Assembly: GCA_002269645.1 (NCBI GenBank)
Contig: NIVC01003826.1
Span: 1 to 64,000, forward strand
From: Macrostomum lignano
Lineage: Eukaryota
Length of the DNA stretch: 64,000 nt
Direction of reading: 5' to 3'
Below the pieces are notes generated by a model. The model was not told where the DNA came from, did not search any database, and was given only the letters and a program-made list of their open reading frames with translations. Position numbers and translations under genes: made by a program. This document shows positions 1 through 64,000 of this stretch, piece by piece. Each line of letters begins with the position of its first letter. Position 1 is the stretch's first letter.

Positions 1-1
1 A

Positions 2-135
2 AGTAGTAGGGGAAATGTGGACTCTGCCGCAGGAATTTCCGTGGGAAAACCACGGGCCTATGTGTGTAAACATAGCGCCTATGTAAATGCATTGGTGGAC
101 TCTGCCGCAGGGAAAGCCATGGAAATTCCATGGGG
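2..135 (+). repeat. Left terminal inverted repeat of Polinton 1
   Basis: Reverse complement of 16062-16196 with only a few differences; contains GTGGACTCTGCCGCAGG twice. Confidence 0.95.
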
Positions 136-199
136 CCTTAGTGAGAGAACATAGGCCTATGTTTTTCTATTGCTGTATGTCTGCTGCAGTGGTTTAGTC

Positions 200-207
200 T
201 ATATAAG
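200..207 (+). promoter_or_regulatory. Candidate TATA box for the leftmost Polinton gene
   Basis: TATATAAG about 80 bp upstream of the ATG at 281. Confidence 0.4.
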
Positions 208-280
208 GACCAAAAAATCTCTTTGATTCATGAAAAATCGATTTTTTTTCGACGAGATTTTTTCTGTTAGATTTTAAGTC

Positions 281-1044
281 ATGGACATCGGCGAAGGATA
301 TAAACTCCAAATACAGGAGTATGAAGGAGTTATGTTCATTGCTATCAGAAAATTTTACCGACATGGCAGCACTGCGAGTTTGAAACCTGGAGTCCCGGCT
401 TCAATTTGAACATCCGTCAGTGGGAGAAGCTCAAGGAGTTGAAGCGATCGCTTGTCAAGGCGGCCTTGGACAAACAGCCAAAGGTTGTCAAACTCGGCTT
501 CGATAAGTTCATCGAAGTGAAAAACGGCATTATCTGGTTAAAGCGATTGCCGGAGGACTGCTGCGACGAGTTTCTTAAGCGGAACACCGTGCCGCTGACA
601 CCGCCGCTGTGGCGAAAGCTGTGGCAGTACGCGGATTGGATCGACGAGCAGCTATCGGCTCCACGTGAGATTTCCGATGCATACGAGCTGGAGTCGGGAT
701 CTTCCTCCGACAGCATCGAAAATGAAGACGATGCTGGCGAAAACGCGGAAGAGACCAAGCCGGTAGTGAAGGCGGAGGACGATGCTGCTGCTGCTGCTGG
801 CGAGGCTGGCATGCCATCCAATCTGCAAATCGACACAGCGTTTGCCACTTCAACGCCTCTGCAACTGACCAAGCCTGCAGCTGGAGCGATTCCTCGGCAG
901 GACACTGATCTGCAAGAGGACCCAGTCTGGTACCAGTTCCGAGCTCAAGCAGCCGCCGCTGAGAACGCCAGGAAACGCAAGCAGCCGCCATTCGCTCTGC
1001 GCAGATTGGATGCCATGAAGCTGCCCAGGCCGTGCTTCGACTGA
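281..1044 (+). CDS. PC4/Sub1-like ssDNA-binding/coactivator protein, probably two tandem PC4 domains plus an acidic tail; one frameshift near 390
   Basis: ATG 281 reads MDIGEGYKLQIQEYEGVMFIAIRKFY...LKPG. After a frameshift it continues SPGFNLNIRQWEKLKEL, matching the PC4 pattern IDIR.Y...KPG..GISL...QW..L. A second similar unit is LGFDKFIEVKNGIIWLKR...VPLTPPLWRKL. Confidence 0.7.
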
Positions 1045-1297
1045 TTGCAGACCCTCTGACATTGAGACAAACTCTGTGCTACGAGCTATTTATCCAGACC
1101 TGCTTTCCATCTCTTTGTTTGAAAAAAAATATATGCTTGCTTTCACATGCGCTATGCATTTTCAATGTCTTAAGAAAACCTAAAAAAAAAATGTTTCTTT
1201 GTTTCCGAAAATGGAAAAAATTTATTTCAACCAAATCAGCCTGCGAGCTATTGCAGTTCTTCAAAACTGCAACCTGAACTGCGAAAAAGAGGCGAGC

Positions 1298-2272
1298 ATA
1301 TTGGAGTCAAGAGCATTGAGCAGTGGCTAAGTCAGCAGCCAGTACACACTCTGCATAAGCCAGCTAGAGTACGATTTCCAAGGGCGCCAATAATAGTGAG
1401 CCATTGATGATCAGTGGGAGATGGATCTGGTGGAAATGATTCCATTTGCAAAGTATAATCGCGGGCATAAATACATTCTCACCTGCATTGATGTTTTGTC
1501 TAAATTTGCAATGGCCAGAGCACTGAAGTCTAAGAGCGCGGCAGAAGTGAAATCTGCGTTTGAGAGCATGCTGAAGAGCTCAAAGCGGCAGCCGCGCACT
1601 GTCCGCACAGATCAGGGAAAGGAGTTTGTCAACGCAATTTTTCGCCAGTTCTGCATAGACCGGGGGATTCTGGCGTTTCCAACTAGCAGTGAGCACAAAG
1701 CAGCCATAATTGAAAGATGGAATCGAACTTTAAAAAGCAAGATGTGGCGTTACTTTACTCACAACAGCACTCTACAATGGCTTGATGTGCTGCCTAAACT
1801 GGTCAAGTCCTATAACAATACTTTCCACAGAAGCATCAAGACTACACCAATGAATGTCAGCAAAGCAAACGAGACTGAAGTGTGGATGAACCTTTATGAT
1901 GGGAAAGCGATTGAGACAGTTGAGAAACTGAGAAAACCGAAGTTCTGTGAAAACCAATCAGTGCGGATTTCCAATGCACCCAGACTCTTCAGGAAGGGAT
2001 ACAAGGCGAACTGGAGCGAAGAGGTGTACACCATAGTGTTAGGGCACCAAAGCATTATCCCTACATGTACAGGATTCGAGACATGAAGGGGGAAGACATA
2101 GAGGCCTCTTCCACGAGCATGAGCTGCAAGCTGTTCCGGACTCGCAGCGGCTGTATGTAATCGAGAAGGTTCTGAAGACTGAGAAGCGGAAGGGAAGATC
2201 CGATATCTCGTCAAGTGGGCCGGCTACAAGTCCACTGACTGGGTGGATGAGAAGGACTTAAGAAAAGTGTAA
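1298..2272 (+). CDS. Polinton retroviral-like (rve) integrase with C-terminal chromodomain; frameshifted; 5' boundary approximate
   Basis: WLSQQPVHTLHKPARVRFPR upstream, DDE core (WEMDLVEM, RTDQGKEF, IIERWNRTLK). After frameshifts: YVIEKVLK...YLVKWAGYKSTDWVDEKDL, a chromodomain signature. Confidence 0.9.
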
Positions 2273-2302
2273 GATACCGACATTGTGCAGCCATTCCCAA
2301 CT

Positions 2303-3108
2303 ATGAGAAGCATCATCATTTGTAGCGAAAATGCTGAAGGTACTCCTAGTGACTTTCATTTTCACCTGCCTTCACTATTTACTTGGATCGAAATGTGGAC
2401 TATGAGGCAGGTCTGGCTGAAATCCATCTGCCTGCTGCATGGTTCAATGTTGACGAGCCTTACTGCTTCACTGTCTCAGATGGAAGAGAGCATGAGGCCC
2501 TGGTTCTTCAACCCGGACGCTTTGCTAGAGTGGAGGAACTGGTGAGCGCCTGAATGAGCTGCTGGCCAACTCTGAGTCACTGTTCTTCGATGCAATGAGC
2601 GAAAGGGAGTCTGAAATGGAAGCTGATGAGTCCGGTTTAATGGGGCGAGCAGCGCTAGAGATATTGGCATAAAGTTTGAAATCCAAGAGTTGAGAACGTA
2701 GTGCTCAACAACACGGCTCGAGCAGAATTGTTCCTTCCATCAAGTAAAATTCTGCAGTGGCTGGGATTCGGAAACCAGCCTGTGAAGATCCCACCCGGAC
2801 GGCAAGTGTCACTCTGCTGCATCGGTTGTCCGCCCACCAACCTGATCAACTTGCACTGCAGCATTGTGGAGCGAACAAACTGTAACTGGAACTCCGTGCT
2901 GCGAACTGTGAGCATGTCATCCGATGTCGAATGGGGCAGCTACATGAGCAAAGTGTTTAAGAAAGCAATTTTCTTCCCGATTCAGAAAGCTAATTTTCTA
3001 CATGGCATTAGATTTCAACTGCGTGACATCTTTGGCTACTCACTGACTGCTCGGAGCAGCAGCCCTGTTCTGCTCACAGTTCATATTCGGGAAAGGCTAA
3101 TACAATGA
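2303..3108 (+). CDS. Minor capsid (penton-like, PX) protein; frameshifted
   Basis: Joined frames give SDFHFHLPS..YLDRNVDYEAGLAEIHLPAAWFNV...IRFQLRDIFG...VLLTVHIR, the Polinton penton pattern F...LP..L.L...YEVGL.EI..P..W.N. It lies between INT and the major capsid gene. Confidence 0.72.
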
Positions 3109-3513
3109 ACTACCAACAGCTGATTCGTCAGTATTCAGGGACTCTGGCAGGAAGCCAAAAGCCGGCGCTCTATGGCTGTGGGAGTTTTCCAGGAATCATG
3201 ACTTACCAGCCTCCTCCAGAAGCTTCCACAAAGTCAATATCGCTATCAAAGCCAGGATACCACCGCCAGCGGTAGCAGCAGCAACAGCAGAAGCAATAGA
3301 AACAGACCAAAGCAGCGACTAGTCAAACAGGGCAGTAAGAAGCAGACAAAAAAGAAGAAAAAGAGTAAGACGGAGAAATCACCGAAAAGAAGCCAGTCAG
3401 GGCGAAATAAACCTAAGAAAGGGAGGTCTAAAACTCAAAGCAAGAAAACAGGCAAAGGAAAGCAAAAAGTGAGCAAAAAGACTGTGAAACGTGTTCTGGA
3501 CTCGCTCTCATAG
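3105..3513 (+). CDS. Small, very basic putative core/DNA-packaging protein; frameshifted
   Basis: The ATG overlaps the upstream stop. N-terminus MNYQQLIRQY...LYGCG; C-terminal frame KKQTKKKKKSKTEKSPKRSQSGRNKPKKGRSK...LDSLS* ends 2 nt before the MCP ATG. Confidence 0.5.
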
Positions 3514-3515
3514 CA

Positions 3516-4795
3516 ATGGCTTACGGATTCAACCCGAGACTCGATTTGTTCAAGTCCCCCATGCTGCAGACTGCCATTGAAAAATCCACATATGTTGATA
3601 TTCACCCCGTGAACTCTATTGCTACTAACTCACCTATTGAATTCGACTGTCATCCATCGGCTGATGAGTACACTGATCTGCTGAGCTCATTCCTGTATAT
3701 TCGCTGTCGCCTAGTCCGGCTTGGCGGGGCTTTGATGAGGGAGGAGGTTCGAAATGCCGATGGAGTTGTCACTGAGCGCAGAGACAGTGGGGTGCACCCA
3801 GAAAACTTTGTCCTGTCTACGGCATTCTCAGATGTAATCGTGAGCATCAACCAGCGCATTGTATCAGGTGGAGACCAGCTCTACCCCTACCATGCCTACC
3901 TAAAAGCTCTCATGAGCTCATCCGATGCTCAGCAGTTAAAGTTCTACCCCGCCGGATTCCTGGAACCCGAAACTGCTGCTGAGGGGCATGCCGAGAGACA
4001 CAGGGAGTCCCGCTGGGTGGAGTATGCGGGACCACTGCTCAGCGACATTTTCCAGTGTCCTGTTCTGCTGCTGAACAATTTACACCTGCACATCAAGCTG
4101 ATGCCCAGCGATACTGCATTCGCCATCGAACCCCAGATGAGAACAACACAGCCTACCGAATGGAAATCTCCCACTGCATTCTGAACCTGCGCCGAGTCAA
4201 AGTGGCGCCTCACATCAGCCTGGCGCATGAACAGGGACTGACCAATCAGAACGCACTCTACCCCATCGAGCGAACCGAAATGCAAAACTTTATTCTACCC
4301 CAGGGAATTCAGTCAAAAAATTGAAGGATTCACCCATGGCAAACTGCCGAAGTTCGTTATGCTGGTCTTCGTGAACCACCGAGCCTTCAATGGCCATCAC
4401 CATTCCAGCCCCTTCGAGTTCCAGAGCTTCAACCTCAGCCAGCTAGCACTAAAGAAAGGTGGTGAAGCCATGTGCCACGCTGCATTTGCACCTGAGAATA
4501 ATTCATTCGTGAGAGAGTACTTGCACTACCTGAAAAGCTGTCAGTCAGCCAGCCCTACAACTCGGTTCCGTGGGTCCCCTACCAGTTGTTCTCCAACGGC
4601 AACACAGCTTTCGCATTCGATCTCACGCCTGAGGGAGCGGCCCTGTGGTACGGACAGAAGGAGGGCAATTTGCGGCTGGAGATTCGCTTCCGACAGGCCC
4701 TGGAGGAGCCTGTATCTCTGATTGTTATGTGCCTGTATGACTCACTGATTGAGGTCACCAAGCACAGGGAGATTCTGCTAGATTTTCCATCCTAG
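3516..4795 (+). CDS. Major capsid protein (double jelly-roll, PY); split by several frameshifts
   Basis: LDLFKSPMLQTAIEKSTYVDIHP...PIEF...YTDLLSSFLYIRCRL, then ALYPIERTEMQNF, PFEFQSFNL, and FAFDLTP...GNLRLEIRF...LIVMCLYDSLIEV: typical Polinton MCP motifs. Confidence 0.88.
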
Positions 4796-4818
4796 GAGTA
4801 CGCTGGCGCAACGCTAAT

Positions 4819-5316
4819 ATGGATGCTTTTCAACTGCTTAAACTGGCTAAAAGCTTTTTGCCACAAAATAACTGTTTAATTATTGTCTTGAATTCAATAA
4901 ATAAAACATCTTATGCTTTAAACTTTATTCAGCGAGCAACTCTCAAAAGAAATTTATCTCGATGTAAGTTTATTTTCTTTCTGCTTCAGTACAGCTCATC
5001 CTTCGGTCACTGGGTGGTTTGTTATGCTGATAAGGAGAATTCCATAGAACTCTTTAACTCTCTGGGCTGGGACTCCAGCACTTTAGAGATCATTCACAGA
5101 GCACTGAAATCCTTTTGGTATTCTCCATTCTACTTACGTAGCAATGTGAATCGAATTCAGAGCTGTGACTCTGCTAAATGCGGTTTGTTCTGTCTCTTGT
5201 TTGCCTATCAAAAGTTTCGTTTCAAGCGCTCGTTTGAGTGGGTTCTGCGGCACCTCCATGCAAATCAGCAGAGCCACTTGAATGAAAGAATCTGCAAAGG
5301 TTTGAGAGTTGCTTAA
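4819..5316 (+). CDS. Adenain-like cysteine protease (PRO)
   Basis: Intact ORF with GHWVV (His), ELFNSLG and IQSCDSAKCGLFCLLF (Gln/Cys). Confidence 0.9.
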   Translation: MDAFQLLKLAKSFLPQNNCLIIVLNSINKTSYALNFIQRATLKRNLSRCKFIFFLLQYSSSFGHWVVCYADKENSIELFNSLGWDSSTLEIIHRALKSFWYSPFYLRSNVNRIQSCDSAKCGLFCLLFAYQKFRFKRSFEWVLRHLHANQQSHLNERICKGLRVA

Positions 5317-5369
5317 GAAAAAAGAAATTTAATTAGACTTTTAAAATCAAGGATTTAGCTCAACAGGCG

Positions 5370-6023
5370 ATGGAAACACGTGAGCGGATAAACTGTTATG
5401 ATGTGCGCCTGCGACAGGGAAGCTGCATGATTGTCAGCGGGCCTACAAATGCAGGAAAGACAACCTTCGTGAAACATCTGATACAATACAAGGATGTCCT
5501 GTTTGATGTGAAGCCTGGGAGAGTTCTGTGGTACTACGGGATTTCACAAGCAGCACACTCTGAGCTCAGCAGTCTCGGCGTGCACCTGCAGCAGGGATTT
5601 CCCAGCAGTATCGAGACCGCACTGAGACCCAATGACCTGGTTGTATTTGATGACCTGATTGAAGAAACTTCCAATTCTGCTGCAATGCGAAATGTTTTCA
5701 CTGGAATTGCCCATCATTTGCCCTGCTTTCTGGTTATGCTCACCCAAAATGTATTTTTTAAAGGGAAGGAGTTGCGAACAATGAGTCTGAATGCGATGTA
5801 CTTTGTGATCATGAAGAACCCCAGAGACCAGCTGCAGATTGCAGCGCTGGGCAGGCAGTGCTTTGCTGAGAAGCCCGGCTTTCTGCTGTCAGTGTTCAAG
5901 CACGTGACATCGCACGGCAGGGGAGCCTACCTGCTCCTGGATTTTCACCCTTCCACCCCTGATGAGCTGCGGGTCCGGGCTCGAATCCTGCCCAATCAGC
6001 GACCCCACCTGGTTTACACTTAA
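5370..6023 (+). CDS. A32/FtsK-like genome packaging ATPase
   Basis: Walker A GPTNAGKTT, Walker B VVFDDL, LTQNVF, SLNAMYFVIMKNPRD. Confidence 0.93.
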   Translation: METRERINCYDVRLRQGSCMIVSGPTNAGKTTFVKHLIQYKDVLFDVKPGRVLWYYGISQAAHSELSSLGVHLQQGFPSSIETALRPNDLVVFDDLIEETSNSAAMRNVFTGIAHHLPCFLVMLTQNVFFKGKELRTMSLNAMYFVIMKNPRDQLQIAALGRQCFAEKPGFLLSVFKHVTSHGRGAYLLLDFHPSTPDELRVRARILPNQRPHLVYT

Positions 6024-6040
6024 GAATAACAGCCGAGATT

Positions 6041-6388
6041 TTGCCATTTGTTCTATATTCTGCAACACTAATGATAATGGAAACCTTTGACTCACATGAA
6101 AGTTTGTTTGATGTTCTCGCGTCACCGAAATATTCCATCAGCTTTAAACGTCTGTTGATCAGAGCGGGTCCAAAAGCCGTACGTGAATTTCTCATTGAGG
6201 CCTGCTACAACCTATTGCAAAACACTCTGTCGTTCTCACTCACTCAAAAGGCAGCGCTGGTGAAGCAAAAGCAAATAATCCGCAAAATTTCTACACATAG
6301 AAGAACTGCGGATCTGCTAAATACGGGTTTTATCAAAATTCTCTACATTCTAATAAAGCTAGTGAAGAAAAAGAAGCAAAATGAATAA
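6041..6388 (+). CDS. Conserved Polinton protein (PW-like)
   Basis: LIEACYNLLQNTLSF...KAALVKQKQIIRKI resembles the conserved small ORF (ECALNIL.GN...L...K..IR.L) found next to the ATPase in Polintons. Confidence 0.55.
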   Translation: MPFVLYSATLMIMETFDSHESLFDVLASPKYSISFKRLLIRAGPKAVREFLIEACYNLLQNTLSFSLTQKAALVKQKQIIRKISTHRRTADLLNTGFIKILYILIKLVKKKKQNE

Positions 6389-7102
6389 GTTCTCAGAAAT
6401 GGTTCTGATCCCCAAGTCAGAGTACGACATGCTCACACAGAATTTGAAGCCAGTCGAGTCTGAAATGGACACTGCTGTGAGATATGCGCAGAGGAAATGC
6501 AATGATATTTTGCTTGCCGAGGATTGCCCAGACGATGTGAAAGCTGCCATGTACCATGATGCGATGAAGAGTTTGCTGGCAAGCGCAAGCGGACTGGAAA
6601 GGATGGTGCGGTACCTGCGAGTGATGCAAAGATGCTGAAAACAGATATTGCACCAAGCAGCTGGGGGGAAAAGATCACCCAATCCGTGCCGCAGAAGTTT
6701 AAAGCGAGAGCCCGCAGTCTATGGGCCATCCTATCTGGCAATCCCTCTCTGATTCAGGTGTCCGAAAATGGCGAGGCGCAAATTTCTGGGAAGACAATAC
6801 CCTCCTCAAACATCCTGGATTTGTTTCACAGTGCGGTGAGGGATTCGAAATGTGCCAGCGAGCCGGTAGGCTGGAGTGAGTTTGTCTCATTGCTTCAAGA
6901 CAAAAAGCTTAACATCCCAGCTTCGGCTATAGGAAAGTCAGTAAGGCAGCTAATTTCTAAACCGGCTGTTTCTCCAGAGGCCACCCCTGCACATCATACA
7001 GTTAAGGGATTCGGGAGTGGGAGAGCCTGGCTACACCTGAGCAGGAAAAAAAACTATTTAAGAAGGGGAACTGAGTCGGCTTCCCGACATCTTGCGTCTT
7101 GA
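6381..7102 (+). CDS. Conserved Polinton protein (PZ-like); frameshift near 6620 joins two ORFs
   Basis: KFKARARSLW...ENGEAQISGKTIPSSNILDL...PVGWSEFVSLL...NIPASAIG matches the PZ pattern GE......I..SNI.DL...P.G...F...L...N.P. Confidence 0.65.
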
Positions 7103-7114
7103 AACCATCCGATC

Positions 7115-7560
7115 ATGAACTATATTGACTTCCAAGGCTTCCCACGCGAGAGATCGAGCAGAGATTTCGTTGTGAAGGAGCTGGCCATTGCCCAAGTCCG
7201 GGCTGGCAGTTACCATATCACTCATCACGTGTACGCCTCTCCGTTCTCATGGGACAGAATCTCACCTGAGATGCAAGTACATTACAGAAAGCTCTCAAAG
7301 AATTTGCATCATTTCAAGTGGACAGATGGATCCGACCGTACATGCATTTGGCTAATGACATTCTAAACATTGCTTACGGTCCCACCTGGACAAGCGGGGT
7401 GAAAAAGTCCATCTTTCTGACTGAGCTGCTTGGCAGACAGGTGTACAACCTAGAGGATCTGGGATCACCTTTGATTCAAGCATCTGATACTGGTTGTGCA
7501 GTGAAAAATGTATTACTGTACTACAACTGGCTGAAACCGAAGTTCTGTATCAACTTAAGA
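7115..7560 (+). CDS. DEDD/DnaQ-like exonuclease-fold protein; frameshifted; 3' end approximate
   Basis: YIDFQGF...FVVKELAI (ExoI-like D-x-x-G-F...KE), then VYNLEDLGSP...CAVKNVLLYYNWL in the next frame. Confidence 0.5.
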
Positions 7561-7627
7561 AGCGAGGTGTGCCCGCACCACTCAAAAGCTCGCAAAGACA
7601 GCACCACTGACAGAAAGGACTCTCTAA

Positions 7628-8191
7628 ATGAGTACACCTGCGACAGCCCTGCGAGTGACCAATCTGGTCGGCGGCGTGGATCTGAGACTTGCTGGAGACA
7701 GGGGTGCCCAGTTGCCTCTGCGGGAACTGGCTCTCAGCATGGCTCATGTCATCTATCGCCCCGTCTGGCCCCGAGTGCTTATCAAGAGGATGCGGAGTCC
7801 CAGAGTGACTCTATTGCTCTATCCGACTGGACAACTGAGTATCTGTGGCGCCCGGAGCTACTCGGCCTCAGTCAGGGCCGCTCGTCGCTTCGTGGCTATG
7901 CTGCATCGCAGAGTGCCTGCTCAACTGCTGCCTCATCAAACTGTGCATGTGCGGATTAAAACTATTACTGCGCATGGGAAAATTGACTTGTGCAGAGCAC
8001 TTCCCCTCGCTAATCTTGTGAACACTTTACCAAATGCTCAATATGAGCCAGAATCATTTTCTGCTTTAATCTGCAAACTAAGCTTCTGCAAATGCCTGCT
8101 TTTTCACAATGGCTCATTCGTTCTCAGTGGTGCAAAAACAATGAGCATGCTAATTTCCGACTTTTCCTTGCTTGTCCGTTTTCTGTGCTAA
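7628..8191 (+). CDS. TATA-binding protein (TBP)-like protein, two-repeat core only
   Basis: Intact 187 aa. Repeat 1: LRVTNLVGGVDL...YRPVWPRVLIKRMRSPRVTLLLYPTGQLSICGARS. Repeat 2: VRIKTIT...YEPESFSALICKL..CKCLLFHNGSFVLSGAKT. Both follow TBP motifs I.N.V / Y.PE.FPGL / LIF.SGK.V.TGAK. Confidence 0.82.
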   Translation: MSTPATALRVTNLVGGVDLRLAGDRGAQLPLRELALSMAHVIYRPVWPRVLIKRMRSPRVTLLLYPTGQLSICGARSYSASVRAARRFVAMLHRRVPAQLLPHQTVHVRIKTITAHGKIDLCRALPLANLVNTLPNAQYEPESFSALICKLSFCKCLLFHNGSFVLSGAKTMSMLISDFSLLVRFLC

Positions 8192-8909
8192 TAATAACCA
8201 TATGTTTCAACAATTAAATAAAAAGACGACAGCTGAACAAAAATATAATAATCTTGCATGCATATACCACGTATTAAGATGCGTGCATTTTAATCAATAT
8301 ACCTGAAAATCAGACTTCGATCGACTTTTTCTTTATTTTCATAACTGAAATCGCAATATTAGTTTGAGTATAGAAAATTTAATCAGACCACAACCAACTC
8401 AAGAAAAAAAAGCACACCCATCACTCAGATTATGCACTGCTAAGACAAATAAAAACGAACAAGAACTAGCAGAAATGAAAAAGGAAGCCAATATTTTTCA
8501 GATAATCATTGGATAATGGTTACAAAAAATATGAGTAGCAAAGCTAGCAAAGATAAAAAAGGACAGTAACTCAGTTCATTCAATTGTGCAAAAATTCAAG
8601 GATAATAAAAAAGAGGAAAGCCAGACCAATATGCCGCAAATTATTCCAACATGGCTTTCACAAGTTCGTATTGAAATAAATCTGGAACAACTCAACTCGA
8701 AAATGTTACGTTCAGTTAGTTGCTTAGAGACTACAAATATGTAACTAACTGAATTGGCTCTATTCGTTCCAGCATTGTCATTATCATCATCATCCATCAT
8801 TATCATCATCATCATCATTCAGATTAATTAAACCACTGAAACAATTCATGGAGTACATAAGTAAAAGTCAATAAATTTCAACGCCAAGGTTACACAGATG
8901 TGCAAAGCA

Positions 8910-11900
8910 TCACTCTAAGCAGTCCGCTGTCCTTTTCGGACTACCCCTGATTAACAGCTGAAAGTGGCCGAACGGAAGACTTGAATTCGAGCCAGTCCAC
9001 GCTCGCTTGTCCTCCCAGATACTGAGAGCGAGCTTACGTTGCTCAATGGTGAAAACGCGATGTTTCTCACTTCCAATTCGACGAACAGTGAGCGACAGCT
9101 TTGAAGCCCCCTTGAAAATCTTGACGTAGTCGTCGTGGGAGACTTCATTCTTCAGCACGCTTCGTTGGATGCCTTTTGCTTTTGCTTTGCATGCCGCCGA
9201 GCTTTCAGCGAGGAAAGAATAGAGCTTGGGCCTTAGCAGCACCCACTCAATCTGTTGCAGTCCACCAGCTTCATCTTTAATGCAGCCTAGCTTGGCCTTT
9301 AGCCGATTCGAGAAGAGAGGATGATTAGTGAAAAAATTGGAGGTGTCCAAGAGGCCTTCGGCATGCAGGATTGGCAGCACTTCTCTCTGCAAACTAAGGT
9401 TCTCTAAGCTCAAAAACAACGAGTCTGTATCGCCACCGCAAACTCGAACTCTTGCTCCATCACGGAATTCTAGCATGGGTTTTATTTTGTCATAGTAAAG
9501 TCGATACATGATGATCTTGGAGCGATCTAGAACACACTGCCCCATGAAAATTGGCCGATCAAGAGTTACTTCGCGCTTTTGAAGCTCAAAGATGCTGAGT
9601 GACGGCGTAATGATTGTGAATGATGCGACATTTGGTTGAGAAGAAACAGTCTTGGCTTTTTTCTTGTCACTGCACACTCTGATGTCCCGCCGCTTGCGCA
9701 CGTTCTCCATTGTTTTGCCAAACAGGGAGTTATTTTTCAGTTTATAGAAATCCTTCTCGAAATCATTTTTCGCCATAGAGCGCTTCTCGCTATTCATCTT
9801 AATGTAGTCCGCGAAGACAGGTTCTTGCCTGAATTCGATCATCCTGTGGAGCCCATGCAACTTCATTCCGTGCGATAGATAGAATCGGAGAGCAGACGAG
9901 TGCAGTACATAGGAAAACTTGTTGTGGCATGTGAGCATTAATTTTTGTACTCCACGGTAGCGCGCAACGGTAGGATTCTCAGTCGTGTTCGCGTCGGGCT
10001 GCTGCTGCTGATGATGCTGAGAATGATCATTGTCATGTTGAAGCAGTACCCATAATTCTCGCATGTACTGCGGAAATTCTTCAAAATTCGGACACCTTTT
10101 CTCTGGGGCGAATGGAAGATCCTCCGTTGCCGTGTGGATTTCGGCTGGGTAGAGCAAATCCGCTTCGACAAGGTAGCCGATTGGAGCGTCATCATCCAGG
10201 GAAAGAAAGCGGCACTCGGACCATGAGCAGAGCTCCTCTTGACTGAGCCAGCGAAAGCCACCAACAGGTAGGGGCATTGTGAGCGCATGACCGTAAAGAT
10301 TATTAGCATCAACAGCCAGTAAACTCCTACCTGCTGGTTCATTATCATCATCGCTACTTTCGCTCTGGACATGATGTACATTGACAAAAGACATTCCACC
10401 CCGAATTCCTTTTTCAAACATTTTATACATCTCGAGGTCAGTTAGCAGTTCGATCTTGACTTGAGAAGACTTTAGTGCAGAAGCGAATGATAGGCCTGGA
10501 GTTGACACAAAATGCACCGGATCTAGCTTGTCTTCCTGCAAACTCAGCCTTCGAAACCCTCAAAGATATCTGCTAGTTGCCTGATGTCCAGCTCCAAGTA
10601 GCAGAGCATGTAATCGCGCAATGTTGTAGATTCGAATTCAGTCCAGGCCTTCTGCGCATGCCGATACTCCGTTTCGGTACAGTGGCTGTTGGTAAGTCGG
10701 TTAAAAAAGCTTCTACTTTTGGTAGTTGGCGATCATCAAGCACATTCAAATTCGAGAGATAATCATAAGGGAAAACTCCCTTACTAAACAGTACATCGCT
10801 TGAAAGATTTGGATACTTTGATCGCATCGCATTAGTGATGGGCAGTTGTCCTCCGGCAAGTTCTTAATAAGTTGAGATAGACTGCTGTGTAGGAATTGCA
10901 GTGAGTCGATGAATTGTAGCGTGAAAAACAGGGGCTTTTTTACGCCATCTTTCTCATACTCATCAATCTGGAACTCGACCCTCATGGAGAGGTACGACTC
11001 GGCAGTTTGGGGGATGACGCTCACCCTCCAACCAGTCATGTCACCCAGCGCAGTTGAGAAAATCAAATGCAGGTCATATCCGCGAAGATTGTGGAAAACT
11101 ATTGGCAAAAATCGCCGTTTTAGCCGAGCAAGCTTGTTACACGAAGCGCAGGCAGCACCCTTGTATTCACCGCTGAGGTGGTCGTGATCCCAGTGCTTGT
11201 CAGAAGATGAAATAAACACTGCATTGCATAAATAGCACTGTGGGGCATCTTGAAAGCTGCGCCTGTTGTCATCTCTGTTTCTGTCAGCAATCTGATGACT
11301 AAACTCGGTATTCCAACCATAAACTTCACGAGCAAGACGTTCGAGTGAGGCCAAAAACTGTTTCACGACAGAATTCGGATTGGGTCCGCTGCAGAGGAAA
11401 ACATCCTCACTCGGCCTCAGAATTTTGCTGCTCATACCCTCTCTTGGAATAACAATGTAGCCAGCAGCTACAGGTACATGCTCAGTTAACTTGGTGACAG
11501 TAACTTCTCTTTCAGACTCCACTGGTTCACGTGGGGTGTTCAGAGCTTCAAAATCTGCGTAGACAACAAATGGGGGACTGATTGTCTTTTCCCAAGCCAT
11601 GAACTGCATTGTGTTGCTACTTGCATCAGGCATGCGCTCCATGATGGCTGGTTTCAGTTGAGGATTGCAGCTGTCTCGATGCTGCTCCAACTCTTCCTGG
11701 GATCGAAACGGAGAAATGCACTTCTCACACCATTTGCGATTCCTCAGACCTTTTTTGCTGTTCAGGAGCCGGTCCAGGTTCGAAACTGCACACCAGTGTC
11801 CAGTCCCACAATTCTCATCACCACCACCATCATCATCAGCATCATCGGTGCTGGAGTTGCGAAGCAAGAGTAGAGGAATAACCTTGCGAGAGGCACAAAT

Positions 11901-12665
11901 CCCAGGAAGAGGCTGGCGAATGACATAGGCCTCATCATCTTCCCAGCTAAAAACTGTGAAACAGATTTCGGAATTATTTTCCTCTATAACGTTTAAATCG
12001 GAAATTGCGACTGGTAGTGCGATGCCGCTCAGATCGATTTCATCCAACCATCTGCTGTAAGTTGTTAGTCGATGGCAAGACTTCATCACACCAGGATCTC
12101 TGATGTGCAGGTAAGCGAGACAGGCAAACAGAAAGCAATTGTTTCCATCGCTCGGTGGGTTGATTATGGCCTTCTTAACCGCCAGCTGATTGGGCAAAGT
12201 AAAATTCGCGCATCGTCCACGATAGTAGCGAATGCGATCAGTGAGGGCAGAGCACAGATCAAAATAGTTGATTTGCTCAACCATCCAACCGCTCCCATTT
12301 GAATTGTAGGCATCAATCTTGCGTTCCAGCTCAGAAAACTGCTGCAACCACCACAATTCAAAATCTCTTAGATCAGAGAGAAGCTCAAGACCGCATGCGA
12401 TCCACTTATCTTCTGCATTGATTACCGCAGCTTCCTTGATTCTCACCATTCTGATGTTGAACTTAAGCTGCGCTCGAATAGATTTATTCTCGTATGAATC
12501 GAATCTCATCTCAACAGCCTGTAGCACTGCAAACTTCGTTGATGATAAAAAATGAAATGGCTCGAGATCTCTTGATGCTGGAGTGAAGCGTCTGACCTGC
12601 AGCGTGTCATCATGCGCACTAGCGTGAATAGCCGAGCTGAATTGAATGCCTGCATGAATTAGCAT
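8910..12665 (-). CDS. Protein-primed family B DNA polymerase (pPolB) with N-terminal C2H2 finger and endonuclease VII-like region; frameshifts at about 10.55-10.8 kb
   Basis: Polymerase motifs VDANNLYG, KLKNNSLFGK, GDTDSLF. Exonuclease motifs FHNLRGYD, FIDSLQF, KGVFPYDY. Also CYLC...DHDHLSGEYKGAACASCN (EndoVII-like) and CEKC...HRDSC. Confidence 0.95.
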
Positions 12666-12749
12666 GTTGTTGGATGTACGCGTTTCACTCGACAGTTAAA
12701 ATTTATAAATCATATTCCTAATTCCACCTCATTATGGTGCGGGAATTGG

Positions 12750-13390
12750 TTAATCGGGAATCAGTGAATCGGGAATCGGCGAATCGGGAATCGGTGAATC
12801 GCTAATCAGTGAATCAGGAATCGGGAATCAGTGAATCGGGAATCGGCGAATCGGGAATCGGTGAATCGCTAATCAGTGAATCAGGAATCGGGAATCAGTG
12901 AATCGGGAATCGGCGAATCGGGAATCGGTGAATCGGGAATCGGCGAATCGGGAATCGGTGAATCGCTAATCAGTGAATCAGGAATCGGGAATCAGTGAAT
13001 CGGTGAATCGGTGAATCGGGAATCAGTGAATCGGGAATCGGCGAATCGGGAATCGGTGAATCGGGAATCGGCGAATCGGGAATCGGTGAATCGGGAATCG
13101 GCGAATCGGGAATCGGTGAATCGCTAATCAGTGAATCAGGAATCGGGAATCAGTGAATCGGTGAATCGGTGAATCGGGAATCAGTGAATCGGTGAATCGG
13201 GAATCAGTGAATCGGTGAATCGGGAATCAGTGAATCGGTGAATCGGTGAATCGGTGAATCGGGAATCGGTGAATCGTGAATCGGGAATCGGTGAATCGCT
13301 AATCAGTGAATCAGGAATCGGGAATCAGTGAATCGGTGAATCGGTGAATCGGGAATCGGGAATCGGTGAATCGGCGAATCAGGAATCGGG
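12750..13390. repeat. GAATCG(G/GT/AGT/GC) compound microsatellite inside Polinton 1
   Basis: About 640 bp of 7-8-nt GAATC-based units immediately upstream of the pPolB start. Confidence 0.95.
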
Positions 13391-14175
13391 TTTTATGACT
13401 ACTTTTTCTTGTACTTATAGAGGGAAGAGTCTACTTTACTGGCTTTACTAATCACATTGGATTGACTCACTGGTTGGTTCGATTTCGATAGCAAAATTGG
13501 TAGACTCAAGCGGCCGATCACTTGCTGATGATGATGATGAAGTTTCTCTCGAAGAAGGCATCTCGGTTCGGTTGATGACACGGCTTAGAGCATTTTCGAT
13601 GAGAATTAGATGAGGAAATTTGCTGAAATACATATTTGTGAAATTATTTTTTCTTGCAAAAGTAAATTTAAATCCCTAATTTGTGGATATACGCTCGTAT
13701 TAAGTGTACATATTTTCGAAAGTTGTACTTCGGGTCTTGTCGTTACGTGTCAAATTTCGGGGTCTAATAAAGGGTCTAATAAAAGGGTTTAATAAAAGGG
13801 TCTTATAAAACGAATTCTAAAAATATTTCAAAATAACTCAAAGCTGCAAACTTTTCCAAAATTCAGCGCTTCATTGCGCTTTAAAATTTATATTTTAAAA
13901 AAGCAATGATACGCTACATTATTAGAAGCACAAGTTAAAGAAGGAGATTACAAACCCAAACAGAATCAAACCCAATCTGCATTCACACCCAAGCACAGCT
14001 TGATCAACGCGCACTGCCTGCATAAATATGAACTTTAAAAATAGCAATGAGATGTTGAAAAGGAAAATAAATATTATTCACTTTTGCAATATACAGATAA
14101 TCATCTCGCAATTTAATTCAACACAGAATGTTTGCTAATTTAATATTTAACGACTGGTACATTAGAATTATTAGT

Positions 14176-15087
14176 TTAGAATTGAGAATTGCTCAGGCGA
14201 ATACGGAAAGCCCCTCCCAAGTCAATCCAATATTCACCCGTAACACTGTTGGGCAGAACCAGCTGGATGCAGAGAGGTGCTGGCTGCTGCACTTCATTAG
14301 CGGCCGCAGGCTGAACCTCAGTCGGTGGTGGCGGTGGTGCAGGCGCAGGGCCTGAGTCCATATCGCGAATCAGGTCAGACAGGCTGACTTCGGCCGCAGG
14401 CTGAACCTCAGTCGGTGGTGGTGGTGGTGGAGGCGCAGGGCCTGAGTCCATATCGCGAATCACGTCGGACAGGCTGACTTCTGCCAGCATCCTGGCACGC
14501 TCCATATTTTTTTCGGGAACAGGGATTGCACGCCGCTGCTGCTGCTGTTGCATTTCTTGCTGCTCCTGTGCTTCAGGCTCACCATCGAGGTTCTCGAAGA
14601 AAGCGGTGTCCAGCTCATTCAGCTCGAAGTCAGGGGTGCCACCTCCATCAGCAGCATCAAGCAGGGGAGCTCCGACATCACCGTCGAGTAGAGCAGCAGA
14701 AGCAGCAGCAGGCTGGGCGTTGGGCTGGTCACCAGTGTTCGTTACTCGGCCGCATAAGCTCGTGATAACTTGACTCAAAGTGCTCACCGGCTCTCGAATG
14801 CGTTCTGCCGCCCTGTTGCGTTCCTCTTGACGTGCAACTTCCAGAGCAGTAATGCGTGCCTGCTCGCGGTCTTCAGCAGAGCTCCAATTAACAGTCGAAT
14901 GATTTTTATGCCTTTTGATTTGGCCTCTAACGGTGAAGAGCTCAACGGACTGGCATTCATGGCATAGTAGCCATCGGGTGACACTGCAGCCTTCATTCGC
15001 TACATGGTGCTTTAGTCCACCGAGCATACTAATATTGCAGGTGACACACACCTCATGAACGTAGGATGGGCACCGAGAATGGCTCAT
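14176..15087 (-). CDS. Orphan 303-aa Polinton protein: Cys/His-rich N-terminus, acidic/Gln/Pro-rich region with a duplicated ~30-aa repeat
   Basis: Intact ORF with CVTC...HH...C...CHEC; EVSLSD(V/L)IRDMDSGPAP..PPPPTEVQPAA occurs twice. Confidence 0.6.
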   Translation of the reverse strand: MSHSRCPSYVHEVCVTCNISMLGGLKHHVANEGCSVTRWLLCHECQSVELFTVRGQIKRHKNHSTVNWSSAEDREQARITALEVARQEERNRAAERIREPVSTLSQVITSLCGRVTNTGDQPNAQPAAASAALLDGDVGAPLLDAADGGGTPDFELNELDTAFFENLDGEPEAQEQQEMQQQQQRRAIPVPEKNMERARMLAEVSLSDVIRDMDSGPAPPPPPPPTEVQPAAEVSLSDLIRDMDSGPAPAPPPPPTEVQPAAANEVQQPAPLCIQLVLPNSVTGEYWIDLGGAFRIRLSNSQF

Positions 15088-16061
15088 GGTTTAAAATTTA
15101 ATCAAGGGTTTTTGTGAAAATTTGAAATTTCGAAGTCCGTTTAAATCTCAACAAAATATATTTTAATGGCTCAGTAGAATTTTTCAGTCCTTATATTCAA
15201 ATCACCAGGCAATATCGCCTATATGTACACATACAGATATGTTTACACGTTACATATGTGTATGCACTAATTATTTTCTTACCGTTATTGAGCAATAATA
15301 ATAATAAAACTGATAACATTCCCCCGTCCCGTGCATCAGTTAGTTTTAAAGACCTCCACCCCAGACCTGCACCCCACTTCCCCGCGGCCAAATCAGCAGT
15401 ATCAAGAAAAACAATAACAAGGCAATAAACGGCGCTTTGCAAGCTCACTTTCACAACAAATTCAGTCCAATTTGCGAGACTCGTACTAAAGTGCGGAGGA
15501 ACTCATGAACATAGGCCTATGTATTCCCACTGCCAACAAAGTTTAAATATTGTGGAGATCGGAAGCCAGGTTCGCCCAATTTTCAATTAACTATGGCTAA
15601 TGTACACTAGAGAAGTTTTTTACTATTTTTAGAGAGTCAGTTTTGGGCTTCCCAGGAACTTGTGCTGCTTTCCCCTGCGGCAGAGTCCACCAATCCATTT
15701 ACATAGAGCTCTATTCGGCTTTTTTCATTGAAGATCGAGTAGTAGGAAAATGAAAAGCGTCAAATTTTTCTTTTTTTGTCTAATTAGCTTAATTACTTCT
15801 CAAAGGATAAAAACATTTTCATTTAAAATCTAGAAACTAGTATTCTTTTGAAATGTTTGAAATGTTATTTCAAATTCGTCCTTTCGTTTCTATAGAAATA
15901 CGATAAAAGATCGAGAAAATTTCTCGAACCGAATTCCAGAATCGGATCGCGGTTTTGGAACCGACTATGAAAACGGAACAGACAATATGAAAAGCTTCGA
16001 ACCGATTCTGGTCCTGGAATCGGTCATATGAAAAGCCCGTATATTTCGCTGTCCGACCCCC

Positions 16062-16196
16062 CCCCATGGAAATTCCGTGGCTTTCCCTGCGGCAGAGTCC
16101 ACCAATGCATTTACATAGGCGCTATGTTTACACACTATAGGCCCGTGGTTTTCCCACGGAAATTCCTGCGGCAGAGTCCACATTTCCCCTACTACT
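16062..16196 (-). repeat. Right terminal inverted repeat of Polinton 1
   Basis: Reverse complement of 2-135; ends ACTACT. Confidence 0.95.
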
Positions 16197-16519
16197 CTTA
16201 CAGCAACAACAAACGGCATTCAAAATTGGTTTTCTTTTAAGCGTTGATGACTAGCAATCTATACCCCCTCCTGTTGGGGCGGCAGCAAAGAAACGAGTAA
16301 AACTTTGAGTAAACTACTTGTAGCTTTTGACCTTTAAGAGCCACTATTATTAGTTTTTAAAAGAAAATATTATGCAAAGCAAAAAAGAAAAAAAGTTTTG
16401 AGCTTTGGCATCAAAGCTTCCTTTTAAGCCATGGCTTAACCTTAACTCTTCCTTTGATTTTTTGGCCTACCAACAACTCCCAATTGACCCTTGAAATCTC
16501 AGCAAAGGACACTGCCACA

Positions 16520-16704
16520 GAATTTCAGCAATTCACACAATGAGCCTTGAGAATTTCAGCAATTCACACAATGAGCCTTGAGAATTTCAGCAATTCACAC
16601 AATGAGCCTTGAGAATTTCAGCAATTCACACAATGAGCCTTGAGAATTTCAGCAATTCACACAATGAGCCTTAAGAATTTCAGCAATTCACACAATGAGC
16701 CTTG
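16520..16704. repeat. 31-bp tandem repeat, 6 copies
   Basis: Unit GAATTTCAGCAATTCACACAATGAGCCTTGA. Confidence 0.95.
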
Positions 16705-17867
16705 ACATCTTGGCAATTCCTTATGAGTTTATGGTTGACATGGCGACTCTTTTATTTAGTTTCTTTCATTTGATTTGATTCAGGTGGCTTCAGTTCGAAA
16801 AATACTTTTATTAGTAATATTTAATCACGGGATCAAAATTCGAACCCAGGTGCTGCTTATATTAGCAATTCAGTCTGTTCACATCTAGACTAGCCTACAT
16901 CAATTAGTGCTTGCCTTAACTCGGCTAGAGAAAAGTCACAGGAAGGAGTTTAACATAATCAATTTTTCAGTCAGTCTGTATCAGTTTCCATTAAATAAAG
17001 TTAACTACATATATGGTAATACAATCTAAATCAAGTCTAATTTGAAATACATGCAGTATTCTGCTATGTTACCAGATTCTGTTATAGTTACGCAATTCAA
17101 GTCGGAGCTTATGATGCAATCTATCATCATTTGATTCCAATCGGAATGGCATTCATAGTCAAAAAGTTCTGCTAGAACTTTATCAAAAAGAATGTTTCTC
17201 AAATATTTAATCTGATAAGCATTGAGCGATTTCTTAAAAACGACATTTGTAGGCGCAAATTTCATGAAAAACATTTGACACTTTTTTCCGGTCCCGGGGA
17301 TTCGAGCCCAATTTCAGGATCCCCGGGGATTCCGATCCACTAAGTGCAACCCGCTGTAAACTGGATATTGCAAGGACGAGATGAAGTAAAAAATGGAAGA
17401 GATCTATATAGAACGACTGGTTAAGTGGATTAATGTAATTTCGATTTAGTCTTCAAAGTAGTTGCGAATGGAGTGGAGAAAGGGCGTGCAGGCTCAACAT
17501 GCTGCTCCTATTCCTCCTGGGACCGCTGGTGGGGTCAGTCCAGTCAAAAATTCTAAAATAGCTAACTAGATGAGCCACTTAGGCATATTATATAATACTT
17601 AGTAAACAGTTTTCTACTTTCAGTTCAGTAGCAAGGAAAGAGTTTATGATTAATAAAGCTATTTATAATAAATATAGAGGCTATTAAAATGGCACTCTGA
17701 TAAGATACGAGTAGGATTCCAAGCTAACAGACGAAATAAAAAATTGCTATAGGGACATATGGGTTCAGCCTCAATGCACATTAGCCAGTGCACCTTCGAA
17801 CTGTATACATGGCAGCTTTATGCTGAAAAACACCGAGGGAGAGGGGGTTGAGATTTTATGTCCTCAG

Positions 17868-20388
17868 GCGCGGTTGGAGGGGTTCAGCTTGGGGGTAAGA
17901 GATTCTATGTGCAAAGTCGCGGTTGGAGGGGTTCAGCTTGGGGGTAAAAGATTCTATGTGCAAAGTCGCGGTTGGAGGGGTTCAGCTTGGAGGTAAAAGA
18001 TTCTATGTGCAAAGTCGCGGTTGGAGGGGTTCAGCTTGGGGGTAAGAGATTCTATGTGCAAAGTCGCGGTTGGAGGGGTTCAGCTAGGGTGGGATAAGAG
18101 ATTCTAGATGTGCAAAATCGTGGCTGGAGGGGTTCAGCTTAGGTGGGATAAGAGATTCTAGATGTGCAAAATCGTGGCTGGAGGGGTTCAGCTTGGGTGG
18201 GATAAGAGATTCTAGATGTGCAAAATCGTGGCTGGAGGGGTTCAGCTTGGGTGGGATAAGAGATTCTAGATGTGCAAAATCGTGGCTGGAGGGGTTCAGC
18301 TAGGGTGGGATAAGAGATTCTAGATGTGCAAAATCGTGGCTGGAGGGGTTCAGCTTAGGTGGGATAAGAGATTCTAGATGTGCAAAATCGTGGCTGGAGG
18401 GGTTCAGCTTGGGTGGGATAAGAGATTCTAGATGTGCAAAATCGTGGCTGGAGGGGTTCAGCTTGGGTGGGATAAGAGATTCTAGATGTGCAAAATCGTG
18501 GCTGGAGGGGTTCAGCTTGGGTGGGATAAGAGATTCTAGATGTGCAAAATCGTGGCTGGAGGGGTTCAGCTTAGGTGGGATAAGAGATTCTAGATGTGCA
18601 AAATCGTGGCTGGAGGGGTTCAGCTTGGGTGGGATAAGAGATTCTAGATGTGCAAAATCGTGGCTGGAGGGGTTCAGCTAGGGTGGGATAAGAGATTCTA
18701 GATGTGCAAAATCGTGGCTGGAGGGGTTCAGCTTAGGTGGGATAAGAGATTCTAGATGTGCAAAATCGTGGCTGGAGGGGTTCAGCTAGGGTGGGATAAG
18801 AGATTCTAGATGTGCAAAATCGTGGCTGGAGGGGTTCAGCTTAGGTGGGATAAGAGATTCTAGATGTGCAAAATCGTGGCTGGAGGGGTTCAGCTTGGGT
18901 GGGATAAGAGATTCTAGATGTGCAAAATCGTGGCTGTAGGGGTTCAGCTTGGGTGGGGTAAGAGATTCTAGATGTGCAAAATCGTGGCTGGAGGGGTTCA
19001 GCTTGGGTGGGGTAAGAGATTCTATGTGCAAAGTCGTGGCTGGAGGGGTTCAGCTTGGGTGGGGTAAGAGATTCTATGTGCAAAGTCGTGGCTGGAGGGG
19101 TTCAGCTTGGGTGGGGTAAGAGATTCTAGATGTGCAAAATCGTGGCTGTAGGGGTTCAGCTTGGGTGGGATAAGAGATTCTAGATGTGCAAAATCGTGGC
19201 TGGAGGGGTTCAGCTTGGGTGGGGTAAGAGATTCTATGTGCAAAGTCGTGGCTGGAGGGGTTCAGCTTGGGTGGGGTAAGAGATTCTATGTGCAAAGTCG
19301 TGGCTGGAGGGGTTCAGCTTGGGTGGGGTAAGAGATTCTAGATGTGCAAAATCGTGGCTGGAGGGGTTCAGCTAGGGTGGGATAAGAGATTCTAGATGTG
19401 CAAAATCGTGGCTGGAGGGGTTCAGCTTAGGTGGGATAAGAGATTCTAGATGTGCAAAATCGTGGCTGGAGGGGTTCAGCTTGGGTGGGATAAGAGATTC
19501 TAGATGTGCAAAATCGTGGCTGGAGGGGTTCAGCTTGGGTGGGATAAGAGATTCTAGATGTGCAAAATCGTGGCTGGAGGGGTTCAGCTTAGGTGGGATA
19601 AGAGATTCTAGATGTGCAAAATCGTGGCTGGAGGGGTTCAGCTTGGGTGGGATAAGAGATTCTAGATGTGCAAAATCGTGGCTGGAGGGGTTCAGCTTGG
19701 GTGGGATAAGAGATTCTAGATGTGCAAAATCGTGGCTGGAGGGGTTCAGCTAGGGTGGGGTAAAAGATTCTATGTGCAAAGTCGTGGCTGGAGGGGTTCA
19801 GCTTGGGTGGGATAAGAGATTCTATGTGCAAAGTCGTGGCTGGAGGGGTTCAGCTTGGGTGAGGTAAGAGATTCTATGTGCAAAGTCGTGGCTGGAGGGG
19901 TTCAGCTTGGGTGGGATAAGAGATTCCTTGTGCAAAGTCGTGGCTGGAGGGGTTCAGCTTGGGTGGGATAAGAGATTCTATGTGCAAAATCGTGGCTGGA
20001 GGGGTTCAGCTTGGGTGGGGTAAGAGATTCCATGTGCAAAGTCGTGGCTGGAGGGGTTCAGCTTGGGTGGGGTAAGAGATTCCATGTGCAAAGTCGTGGC
20101 TGGAGGGGTTCAGCTTGGGTGGGATAAGAGATTCTAGATGTGCAAAATCGTGGCTGGAGGGGTTCAGCTTGGGTGGGGTAAGAGATTCTATGTGCAAAGT
20201 CGTGGCTGGAGGGGTTCAGCTTGGGTGGGGTAAGAGATTCCATGTGCAAAGTCGTGGCTGGAGGGGTTCAGCTTGGGTGGGGTAAGAGATTCTATGTGCA
20301 AAGTCGTGGCTGGAGGGGTTCAGCTTGGGTGGGGTAAGAGATTCCATGTGCAAAGTCGTGGCTGGAGGGGTTCAGCTTGGGTGGGGGA
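17868..20388. repeat. 52/54-bp minisatellite array (~2.5 kb)
   Basis: Unit GTGCAAAATCGTGGCTGGAGGGGTTCAGCTTGGGTGGGATAAGAGATTCTAGAT; 52-bp variants lack the AG. Confidence 0.97.
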
Positions 20389-21169
20389 CGTAAAGAGCCA
20401 ATACAGGAGTATCGTCTTACTCTTATCAATACACCTAAAATGCTTCTTATTTTTCTGTTTAACAAAAGTAGCTTACACGCAAATTTTCCGAGGGATCCAT
20501 CTCTGAACACTGAACTGCAGTCTGAAAACTGACAGGGTAATTGTAAACTTTATGCGCCTGTCTGATTTGTGAGCCACCACCAATGCGGCAGCAAATAAAA
20601 GGGGCTATAAAATATAATGAATTCGGCTACGAGAGACTGCTGCATTAGCCAATAGTTCCAGGGCTCTGCATGGACCTTTCACAAATAATTTAATAGCAAG
20701 GCATAAAATAAATGCTGTTGGCAGAAAGCCATTTTGGCGCCCAGCAGGCGGTCCTTAAGTGTCGCCTGACATCCCCCATATTTGATGACCCTTACACGAG
20801 GGTACGAGTAATTATTAATTTTTTTTCCGGAATGTTTTGTCAGTATAAATTTGAAACTCGAGCAGATATATGCGAATGTGACAATGGAAAGTAGTTTCAA
20901 ATTTCATACTAAACACACTAACACGCACAAACTGCATGGCTTCTTAGTTAACGCGTTGACTAGCACAGTACTGAAAAGTGCAACTTTTTCTAGAAAGAAC
21001 TGAACTTGTATCAAAGAACACTTTTGTTAATGAATTTCCCCTGTAATTGTCACGATTCCTAGCAGAAGTTGCATCGGTTGATTAACACTCACCCATGGAC
21101 TACTGAAAAGTCGACACGGATTTTAATGTTAAATCAATATGGAATTTTTACGAGGCTTGCAAATTCTAA

Positions 21170-21611
21170 GGTTAATCGTAGCCCAGTGGCCTCTAGCGCG
21201 GCGCTCTGATGTGCAAGCGGCCCAGGCTCGATTCCAAGTGCAGTCACATTGATTTGGTGCTAAATTGGGTCTACGAGCTTTGCCTTCGAACTTTAGCTGG
21301 AAACTTTCCGGCTGGCAAAGTTCGTACTCCCGGTTAAATTAGAATCTCGGCTTGGGTGCAGTTTTAACGGTCTTGAGGGCCAACCTCCAAGGCACAGTGA
21401 AGTGTACATGCCTAACGATAAATAAAGTTAGGGCCGCTGTACACTCCTGTGTGAGTGTGTGCCTGTGCGTATGACTGCGTACGAATCCGCGCCCATGTGT
21501 GCCTGCTCAGGGGAGTCGGCGGAATGGGCAGCAATGCCTCTCGCCGGTTGTGTGACAATGTCGCTTAAAGTGCGCCAGGGTGAACGCAGCCCCTGCCTTT
21601 AACTAACTAAC
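21170..21611 (+). mobile_element. tRNA-derived SINE-like element with (TAAC)n tail
   Basis: A-box-like TAGCCCAGTGG (21179), B-box-like GGCTCGATTCC (21225), GC-richer body in AT-rich context, 3' end TTTAACTAACTAAC. Confidence 0.55.
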
Positions 21612-22830
21612 CATTGGTGACATCATCCAGCATGGGCTTCAACCAACGGGCCACCGAGAATCTGCCCCGAGCGCCTCACTCTGGTGGTGCCAGGAGCTTC
21701 AAGCTATACTGCATCCGCATAGTGGTGGAATAACTGGGCTCTTTTGTCAAAAGTTCCACTTTGGTGGTCTGGTTCCCGCCACCTTCAAGATCGAATGGAA
21801 ATAACTTTTAGCATGCATTTAACCTTTAATTTCCAATTAGAGGGCTTCAAAATCAGTCGTTTTCTGATTCCTATCTGCGTTAGATTATCATATTACATGT
21901 GCAGAAGATAGTCTACAGCTAACAACAAACCGTTTCCGCTAAAAGTACCCATTGCGCCTTCCGAGGTACTCAGCGCCCTTTTGGGTGAAAGTATGAAAGT
22001 AATATAGCATTAGTGGATGAAAAATGCCTAACCCTACCTTGTTAGCGAAATTAACGGTTTTGAAGCTAAAATTGGCTTCAAAACCTTGAGTGTGACAGTT
22101 TTGTGTTTAAAGCAGCCAGATAATTAATATAGACTTCTGAGGCCGCTCTCAAAAACAGTCTGCGAAATTTTAAACATTCAGAAGATTTCCTTAAAGGTTC
22201 TGAAGTACCAGCATAATAGAGGTAAAGCTACGTGACTTCATTTACGAGAATATAGCATTTGATCTTTACTTGATCTCGGTGCGCCATTCTTTCGCAAAGC
22301 CTGCACGATGTTGCTTTAAATCGGCTTAAACGGCTTAAAAGCAAAAAAGCAACCGGCAGCTAGGCAAAAAGCACGAGATTCTATAAGATTTAATCTTACG
22401 ATGACAGCCGATTTAAACAAAAATCCGGAATTTTTTGCAGCAATTCAGCTAGCTATCAAGTCTGGCTGATCAATTTTTGACCAGCGTAGCTAGCTGAGAG
22501 TCTTCCCTAAGCGACTGTGGATCAATGCCAATTGGAAATTCAACACCCATCTGTATAGGACTAGGCAGCTATAGTCTAGATAGGAAATATGAAAAAAGAC
22601 TGCGTCTTACATAGGGACTGAGCAAGGTTATATTCCCTGTTTAATAAAGTTGCCCCTTACACTCGTATGCCAAGAAAATCGATTAGGGGTAAAGGCAAAA
22701 TCATCTCAGCAATGCACCTTAAATTGCACTCTAAAAGCGTATTCACAATGACATCAAATAAAACCATTGAAGTCATTTTTTGCACAATCACAAAGCTTTG
22801 ATGGTTTTTTGACGGTAGCTTGAATATTTT

Positions 22831-23145
22831 GCCAGTGACATTTGACTGCCAGTGACATTTGACTGTCAGTGACATTTGCTTATCAGTGACATTTGACTGC
22901 CAGTGACACATGACTGCCAGTGACACATGACTGCCAGTGACATTTGACTGCCAGTGACATTTGACTACCAGTGACATTTGACTGCCAGTGACATTTGACT
23001 ACCAGTGACATTTGACTGCCAGTGACATTTGACTGCCAGTGACATTTGACTGCCAATGACACATGACTGCCAATGACACATGACTGCCAGTGACACATGA
23101 CTGCCAATGACACATGACTGCCAGTGACACATGACTGCCAGTGAC
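22831..23145. repeat. 17-bp tandem repeat
   Basis: Unit GCCAGTGACATTTGACT / GCCAGTGACACATGACT. Confidence 0.95.
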
Positions 23146-24475
23146 AGGTAGCAAGAGCAACCCATTTCATTCGATGGGCCACTGCTATCCTCAAGTAACT
23201 TTGATTCAGTCAAAATTTAGAATACTTCCAGCTTCATGAAATCCTTCAGATTTTTTTCATTATTTAGCATCTAATAATGAAGAGAATCGAGAATTTTCAT
23301 TACTTTATTTTGTTTGTACGACTGAGAAAATGGTTTACAACATAAGTAGGCTGTGCGAATTTTAATTCCTTTTGTACTAGGAACCATTATCAGAGGTTTA
23401 CTATTAATCAGCTAGGGTAAACCTACTTATCAGTATAGATATTTATGTATTCTATAATATGTATGCTATATGCTTTCTTATTAGCTACAAGTACATAAGC
23501 ACAGTTTCTAAGCCTAAAATACTACCGAGTACCTAGGGGCACAGATAAGCTGAAATTAATAATTCAAAAAAATTGTTTCGGTAAATGGTTGCTTAGTTAA
23601 ACAAGATTAACAAGATCTCACCAATAGAAAAGTAAAGCAATTGTATATTTTCCAAATAATAGTAGTTATATTACCGACAGAAGGCAAATTATAATATCCA
23701 ACTAGCACTAGAAGGCAACAGTGTTCAATGAATATCTGCGAATACACATTCACACATTATTATTTATATACGACTGTAGAATTCTATAACCAAATCATGC
23801 TCACAAATATGCCTACTCAAATAGTTCTCAAACAAAATAGGAGTGGACTGCAGGGCTTCAGTTGGAAAAAAGTAGAGTTGGTAACACACTTAAACTTTAT
23901 AATTTATAGTTGAAAGCTTAATCTTTCTACAAATTATTAGACACATGAAAACTGAAATAAAAGAATGCAAAATCAACAAAAGAGAAACAGCAAAATAAGA
24001 ATTAAAGCAAATCATGAACAATATCAAATGAATGCAGAGAACTACTAATGGAAGCATTTAGAAATTCACAAACGCAATGAAATACTGATTAAAGTTCTCT
24101 TGCAAGGCAGTTCAATGCAACCGTAAGAAATCCGTTTAGTAATATTAAATAATCAAAACTGATTTCTAACGTTTAACCGGTCTCTTGTCAAGCGAGCCAT
24201 GGAGCCCTGGAAACACTCTCTGGACGGGAAAAGCTAGCCGATAAATAATCACAATGTCTAAATTTAAACTGAAAGATCACAGCGCCAATTTGACTTTCTA
24301 ATCGTCAGGCACGTACGACTCTCTGCGCGTTGGGGGCCGGCCCTCATAGCTAAATATTCTAAAGCCTTCTTAACAATGTCGTCACTGTTCTAACCTGATA
24401 GCTGCAACTCCAACTTATCCATAATTCTACTCGTCCAGAACGGCTCCAGGGCTACAATGCACACACAGCATAGGC

Positions 24476-27290
24476 CTAGGCCCCGTGCCGATGGCCGAAC
24501 CCTAGCGAGATGCCCGCCACCAAACAGAAGCCAATCAGAGTGGCGGCAAACTTGACGCCCTGACGACTGCGTCCGTCTTCGCCATTGCCAGCTGGTGCCA
24601 GCTCTGGCGGCAGCAGTTCTATGAATATCACATAGGCGAACGTGCCCGAGGCCAGGCCCTGCGAGTTCGGTGCGAGGGGTGGGTGCTCTGTGTTATGGAA
24701 AAGAGACGGTCCGGCATGTAAGAGTTGACAGTCTGTGGCATGCAAGAGTGATAGTCCTAACATGTAAGAGTGACAGTCTGCGGCATGTTAGAAGGACAGT
24801 CTGTGGCATGCAAGAGTGACAGTCCTAACATGCAAGAGTGACAGTCTGCGGCATGTTAGAAGGACAGTCTGTGGCATGCAAGAGTGACAGTCTGTGGCAT
24901 GCAAGAGTGACAGTCTGTGGCATGCAAGAGTGACAGTCTGTGGCATGCAAGAGTGACAGTCCTAACATGTAAGAGTGACAGTCCTAACATGTAAGAGTGA
25001 CAGTCCTAATATGCAAGAGTGACAGTCCTAACATGTAAGAGTGACAGTCCTAACATGTAAGAGTGACAGTCCTAATATGCAAGAGTGACAGTCTGTGGCA
25101 TGCAAGAGTGACAATCCTAACATGTAAGAGTGACAGTCCTAACATGTAAGAGTGACAGTCCTAATATGCAAGAGTGACAGTCTGTGGCATGCAAGAGTGA
25201 CAATCCTAACATGTAAGAGTGACAGTCTGTGGCATGCAAGAGTGACAGTCTAGAATGTAAGAGCGACAGTCCAGCATGTAAGAGTGACAGTTTCAATATG
25301 AAAGAGTGACAGTCCATACATGTAATAGTGACAGCCCGGTATACAAGAGTGATAGTCTGTGGCATGCAAGAGTGACAGTCTGTGGCATGTAAGAGTAACA
25401 GAAGACTCAGGCAGTCTAAAAGAGAAGAAAATTATGTTCAAATTACTGCAGCAGAAATCACTAGATACTACTGTACAGTAGGATGTAAAGCTTTAGAAAT
25501 CGGAATGGAGCTCAAGAGTAGAAACTTGTTCACAAGCAATAACAAAAATGCCCCAGACAAGCCGCAAACCTGAAGCGCCGCCACTGCTCTGTGAGCGGAA
25601 ATTGCCGATTCTCCAGTCTGACTGCCCACGCCAGCCTCAATAGCCAAGCCAATCGCTAAGCCGGCAGGTATTAACGCGGAGAACAGGCCAACAAGGCAAG
25701 CCTGCAGTCTGGGCGGCGCTCCGCCCCTCAGAAGGGCCACGCCAAGCGACAGGCTGCACAATGACTCGTGCATCAGCATAGCGGCTAGCAGGGTCAGCAC
25801 GGTTGCGCCCGACTGGCTGACCCCGGCGCCAATGCCTTCTAATAGGCTGTGCACGCCCATTGATAGGGTCAGCAGGATGGCGTTCATTGTGGCAGCCGGG
25901 CTTGACGAGTCTGGGCGAGGGAATGCAGTACGCGCTTTGCGGCTAGCTGGCTGTAAGTCCTATCTGTAAGCTTGTCTGTACACTGTAAGTCTGTCTGTAA
26001 GGTCGATCTATAAGCCTGTATGTACAGTCTGTCCGTAGGTCTGTCTGTAAAATTATGTCTGTAAGCCTGTCTGTAAGGCCTATCTCTAAGTTCTGTCTGT
26101 AGGCTTGTCTGTAAGGTCTGTCTGTAGGTCTGTCTGTAAGGTCTGTCTGTAGGCTTGTCTGTAAGGTCTGTCTGTAAGCCTGTCTGTAAAAGTCTGACTG
26201 TAAGATCTGTCTGTAGGTCTGTCTGTAAGGTCTGTAAAAGTCTGTCTGTAAGGTCTGTCTGTAGGTCTGTCTGTAAGGTCTGTCTGTAAGCCGGTCTGTA
26301 AGGTTTATCTGTTAGGATGTCTGTACTGTGTAAGCTTGTCTGTAAGCCCGTCTGTAAGCCTGTCTGTAAGGTTTATCTGTAAGCCTGTCCGTAAGGTGTG
26401 TCTGTAAGCCTGTCCGTAAGGTGTGTCTGTAAGCCTGTCTGTAAGCTTGTCTGTAAGGTCTGTCTGTAAGCCTGTCTGTAAAGTCTGTCTGTAAGCCTGT
26501 ATATAAGCCTGTCTTGAGGAAAGTCGATCTATCAGTACAAAAAAGGCAGCTAACCAGCTCCAATGAAGAAGTCGTGATGGTGATGGCCGTGATGCTGCAG
26601 CTGGTGGTGCGACCGGTCAAAGGCGGTCTCCTCAGCGTCATTCTCGTCCTCGTCGCCGGAGTCGGCCAGCAGAGGAGCCGCGCCGCTCAATGACACCGAA
26701 GACGAATCAGCTGAAGACGGCGATGAGATCAGCTGATCACCGTTCGACATTCGTTCGCCGTTAGCTTGCCGTTGCAGCTGTCTTTTTCGCCATTGGGGCA
26801 ATTGCAATTGCCGTTGCTTTTGCTGCTGCTTCTCTTTGGAAAAGCAGCAATGGCCGGAGCAGGCCCAGTGAGCGAACAGGTCCAAGGCCCAGACGGCAAA
26901 GAAGCCGGACATCAAGCTGAGCTCAGTGAGCGGCAGGTGGCTACCCGGATACAGGCGAAGGAAACTGGCTCGAACCGAGGGTAACAGGCCGACAAAGCAG
27001 GAGGCCAGAAACACCCCGGCGCTGAAGCAACTGGCCGGGCTCATCCAGGCCCGCAGACGGCTTCCGCCGCCGCCCCTGGACCCAGCAGTGCCAGTTCCAA
27101 GGCACCGAGCCCGGAGCGCTAGCGGCAATAATCCAGCCATTATATTGGCGGCAAAGATCAAAGGGATTCCAATAGCTTTGATCGTAACGTAGCCGTCGCC
27201 GGTGTCATCGTGGTTGATGTCGACGCCGGACAAAGTCGACGGCGTTGTTGAATTTGGGGCCACGGAGTGCAACTGGAATTGGCGATGCAA
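24476..27290 (-). CDS. ZIP/SLC39 (ZIP1-3-like) zinc/iron permease; exons approx 27290-26555, 25946-25570, 24658-24476; true start uncertain
   Basis: SCFSAGVFLASCFVGLLP, His-rich loop HHGHHHH, VHSLLEGIGAG, HESLCSLSLG, LQ|GLASGTFAYVIFIELLP. GT/AG junctions keep the frame. Confidence 0.88.
24713..25400. repeat. 22/23-bp minisatellite in ZIP intron 2
   Basis: CATGCAAGAGTGACAGTCTGTGG and CATGTAAGAGTGACAGTCCTAA units. Confidence 0.93.
25951..26512. repeat. Degenerate CTGTCTGTAAG repeat in ZIP intron 1
   Basis: Repeated CTGTAAG/CTGTCTGTA units, read as CTTACAGACAG on the gene strand. Confidence 0.9.
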
Positions 27291-27339
27291 TGGCCGGCTA
27301 AGGGCTCTCAGGCTCCAGGAATTGCATTTGTGAATGCTT

Positions 27340-27845
27340 AGCGGGGAATTCTTAATGGGGAATTTCTCAAATCTGGGATTTTCTCAATAGGGATTTTCTC
27401 AACGGGAAATTTCTCAAATATGGGATTTCTCAATGGAGGATTTTCTCGATTGGGGATTTTTCAAATGGAGAATTTTCTCAATGGGAAATTTCTCAAATAG
27501 GGGATTTATCAATGGGGGATTTTCTCAACGGGAAATTTCTAAAATAGGGATTTCTCAATGGGAAATTTCTCAAATAGGGATTTCTCAATGGGAAGTTTCT
27601 CAAATAGGGATTTCTCAATGGGAAGTTTCTCAAATCGGGGATTTTTCAAAAGGGAATTTCTCAAATGAGGGATTTTCTCAATGGAGATTTTCTCAATGGG
27701 GAATTTCTCAAATGGAGATTTTTCAATAGGAAACTCTGCAAACCAGGGATTTTCTCGATGGAGAACTTCTTAAATTGGGATGATGGGGAATTACTCAATA
27801 AGGATTTTCTCAGAGGGGGAATTTCATGAGGAATTTCTCATGAAG
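27340..27845. repeat. Degenerate ~30-bp GGGATTTCTCAATGGGAAATTTCTCAAATA repeat
   Basis: Recurrent GGGA(A)TTTCTC units between the ZIP and DNAJA3 genes. Confidence 0.85.
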
Positions 27846-28145
27846 GTAAAAAAATCAACCAAACCAAAATGCAAGTACCTCTATAAAAATGGCAAATCAT
27901 TCAAAGATGCGGTTGAGTTTTAGTTTATGACAAAAGCTCATATTCCGGATATATATAGCAAAACTATTGAAGTCTATGCATAAGCAAACGAACAGCAGGC
28001 ATGGTGGTGGACACTGAGCTGGAACACATCTAACATTTATTAATAATATTCAAACGGCTGGACGATAAGAATCTTTTAAAACTGCTTGATTTGACTGCAG
28101 ACTGACGATATTTTTTACTAACAAAATTGCTCATTAATAAATCCA

Positions 28146-31100
28146 TTAACCCAATACAGCTTTCTTCAGGTGCCAACCAATCTCTTTCAGTTTGTCGAAT
28201 AGGCTCAATTTACGGTCAGCGAGCACTCTGAGTATTGTGCTCAGCAGCTCTGAAAAGGCGAAATGTGGGGCGGTTTTAGGAGTGAGTAGAGGGGGGTTTT
28301 AGGAGTGAGTAGAGGGCGGTTTTAGGAGTGAGTAGAGGGCGGTTTTAAGAGTGAGAGGGCAGTTTTAGGAGTGAGTAGAGGGCGGTTTAAGGAGAGAGTA
28401 GAGGGCGGTTTAAGGAGTGAGTAGAGGGAGTTTTAGGAGTGAATAGAGGGCGGTTTTAAGAGTGAGTAGAGGGTGGTTTTAAGAGTGAGTAGAGGGCGGT
28501 TTTAAGAGTGAGAGGGCAGTTTTAGGAGTGAGTAGAGGGCGGTTTTAGGAGTGAGTAGAGGGCAGTTTTAAGAGTGAGTAGAGGGTGGTTTAAGGAGTGA
28601 GTAGAGGGCGGTTTTAAGAGTGAGAGGGCAGTTTTAGGAGTGAGTAGAGGGCGGTTTAAGGAGTGAGTAGAGGGCGGTTTTAAGAGTGAGAGGGCAGTTT
28701 TAGGAGTGAATAGAGGGCGGTTTAAGGAGAGAGTAGAGGGCGGTTTAAGGAGTGAGTAGAGGGCGGTTTAAGGAGAGAGTAGAGGGCGGTTTAAGGAGTG
28801 AGTAGAGGGCGGTTTAAGGAGTGAGTACAGGGCGGTTTAAGGAGTGAGTAGAGGGCGGTTTAAGGAGTGAGTAGAGGGCGGTTTTAAGAGTGAGAGGGCA
28901 GTTTTAGGAGTGAATAGAGGGCGGTTTAAGGAGAGAGTAGAGGGCGGTTTAAGGAGTGAGTAGAGGGCGGTTTAAGGAGAGAGTAGAGGGCGGTTTAAGG
29001 AGTGAGTAGAGGGCGGTTTAAGGAGTGAGTACAGGGCGGTTTAAGGAGTGAGTAGAGGGCGGTTTAAGGAGTGAGTAGAGGGCGGTTTAAGGAGTGAGTA
29101 GAGGGCGGTTTAAGGAGTGAGTAGAGGGCGGTTTTACGAGTGAGTACAGGGCGGTTTTAGGAATGAGTACAGGGCGGTTTTAGGAATGAGTACAGGGCGG
29201 TTTTAGACATAAGCACAGGGTGGTTTTAGACATGAGTACAGGGCGGTTTTAGACATGAGTACAGGGCGGTTTTAGGAATGAGTACAGGGCGGTTTTAGAC
29301 ATGAGTAGACTCCTAAACTTCTCCAAAAAGTTGACTATCCTAAAACATAATTACGCAACAATGACTGCAGTGAGCAGAAGCCTCACCAGCAGTGACAGAC
29401 CGCAGCACCCCGTCAACAGTTCCACCCCGATAATCGTTTGCTCCCTCCAGCTGGGCAAACTTTAGCAGCAGTTCGCGCTGTTCCTGACTTAACCGGCGAG
29501 GCGATTTGATTCTCACGTGCACAACATGATCGCCGTTGCCGTAGCCGCCGATGCGGGCGATGCCCTGGCCAGACAGGCGAATCGTATCGTGAGAGTTGGT
29601 GCCCGGCGGCAGATTAACGCTAAGCTGTTCACGGAGACCTCTGACACTGATTGTGCCGCCTAGCACTGCCTGGCTGATGCTCACCTATAAGAGTGTAATT
29701 ATGCTTCCTCCTTATAGTACAAACAAACATCGCGTCAGTTTTTGATATTGATAGGCCATCTGATAGATATCCTTCTGACTACTTGCAGTCCTATGTATGG
29801 CAAACTCTATCCATTGCAATAGCTTAGGATTCCGCTACCCTCCTCAGGTGTATTAATCAGTGGATTCCGCTACCCTCCTTAGGTGAAATTATCAGTGGAT
29901 TCCGCTACCCTCCTCAGGTGTATTCATCAGTGGATTCCGCTACCCTCCTTAGGTGAAATTATCAGTGGATTCCGCTACCCTCCTCAGGTTTATTCATCAG
30001 TGGATTCCGCTACCCTCCTCAGGTAAAATTATCAGTGGATTCCGCTACCCTCCTCAGGTTTATTCATCAGTGGATTCCGCTACCCTCCTCAGGTGTATTC
30101 ATCAGTGGATTCCGCTACCCTCCTCAGGTGTATTCATCAGTAGATTCCGCTACCCTCCTCAGGTGTATTCATCAGTGGATTACGCTACCCTCCTCAGGTG
30201 TATTCATCAGTGGATTCCGCTACCCTCCTCAGGTGTATTAATCAGTGGATTCCGCTACCCTCCTCGGGTGTATTAATCAGTGGATTCCGCTACCCTCCTC
30301 AGGTGTATTAATCAGTGGATTCCGCTACCCTCCTCAGGTGTATTCATCAGTGGATTCCGCTACCCTCCTCGGGTGTATTCATCAGTGGATTCCGCTACCC
30401 TCCTCGGGTGTATTAATCAGTGGATTCCGCTACTCTCCTCAGGTGTATTCATCAGTGGATTCCGCTACCCTCCTCAGGTGTATTCATCAGTGGATTCCGC
30501 TACCCTCCTCGGGTGTATTAATCAGTGGATTCCGCTACCCTCCTCAGGTGTATTAATCAGTGGATTCCGCTACCCTCCTCAGGTTTATTCATCAGTGAAT
30601 TCCGCTACCCTCCTCAGGTGTATTCATCAGTGGATTCCGCTACCCTCCTCAGGTGTATTAATCAGTGGATTCAATTTGTGTTTATGCAATTCCACACCCA
30701 GCGGAATCTAATCTGGGGAATCAAACCAGGCAATAACACAGAGCTAACAAACCTCAACATCCGAATGCACATCGGCCCGGTCGCGTCGAAACCGATCGCT
30801 GGGCGTCACTTCAATTCGAGCCCAAATCTCCTCCGTGGAGCCGCCACCGACGCCGCTCAGCGGCACCCGCAGAGTCTGGCCAGATTCCACCCCGGCGGGC
30901 ACAACAATCTGCAGATTGCGCCGTTGAATAGTGCGACCTTTGCCGCCGCACTCGGTGCACGGCGTGGCGGCTGCGCGCCTGGCGCCGCCGCATCTGCGAC
31001 AGGTGGAGCGCATGTAGAAGGCGCCAGTTGACAGAGTCTCGTAGCCTGCCGAATGCAATTGTGTTGCAGCGGTGCGAGTGCTGCTATAGTCATTGATTGG

Positions 31101-33144
31101 GGCGCTTTCACAAGCTAGCAATTCCACAAACTAGCAATTCCATAAACTAGAAATTCCACAAACTAAGATAGCAATTCCACAAGCTACCAATTCCACAAGC
31201 TAGCAATTCCATAAACTAGCAATTCCACAGACTAGCAATTCCACAAACTAGCAATTCCACAGACTAGCAATTCCACAAGCTACCAATTCCACAAGCTAGC
31301 AATTCCATAAACTAGCAATTCCACAGACTAGCAATTCCACAAACTAGCAATTCCACAGACTAGCAATTCCACAGACTAGCAATTCCACAAACTAGCAATT
31401 CCACAAACTAGCAATTCCACAAACTAGCAATTCCACAAACTAGCAATTCCACAAACTAGCAATTCCACAAACTAGCAATTCCACAAGCTAGCAATTCCAC
31501 AAACTAGCAATTCCACAAACTAGCAATTCCACAAGCTAGCAATTCCACAAACTAGCAATTCCACAAACTAGCAATTCCACAAGCTAGCAATTCCATAAAC
31601 TAGCAATTCCATAAACTAGCAATTCCACAAACTAGCAATTCCACAAACTAGCAATTCCACAAACTAGCAATTCCACAAACTAGCAATTCCATAAACTAGC
31701 AATTCCACAAACTAGCAATTCCACAAACTAGCAATTCCATAAACTAGCAATTCCACAAACTAGCAATTCCACAAACTAGCAATTCCACAAACTAGCAATT
31801 CCACAAACTAGCAATTCCACAAACTAGCAATTCCACAAGCTACCAATTCCACAAGCTACCAATTCCACAAACTAGCAATTCCACAGACTAGCAATTCTAC
31901 AAACATAAAAAACCACAAACTATAACACGAGGCTATTATTCTGCTAAAATATTCTACTTACTCCAGCCGTTTACCCTAAAGAATGCGCTCACCTGTGCCG
32001 TTGCACTGCGGACAGTTCACAACTCTGGAGCCAGGCTCAGCGCCAGAACCGCGACACTTTCTACAGTCGCCGACAGCGTTCACCTGTACAGCCTTGACAG
32101 CGCCGCAGGCGGCCTCCTCAAAGGTGAGCCGAAGCGACATCTCTTTAGCCGGCCCGAAGCCGAATACGCTCTCGGCGAAGCCTTGTGTTGCCGAGTCATT
32201 GTTGTTGAAACCGCTGAAATCGAAGCCGGCATCGCGAAAAATTCTACGAAACAGCTCTTCGGGATCAATGGAGCCGTGGTAGCTCTCGAAACCGCCCTGC
32301 GGGTGGAGTCAGCGGGAACAACAAGTGGGAAGAATATTTGAGAATACTGATCCCGAATCTTTGAGAATACTGATCTCGAATCTTTGAGAATACTGATCCC
32401 GAATCTTTGAGAATACTGATCTCGAATCTTTGAGAATACTGATCCCGAATCTTTGAGAATACTGATAATGAGAATACTGATCTTTGAGAATACTGATCCC
32501 AAAAACTTAAGAGTACCAAATCCCTGAATGTTAAGAATCCCGAATGCTGAGAATCCCATATCTGTGAACGTTGAACATCCCGAATTACTGAATGTTGAGC
32601 ATCCCGAATTACTGAATGTTGAGCATCCCGAATTACTGAATGTTGAGCATCCCGAATTACTGAATGTTGAGCATTCCGAATTACTGAATGTTGAGCATCC
32701 CGAATTACTGAATGTTGAGCATCCCGAATTACTGAATGTTGAGCATCCTATGAGCATTCTATTGTCCGCACAGAAAATAGAATTTCTACAATAAGCTACC
32801 TGGAACCCGCCACTGCCTCGGCCACTAGCTGAGGCGGACTGCCCGGGACCGCCACTGCCGCCTCCAGCCATGCCGTATGCGTCATACTGCCGCCGCTTGG
32901 CCTCATCCGACAGCACCTCGTAGGCCTCCGACACTTCCTGGAACTTCTTAGCCGCGCCTGGATCATTCTTATTAACATCCGGGTGATATTTTTTAGCCAG
33001 CTGATAATAAGCCCGTTTAATATCTTTCTGATCGGCCTGACGGCCGAGGCCCAGTACTTCGTAATAGTCGCGTTTGAACAACGCTGACGATGTGCGCAGC
33101 GAGCGGCGACACATTAATGAAAGCCATGGCACTGCGGAGCGCAT
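28146..33144 (-). CDS. DNAJA3: Mitochondrial DnaJ homolog subfamily A member 3 (Tid1); exons 33144-32800, 32296-31993, 31045-30753, 29684-29387, probable last exon 28249-28146
   Basis: Arg/Ser-rich presequence, J domain (DYYEVLG...HPD), G/F region, [12 protein letters not shown], CxxCxGxG-type zinc repeats, C-terminal domains ([20 protein letters not shown]). The spliced phases are compatible. Confidence 0.92.
28268..29310. repeat. ~23-bp minisatellite in DNAJA3 intron 4
   Basis: GAGTGAGTAGAGGGCGGTTT(T)AG units. Confidence 0.95.
29826..30672. repeat. 35-bp minisatellite in DNAJA3 intron 3
   Basis: CAGTGGATTCCGCTACCCTCCTCAGGTGTATTCAT units. Confidence 0.96.
31113..31902. repeat. 16-bp minisatellite in DNAJA3 intron 2
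   Basis: CTAGCAATTCCACAAA units. Confidence 0.96.
32338..32748. repeat. Two adjacent minisatellites (23 bp and 24 bp) in DNAJA3 intron 1
   Basis: GAGAATACTGATCCCGAATCTTT (32338-32500) and TGTTGAGCATCCCGAATTACTGAA (32560-32748), sharing the core ATCCCGAAT. Confidence 0.92.
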
Positions 33145-33500
33145 CTGCAAGCATGTTGGTACTTATTGGCTTAGAATTCTAGATATGCTATATGAAAAAT
33201 GCGTTTATCTACTCTTTTCAGTAGCAAAATGAGCGTTTTTCCTCTTTATCATAGTAAAAAATATTCAATTTTTTAAAATAATTTTGTTTTTGAAGCTTTC
33301 AACAAGCAGACCCATGAAATGAGTAATTTCATTCTGTTATTTATATAAGAAATCAATTTAAGACTGAAGATTGCAGCAAAAAAGCCTTTAAAAAACTTTA
33401 AAAAGCCACATCCAATGCGTGTGCATTGCAAGCAAGAGAGAGAAGGGGTGGCGCGCCAGGCCAATAAACAGTTGGACTTACCTCTTTCCCTCTTATGTCT

Positions 33501-33897
33501 GACTTTGACCTCTCACCTTATTGCTCTCTCATTGGCTGAACAGATTGGGCCTGCCCCCCTAGGCCGAGTTCTGTCTGTGACTTTGACCCTCTCACCTTAT
33601 TGCTCTCTCATTGGCTGAGCAAAATTGGGCCTGCCCCCCTAGGCCGAGTTCTGTTATGTGACTTTGACCCTCTCACCTTATTGCTCTCTCATTGGCTGAG
33701 CAAAATTGGGCCTGCCCCCCTAGGCCGAGTTCTGTTATGTGACTTTGACCCTCTCACCTTATTGCTCTCTCATTGGCTGAGCCAAATTGGGCCTGCCCCC
33801 TAGGCCGAGTTCTGTTCTGTGACTTTGACCCTCTCACCTTATTGCTCTCTCATTGGCTGAGCCAAATTGGGCCTGCCCCCTAGGCCGAGTTCTGTCC
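33501..33897. repeat. ~80-bp tandem repeat, 5 copies, upstream of DNAJA3
   Basis: GACTTTGACCCTCTCACCTTATTGCTCTCTCATTGGCTGAGC...ATTGGGCCTGCCCCCCTAGGCCGAGTTCTG. Confidence 0.93.
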
Positions 33898-34623
33898 ATC
33901 TTGCTTGTTAAGTGATTGTTGTTCACTCTTAACTCTAAATGCTCCTAAGGCCACAAACCTCAAGGAAGGAAAAGAAACTTTAGCTACCACATTAAATTTA
34001 AGTGATATTGTGTTAACAATATTAAAAAAAAATTTAAACACTGTGCAAAATTAGACAAAGCCAAAAATTATAGATTAGATACTTAAGTTAATAGGCTAGT
34101 GGTGATAAACAATATTGTTCTTTGCATAAGATGCCAATTGTATAACTTGCAGTTGCAATGGGAGAAATGGCTTACTAGCTTAGGGTGGATACTTTACTAT
34201 GTCTACCAGATTGCTAAAAAATAGATTGATAGAATTAGAGGTTGGACAAATACCTTTATTGTGCAAATGTGTGAAATTTCATGATTTTGTTTTTGTTGGG
34301 TAGGATTATTATTGTGATTGTGGAAATTATTGCCAATATCATTTGCTAATCACTAATCACTAATAAAGCTAAAAACTGAAACAAGACAAAGCTAAAAACT
34401 AAAAATAGCAGTTTTATATTTAAAATGTTTCTATCCTTGAAAACAGTAATAAACTTTGTGCATTTTTGTTAAAGATAACAAACTTTAATTAGTAAAGAAA
34501 CACAAAATTTTTTGGGATGCATTAATTTTACAAAACCCCTTAATATAGATGTCACTAAAATGAGTTGATTTTTTGCAATAATTTAATTTATTTTGAATTC
34601 AATATGTTTATATTGATGTCTAG

Positions 34624-35719
34624 TGTAGTGAGTCGCTAGTTTAGTTAGGCGCCGCACTAGTCAGCTGTTGCCCTCGCCCTCGCCCTGGGCTTCTGTCTGC
34701 CGCTGGGCAGTTGCCTGTCCCCCCCGCCTGTCCTCTGGCTTGTCCTCTGCCCGTTTGCCTGCCTGTCTGTTTGTCCTCGTTTGCCCCCTTTTGTCTCGTT
34801 TTCTCTTTTTGCAGTGCCAAGACAGCTTGGTCTGGCCTGCCTCTGTTTCGTTCTCTGTTTGGCATCTCCAAATTTGGAGTGCCATTCCGTTTTCCGGTCC
34901 CACGGTCACGAGTGCCTTCACTTGTGGGCCTTTTCCCCTTGTCATGTGAGTCAGTCACATGACAAGGCCTTCTTCCTTCTTCAGTCCAAAGTGCAATGAT
35001 TTCATCATTGTGCGCTGGGCTCGTGTTTATGGGGAGATCACGTGCGCCCGGACCCCCCTTGCCTCCTCTGAGGCAGGGGCCGCTTGTTTGTTGCTAAAAA
35101 TAGCAACAGAGTCACTTATGACTCTCAGCGGGGGCCTTTCGTGCTATGGTGCAATCGATCCTCCCTATAAATGCGGCCCCTCTCATGGCTTGGCTCAGAC
35201 AAGCGTTTCTGCGTTTCCGCGTTTTTCCAGATTCATTTCTCCTCTCCGCCGTTTCGATCAGCGCGTGTGCTAAAGTTTAAACTCCAAGACTCCCGACTTT
35301 GTGCGTGACTGCCTCTGATTGTTCCTGCTATCAATTAGCAGGCCAGCTCGGATCGCCCGAAGCTAGCACTTTCGCTCTCACCCCGCACCAGCCCGGCAGG
35401 GACTGCTGACGGTGGGCACCTCTGCGCGAGAACTGCTAAATCTGCACGAAGTGCGAGTCTCTTTCTCTCGTCTTAGTTATTTGCTTCTATGAGCTCAGCA
35501 CCTCACCGAAGGCTGCGACTCTGCGAAGCTGGTGGCAGCGCTACCTACGCTACGAGAACTATTTTCTAAGAAACTGCCAACTGGAGGTCACCAACCAAGA
35601 GCCAGAAGATCTGCTAGGCCACCTCTAGATGCTATCGAGGAAATTATATAACAACACTTCATTGGTGGCAGCGCTCCTATAGAAGGTCTCTAGACAACAG
35701 GCAAGACAACTATACTTCA
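34624..35719 (+). repeat. 5' LTR (1096 bp)
   Basis: TGTAGTGAGTCGC...CAACTATACTTCA; near-identical to 43738-44834; TATAAAT near 35166. Confidence 0.95.
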
Positions 35720-35720
35720 T

Positions 35721-35744
35721 TGGTGACTCAGCGGTGGGATTCGA
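35721..35744 (+). other. Primer binding site, tRNA-Leu-like
   Basis: TGGTGACTCAGCGGTGGGATTCGA directly after the LTR, versus the complement of a tRNA-Leu 3' end, TGGTGGCAGCGGTGGGATTCGA. Confidence 0.7.
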
Positions 35745-35896
35745 CGAGTCAACGACACGACTATTTGGGATTCGAGCGACAAGTCAAGGATCCGACTTCG
35801 AAACACCCAAGACAACCGCTCTTTCGAGTAAGACTTCGGCTATTCTACTAATTTGAAATTTTTAACGAGAGAGAAGAGAGCCGGTGCAGCAGCCGG

Positions 35897-37060
35897 TTGA
35901 GTCAGCACGAGCATATCAGCAGTTCAAGGCCTGCAGCAGCAGCGGCTGCCGCAGCAGCAGCAGTCAACGACCTTGGTCAGCAGATGCCGCGGCGAAGTGC
36001 GAGAAGCGAAGTGTCCGAAGATCCGCCAGACGAGCTTCTGCCAGGTTTGGACGACCTCGGCCAGAACATCAGGCCCCAGGATGTGAGAACGATGATGGCA
36101 GCTCTGCAGCAGCAGATTGAGCGGCCGGTAAGCAAGTCTGTTAAAATTGTAAAGTACACGCCCAGCCAGGACATCCACGTCTGGCTCGCCGCGTTCGAGC
36201 AACGCTGCGAGATGGAGCATATCGAAGACCCGATCGAGATGGAGCATATCGAAGACCCGATCGAGATGAAGCAGCACCTCGTTGCGAGTTTAGATCTGGC
36301 GACTGCTTACCCGGCTCTGCTCAGTATGCACCTCTCACGCTATGCTGGCTACGAGGAGGTCAAGCAGCGATTGATCGAGAGATTCGCCCGCCACGGTGGC
36401 GCTGATGAATATCGAGAGCTGCTGAGGCGCCGTCAGCAAGGCAAGAACGAGTCAGCAGAAGAGTACGCTGATGCCCTGCGCACCTTGGGAGAGCGAGCGT
36501 ACCCTCGAATGCACCCTGAGGATCGAGAGCGGGAGCTGGCTGATCAGTTCCTAGCTGGCATCAGGACGACACCAGATCTGCGCGAGCGGCTCTATTGGGT
36601 CCGCCCGAACAATCTGCTAGCCGCTATTCGAGAACTCCATCGTCTGGAAGGCGCCAAAGAACTGGTGCAGCGCTCTGCTCAACCCCCGGTTCGCATGCTG
36701 AACGGGGAGCGCGACGGTGACCCGACGCCCGACGCCACCGCTCAAGCTCTCCTAGCCCTGACTGATCTGCTAGAGAAACAGCAGCGACTGCTAGACAACC
36801 TGGTGCAGCGTGACCAGCAGTAGAAGACGAGTCCGCCTGCGAAAGCCATGATCTGCTATGGCTGCGGTCAGCCTGGTCATCGCAATGCACAGTGCCCGTT
36901 ACGCCAGAACCAGGGAAACGGCGAGACGGAGAGCGCCCACGGCAACGCCCTCCGCAGAGCCCAAGCCCCGGCTACTTGGCAGACTCCGAACGCTCACCAG
37001 AAGAAGAGGATGTCGGCTGCGCAGGCGCCAATGCCCAGTCCGACAGTCGCTCATCAGTAA
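35897..37060 (+). pseudogene. gag: gag with CCHC zinc knuckle; in-frame TAG at 36821
   Basis: WLAAFEQRC...RRRQQGKNESAEEYADALR capsid-like motifs; CYGCGQPGHRNAQC is in frame after the stop. Confidence 0.85.
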
Positions 37061-37100
37061 GTGAGGCTGAGTGCGGAGGTTTCGTGGACACCTCCGATGA

Positions 37101-40100
37101 TCAAAAATCCATGCGCGTGAGGCTGATCCGTACGTCACCGGCCGATTGGCGGGCCGAGAAGTCCCTTTCCTACTAGACAGCGGCAGTCGGAAAAACTTTC
37201 TTGGAGCGTCGACCTGGGCCAATGCTAGACGTCGGATGCCTCGTTGTATCATATCGCATGCTATCCCGGATTGCGTGACCATGTACGACGGTACGCAACT
37301 ACCCCTTGCGTGTAAGGTGATCATCTCGGTGGAGTTCGGTGATGTCGTCGCGGACACCGAATTCCTGGTCACGGTCATCGATTGTGAAAATTTGCTTGGT
37401 ATTAATTTCATGCGTGAACACTGCCAAAACTTGGACTTTGCTCAAGGAATGTTAAAGTTCAACAATGGCGCGTGCATTCCCGTTTGCTATTCGCGCCGTG
37501 AGCTTCAATCATGCCGGGTGTACACCTCCGAGAAGTGCACTCTGCCGCTGAGAAGCTCAGCGCTGTTGGCCGTCCAGTTGGATGTCGGCCACCCCGAGAA
37601 CCGAGGATCGCCATCAATCGTCGAGCTGGTGAAGTCGAGACTGCACCCCAGCTGCAACACTCTGGAAGCAGCTCCAGCTCTGATGACGATGCCTGAAGGT
37701 CGAGGCTACATCGAGGTCGTCAACACTGCTGACTGCGAGGTGTTCCTGCAGTCGGGCATCCGCGTTGGTGTTGCGACACCACTTAGAACTGCCGACCTGA
37801 TGTACCTGGAAGAGACGCTGGAACCTGAAGTGCGAAATTTGCCAAGGAGCCCTGAAGAGTCCAGCACAGCTTGGCTAGAGGAAGTCGAGATCAACAGCGA
37901 ACTGTCCGAAGATCAACGACAGAGAGTGCGAGATCTACTAGTTAAGTGTCAAGCAGCCTTCTCGAAGCACCTGCTAGACGCTGGCCTGACACACCTGGTG
38001 ACTCACGAGATCATCCTGAAGGATCGGACACCAGTCGCGCTACCACCGCGCAGGATCCCGCCTCATCTGAAGGACAAGCTAGACGCGCTGCTAGACGAGA
38101 TGCTGGCGAAGCACATCATTCGCCCAGCTTATTCTAGCTACAACTCGCCAATGCTGATAGTGCCCAAGAAGGACGGCAACATCAGGCTGGTGCATGACTT
38201 CAGAGCTCTCAACGACAAGTGCGTGTACCACCCGTACCCGCTGCCGCACATTCAGGAGACCTTCGCGAAGCTGCGTGGTGCCCAGTGGTACTCTAGCTTG
38301 GATCTCGCTCAGGGATTCTGGCAGATCCCGCTGCGCGACTGCGATCAGCACCTGACGGCGTTCTCTGTGATTGACCGCGGACAATTCTGTTTCAATGTTC
38401 TACCAATGGGTCTCCACGATAGTCCAGGCAGCTTTCAGCGTTGCATCAATAAGCTCCTGGACGGTCTGACGCCAAAGACTGTGCTTGGCTACATGAACGA
38501 CATCGTGGTGCACTCCGTGACCTTCGAGGAGCAGCTGGACAACCTGCGGACTGTACTCCAGCGGATTATCGCAGCCAACCTCAAGGTCAAGCCGAAGAAG
38601 TGCCATTTGTTCCTCAAGGAGCTGCATTATCTAGGCCACGTCGTGACTCCCAACGGCCTGAAGACCTGTGAGGACAAGATTGCGCAGATCCGTGATTGGC
38701 CCGTGCCACAGTCCGTTACTCAACTGAGACAATTCCTAGGCCTCGCCAATTACTACCACAAGTTTGTCAACGGCTACGCTGGATTTGCTGCGCCGCTGCA
38801 TGCCCTGACTCGAAAGGACATCGGCAGCCTGCGGCAGCATTGGACTGATGAGCACCAGGTAGCGTTCGACACGTTGAAGAAGAAGTTGTGTTCGACTGAA
38901 GTTCTCGCTCTGCCTGAGTTTAACTCAGATCCTGATGTGAAGTTTGTCCTAGACACTGATGCCTCAGACATTCGCATAGGCGCTTGTCTTGGACAACGGC
39001 AATCCGACGGCGTCGAGCGCCCAATTGCATTCTTTAGTCGGAAACTTCGTGATCCTGAGAAGCGCTACACGGTCACGAAGAAAGAGCTGCTTGCAATCGT
39101 GGACGCGATGCGACATTTCCGTCACTATTTAATCGGCAAGAAGTTTGAAGTTCGTTCTGACCATCGGGCCTTGCTGTGGCTGCTGAACCAGACGCAGGTC
39201 ACAGGCATCTTGGGCCGTTGGATTGAGCGATTAAGCGAGTTCCGCTTCCAGCTTCACCATCGCAAAGGCAAGGACCACGCCAACGCTGACGCCCTGTCAA
39301 GACGCCCGGAGACACCACCGATTGACTTCGAACATGGCCGACTGCTGGAGCACTCCGGTTCTGCAGCCCGACCCGGTGATGACACCAGCCTGGAGCAGGA
39401 CTTGGACACCACACGTGGGGCCACTGCGAGAGCAGCCCGCACGAAGAAGGTCCACACTCGCAACAAGGAGGCCGAAACTGCCCTGGCCGAAGACCTGGAG
39501 GCCACTGCGCCAGCAGCCCTTCAGCACGACGATCATCACTGCAGTCAACGCCTGGAGACCAGTTTGGACAGCAACCCGGAGGCCACTGACACCTCAGCCC
39601 TCCGCAGCGACGCCCACGCCGACTGCCGTTACTTGGAGATTCGCCCGGACAAAACCTCGGAGGCCACTGCTGACGTAGACCTCCTTGATGATGTCCAAGA
39701 CTGCGGATCTCGGAACCTGGAGACGCCCATGGACTACGACTCAGAGGCCACTGAACAAGCAGCTCTACTGATGACAGCCCACAACACGAATCCAGACCAG
39801 CAATGTAAGTTCAACTCCCCGGAGTTTTGCGCTGAGAGTTCTCGCCGTGTTGACAGAGGCCAGACTCTCGCGACGGCTGCAAGGTCAACGCTCTGTCCCC
39901 CGAGCCGACAGACAGCTGCTCATCGCCTGTGCGGAAAGTCGAGTCCCCCTTTGCGACACCGCCCAGTGCTGGAGAAGACTCACCCAATGACGACGATGAT
40001 CGAGCCGACGGCTACGGCTGCCTGCGACGAGGCGGGCTTCACGTGTTGCGTCTCGCCTTACAGCCAAGAGTCGCCTGGGCTGTGCAGTGGAGGCAAGTGC

Positions 40101-40322
40101 ACTGCACCAGCTGCGGAAATTCCTGTCAAGAGAGCGACGATGAGAACTTCGAAACGAGATCAGCGATTGTACGCCGACGTTGCGAGACAAAGTCCCTCGG
40201 AGCGACCTAATCCTGACGCCGACAAGACGGAGTCGCGTGATCAACTGCGAGCCACAGAAGCGGAGGCTGAAGAAAAATCCGGAACCCTCAGCCATGCCGC
40301 GCCGTGCTCACCGATTTTCTGA
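37101..40322 (+). pseudogene. pol: pol: aspartic protease, reverse transcriptase, RNase H, then a long spacer
   Basis: FLLDSGS; LDLAQGFWQIPL; RT catalytic motif reads YMND instead of YxDD; RNase H DTDAS...KELLAIV...SDHRAL...NADALSR. Confidence 0.92.
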
Positions 40323-42110
40323 GGTTGCCGATGACGCGGCAACAGTTTGTCGACGCGCAGCGCGCCGACCGAGCTATCAGCTATGTGCTCAATTTGGTCG
40401 AGAACAAAGCCCCGAAGCCTGAGTTCGACGCCCGGTTGCGGCTGACGAAGGAGCAGCGGAACCTGCTCGGATATTACGATAATCTACGAGAAGACAACGG
40501 CCTGCTGATGATCGATCTGACTGATGGCCAGCAGCCCCCGAAGGTTGTCCTGCCCGAAGCTCTAGATGCCCAGGTGCTCCAGGAGCTCCACAGTTCGCCA
40601 CTGTGTGGACACCTCGGCCAGACGAAGACGTTGAAGCGGCTACGTGAACGATTCTGGAGGCCCGGACTAGCCCGTGTCACCGAGAACTTTATTAGTAAGT
40701 GCCGCGCCTGTCTTGAAAGTAAATCCCGAAGACGAGACCGAGTACCTGTACAGAGCTTCCCTGTGTGCGAAGTTCTGGGAAGAGTACATTGCGACGTAGT
40801 AGGCCCTATTGCCCAGAAGAGCAAGAGCGGAAACCGCTACATCTTGACGCTATGCGACGCGAATTCGAAGAACCCGTTCGCCTATCCGATGAGGAACCAG
40901 AAAGCCAAGACGGTCATCAAGATCCTGCAGGAGCGCTTGATCCCTGACTTTGGTGTACCATGCTGGATACACACTGATCAAGGAACCAATTTCATTGGCT
41001 CAGCTTTCAAGAAGTTCTGCGACCTGTTTGGCATCCGGCATACGACGACAACACCGTACAATCCATCTTCAAATGGGCAAGTCGAGAACCTCAACAAGCA
41101 GCTGAAGAGTGTCCTCACCTGCCTCCTCGAGCGCAACCATAACGACTGGGACACCTTTCTCCCAGCCTGTCTGATGGCTCTCCGCTCTAGTGTACACCCG
41201 GTGACAGGCTTCACGCCACACTACCTGGTGTTTGGTCGAGATTTTCGACTACCAATCGACAACGCGATCAAGAAGCTGCCGGAGTATGCCGATCTGCCTG
41301 ACTATGTTAATGACTTCCAGCGCCGATTGGACGAAGCAACCGAACTGGCCAAAGACCGCCTGCATCTGCACCAGCAGCTGCGCGACGAGCCCTACTCGAA
41401 CCTGCCCGCCGCCAAGAAGCTCCAACCTGGTGACCTGGTTTTCCTCAACAACCCGGTGCTCGAACCGGATGAAGCGGCGAAGTTCCATCGACCTCGCAAA
41501 GCGCTGTACGAGGTAGTCGAACCCAAGGGCGAGGTCGTCTACAAGATTCGCCGTAGAGTGCCAAACCCGCGGGCCAGACGCGACGAGCTAGTAGTCCATC
41601 GCCGGAATCTGCTGCTCGTACCTGATGCCGACTACCAGCTGACTTCGGATCCAGAAGTCGACAAGGCCAAGAAGCGCCGCAGGTCGACTGATACCCCGGA
41701 CGGTGCAGGACCCGCGACCCTGACACCGATCCCGGAGGACGATCCCGATGACGATGATGATGACGATGACGCATGGTTGGCCTTCCGGTGGCACTTCCGG
41801 CCGTTGGCGATCCCGGATGTGCGGCCAGGAGGTGGACCGGTCACGACACCAGCGAACCAGGCAAGTGCATTTCGGCGTGAGCCACTGCCGTATGGTGATC
41901 GCCATGATGGTGTGCCTGGTTTGAATGCGTCTGCACCTGCTGCTTCTTTTTCACCTGTCCATGCGTCTCCTCTTCCCGAACCTTTTTCTGCGGTGCAGTC
42001 TCCTGCGCCACCTTCTTGCACCACTCAGGTGGAAGCGTCTCCCATACCAGTAGTGGTAGGTAGGCCAGTTAGGGATCGGAGGCCGCCGGAGAGGCTTCTG
42101 ATTAGCGATC
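40304..42110 (+). CDS. gypsy integrase (HHCC, DDE, GPY/F-like) in a different frame from pol; 3' end approximate
   Basis: LHSSPLCGHLG...CRAC; HCDVVGP; HTDQGTNF; NGQVENLN; PGDLVFL; C-terminal RDRRPPERL. Confidence 0.9.
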
Positions 42111-42181
42111 GTAGGGCCAAAACGTACGTTAGTCGCACCGCCCGCATGCGTGTGCACAAATTAAAACCTTGCAGCGCAGAA

Positions 42182-43220
42182 ATGCACAAGCGACAGCACC
42201 AGCCGACTCCAAGCTCGTCATCCGAGAGTGACCAGGGCCGGCCCAGTCGGAGCCGCCAAAGGCCGGGCACCCCGTCCTCCCCGGAGGTCATGGGCATTCC
42301 GCGCCGGCCTCTCGCCACTCGCCAATTGGCCCAAGTGGAGGGCCGCGAGCATCCAGAGCGCCCGCCTCGACGCGGACGGGAGCACGGCCGGCGAAGCGAC
42401 TCGCCATCGCCGGAGCCGCGGATCACAGGACACTGTCAGGGCTGAAGCCCCTGAAGTGATCGATCTAACGGCTGATTCCCCGCCGGAGATCAGCAGTGTT
42501 CGCCGACTCATGGCCCAGCGGTTGGCCGCGGCTTTTGCCTACGTCCAACTGAAGCAGGAGGTCAGCCGAGGCCTCCAAGCGGTCCGCCGCCACATTGCTG
42601 ATTCTTTTTCAGGAGCGGGACCAGAAGCCCTGGGTGCAGCCCGCCAACATGATCCTGGCGAGGCCACGAGTGCCGGGCCGCGGAACGCGCCGGCAACAGG
42701 GATCCATTATGCGCAGGCGGAGTCGCCGATGTTGATCGCCGACGGCGTTCCGCTGCCAAGTAGCGGCCACAGAGATCCAGACCCGCCGAACGACCCGTGG
42801 GACGACCTTCGGGAAGCGTTGGGCCGCGAGCTGCCCCGCGCCCCGCCGCCCACGCCGGCGGACCCGCCACTACTGGTCCATGTCGGCACCCAGACCAGCG
42901 AGCTACCGGATGATGACGGACGAGCGGCGCTGCTGACCGCCGCCTCTTGCCTGGCGAGTAATCTGTTAGGCAGCGCGGCCCGCCATGGACACGTGCCCGC
43001 TGTGCTCGCGGGCCCTATCTGGAACAGCCTGCGCCAGACTACCGTCATTGAGCGCATGACAATTATGGAAGAGGCTGTTCGCCTGAGCGGCTCTGATCTG
43101 CAGCCGCCGCTGCGGCCGTACGCCGCGCACCATGCCACGCTGGTCGTGATGCGACACCTCGGCGGCAGCGAGGCAGAGCTGCCTGCGGTCCTGGCTCGCC
43201 CTCCGCTGGACTATCTGTAA
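42182..43220 (+). CDS. Accessory third ORF of the gypsy element, not env-like; probable frameshift near 42440
   Basis: Arg/Ser/Pro-rich start MHKRQHQP..., then EVIDLTADSPPE... and a helical-looking C-terminus ending 517 bp before the 3' LTR. Confidence 0.55.
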
Positions 43221-43737
43221 ACGGAAAGGAAGACATGCTTGCTCTCGACTCTGCCTTAGCCGGCCCACTATTTATCCTAGGGACCGGTGCCCGCAGTTCC
43301 CCTTTTTGTTGTTGGTTGATGCCGCGATGTTGGTGTTCTCCAGCATCTAGGTTTGCACGGAATTGCCCAGCTCAGCCCCTTTTTGGGGGTTGCCCCTGTT
43401 AAGGTGTTGTAGGCCGGTAGTTATTTTATTCAGGTCGCGGCCTTTGAGTCTCCAGCTGCTCGCTCTGGGTGTGGAGCTAGCTCAGGAACGAAGAGCGCCT
43501 TTGTTTAGTGGATTGGCGCCCACACCGGTATTTAGGCGCCTTTCTGATAGCAGGCCAGTGCCCCTGCGGTATCGGGCGAGAACTCTGTGGCCTGCCCAGC
43601 CAAGCAATTACGTAACAGCATTTTATGTTAGGCCTCAACTTCCGTTCCTTTTTATTTGACATTTGCATTAAACCTGCATTTGATTTTAAATAAAGCGCGC
43701 GCCGCTGCACTCCGCCTCTTTATTTGAACATGGAGAG

Positions 43738-44834
43738 TGTAGTGAGTCGCTAGTTTAGTTAGGCGCCGCACTAGTCAGCTGTTGCCCTCGCCCTCGCCCT
43801 GGGCTTCTGTCTGCCGCTGGGCAGTTGCCTGTCCCCCCCGCCTGTCCTCTGGCTTGTCCTCTGCCCGTTTGCCTGCCTGTCTGTTTGTCCTCGTTTGCCC
43901 CCTTTTGTCTCGTTTTCTCTTTTTGCAGTGCCAAGACAGCTTGGTCTGGCCTGCCTCTGTTTAGTTCTCTGTTTGGCATCTCCAAATTTGGAGTGCCATT
44001 CCGTTTTCCGGTCCCACGGTCACGAGTGCCTTCACTTGTGGGCCTTTTCCCCTTGTCATGTGAGTCAGTCACATGACAAGGCCTTCTTCCTTCTTTAGTC
44101 CAAAGTGCAATGATTTCATCATTGTGCGCTGGGCTCGTGTTTATGGGGAGATCACGTGCGCCCGGACCCACTCTTGCCTCCTCTAAGGCAGGGCCCACTT
44201 GTTTGTTGCTAAAAATAGCAACAGAGTCACTTATGACTCTTAGCGGGGGCCTTTCGTGCTATGGTGCAATCGATCCTCCCTATAAATGCGGCCCCTCTCA
44301 TGGCTTGGCTCAGACAAGCGTTTCTGCATTTCCGCGTTTTTCCATATTCATTTCTCCTCTCCGCCGTTTCGATCAGCGCGTGTGCTAAAGTTTAAACTCC
44401 AAGACTCCTGACTTTGCGCGTGACTGCCTCTGATTGTTCCTGCTATCAATTAGCAGGCCAGCTTGGATCGCCCGAAGCTAGCACTTTCGCTCTCACCCCG
44501 CACCAGCCCGGCAGGGACTGCTGACGGTGGGCACCTCTGTGCGAGAACTGCTAAATCTGCACGAAGTGCGAGTCTCTTTCTCTCGTCTTAGTTATTTGCT
44601 TCTACGAGCTCAGCACCTCACCGAAGGCTGCGACTCTGCGAAGCTGGTGGCAGCACTACCTACGCTACGAGAACTACTTTCTAAGAAACCGCCAACTAGA
44701 GGTCACCGACCAGGAGCCAGAAGATCTGCCAGGCCACCTCTAGACGCTATCGAGGAAATTATATAACAACACTTCATTGGTGGCAGCGCTCCTATAGAAG
44801 GCCTCTAGACAACAGGCAAGACAACTATACTTCA
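43738..44834 (+). repeat. 3' LTR (1097 bp)
   Basis: Matches the 5' LTR with scattered substitutions; preceded by a short purine run GGAGAG. Confidence 0.95.
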
Positions 44835-45625
44835 CTAGGTAATCTACGCTATATTTAGAATATTGGTATTTAACCTAGGGCTCTTGGTTTTATTCTATTT
44901 TATATATCTAGGATTCTTGTGATGTAGTCTTATTTTGAATGAGCTAATAATAAAATTAAATTAAATTTTTATTAAAATTATAATTAAATTAAAATTAAAT
45001 TAAATTAAATTAAAGCTTAAACTAGGATAGAACTTTGTATTTTATATCAATGTAATTTTTTATGCCAAGTCCAAAGTTGTTTATATGTCAATTTTTTGAG
45101 AATATACATTTCTAAAATAAGAAAGTTTTACTAAACTTTAAAAAGATTTTTTTCCCTAAAAACTGATGTTCTTTGTTTTAATTGATATTTTATAGTTTTG
45201 CTTCTTATTATTTTTGAAAGAGCTTTTATTGGTTGATATTTAACTATACAATTTACATTAGGCTATGGTGGTAGGGTTACCAGTGTGCGGGCGTAACTTT
45301 TTCTATAACTTTTTCTGTGTAATTTTTGCATAAACTTTTCTGAGTAACTTGTGCATCATCTCTACTGGAGGGCCTGACATCACTGCCTCCCATTGGCCCA
45401 GCTCATGACCCAATGGTTGTTTATACTCGCAGTGCATGGTGTAGCAGCTACCTCCACTACTAGTATTTTTTTCCTTTTTAATTTCTTTTGCTTATTTTGC
45501 ACAGAGCCCATCTTGGGATCCCCAGTTTGGTTTGCTTTACCCACCTACGGATCCTATGAAGGCCCCCTTTTCTGGCTTATGTTAACTCCCCTATTTATAT
45601 GCTACTTAGTATACCCACTCATTAT

Positions 45626-46316
45626 CCCTATTGGAATAATTTGACAAAACGCGGATGACCGTCCGTCGCATTTTTGGATTCTCCTGGTGTCGCGTCGTGC
45701 GATAGTGGTGTCAAGTGATGTGTGTCGCGTCGCGCGACACTGTCGAAACCTGGTGTCGTCATGGGTTGTGTCGCACGACACGACACAACGAGACGCGAAA
45801 GTGTGGCAACTTGGCGGCTGGTGTCGTCATGTGTCGCGTTGCGGCCTAGATCTGCAGCCAAAACCTCGCAAACTGTTCTTCTTTATTCTTCTTTCTTCTT
45901 GAATTGTTCTTTTTTATTTTGATGGTAAAATAACTAATACTTCAAATATAATTTTTAGAAATGTTACTTGTTAGTTACAATGCATGCACTGTTTTTCTAA
46001 CTGTTGTACTTTTGTTGTTTTACTGTTTATTGTTTTTAAATTTCATTTCTTTTTTCCGCAAAATTGAAAGGAATACTCTTGTCCCTCGCTTCATGGTCTT
46101 GGTGTTGGGAGTGAACGGCAGAACGAGAATTGTCAATTGCAACGTGGCTGCTGTGGCGTCCTCCCCCTTCGGTCATTTGGTCAACAGACATTGGTGTTGT
46201 GTTGCGCGTCGCTGCCCCACAGCCAACAAAATTTGGTGTTGCGTTGCACTTTTGAGGGCACAATTTTGGCACCCGTGTCGCGCGTCCGCGGGTTTTTGAA
46301 ACTTATTCCAATAGGG
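45626..46316. mobile_element. Non-autonomous DNA transposon (MITE) with 8-bp TSD
   Basis: TIRs CCCTATTGGAATAA...TTATTCCAATAGGG; flanks CTCATTAT / CTCATTGT; many internal GTGTCGCG motifs. Confidence 0.75.
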
Positions 46317-49300
46317 CTCATTGTGCCTTCTCTTCCTTCCTTCCTTTGTTGCATTTCTTTTCTATGTTCCTTGATCTTGTGCTTGACTATGCCCTTGTCC
46401 TTGACTTCATTTTATTCTCCATTCATTAAATTTGCTAATAAATACCACTACTATTAACTTAGCTAATTATTATTCCACACCCCAGCACACTAGATAAACC
46501 TTGTTGGTATTGGCTCCTCTTTTCTATCAATTAACTAGTTTTATTTTCTTTGTAATTTAAGCCTAACAATTAATAATAATTGATATTAGCACTGAAAACC
46601 ATATTTATTTGTTTTAATATTAAAGCCATAGCCTATCTTAAGTCATTTGCCTGTGGGGCATTAAATAACCAGCAGCTCTCATCTTAAAGAAAGCTCTGAG
46701 ACTTCAATGTTCCATAATATAAAATTACAGTGCTAGCAATGTTACTCTACTGACAGTAATCAGCTAAGTATTCAATGTACATTGATCTTAATGTTTAAGG
46801 ACCCAATCTGAACAACTACGCCTATTAAATAACTGCTCAACTACAATTATGACTACCTCCCCCCTGGTATTGAGGGAGCTGATGGAATATCTAAGGAGAT
46901 AATTGACCTAAACAAGTCTGTGAAACTTTGCAGCTTTATGAGTGCCAAGTTATGGATAGTGGCAATTTGAATTTACAATTCCTACAAAACCATATTGACA
47001 ACCACAATAATTTTTTCTTTTCTTGACCCCCATCTCAAGGCCTGCCTGAACTTGGCTTTTTTATATGCGTTTTTGTATGCCAACTCTCTATACTTCATAT
47101 ATTGAATTTGAAAATTCTATATATCAAGTATATGCCAAGATTGTTAGCAAGGGCAAAAATATGCCAGAATTTACTAGCATAAAGGCCACTTTCCTAACTA
47201 CGGCTTGTAACAATAAAACAAAGTTATTGCATTTAAAAGCAAAGCCACTGAGCATTAGATGAACATTAAAACAGAAGTAGGTCTATAAATTTTTATGAAA
47301 ATATTTAAACTTTGTATGAGATATCCTAAGAAAAGTGGCTAATAAAATTTAAGCACCAAAAACTTGTACAGTTTAGGGTAAAAAACTTGTACAAAAAAAT
47401 TGCTTGCACCTTTTGTTTCAAAACTGCTATGCAAAGATTTGAACTTAGAGCTTAAACCCAATTTTTTTTAATGTAAATTAACCTTTTTACATAAAATGAA
47501 GGAAAATTTGTATAGTCTAGAAAGCCAATGATAAACTTTTTGCTTCTTTAAAATTAACAATAAATAAAACTACTGTAAATGATTGCTAAGAATGTAAATT
47601 TTGCATTATTTTTTCCGTAGGTTTAATTTAAGTTTGTTTAAAATGAAAATATTTTTAATATTTAAAAAGACTTTGTATTTGTATATTTAAGAAAGCCTTT
47701 CTTAGAAAACTCTACTCATGAAAACCAAATGACCTTTTTTAGGAGGAATTTTTGACATACATTTTAGGGAAATTTTTTGTTTTTGGTATACACTGGCATA
47801 CATTTACCTGAGATAGGATTCTTGTTCAGCATATACTACTACACAATCTGGACCCTGGTATGCTAGATTAATCTGGCGTATACTCACAATTTTTGGTATA
47901 CTACTTGGCATATAATTTTTTTTACACTGGCATACTATCTGGCATATAAAAATGGATATTGAAAAGTGTTTAGATATATAGAATGTAGTTCAGAGTTTTT
48001 TATGTTTACGAGTATGTCACAGTCAGGCTTTTCATATCTTGTAGGCCTAGTTGCAGAATCAAATTGTGAAATAAAAGTGAATTTAAATGGAAAGTAATTA
48101 TTTTGAACGAATGAAATAAATCTTGGCATATATTGACTTCTTGCTATAAAGAGTATTAGCAAAAAAGCAAAAAAGTAAAATGAAGGAGCAAAAAAGGTCA
48201 TTTAGTGTGCCGCAACACTAGAAATAAAGCTTGTAACAAGCCTTCTTTTTTCTAGGATTACAAATTTTTCGAGTTGGAAAAAAATTGCTATATGCCATAA
48301 ACTAGCACATCATATAAATTGCCAGATTTTAGTCTGGCATACATTCAAGATGTTTAAAACTATGGCTATTGCCTTTGTCAAAGTGGGTCACTTTTTTATT
48401 GAGATAGGTTATTGGTTTACCAAATTTTATTTGGACAATCTGACTTTGCCAGCTTTAACTTGTGCCAATTTTTGAGTAGGCCTAAGCTGAATTTATAGTT
48501 TATAACCTACAAAGCCCCCAAAAATATTATTATTAAATAGACCAAGACTTATTTATTCAATACAACACAAGTTTCATAACAATAAGGCTGAAGGGCTAAG
48601 TTGTAGTTTTTCAAATGGTAACAATTGCACCATAGGTGGTAGGCCTAATTTATTAAGCAATGCCTAGGGACTAGGGTTACCAGTTATTGGCCTAAACAAT
48701 AAGGATATGTTATATGCCACTACCTTACTACCTAATTGCAAAGACTATAAATTAATAGTCTAATAGCTTTAATTCAAATATCTTATGCATATTATCCAAA
48801 TATCCTACGAATTAAAACACATTAATGACAAATTGACAATGACTGACAATGGATAAGAAAAAATAAAACTGAAGTATATTTTTTATTGAGTAGAATAGAC
48901 CTGGCTATAGGCCAAGGTCTTTTGCAAGATCAATGAAACACTTTGTGACAACTGGCACAGCAGAGACACAAGCAAACATACTGAACTAAGCCATGCACAT
49001 GCAAATCATACAAATCCCGTGCCAAATAATCGAGAACTAAAAAACCTAAAGTGTCTAGGAAAGTCGAACTTTGAATTATAGTGCTCGCGATTTTAAAATC
49101 CGACACATTTAAACAAAACAAAAGCTATCTAATTAAACTCTGGCTAATTATTTATCTATGAAAGACAGACTGACGACCTCAGCTGCTTGTATTCTACGGC
49201 TGTTAGTATATATTTACCGGAAGATGTTTTTATTAATTCGATTGATTTGATATAAGCATAGATAGATATAGATATATAGAATGTAGTTCAGAGTTTTTTA

Positions 49301-51448
49301 TGTTTACGAGTATGTCACAGTGAGGCTTTTCATATTACCAATTCCAGAATCAGAATCGGTTCGGATCTACCAAGAAAAACAGCAGTATAACTATTTAATT
49401 CTGTTGAATGTTTGACTGCCTTAACAACCTCACTTAGCACAATTTTCACTTTCTTCTTGGCGATTGTCATTCAATAATAAAAACTTTATAGCACGTATCT
49501 CCCTCTAGTTATGGAGACAAAAAGTTATACTTCACAAATTCGTTCTGGTTCTGGAACCAGAACAAGCAATATGAAAATTAGGCCCACTGTGTTAAATGTA
49601 CCCATTACCGGAATAAAATTAATTGCAACACAAACTTACATGTTAATTAAAAGTTAAGTTACATCAAAATTGGTTGCAGGTTCTGTACATGCACAGAAAT
49701 GTCGCCCATGGACCCCTGTATAAATAGCCAATATAGATATTGTATTTTTAGTTCTGCAATTTGATCGCTTGGAAACAAATTTTATCCCTCGTCACGACGT
49801 GGATTTTGAACTGCCATGCATGTGTAATAACTAATGGGGAGCTCTTATTTGCATGTAAGTTCAGTCAGCTGATCTATTGATACTTTGTGAGTAAAAAACA
49901 CACATTTGCATTCTGCGTCTATTTCGAGCGCACAGGAAATTGAAATGTTAAGCTCTACTTGTAGGACAGGGAATTAGACTCATGTAGCAGCGCTCGGGAA
50001 ACAAATGAGCTACACAAATTAAAAGCCTACAGCGATTCGCGAGCAGAAATTATATACTCGGCAGCTGATCCAAACCAGAGAAGCATAATATAATTATAGG
50101 ACGATGTCGTGATGTTTACAGTCAGTCTCTCGATCCATGCCGATACAATTTGCAAATAAATACACTATACTCGTAAATTTACATGTAGGTCTTAGGTTCA
50201 TTGTTCTGTGGTATCTTTTACATGTTTATTGTCTTTATATATCTTTATGTTTTTACCTGTACGTGTAAAAGTAGATTTTAAGGATGTGCAGGTCCCGTAA
50301 AAATACCAGAGCTACAGAGCTTATTGCCAGGCAAAACACATACGAGCTACGTAGTACACCTTCTATTTCACCAACAACAACTGTCCATCACTCCATATAC
50401 ATGTAGCTGCTAGCTGCGTCTTCATCGACCAAAACGCGAGAACCGCTAAATGCTAGTCGTGCTATGTTTGCAAGAATCGATTCTGCGAGGAGGGGGGGGG
50501 CAGCGAGGATCGACGGACATGCAGCAGACGGGACAGTGATGTGTCCTAACACGTGTGCCTCCATGGCACTTAAAGTCCTTTTCTCGCACAGTTTCCCTGA
50601 TGGTGCGGCAAGCCAGCTGTTCCGCAATCCGCGGCACAAATCAATTGCGACAGGCTCACAACTTTGCTTATGTGAATTATAGGAACGCTAAATGTAGCTA
50701 TATACTCCTAAAACATTCAATAAGCTTTTAACCCTTATTAGACTAACCGTTTCTGGTAGCATAATAAATAAACCAACATCAAAAAGTGGGTAAAACAACA
50801 CTACTGAATTTACCTGCATGGGCATCGAGGCATGTAACGGAACGTGGTGCACTTTTAGTTATGAAGCTTTGAAGCGAAAGCATGGGCGTTTATTTTTTAA
50901 CAGAAGTTATTACACAGCGATTTTGGAATTGAAAATAAATATGATGATTTATTGCAAATTACACGATCGCTGATCCACAGTACGCAGCATGCGCGAGGTG
51001 TCCTTGCATATACAGCACTGCGCATCGAGTATAACACCGTTAAAACTGACAGCAATAGTGCTAACGACACTTTAAAGTAGATTTGAAAACTTCGACCTGC
51101 CTCCATATGTTGTCAACTTAAGCACCGAATCTGAACCGGAAGCTCAGGTCCGAAAAGTCTAAAATAAGATTAATGATGAGACCAGTGGAACCCATCACCT
51201 GAGAGTTTTTTGGCTTCCTATAAGTCAGTTGGCTTGGTTTGGAGCTTCACTTCGAAATCCATTCCGGTGCTTGAGTTTACATCCTTTCTTGTGTAGAATC
51301 CCAGAGTTCTCTAGTAACTTTGTAAAGGCACCCAATCTACCATTGCTATCATAGGACTCTAGGCATGAACAAGCATAAAACTATTATGACCCATATATTT
51401 GCTCCTGCCGGAATGTCAGTCTGTTGTCAAAGCGCCGCATCAGGTCAG

Positions 51449-51940
51449 CTAGCTGTCCGCCCACCGCCCTAAGGTTTCCATAACTTCAGGCGTCTGCAGA
51501 ATTCTCAGCAGATCGGGATCCGTGAGGACGCCCTCAACGAATTCCTGGTGCGAGATCAGGCAGTTCCTATCCGTGTCCAGCTGTTTGAAGAAGTCTTCGC
51601 ACACCTGCAGTGGCGTCTTTCTCAGCTGTACGCCGCGATCGCGAGCAGTCTGAAAGACGGTGTTCATTATAGTCAACACCTCGTCTTTTGAGATGCTGTG
51701 ATCTTTATTGGCGTCAAATAATTCAAAGAATTGATGCGCCTTCTTGCGCAACAGTTCAGCCGAGCTGTGCGTCTTGGCTAGCAGGTTGAGAAAGTCAGAT
51801 CGGCTTCCGGACGGCTGAGTGGCCTTGAAGTCAGCGTACAGCTGGCGCACCTGGTCTCCGGTCAGACTGCTGGCGTCGGCTAGGAATGCCACGGACTCGG
51901 CGTCGAGCTCCAGCGGGGCTACTGACCTGCACTGAGTCAT
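51449..51940 (-). CDS. Neuronal calcium sensor (frequenin/recoverin family)-like EF-hand protein, intronless, internally shortened
   Basis: QVRQLYADFKATQPSG (cf. EVQQWYKGFIKDCPSG), EF-hands DANKDHSISKDE and DTDRNCLISHQE, C-terminal DPDLLRIL. Confidence 0.8.
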   Translation of the reverse strand: MTQCRSVAPLELDAESVAFLADASSLTGDQVRQLYADFKATQPSGSRSDFLNLLAKTHSSAELLRKKAHQFFELFDANKDHSISKDEVLTIMNTVFQTARDRGVQLRKTPLQVCEDFFKQLDTDRNCLISHQEFVEGVLTDPDLLRILQTPEVMETLGRWADS

Positions 51941-53199
51941 TGCCGTCTCCCTGCCATGCGATGCGGCTGATTGATAATAACTTCTTGAACAACAGGGCCG
52001 GATATTGCTTGACAGGATCCCGGCAACTACAGACTATGCAAACGGGAATGTTAATGCTTTAAAAGCAGGCGGCGCGGGGGGGCGGTTAGTATGGGGGAAG
52101 AGAGGAGGAGCTAAAGAAACCAAATCTGCTTCCGTCTACAAATGATGAGCGGCAGTGAAAACTCCCAGCGCTTTTGGCTCAGGCCAGGCAATCGATGAAG
52201 CCCTATTGGCGCGAGAGGAAGGATATTAAGGCGGATGGCTCGCGGATGCGACCATTCGCTCTTTAACCAATCGGGAAATCTAATAAAAAACAGAAGCGTA
52301 TTTTCGGCTTCAAACAAGATTGTTATAAGACAGGGAAGCACAGCATACGATCATATACTTTCTACGTATTATTGCACTAGAATGAATTAGAAAACTACAA
52401 ATGACTATACTTGTATAGTACATGTACAAACTTTTCTGTGCTAGCACAAAAAATTTGATTCTAACGCGACAATTAAGAAAGCAAGAAAACTTCACTGATA
52501 GATCCTTGAAATTAAATTAGCTTAAAATCTTTTGCTAGGCTTTCTAGTGAATTTTAAAGCAACGATTTAGGACAGTTTTTGAAAATTTCGAGATGAGGAA
52601 AAGTATAAGTTTCCAGACCTGACTCTGAAAATTAGAAGCTTTCCTCTTTCTGAAGAAAGAAAACAATGGCCATGAGGAGCAATTTGCTTCGGCACACGGC
52701 ATCTAAAAATACCCAATAGCATGCAATATTCCAAGTCTGCATTGCCTGTCTTAAGATATATAATTAGCGATGCTGCTCTCTCTTTGCATCCGTAATTTCA
52801 GAGTTGAGAAGAAACGGCCTCACCCCTCCAGAAGGCATATTAACTGCATGGATTTCACTTCGAAGAATCATTGCATTAAAGCGCCTGCACGCTTCTTGAA
52901 GAAAAACTCCGAGCTCAGCTTGGGTTGACGTGTGTACGCCTGAAATGAGCACACTGCTCATGCATGCCCGTCCCCCCACCCATAGCCATTTACACGCTAA
53001 GGCTTGCATTGTTCTACAGTCTTCAAGATATCAACGTGCAGCCTTTTGGTGTTGGGTGAAAATGAGATGGCAAGAGAGAGAAAGGTTTCGAGTGTGTACA
53101 AAATGCAAAATGATGCACACAAAAGACAAGCTATAAGATTCCCATACAGTTTTATAATAATGATGCTCTGAAGGCTCTCTCATCTGAACTCCTTAGAAG

Positions 53200-54114
53200 A
53201 TGTCAATTTTATACTTGATTCAGTTTTCACCAGTCTTCTGGCTAACTTTTCAGCTTGTTATTAATGCAAGTAGGGCTCATTCAGACAGCTGCCAAGCCCT
53301 TTTGAGCACTCGGCAGCTTCTCAAACGTACCAGCCACCTGCAGCCGGTCAGCGAGGCTGAGTTCTACGCCAGATTCCGTTTGGGCGACCAACTCGGCGCC
53401 GGGTCTTCGGGCTTCGTTGTTTCCGCTGTTGACACAATGCCCCAGCGGGCGCACACCGGATCGCCGAAGTCATTAGCCGCGAAGTTCGTCCGCATTGAAT
53501 CGCCAGCGGATCGACGTCGCCTACTAGCTGAGCTGACGGTCAATATTCGGCTCGGTCTCCATCGTGACGCCATGCTGTTGAACGACAGCTGCGCCGCGTT
53601 GCTGACGCCGCATCGCGCCGGCGGTTCGCTGCGTCAGGCGTTGAACCGTCTGCGACGTCAGCGCAGTCTCGGCGCCGCTGTCGAAGAGGCCACCGCGTCG
53701 CGCTTCGCCTCGGCACTTCTTCGCCAACTTCGTCGGCTGCACTCGGCCGGGTTTGTCCACGCCGACGTCAAGCCGGAGAACATCGTCCTGGACGATCCGG
53801 ACGACATCGCGTCGCTTACCCTGGTAGACTTCGGTTCAGTGATTGCCGGCAGGGTGGCCACCGCCAGGACTGCAGGCTACGCGGCCCCGGAGCTGCCCGA
53901 GGTTGCCACGCCCGCTGCGGACATCTGGTCGGCTGGCCTGGTCATCCGGGAGGTGCTGACGAGCGTCGGGCAGCATCGAAACAACTGGACGCCAGCGTCT
54001 CGTCTGGCCGCGGACTTCCTAGCCCAGCTGACGAAGACCCAACCGGAGGACCGGCCGACCAGCGCTCAGGCTTTGAGGCATCCGTGGCTGTCGAATTGGC
54101 GGCGTCGACATTGA
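53200..54114 (+). CDS. Ser/Thr protein kinase, compact, non-RD; 5' end uncertain
   Basis: LGAGSSGFV, AAK, HADVKPEN, DFG, GYAAPE, DIWSAG, RPTSAQALRHPW. Confidence 0.88.
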   Translation: MSILYLIQFSPVFWLTFQLVINASRAHSDSCQALLSTRQLLKRTSHLQPVSEAEFYARFRLGDQLGAGSSGFVVSAVDTMPQRAHTGSPKSLAAKFVRIESPADRRRLLAELTVNIRLGLHRDAMLLNDSCAALLTPHRAGGSLRQALNRLRRQRSLGAAVEEATASRFASALLRQLRRLHSAGFVHADVKPENIVLDDPDDIASLTLVDFGSVIAGRVATARTAGYAAPELPEVATPAADIWSAGLVIREVLTSVGQHRNNWTPASRLAADFLAQLTKTQPEDRPTSAQALRHPWLSNWRRRH

Positions 54115-55117
54115 ATACCATGTGCAGTAGATTGCCAAGCTCCTATACGCATTTGTTGCACCTGACTCAGGTTTTACCGAAAAATATACATTACAGAAAA
54201 TGGAGGCTTTCATTTTTCAGCCCACAAATTGTTATCGCTTTTGATAAGGAGACAAACCCAATGTTCATATTTTGATGAGCCTCGTATAGCTCTGCTGATA
54301 TTCGTAGAGCTTTTCATTTAAAAGTTTAGGATTCTTTGTTAATTTTATGACATTACGTATACATATCCAGTGTCTTAAAAATGCGAATTTGACTTATTGA
54401 TTTGATGAATTTATTTCATTATTTTTCTGCCACACATTTTGGTAACACAGTCAGCTAAGACTGATAAATGAATAAAAACAGTAAATGATGCTCATTGTTT
54501 CATTCATTTACTGTATGGGCATTGTGTTCACTTTCATTCACATCTGTACGACCGATTTCTGCTATGAATGTATACGGTAGGTGTATACACAAGACTTACG
54601 GTAGGTCTTGCTTTAATTAAATTACCTAAGCCGGCCATATTTTGCACGATATATTGTTAAGTATGTTACTTTTCATGGTGCAGTGTGGTACAGTGTTTTG
54701 TTTGTTTAAATGCTCTCGTTTAGGCGCCAGTTTAAGCTTCCTTTTGCGCACACCTGTTGTTACGTCATCAAGGTAATACTGTCTTGAAGTAGGCAATTAA
54801 TTAATTTGCGCCTCTCAGGCTTAATAAATAAATATATACAACCTTGCATCTGATATAGCATTGCCCGAAATATTTGTTCATGGCAATGACCTCCGGACAA
54901 TGACCGGCCATTTTCTGGAGGTAAAAAAACAAGACTGGACAACAATACCATAGGCGAAAAAAGTAACACGAAGCGTGAAATTCTTATATTTATTGAAGTC
55001 CAACAAAAAATGTTCCAACAATAACACTGCTTAGTCAATTGAGTGCAAGTCTAACCTATGGTCATGTTCTCATCACGACAGCAGGAGAAAGTCCAGAAAA
55101 TACGACGGTTGAGTCCA

Positions 55118-55400
55118 TTACTCAAATTTGCAACCATTGAATGAACAGTTGTGGAAACTGTACCTGACCGACGGATTGTCATGACTGATGCCGGTGATCT
55201 GCACGGAAGACGACACAGGTACTGGCACCGGTGAACTCTCACGCAATGGAGTCGCAACAGCTTGTGAAGAACCATTCAAATCAAGTGCCATAGAAACAGC
55301 CTCACTGGTAGACTGCAGCGAGCGATCACGGCGCTTGGACAGGTAACGGCGAGTTGTCCTCTCAGAAACCTGACCGGTTATCGACATGATGTCAGCCAGG
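55118..55400 (-). pseudogene. Possible C-terminal fragment of a tyrosine recombinase (Crypton/DUF3504-like)
   Basis: DIMSITGQVSERTTRRY resembles the YR box II IM..TGH.S......Y. It ends FHNCSFN. No upstream HxxR motif is visible. Confidence 0.28.
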
Positions 55401-55856
55401 TTTTTGGCCGTTGCCTGGAGTTCTCTCTTCCAGTTAACCCCCCATTATATTAGTCCAAGACTTCCCATGCATAGAAATTTCGCATGATAATAGATTTTAA
55501 AACCTGTAGCTAAGTCCTTTTACTGCATCAGTATTCCTAGATGTATTAGGTATAGGCCTTCACTGTTAATTCCCGAAATTCCTAGAGGATGCGCCCTCTT
55601 ACTTACAAAACCCTGGACTGCTTGTCCGCACAAGATTTACCCTTTACTAATCTATATTAAATCTCTAGTGTGTTAGCGCAAACTCGACAATTTCTGCGAT
55701 AGTCAAAGATATCCAAGGAGGCCTAAAACACACTTTAGTTAGTCTGGAGTAGCAATTCTAGACTAGACTTCCCTAAGCTTTCACCTTCGTGTCATGATCG
55801 TATCAGTTGCAGTTAACGCGAAATATATGCGCCAATTGCCATGGCTATTTATAAAC

Positions 55857-56185
55857 CAAGGGTTGGCATACTTTTTACCTCAAGGGCCAGACAGAGAACC
55901 AAGAGCATGACTGCGGGTCAGAGGAGGGGACAGAGGAGAGGGAAAAGAGATAGGAGAAAGGAGAGTCGAGAGAATAAAGAAGAGAGAAGAGGAGAGGAGA
56001 GGAGAGAGGAGAGAGGAGAGGAGAGGAGAGGAGAGAGGAGAACAGAGAACAGAGGAGATTAGAGAGAAGGGAGCTGAGAAGACAAGAGGCGCAAACCTTA
56101 AACGGGCCGGATTGCTATTGTGAAAATTTAAAGGACCCGAGGGCCGGATAGAGAGGCATTGCGGGCCGGATTTTGCCGACTCCTA
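55857..56185. mobile_element. hAT-family MITE containing a (GAGAG)n microsatellite
   Basis: Imperfect TIRs CAAGGGTTGGCATA / TTTGCCGACTCCTA, GGGCCGGAT subterminal motifs, perfect 8-bp TSD TTATAAAC on both sides. Confidence 0.85.
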
Positions 56186-56370
56186 TTATAAACGATATAC
56201 GTTTAATAGCTCCTTCTATTTGTTTAGCCAATATTTTTGTTTAATCAGTGAGTTACAGCGATCGATTTCACAATAATTTGATGTCGCCTTGATTTCCTAG
56301 AAATATTCCTAGAACATTGAGAGTAGAAGGCATGAGGGGGCTTCTGGGACAAAATTTTTCACCTCCTCCA

Positions 56371-59300
56371 TAATCCCATTAAATCCATCCATATTATCCC
56401 TGACAGAATCAGAAAAAAAGGGGGGTCGCACCTGCTCCAAAAACCTCCTCCATAATCCCATTAAATCCATCCATATTATCCCTGACAGAATCAGAAAAAA
56501 AGGGGGTCGCACCTGCTCCAAAAACGTCCTCCATAATCCCATTAAATCCATCCATATTATCCCTGACAGAATCAGAAAAAAAGGGGGGTCGCACCTGCTC
56601 CAAAAACGTCCTCCATAATCCCATTAAATCCATCCATATTATCCCTGACAGAATCAGAAAAAAAGGGGGGTCGCACCTGCTCCAAAAACGTCCTCCATAA
56701 TCCCATTAAATCCATCCATATTATCCCTGACAGAATCAGAAAAAAAGGGGGGTCGCACCTGCTCCAAAAACCTCCTCCATAATCCCATTAAATCCATCCA
56801 TATTATCCCTGACAGAATCAGAAAAAAAGGGGGTCGCACCTGCTCCAAAAACGTCCTCCATAATCCCATTAAATCCATCCATATTATCCCTGACAGAATC
56901 AGAAAAAAAGGGGGGTCGCACCTGCTCCAAAAACCTCCTCCATAATCCCATTAAATCCATCCATATTATCCCTGACAGAATCAGAAAAAAAGGGGGGTCG
57001 CACCTGCTCCAAAAACGTCCTCCATAATCCCATTAAATCCATCCATATTATCCCTGACAGAATCAGAAAAAAAGGGGGTCGCACCTGCTCCAAAAACCTC
57101 CTCCATAATCCCATTAAATCCATCCATATTATCCCTGACAGAATCAGAAAAAAAGGGGGGTCGCACCTGCTCCAAAAACGTCCTCCATAATCCCATTAAA
57201 TCCATCCATATTATCCCTGACAGAATCAGAAAAAAAGGGGGGTCGCACCTGCTCCAAAAACCTCCTCCATAATCCCATTAAATCCATCCATATTATCCCT
57301 GACAGAATCAGAAAAAAAGGGGGTCGCACCTGCTCCAAAAACGTCCTCCATAATCCCATTAAATCCATCCATATTATCCCTGACAGAATCAGAAAAAAAG
57401 GGGGGTCGCACCTGCTCCAAAAACGTCCTCCATAATCCCATTAAATCCATCCATATTATCCCTGACAGAATCAGAAAAAAAGGGGGGTCGCACCTGCTCC
57501 AAAAACCTCCTCCATAATCCCATTAAATCCATCCATATTATCCCTGACAGAATCAGAAAAAAAGGGGGGTCGCACCTGCTCCAAAAACGTCCTCCATAAT
57601 CCCATTAAATCCATCCATATTATCCCTGACAGAATCAGAAAAAAAGGGGGGTCGCACCTGCTCCAAAAACCTCCTCCATAATCCCATTAAATCCATCCAT
57701 ATTATCCCTGACAGAATCAGAAAAAAGGGGGTCGCACCTGCTCCAAAAACGTCCTCCATAATCCCATTAAATCCATCCATATTATCCCTGACAGAATCAG
57801 AAAAAAAGGGGGTCGCACCTGCTCCAAAAACCTCCTCCATAATCCCATTAAATCCATCCATATTATCCCTGACAGAATCAGAAAAAAAGGGGGGTCGCAC
57901 CTGCTCCAAAAACCTCCTCCATAATCCCATTAAATCCATCCATATTATCCCTGACAGAATCAGAAAAAAAGGGGGGTCGCACCTGCTCCAAAAACGTCCT
58001 CCATAATCCCATTAAATCCATCCATATTATCCCTGACAGAATCAGAAAAAAAGGGGGGTCGCACCTGCTCCAAAAACCTCCTCCATAATCCCATTAAATC
58101 CATCCATATTATCCCTGACAGAATCAGAAAAAAAGGGGGGTCGCACCTGCTCCAAAAACCTCCTCCATAATCCCATTAAATCCATCCATATTATCCCTGA
58201 CAGAATCAGAAAAAAAGGGGGTCGCACCTGCTCCAAAAACCTCCTCCATAATCCCATTAAATCCATCCATATTATCCCTGACAGAATCAGAAAAAAAGGG
58301 GGGGGTCGCACCTGCTCCAAAAACGTCCTCCATAATCCCATTAAATCCATCCATATTATCCCTGACAGAATCAGAAAAAAAGGGGGTCGCACCTGCTCCA
58401 AAAACGTCCTCCATAATCCCATTAAATCCATCCATATTATCCCTGACAGAATCAGAAAAAAAGGGGGTCGCACCTGCTCCAAAAACGTCCTCCATAATCC
58501 CATTAAATCCATCCATATTATCCCTGACAGAATCAGAAAAAAAGGGGGGTCGCACCTGCTCCAAAAACCTCCTCCATAATCCCATTAAATCCATCCATAT
58601 TATCCCTGACAGAATCAGAAAAAAAGGGGGTCGCACCTGCTCCAAAAACCTCCTCCATAATCCCATTAAATCCATCCATATTATCCCTGACAGAATCAGA
58701 AAAAAAGGGGGTCGCACCTGCTCCAAAAACGTCCTCCATAATCCCATTAAATCCATCCATATTATCCCTGACAGAATCAGAAAAAAAGGGGGGTCGCACC
58801 TGCTCCAAAAACGTCCTCCATAATCCCATTAAATCCATCCATATTATCCCTGACAGAATCAGAAAAAAAGGGGGGTCGCACCTGCTCCAAAAACGTCCTC
58901 CATAATCCCATTAAATCCATCCATATTATCCCTGACAGAATCAGAAAAAAAGGGGGTCGCACCTGCTCCAAAAACGTCCTCCATAATCCCATTAAATCCA
59001 TCCATATTATCCCTGACAGAATCAGAAAAAAAGGGGGTCGCACCTGCTCCAAAAACGTCCTCCATAATCCCATTAAATCCATCCATATTATCCCTGACAG
59101 AATCAGAAAAAAAGGGGGGTCGCACCTGCTCCAAAAACCTCCTCCATAATCCCATTAAATCCATCCATATTATCCCTGACAGAATCAGAAAAAAAGGGGG
59201 GTCGCACCTGCTCCAAAAACGTCCTCCATAATCCCATTAAATCCATCCATATTATCCCTGACAGAATCAGAAAAAAGGGGGGTCGCACCTGCTCCAAAAA

Positions 59301-59605
59301 CGTCCTCCATAATCCCATTAAATCCATCCATATTATCCCTGACAGAATCAGAAAAAAAGGGGGTCGCACCTGCTCCAAAAACGTCCTCCATAATCCCATT
59401 AAATCCATCCATATTATCCCTGACAGAATCAGAAAAAAAGGGGGTCGCACCTGCTCCAAAAACGTCCTCCATAATCCCATTAAATCCATCCATATTATCC
59501 CTGACAGAATCAGAAAAAAAGGGGGGTCGCACTCGCTCACAAAACGTCCTCCATAATTCCATTAAATCCATCCATATTATCCCTGACAGAATCAGAGCAT
59601 TATCC
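56371..59605. repeat. ~82-bp tandem array (~3.2 kb, highly homogeneous)
   Basis: CCTCCATAATCCCATTAAATCCATCCATATTATCCCTGACAGAATCAGAAAAAAAGGGGG(G)TCGCACCTGCTCCAAAAAC(G/C)T; variation almost only in homopolymer length and one site. Confidence 0.98.
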
Positions 59606-59728
59606 CTGACAGAAAGAAAAGAAACAAAGACTCATTATATTTTATTTAAGATTTAAGATTATATTTTATTTTCGTAAAGGTGTTTTATGTTTACTAACAA
59701 ACGACGACTGCAGAATCTTAAATCGAAA

Positions 59729-60296
59729 CTAATTTATTTGATGACTTTCAATCGCTCTCTCCATTGCCACATTTGTTTGCAATTGATCGATCGTCTTGGA
59801 TGTTATCGCACGACACTCTGGACATGTTATACTATTTTCTGCCGCATTGTACAAAGTTTGGACACATCTCAAGCAGAACGAATGCGGGCAGTCCAGCTTC
59901 CTAGAAGGCGAAAGCCAGTTGTAGCACACTGGGCATTCGCATCCACGCGGGATGTTTTCCCTCTCGCGGCTCTCCAACTCCTTCTCTTTAATTTGAATCT
60001 TTTCCTTTAGGTCTTTAACCACCTTCAAATAGTAATAAATGAAACAATGCCATGATTAATGATAAAAAAGTACCCAGAAATACACAGAAAACACAAATTT
60101 CGAGTCTTACCTGCACTGATTTAAAAAATTCCGTATTTCTCTGAAGTGAACTTTCATTCCACACTATATATATAGTCTCTAGCGGACAGGTTTTGAGGTC
60201 GCTATCAGCGTGCAACGCGGTTGTCACATTTTGTGCAGTCCGTAGTTTTGACTTAAGATTTTGCAGTCGCCGTTTATCAGTAGCAGTTGAGGGCAT
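59729..60296 (-). CDS. Spliced coiled-coil + C3HC4 RING finger protein (putative E3 ligase); exons 60296-60111 and 60022-59729
   Basis: Donor CAG|GTAAGA, acceptor TTTGAAG|GTG, 88-nt phase-0 intron, 159 aa. RING motif CPVC...CPHSFCLRC...CPEC. Confidence 0.82.
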
Positions 60297-60563
60297 ATGT
60301 GGGGAGAAGCAGCCCGAGTGTTTCTGTGTTTGCTTAAATATAGCTAGCCGTAGAAAATTCTAGAAAATTCCAGACTGTACAATCTTGGAGTCAAGCAGGG
60401 AAAACAATCGATATAGCTCAGTGTACGATAGAGCATGAGGCGTGTGAATGTGAGGGGTGAGACTTCTCTATAGACAAAGCATAGGGTGAGGAGGCGAGGA
60501 GCATGAAGGAGAAGCATGGTGGAAAGAGAGATTGTAGCCGAAACCAGTGTGCTCAAGACTGTA

Positions 60564-60691
60564 CACTTGTGTGGAGAAAAGCGAAGCGAAGGCCAAAAGG
60601 CCAGTTTGCGATAAAATTTGGCCTTACTCGAGGCCAAAATCCTTTGCGTTCTGGCCTTTTGGCCTTCGCTTCTTTTCGCTCCACACAAGTG
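60564..60691. other. 128-nt imperfect palindrome / long hairpin
   Basis: CACTTGTGTGGAG..GAAGCGAAGGCCAAAAGGCCAG pairs with CTGGCCTTTTGGCCTTCGCTTC..CTCCACACAAGTG; inner stem TTGGCCT/AGGCCAA. Confidence 0.9.
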
Positions 60692-60700
60692 GAGAGAGAA

Positions 60701-61150
60701 TCATTCTGCTCTCTCAACCCCCAGCTCTTTCAACAGTCTTCCTAGTTCTTGACTTGGCGCGTGCAATGCAAAACCCACCCCACCTTCGCCTTGAACCCCC
60801 AACCCCAGTTTTGTCTTACTAAAAATAACAGCTTTAACTAGCTTCCGAGCGATCGACTCACGAAATCCGCTTGAAGCCCCTATATTGTCTAGTCTCTTAA
60901 GCATTTCTTTGTCCCAACGATTCTTCTCCTCAGGAAAATCTCTATATTTAACGTCATGCCACATGCAGACAGAGTCTAGCTCGTTCACAGGCTCATGCCC
61001 AGGATTTGGGTTGTTGTTTCCATCCAGCTGTATTTCAAGAGGATTCAAAGGCCCGCAATATTTATAGCCGGGAAGTGTCCAGCCTTTGTTTGGATGAGGA
61101 AGCTTTTCTATCAGTCCATGTGAATCTATTTTACCACCAGAGCGCTGCAT
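60701..61150 (-). CDS. Parvovirus VP1u-type phospholipase A2 domain protein
   Basis: From ATG 61150: TLPGYKYCGPLN (Ca-binding loop YxGP) and ELDSVCMWHDVKY (HD..Y catalytic motif). Confidence 0.88.
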   Translation of the reverse strand: MQRSGGKIDSHGLIEKLPHPNKGWTLPGYKYCGPLNPLEIQLDGNNNPNPGHEPVNELDSVCMWHDVKYRDFPEEKNRWDKEMLKRLDNIGASSGFRESIARKLVKAVIFSKTKLGLGVQGEGGVGFALHAPSQELGRLLKELGVERAE

Positions 61151-61180
61151 TATTTTATTTAAAATTTTCTTTTTAAATAA

Positions 61181-62218
61181 ATGACAGATCAGAAACTTAA
61201 AAAACTCTACTACAGCGACAAAGGATTCTTTGTAGGCAAAAATGCTGTTAGTAAACTCATGGAGCTGAGTAAAGAGCCAAAAGCTACAGTAGAAAAATGG
61301 CTCTCTAAGCAGGCTGTCTTTCAAGTCTATTTCCCACCAGTAAAATTTGAAAGGCCCCATTTCAGTATTTATAAACCTAATGAAGCGCACCAAGCAGATC
61401 TTTTGTTTCTCCCCAACGACTCAGGCTACAAGTATGCTCTTACAATTATTGACATTGCTTCCAGATATAAGGAAGCTCGCCCACTCAAGACGAAGAAGTC
61501 AGAGGTTGTTGCCAGCGCACTGCAAGATATTTATAAAAACTCTCCGCTCACATACCCCCAAATCTTTATGACCGACCCGGGTAAGGAATTCATGGGTGTA
61601 GTGAAATCCCTTATGGAAAAGAAAAACACAGAGATTCGCTATGGCAGAACAAACTTGCACAGAGACCAGGCTTTTGTGGAAAGATTCAATCTAACTCTAG
61701 CCAAGAGACTATTCACTAAGCAGACAGCGCAAGAACTCAAACTGAGTGCGGGGCAGTACTATACCAAGTGGACAGAAAGACTCCCCACTGTTATAGAGCA
61801 ACTGAACAATGAAGTCACACGCATGACTGGATTGAAACCATCCCATGCAATTAAACAAGACACTGTCGAACTTAAGGCATCTCATAGAACAGACAACAAC
61901 ACGACAACCCCACACAACACGCACAACACAAAACACACCTCGAACTACCCTAAGCTTCCAGGAGTTGAATCACCATACATACTGACAAACTCTGAGTTTC
62001 TACGCTTTTTATATCTACCTGGAGAGCTAGAGAAAGACACCAAAAGAAGAGCTACAGATCCATACTTCAGCCTTGATGTGCATAAAATAGACAGACATTT
62101 TACCTCCGACTCCGGTGACTATTACTTTTTATCTCAAGCCTTTAACCCTAAATCCCCCACGCGGTCATTCACTAGAGCTGAACTCCTAGTGATACCAGCT
62201 GACACAGAAATTAATTAA
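61181..62218 (+). CDS. Polinton rve integrase (intact ORF, no chromodomain)
   Basis: WLSKQAVFQVY, HQADLLFLP, TDPGKEF, VERFNLT, C-terminal KRRATDPYFS...RSFTRAELL. Confidence 0.92.
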   Translation: MTDQKLKKLYYSDKGFFVGKNAVSKLMELSKEPKATVEKWLSKQAVFQVYFPPVKFERPHFSIYKPNEAHQADLLFLPNDSGYKYALTIIDIASRYKEARPLKTKKSEVVASALQDIYKNSPLTYPQIFMTDPGKEFMGVVKSLMEKKNTEIRYGRTNLHRDQAFVERFNLTLAKRLFTKQTAQELKLSAGQYYTKWTERLPTVIEQLNNEVTRMTGLKPSHAIKQDTVELKASHRTDNNTTTPHNTHNTKHTSNYPKLPGVESPYILTNSEFLRFLYLPGELEKDTKRRATDPYFSLDVHKIDRHFTSDSGDYYFLSQAFNPKSPTRSFTRAELLVIPADTEIN

Positions 62219-62234
62219 AATATTAAAATAAAAA

Positions 62235-62690
62235 ATGACAAAGATTGAAACTAGAACCATCAATAAACTCAATAAAATCATTGAATCAAAGAAACCAGGT
62301 ATTATATCAATTAAAGGTGTCAAAGTAAAAATCGATCCCACGCAGCAAATAGTTCAGTGTAATGAACAAAGACACAGCATCACAGATGAAAAGTCAGGAG
62401 GAATCCTACCATTAGCAGCTCTTATTCCGATCATTGCAGGCGCTGTAAGTGCCGCAGGTGGTGTAGCTGGAGGTGTAGCAACTGCTGTTAAAGCTGGGAA
62501 TGATAGAGCCCACCAGCTGGAATTGCAAAAGATTGCAAGAGACAAAGGTATAACAATTAAGGCAGGAGATGGTTGCCCTGATTTTGATGATTGTGATGAT
62601 TGTGAGCATGAAAATTCTGTAAGCAAGTCTGACATTGTCAAAGCCATCATGACACTGCACAATGCTGGGTTTACAATAATGCGGATGTGA
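62235..62690 (+). CDS. Small virion-type protein with Gly/Ala hydrophobic helix after a candidate protease site
   Basis: KSGG|ILPLAALIPIIAGAVSAAGGVAGGVATAV. Confidence 0.55.
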   Translation: MTKIETRTINKLNKIIESKKPGIISIKGVKVKIDPTQQIVQCNEQRHSITDEKSGGILPLAALIPIIAGAVSAAGGVAGGVATAVKAGNDRAHQLELQKIARDKGITIKAGDGCPDFDDCDDCEHENSVSKSDIVKAIMTLHNAGFTIMRM

Positions 62691-62812
62691 TGAGGTTTAA
62701 AACCCCACTTTATCCAGCTTCATAAACCTAATACTACTTATAGGATGTAGAAACAGTTCAACTTTTCTATCAGGGTGGTCACCCTCAAAATTTTTTTATA
62801 TTTTCGAGAAAA

Positions 62813-64000
62813 ATGCCAAAAGCTAATCCAGCAAGAGATTTAGTCAACAAATATTTTTCAAAAGGCGTCTCATTTCAAGACAAAAGTAATTCACTAAGAG
62901 AAGCATGCAAACAAAAGTTCAACACCGACCCTGGTCACCTGGGAAGCTATGAAAAACAGTTGGAAATCATCAATCAATTAGAATCAAACCAGTATGCGCC
63001 TATAAAAAATTCTGCAAAGGAACACCAAGAGAGGAGTCGCAACTTAGTTAACAAATATGAAACTCTCACTGGTGAAAAAGCAAAGTACCCACAAAATAAG
63101 CAGGAACAAGAGAAATTAGAGCAATTAATCCATTTAAAAGAGTCGGAGCTTGCCACTGAAGAGATTAATTTTGCACAGACGAAGTTTACAGAACATTACA
63201 TAGAGTACACAATCCCAATTAACGGCACCAACGGTACCACCGCAAATATCTACGACTATAAAGACAGCATCCAATCAGTTGTTGATCACACACTCAAAAC
63301 ACGCAAGACCTTTAAACTACAGATATCATTCAAGATTGCGTTTTATATGCCTGCAAAACCCACTGAGCATCTCGAGTATTACATGACAACAAAGGCAAAG
63401 CCATTCACCCCAACAGACACACTGGATCCTTTCCTTCAAGATGTCAATAAGAAAATTGAAGCGTTTACATCCAGAGGTTCCGGATGGGTCGTGGGAGGGA
63501 TTCAAAGAGCGACTGTCAGGGTCATGAAATATGACCCACTTAAAGCCTCCTCTTATATAGAGCTCCCGCATAAGCTAGCCGGTAAAAAAGCTTGCATAAA
63601 TGTTAAAAATAAAGACAATTGCTGTGCTCTATGGGCAGTTCTTTCTGCACTTTTTAGTGTCCCTCACCACCCCGAAAGAACCTCAAATTATCAAAATTAT
63701 TTTAACTACTATCTCATTGAATGCGAAAAGAAGGGAATCAGGTTTGACAAAGGAGGCTTGGCATCTCTCAATCCCAAAGCTAGAAGAAGTGTTTAATAAC
63801 AAAATTAGAATCACAGTCTTTGAGTGGAGTGAGAAAACTGAGAAAGTTCAACCGGTCAGATGTAGCAAAGACGTTTTAGATCCGAGGGGAAAAGGCGGAC
63901 TGAAGTGGATCTTCTAGTGATTGGTAATTTACTAGAGGAGGCTCACTATGTTTGGATTAAAGATCTTTCAAGACTCATACACAAGCAGTTGAATAATCAT
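62813..64000 (+). CDS. N-terminal part of pPolB of Polinton 2; frameshifted; truncated by the window end
   Basis: IEAFTSRGSGWVV...SSYIELP...KKACINVKNKDNCCALWAV and HYVWIKDLSRL, homologous to NGSGWMV...KKAIINPP..NNCFLFAC in the element 1 pPolB. Confidence 0.85.

Follow-up and report, generated by a model that had tools for sequence, protein, structure and literature searches.

What does a gene for a TATA-binding protein (TBP) do inside a Polinton? Polintons probably gave rise to adenoviruses and to other DNA viruses of eukaryotes. The question is raised by a stretch of Macrostomum lignano DNA of 64,000 nucleotides (contig NIVC01003826.1, positions 1 to 64,000; the window), for which a sequence-only reading had proposed that a mobile element encodes its own TBP, which may redirect host RNA polymerase II (Pol II) to promoters of the element or act as a TBP decoy. 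The element is a Polinton of 16.2 kb with the hallmarks of this group, i.e., terminal inverted repeats (TIRs), integrase, protein-primed DNA polymerase (pPolB), ATPase, and protease, and the TBP ORF sits inside the TIRs. The arms of the latter are 100% complementary in their outer part (2-61/16137-16196) and 97% complementary in their inner part (62-135/16062-16135); the left flank is absent because the element begins at base 2 of the contig. Its features are as follows:

2..135: left terminal inverted repeat, beginning AGTAGTAG
200..207 (+): TATATAAG box of the canonical type, ahead of the first ORF
1421..2086 (+): retroviral-type integrase, an open piece in this copy (Pfam rve, E 1.6e-14)
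3516..4721 (+): putative major capsid gene, fragmented in this copy and named from its size and position
4819..5316 (+): adenain-like protease (Peptidase_C5, E 2.3e-4, at the curated cut-off)
5370..6023 (+): ATPase, presumably for packaging, with the Walker A motif GPTNAGKT and only weak AAA-type matches in Pfam
7115..7959 (+): ORF that we take to be DEDD/RNase-H-like, with an IDFQGF motif, broken near 7330-7366 in this copy
7628..8191 (+): element-encoded TBP, 187 aa, ATG start
8217..8222 (+): AATAAA past the TBP stop, likely a poly(A) signal
8910..12665 (-): gene for the protein-primed family B DNA polymerase, split over two frames in this copy (DNA_pol_B_2, E 2.9e-8)
16062..16196: right terminal inverted repeat

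A Pfam search gave no match for the putative major capsid gene, which is homologous to ORFs of 413-420 aa that adjoin the protease in metagenomic Polintons. The polymerase gene is convergent on that for TBP. The TATATAAG box, which had been noticed before at 200-207, is indeed there and recurs at the corresponding place in C219, C130, and C2183; it is likely a promoter of the early type, to be read by host TBP. On the opposite strand, ATATAAGG at ∼15185-15195 lies ∼105 nt before the leftward ORF at 15087 and mirrors TATATAAG near the left TIR. Outside the element, the window contains an inverted repeat at 60559-60696 (66 bp, 79% complementary, with a spacer of 6 nt) and a GC-rich block at 36000-44000 (57-61%, vs 33-50% elsewhere).

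That the ORF encodes a TBP was borne out. Its product matches PF00352 in two stretches (E 4.5e-22; 78.1 bits vs the curated cut-off of 22.9), corresponding to the two TBP-type repeats described from the sequence alone, lacks the N-terminal extension of cellular TBPs, as had also been stated, and matches 35 TBP-containing PDB sequences. Its closest relatives are labeled as proteins of Macrostomum lignano. The structure prediction that had been suggested as a check yielded the TBP saddle with a mean pLDDT of 93.7, the model having been built from an alignment of 29 rows that included host TBP. It superposes on human TBP with a VIA Z of 20.2 and an rmsd of 1.8 Å over 172 residues (Foldseek TM ∼0.8), and on yeast and archaeal TBP with Z ∼20 and rmsd ∼1.8 Å. 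The protein is strongly basic (24 K+R vs 7 D+E). The host genome has genes of its own elsewhere, for TBP on C70 and for a TRF2-like protein on C350.

The intactness of the ORF had been contrasted with the frameshifts in most of its neighbors. This contrast did not hold: the frame of the ATPase is open too, and other copies are free of the breaks, so that TBP is not uniquely intact. The breaks of this copy are shared neither by short-read contigs (four studies) nor by other genomic copies; they are probably errors of long-read assembly, or private to this copy. Intactness at this locus is therefore no evidence for selective retention, whereas the ratio of nonsynonymous to synonymous substitution is. 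Over 24 observed stop-free copies picked as representatives (two C110-type rows were left out), omega was 0.29 (lnL −3831 vs −3937 for omega = 1), codons 2-110 giving 0.29 and codons 112-187 giving 0.08; in each case, the fit was far superior to that with omega fixed at 1.

Searching the genome with the TBP returned 152 matches from 237 candidates, 150 of which were scored. By hand count, 94 of the first 97 of the 150 matches listed are near-full-length, stop-free, and 71-100% identical; a further family was found at 36-38% identity. As the earlier reading had recommended, other copies of the element were inspected for the ORF. All 10 loci fetched with their flanks are Polintons, among them a family with 36% identity in TBP and 54% in the integrase, and TBP follows the DEDD-like ORF, at the same place, in 10/10. 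Further Polinton stretches, chosen by their ATPase, have a TBP-like frame in nine of 10 cases; the one without (C1390) may be truncated and still has TATAAG sites. In the phylogeny (41 rows), another check proposed earlier, the element TBP clade lies outside cellular TBPs, and forcing element TBPs and host TBP into one clade was rejected (p-AU 0.0013). Support for all Polinton TBPs as one clade was 70/84, with long branches. Thus, the element TBP is a genuine, selected, element-borne gene. A recent, decaying retrocopy of host TBP present in this copy only can be discarded with near certainty, given 27% identity to the host protein, the same place across families, omega values of 0.08-0.29, and the rejected clade with host TBP.

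To compare individual residues, yeast numbering, as we assume it to apply, was transferred to the element TBP via host TBP in a gap-free alignment; which base each residue contacts is likewise taken as given. The four intercalating aromatic positions (F99/F116/F190/F207) had been read as W, Y, F, and F. This is correct for three, namely F116 (Y65), F190, and F207, but not for the first: yeast F99 falls on Pro48 and Trp47 on R98, so that the positions read P, Y, F, and F, and a Trp replacing F99 in register is ruled out, as it lies one residue before the F99 position. Pro48 is invariant in 15/15 rows of the TBP alignment, and Pro at the F99 position recurs in four distant Macrostomum families and in most metagenomic TBPs of group B (see below). 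To judge from the alignment, the neighboring Trp47 might stand in for F99, and the loss of the latter could weaken DNA bending. The remaining two statements on residues proved accurate. The first DNA-contacting Asn is kept (N69 = N12) and the second lost (N159 = T112), so that only one of the two base-reading Asn of a canonical TBP is present, and the YEPE stirrup is retained (E140/E142 = yeast E186/E188). E186 and E188 make contact with TFIIB-family proteins.

Compared with host and yeast TBP, the changes are F99P, F116Y, V122S, T124C, Q158K, N159T, V161T, P191S, V203K, and T215S, whereas N69, V71, T112, L114, F190, F207, and E186/E188 are unchanged from host TBP. K111, T112, P48, K155, and H160 are invariant in 15/15 alignment rows. 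As many of the saddle changes are fixed across a clade spanning 34% identity, they look like changed specificity rather than decay. Judged by its residues, the predicted DNA-facing surface is rebuilt while the acidic, TFIIB-binding stirrup is retained; the protein is a member of the TBP family, yet, by these residues, not a canonical TATA reader. The TBPs of the distant Macrostomum Polinton families C1975, C1680, C724/C877/C2373, and C362 are very divergent, with N69 lost and a DAE stirrup. For C362 (L161:6371-7789), the TBP-like frame runs stop-free into a deoxynucleoside-kinase (dNK) domain (E 7e-24) and possibly encodes a TBP-dNK fusion.

TATATAAG had been named as the target for an electrophoretic mobility shift assay; the candidate box found upstream of several ORFs is YTTAAGAA, and TATATAAG is separate from it and of the canonical type. 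In the left arm (6.5 kb), the coding strand has nine copies of TAAGAA and the opposite strand none, and TTAAGAA occurs seven times (+) versus zero times (−), as compared with a shuffle mean of 0.6 and 0/300 shuffles as high, although these window statistics are post hoc, the motif having been picked by eye. TAAGAA was also enriched in four other families (0-10/300 shuffles as high). TTAAGAA was not enriched in the C110 family (19/300 shuffles), nor was it across the whole 64-kb window (18 vs 13.5). Diverged families retain TAAGAA at 8/9, 8/9, and 3/9 sites, compared with 22%, 22%, and 4% for all hexamers, which makes it second of 257 hexamers in retention, the first being the overlapping CTTAAG. 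The sites are:

1170..1176 (+): TTAAGAA box ahead of the integrase region; conserved in C114 and C2183
2258..2264 (+): TTAAGAA box, preceding the ATG at 2303 by 44 nt; conserved in C114, C2183, and C110
2957..2963 (+): TTAAGAA box; kept in C114, C2183, and C110, with CTATAAGAA there
3414..3419 (+): TAAGAA box, followed after 102 nt by the putative major capsid gene; TTAAGAA in C114 and C2183
5313..5319 (+): TTAAGAA box 56 nt before the ATPase gene; its TAA closes the protease frame
6020..6026 (+): TTAAGAA box, preceding ORF 6071 by 50 nt and supplying, with its TAA, the stop codon of the ATPase gene; conserved in C114, C2183, and C110
7058..7064 (+): TTAAGAA box 56 nt before the DEDD-like ORF
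7555..7561 (+): TTAAGAA box inside the upstream ORF, 72 nt before the TBP start

Another TAAGAA, at 3336, is not conserved. Boxes thus lie 44-102 nt before ORF 2303, the putative capsid gene, the ATPase gene, ORF 6071, the DEDD-like ORF, and TBP; no box is close to the protease gene, ORF 6381, or ORF 6632. The C110 family has TATAAAA in place of the box ahead of TBP (∼9659 of its locus), and the timing of TBP may therefore differ between families, a canonical TATAAAA in one and the putative late box in the other.

An alignment of short TBPs led to 80 metagenomic loci. Polinton core genes are matched by 39 of these, with two or more such genes in 21; for the 37 loci of at least 4 kb, the numbers are 25 and 19, and the others of the 80 are short or cellular-looking. 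TBP-like genes adjoin Polinton core genes in many metagenomic contigs and are not confined to this element. In IMG/VR, no relatives were retrieved with the Macrostomum TBP alignment, with P0029, or with the window ATPase, and the A5 alignment retrieved one locus, at which no Polinton core gene was matched. The only IMG/VR element found through its ATPase has TBP as well, and boxes were compared among TBP-bearing elements. Some metagenomic Polintons have a gene for a PC4-domain protein just upstream of TBP (L073:1302-1790, L083:971-1453).

Two groups of 12 metagenomic loci were formed, group A with query-like TBPs (loci of at least 4 kb) and group B with more distant ones; both include near-duplicates and stem from few source datasets. 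The top upstream hexamer was TAAGAA in group A (30/113 ORFs, 7.5 expected; rank 1 of 3444) and ATAAAC in group B (46/131 ORFs, 9.3 expected). The distant Macrostomum families have mostly boxes of the TATAAG(C/T)A type, 41-58 nt before the ATG. Across four sets, the bin of 20-29 nt between box and ATG holds 0, 2, 0, and 0 sites and that of 30-39 nt 3, 16, 16, and 0, the fourth set beginning at 41. The edge at ∼30-33 nt (with a minor cluster at 5-19 nt in groups A and B) is as expected of a TATA-type element. No initiator motif or peak was found downstream of the box in the box-aligned sets. Group A TBPs keep F99 and have mostly N or Q at T124, as opposed to F99P/V122S/T124C in Macrostomum; one TAAGAA box thus goes with two different saddles, and no simple code links residues to the box.

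The low-complexity tail of the DEDD-like ORF overprints TBP codons 1-110 (7628-7959) in another frame, which ends at the same stop in 10/10 subfamily representatives; within the C110 family (36% identical), it extends to codon 129, and to codon 90 in its copy C1769. Third-position T at stop-making sites of the overlap was found in 0/14, 0/16, 0/15, and 0/12 cases, as opposed to 141/462 in seven other element genes (codon-permutation P ∼0.004-0.006 for the window and 0.015-0.05 for C110, in a post hoc test). The sequence of the tail is not conserved, so that it seems to be the open frame that is selected; look-alike proteins are only 167-181 aa long. As it ends past the internal Met codons 38, 55, and 91 of TBP, it may, speculatively, block re-initiation from read-through mRNAs. 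Contigs from sequencing runs of guessed RNA status (several studies), whose origin from RNA is uncertain, cover the element including most of TBP but speak neither for nor against expression; they show presence only, and no splice joint between the upstream ORF and TBP is listed among them.

For C219 and C130, identity to the window is 94-100% across most of the virion block (∼2250-7900), 72-82% at 2751-3500, and 52-69% in the polymerase gene. The synonymous divergence to both jumps from 0.07-0.14 to 0.70 near TBP codon 100 (codons 92-110), and in trees of the two TBP halves, C38 and C211 fall on opposite sides of 100/100 splits. For the 3′ half, neither of the two 5-taxon groupings tried was rejected by AU tests (p 0.25 and 0.33). 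Because of this step and the differing 100/100 splits, TBP is a recombination junction, with repeat 1 belonging to the box-bearing virion block and repeat 2 to the polymerase arm. Module exchange within this virus group is described in bioRxiv 10.64898/2026.10.13.758929.

The proposal that the element redirects host Pol II to its own promoters is the best-supported reading, now with a candidate target box, which is YTTAAGAA and not TATATAAG. With moderate confidence, we take the minimal viral TBP to bind YTTAAGAA and to recruit host TFIIB and Pol II to the genes for integration and particle formation, which would tie together the selected gene at its fixed place, the TBP fold with its rebuilt saddle and kept stirrup, and the strand-specific, conserved box with its TATA-like spacing. 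Host TBP would initially fire the canonical TATATAAG promoters near the TIRs. Viral TBP would then be made, from TATAAAA in the C110 family and from the late box in the window family, where the latter would allow feed-forward. The protein would finally load on the G-containing boxes, so that the genes for integrase, capsid, and ATPase, and their neighbors, are expressed as a late class. The overlapping upstream frame might, speculatively, keep ribosomes on longer read-through mRNAs from making TBP or an N-truncated form of it.

Alternatively, the box could be a weak TATA variant read by host TBP/TFIID, with the viral protein acting as an accessory factor or decoy, titrating TBP regulators or TFIIB and thereby shifting transcription toward replicating element DNA. 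All members retain the acidic stirrup, N159 and one of the intercalating Phe have been lost, and the protein is strongly basic, all of which would suit such a role; moreover, wild-type TBP was crystallized on a G(-26) TATA variant (title of PDB 1qn5), so host TBP might read the box. However, the changed saddle residues are fixed and polar, not randomized, and the box differs between TBP lineages, which would not be expected of a pure decoy. This reading is thus considered unlikely, though it deserves to be kept in mind.

In analogy to the TAAG of baculoviruses and to virophages, the DTAAG core might be a late initiator that a large DNA virus, as helper, serves in trans with its RNA polymerase, TBP doing something else; TAAG is almost invariably preceded by A, G, or T, matching the baculovirus consensus. 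The edge of the spacing near 30 nt, which is TATA-like and not initiator-like, and the use of ATAAAC by a sister lineage render this quite improbable. Very improbable, too, is a 3′-end or translation-termination signal at gene junctions that is unrelated to TBP. Boxes are mostly at tandem junctions, and the TAA of the box is often the upstream stop codon (23/122, 15/119, and 7/121 ORFs). Against this, the box at 7555 is internal to the upstream ORF, whose stop comes 400 nt later, and precedes the TBP ATG by 72 nt; moreover, the last genes are closed by AATAAA or have no box at their end. The box is present in only 3/44 convergent tails, although a comparison with divergent heads (5/36) does not separate promoter from terminator. 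That the element TBP is a non-transcriptional DNA-bending or packaging factor, as its basic character, its place at the end of the virion-gene block, and its sharing of the particle genes' box in the window family might suggest, is barely credible, as retention of E186/E188 makes sense only with partners of the TFIIB family.

Recruitment of host TFIIB and Pol II by the viral TBP might extend beyond this element. We tentatively propose, while conceding that it may well prove too broad, that a large part of animal-type Polintons carries a one-protein late switch: an old, fast-evolving TBP with the grip on TFIIB kept and the saddle rebuilt, boxes that co-evolve with it (YTTAAGAA, TATAAGC, and YATAAACA), and, in the window family, a dose gated by the overprinted frame. 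The literature searched does not describe the timing of Polinton capsid genes, for which a self-encoded TBP with a private box offers a concrete mechanism that is testable with one protein and short oligonucleotides. Such a mechanism would favor an autonomous viral life cycle over pure transposition. Natural TBPs with altered box preference would test the rules of TATA recognition and, if the proposal is true, amount to a natural library of orthogonal TBP-promoter pairs and to the smallest known viral pre-initiation system.

Among known systems, the cellular TBP/TRF family (PF00352) shares the two-repeat saddle (Z ∼20, rmsd 1.8 Å), N69, F116 (as Y), F190, F207, and E186/E188 with the element TBP, which differs in its 27% identity, the missing N-terminal extension, the rebuilt saddle, its multicopy, element-borne nature, and its position outside the cellular clade. 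Nucleocytoviruses encode their own RNA polymerase, whereas a Polinton has none and would rely on host Pol II. Their TBP homologues (in BFVD, e.g., the TBP of Heterosigma akashiwo virus and an asfa-like B263R homologue) have a viral TBP fold in common with the element protein, but identity is mostly 8-16%. The core set of Polintons (TIRs, integrase, pPolB, ATPase, protease, and putative capsid) is common to this element; TBP is not among the listed core genes. It is not mentioned in the main texts of PMC8097293, PMC10748475, and PMC11161782, nor in the accessible part of that of bioRxiv 10.64898/2026.10.13.758929. Within the open literature, i.e., apart from subscription papers and Repbase, the only trace of TBP in Polinton-type elements was a label in the legend to Fig. 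5 of Starrett et al. 2021 (PMC8502044), for a MELD virus with adintovirus-like PolB; one supplement file of that paper had 0 matches for TBP. The MELD virus resembles the present case in having a TBP-like gene in a Polinton-type genome and differs in that, in the part of the paper accessible, the legend gives the label only, with no analysis, box, selection test, or breadth.

A probable functional parallel is found in beta- and gamma-herpesviruses, whose viral TBP likewise combines a TBP fold of more polar DNA face with a non-canonical TATA-like box before structural genes, a pairing that in the Polinton would be one of protein and candidate box. According to PMC12529657, the TBP mimic ORF24 of KSHV pairs with a TATT late box, is a multidomain protein within a complex of six members, contacts Pol II directly, and does not have the acids that bind TFIIB; the same source states the role of E186/E188 in TFIIB binding. 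The element TBP, by contrast, is a bare core of 187 aa with these acids kept, without a Pol II-binding N-terminal domain or an extra C-terminal DNA-binding domain, and no partner complex was identified for it. By this comparison, the element TBP is likely to act in the manner of the late-gene TBP of herpesviruses, although it is not a member of that family, and, if so, it would parallel the late system of herpesviruses with far fewer parts.
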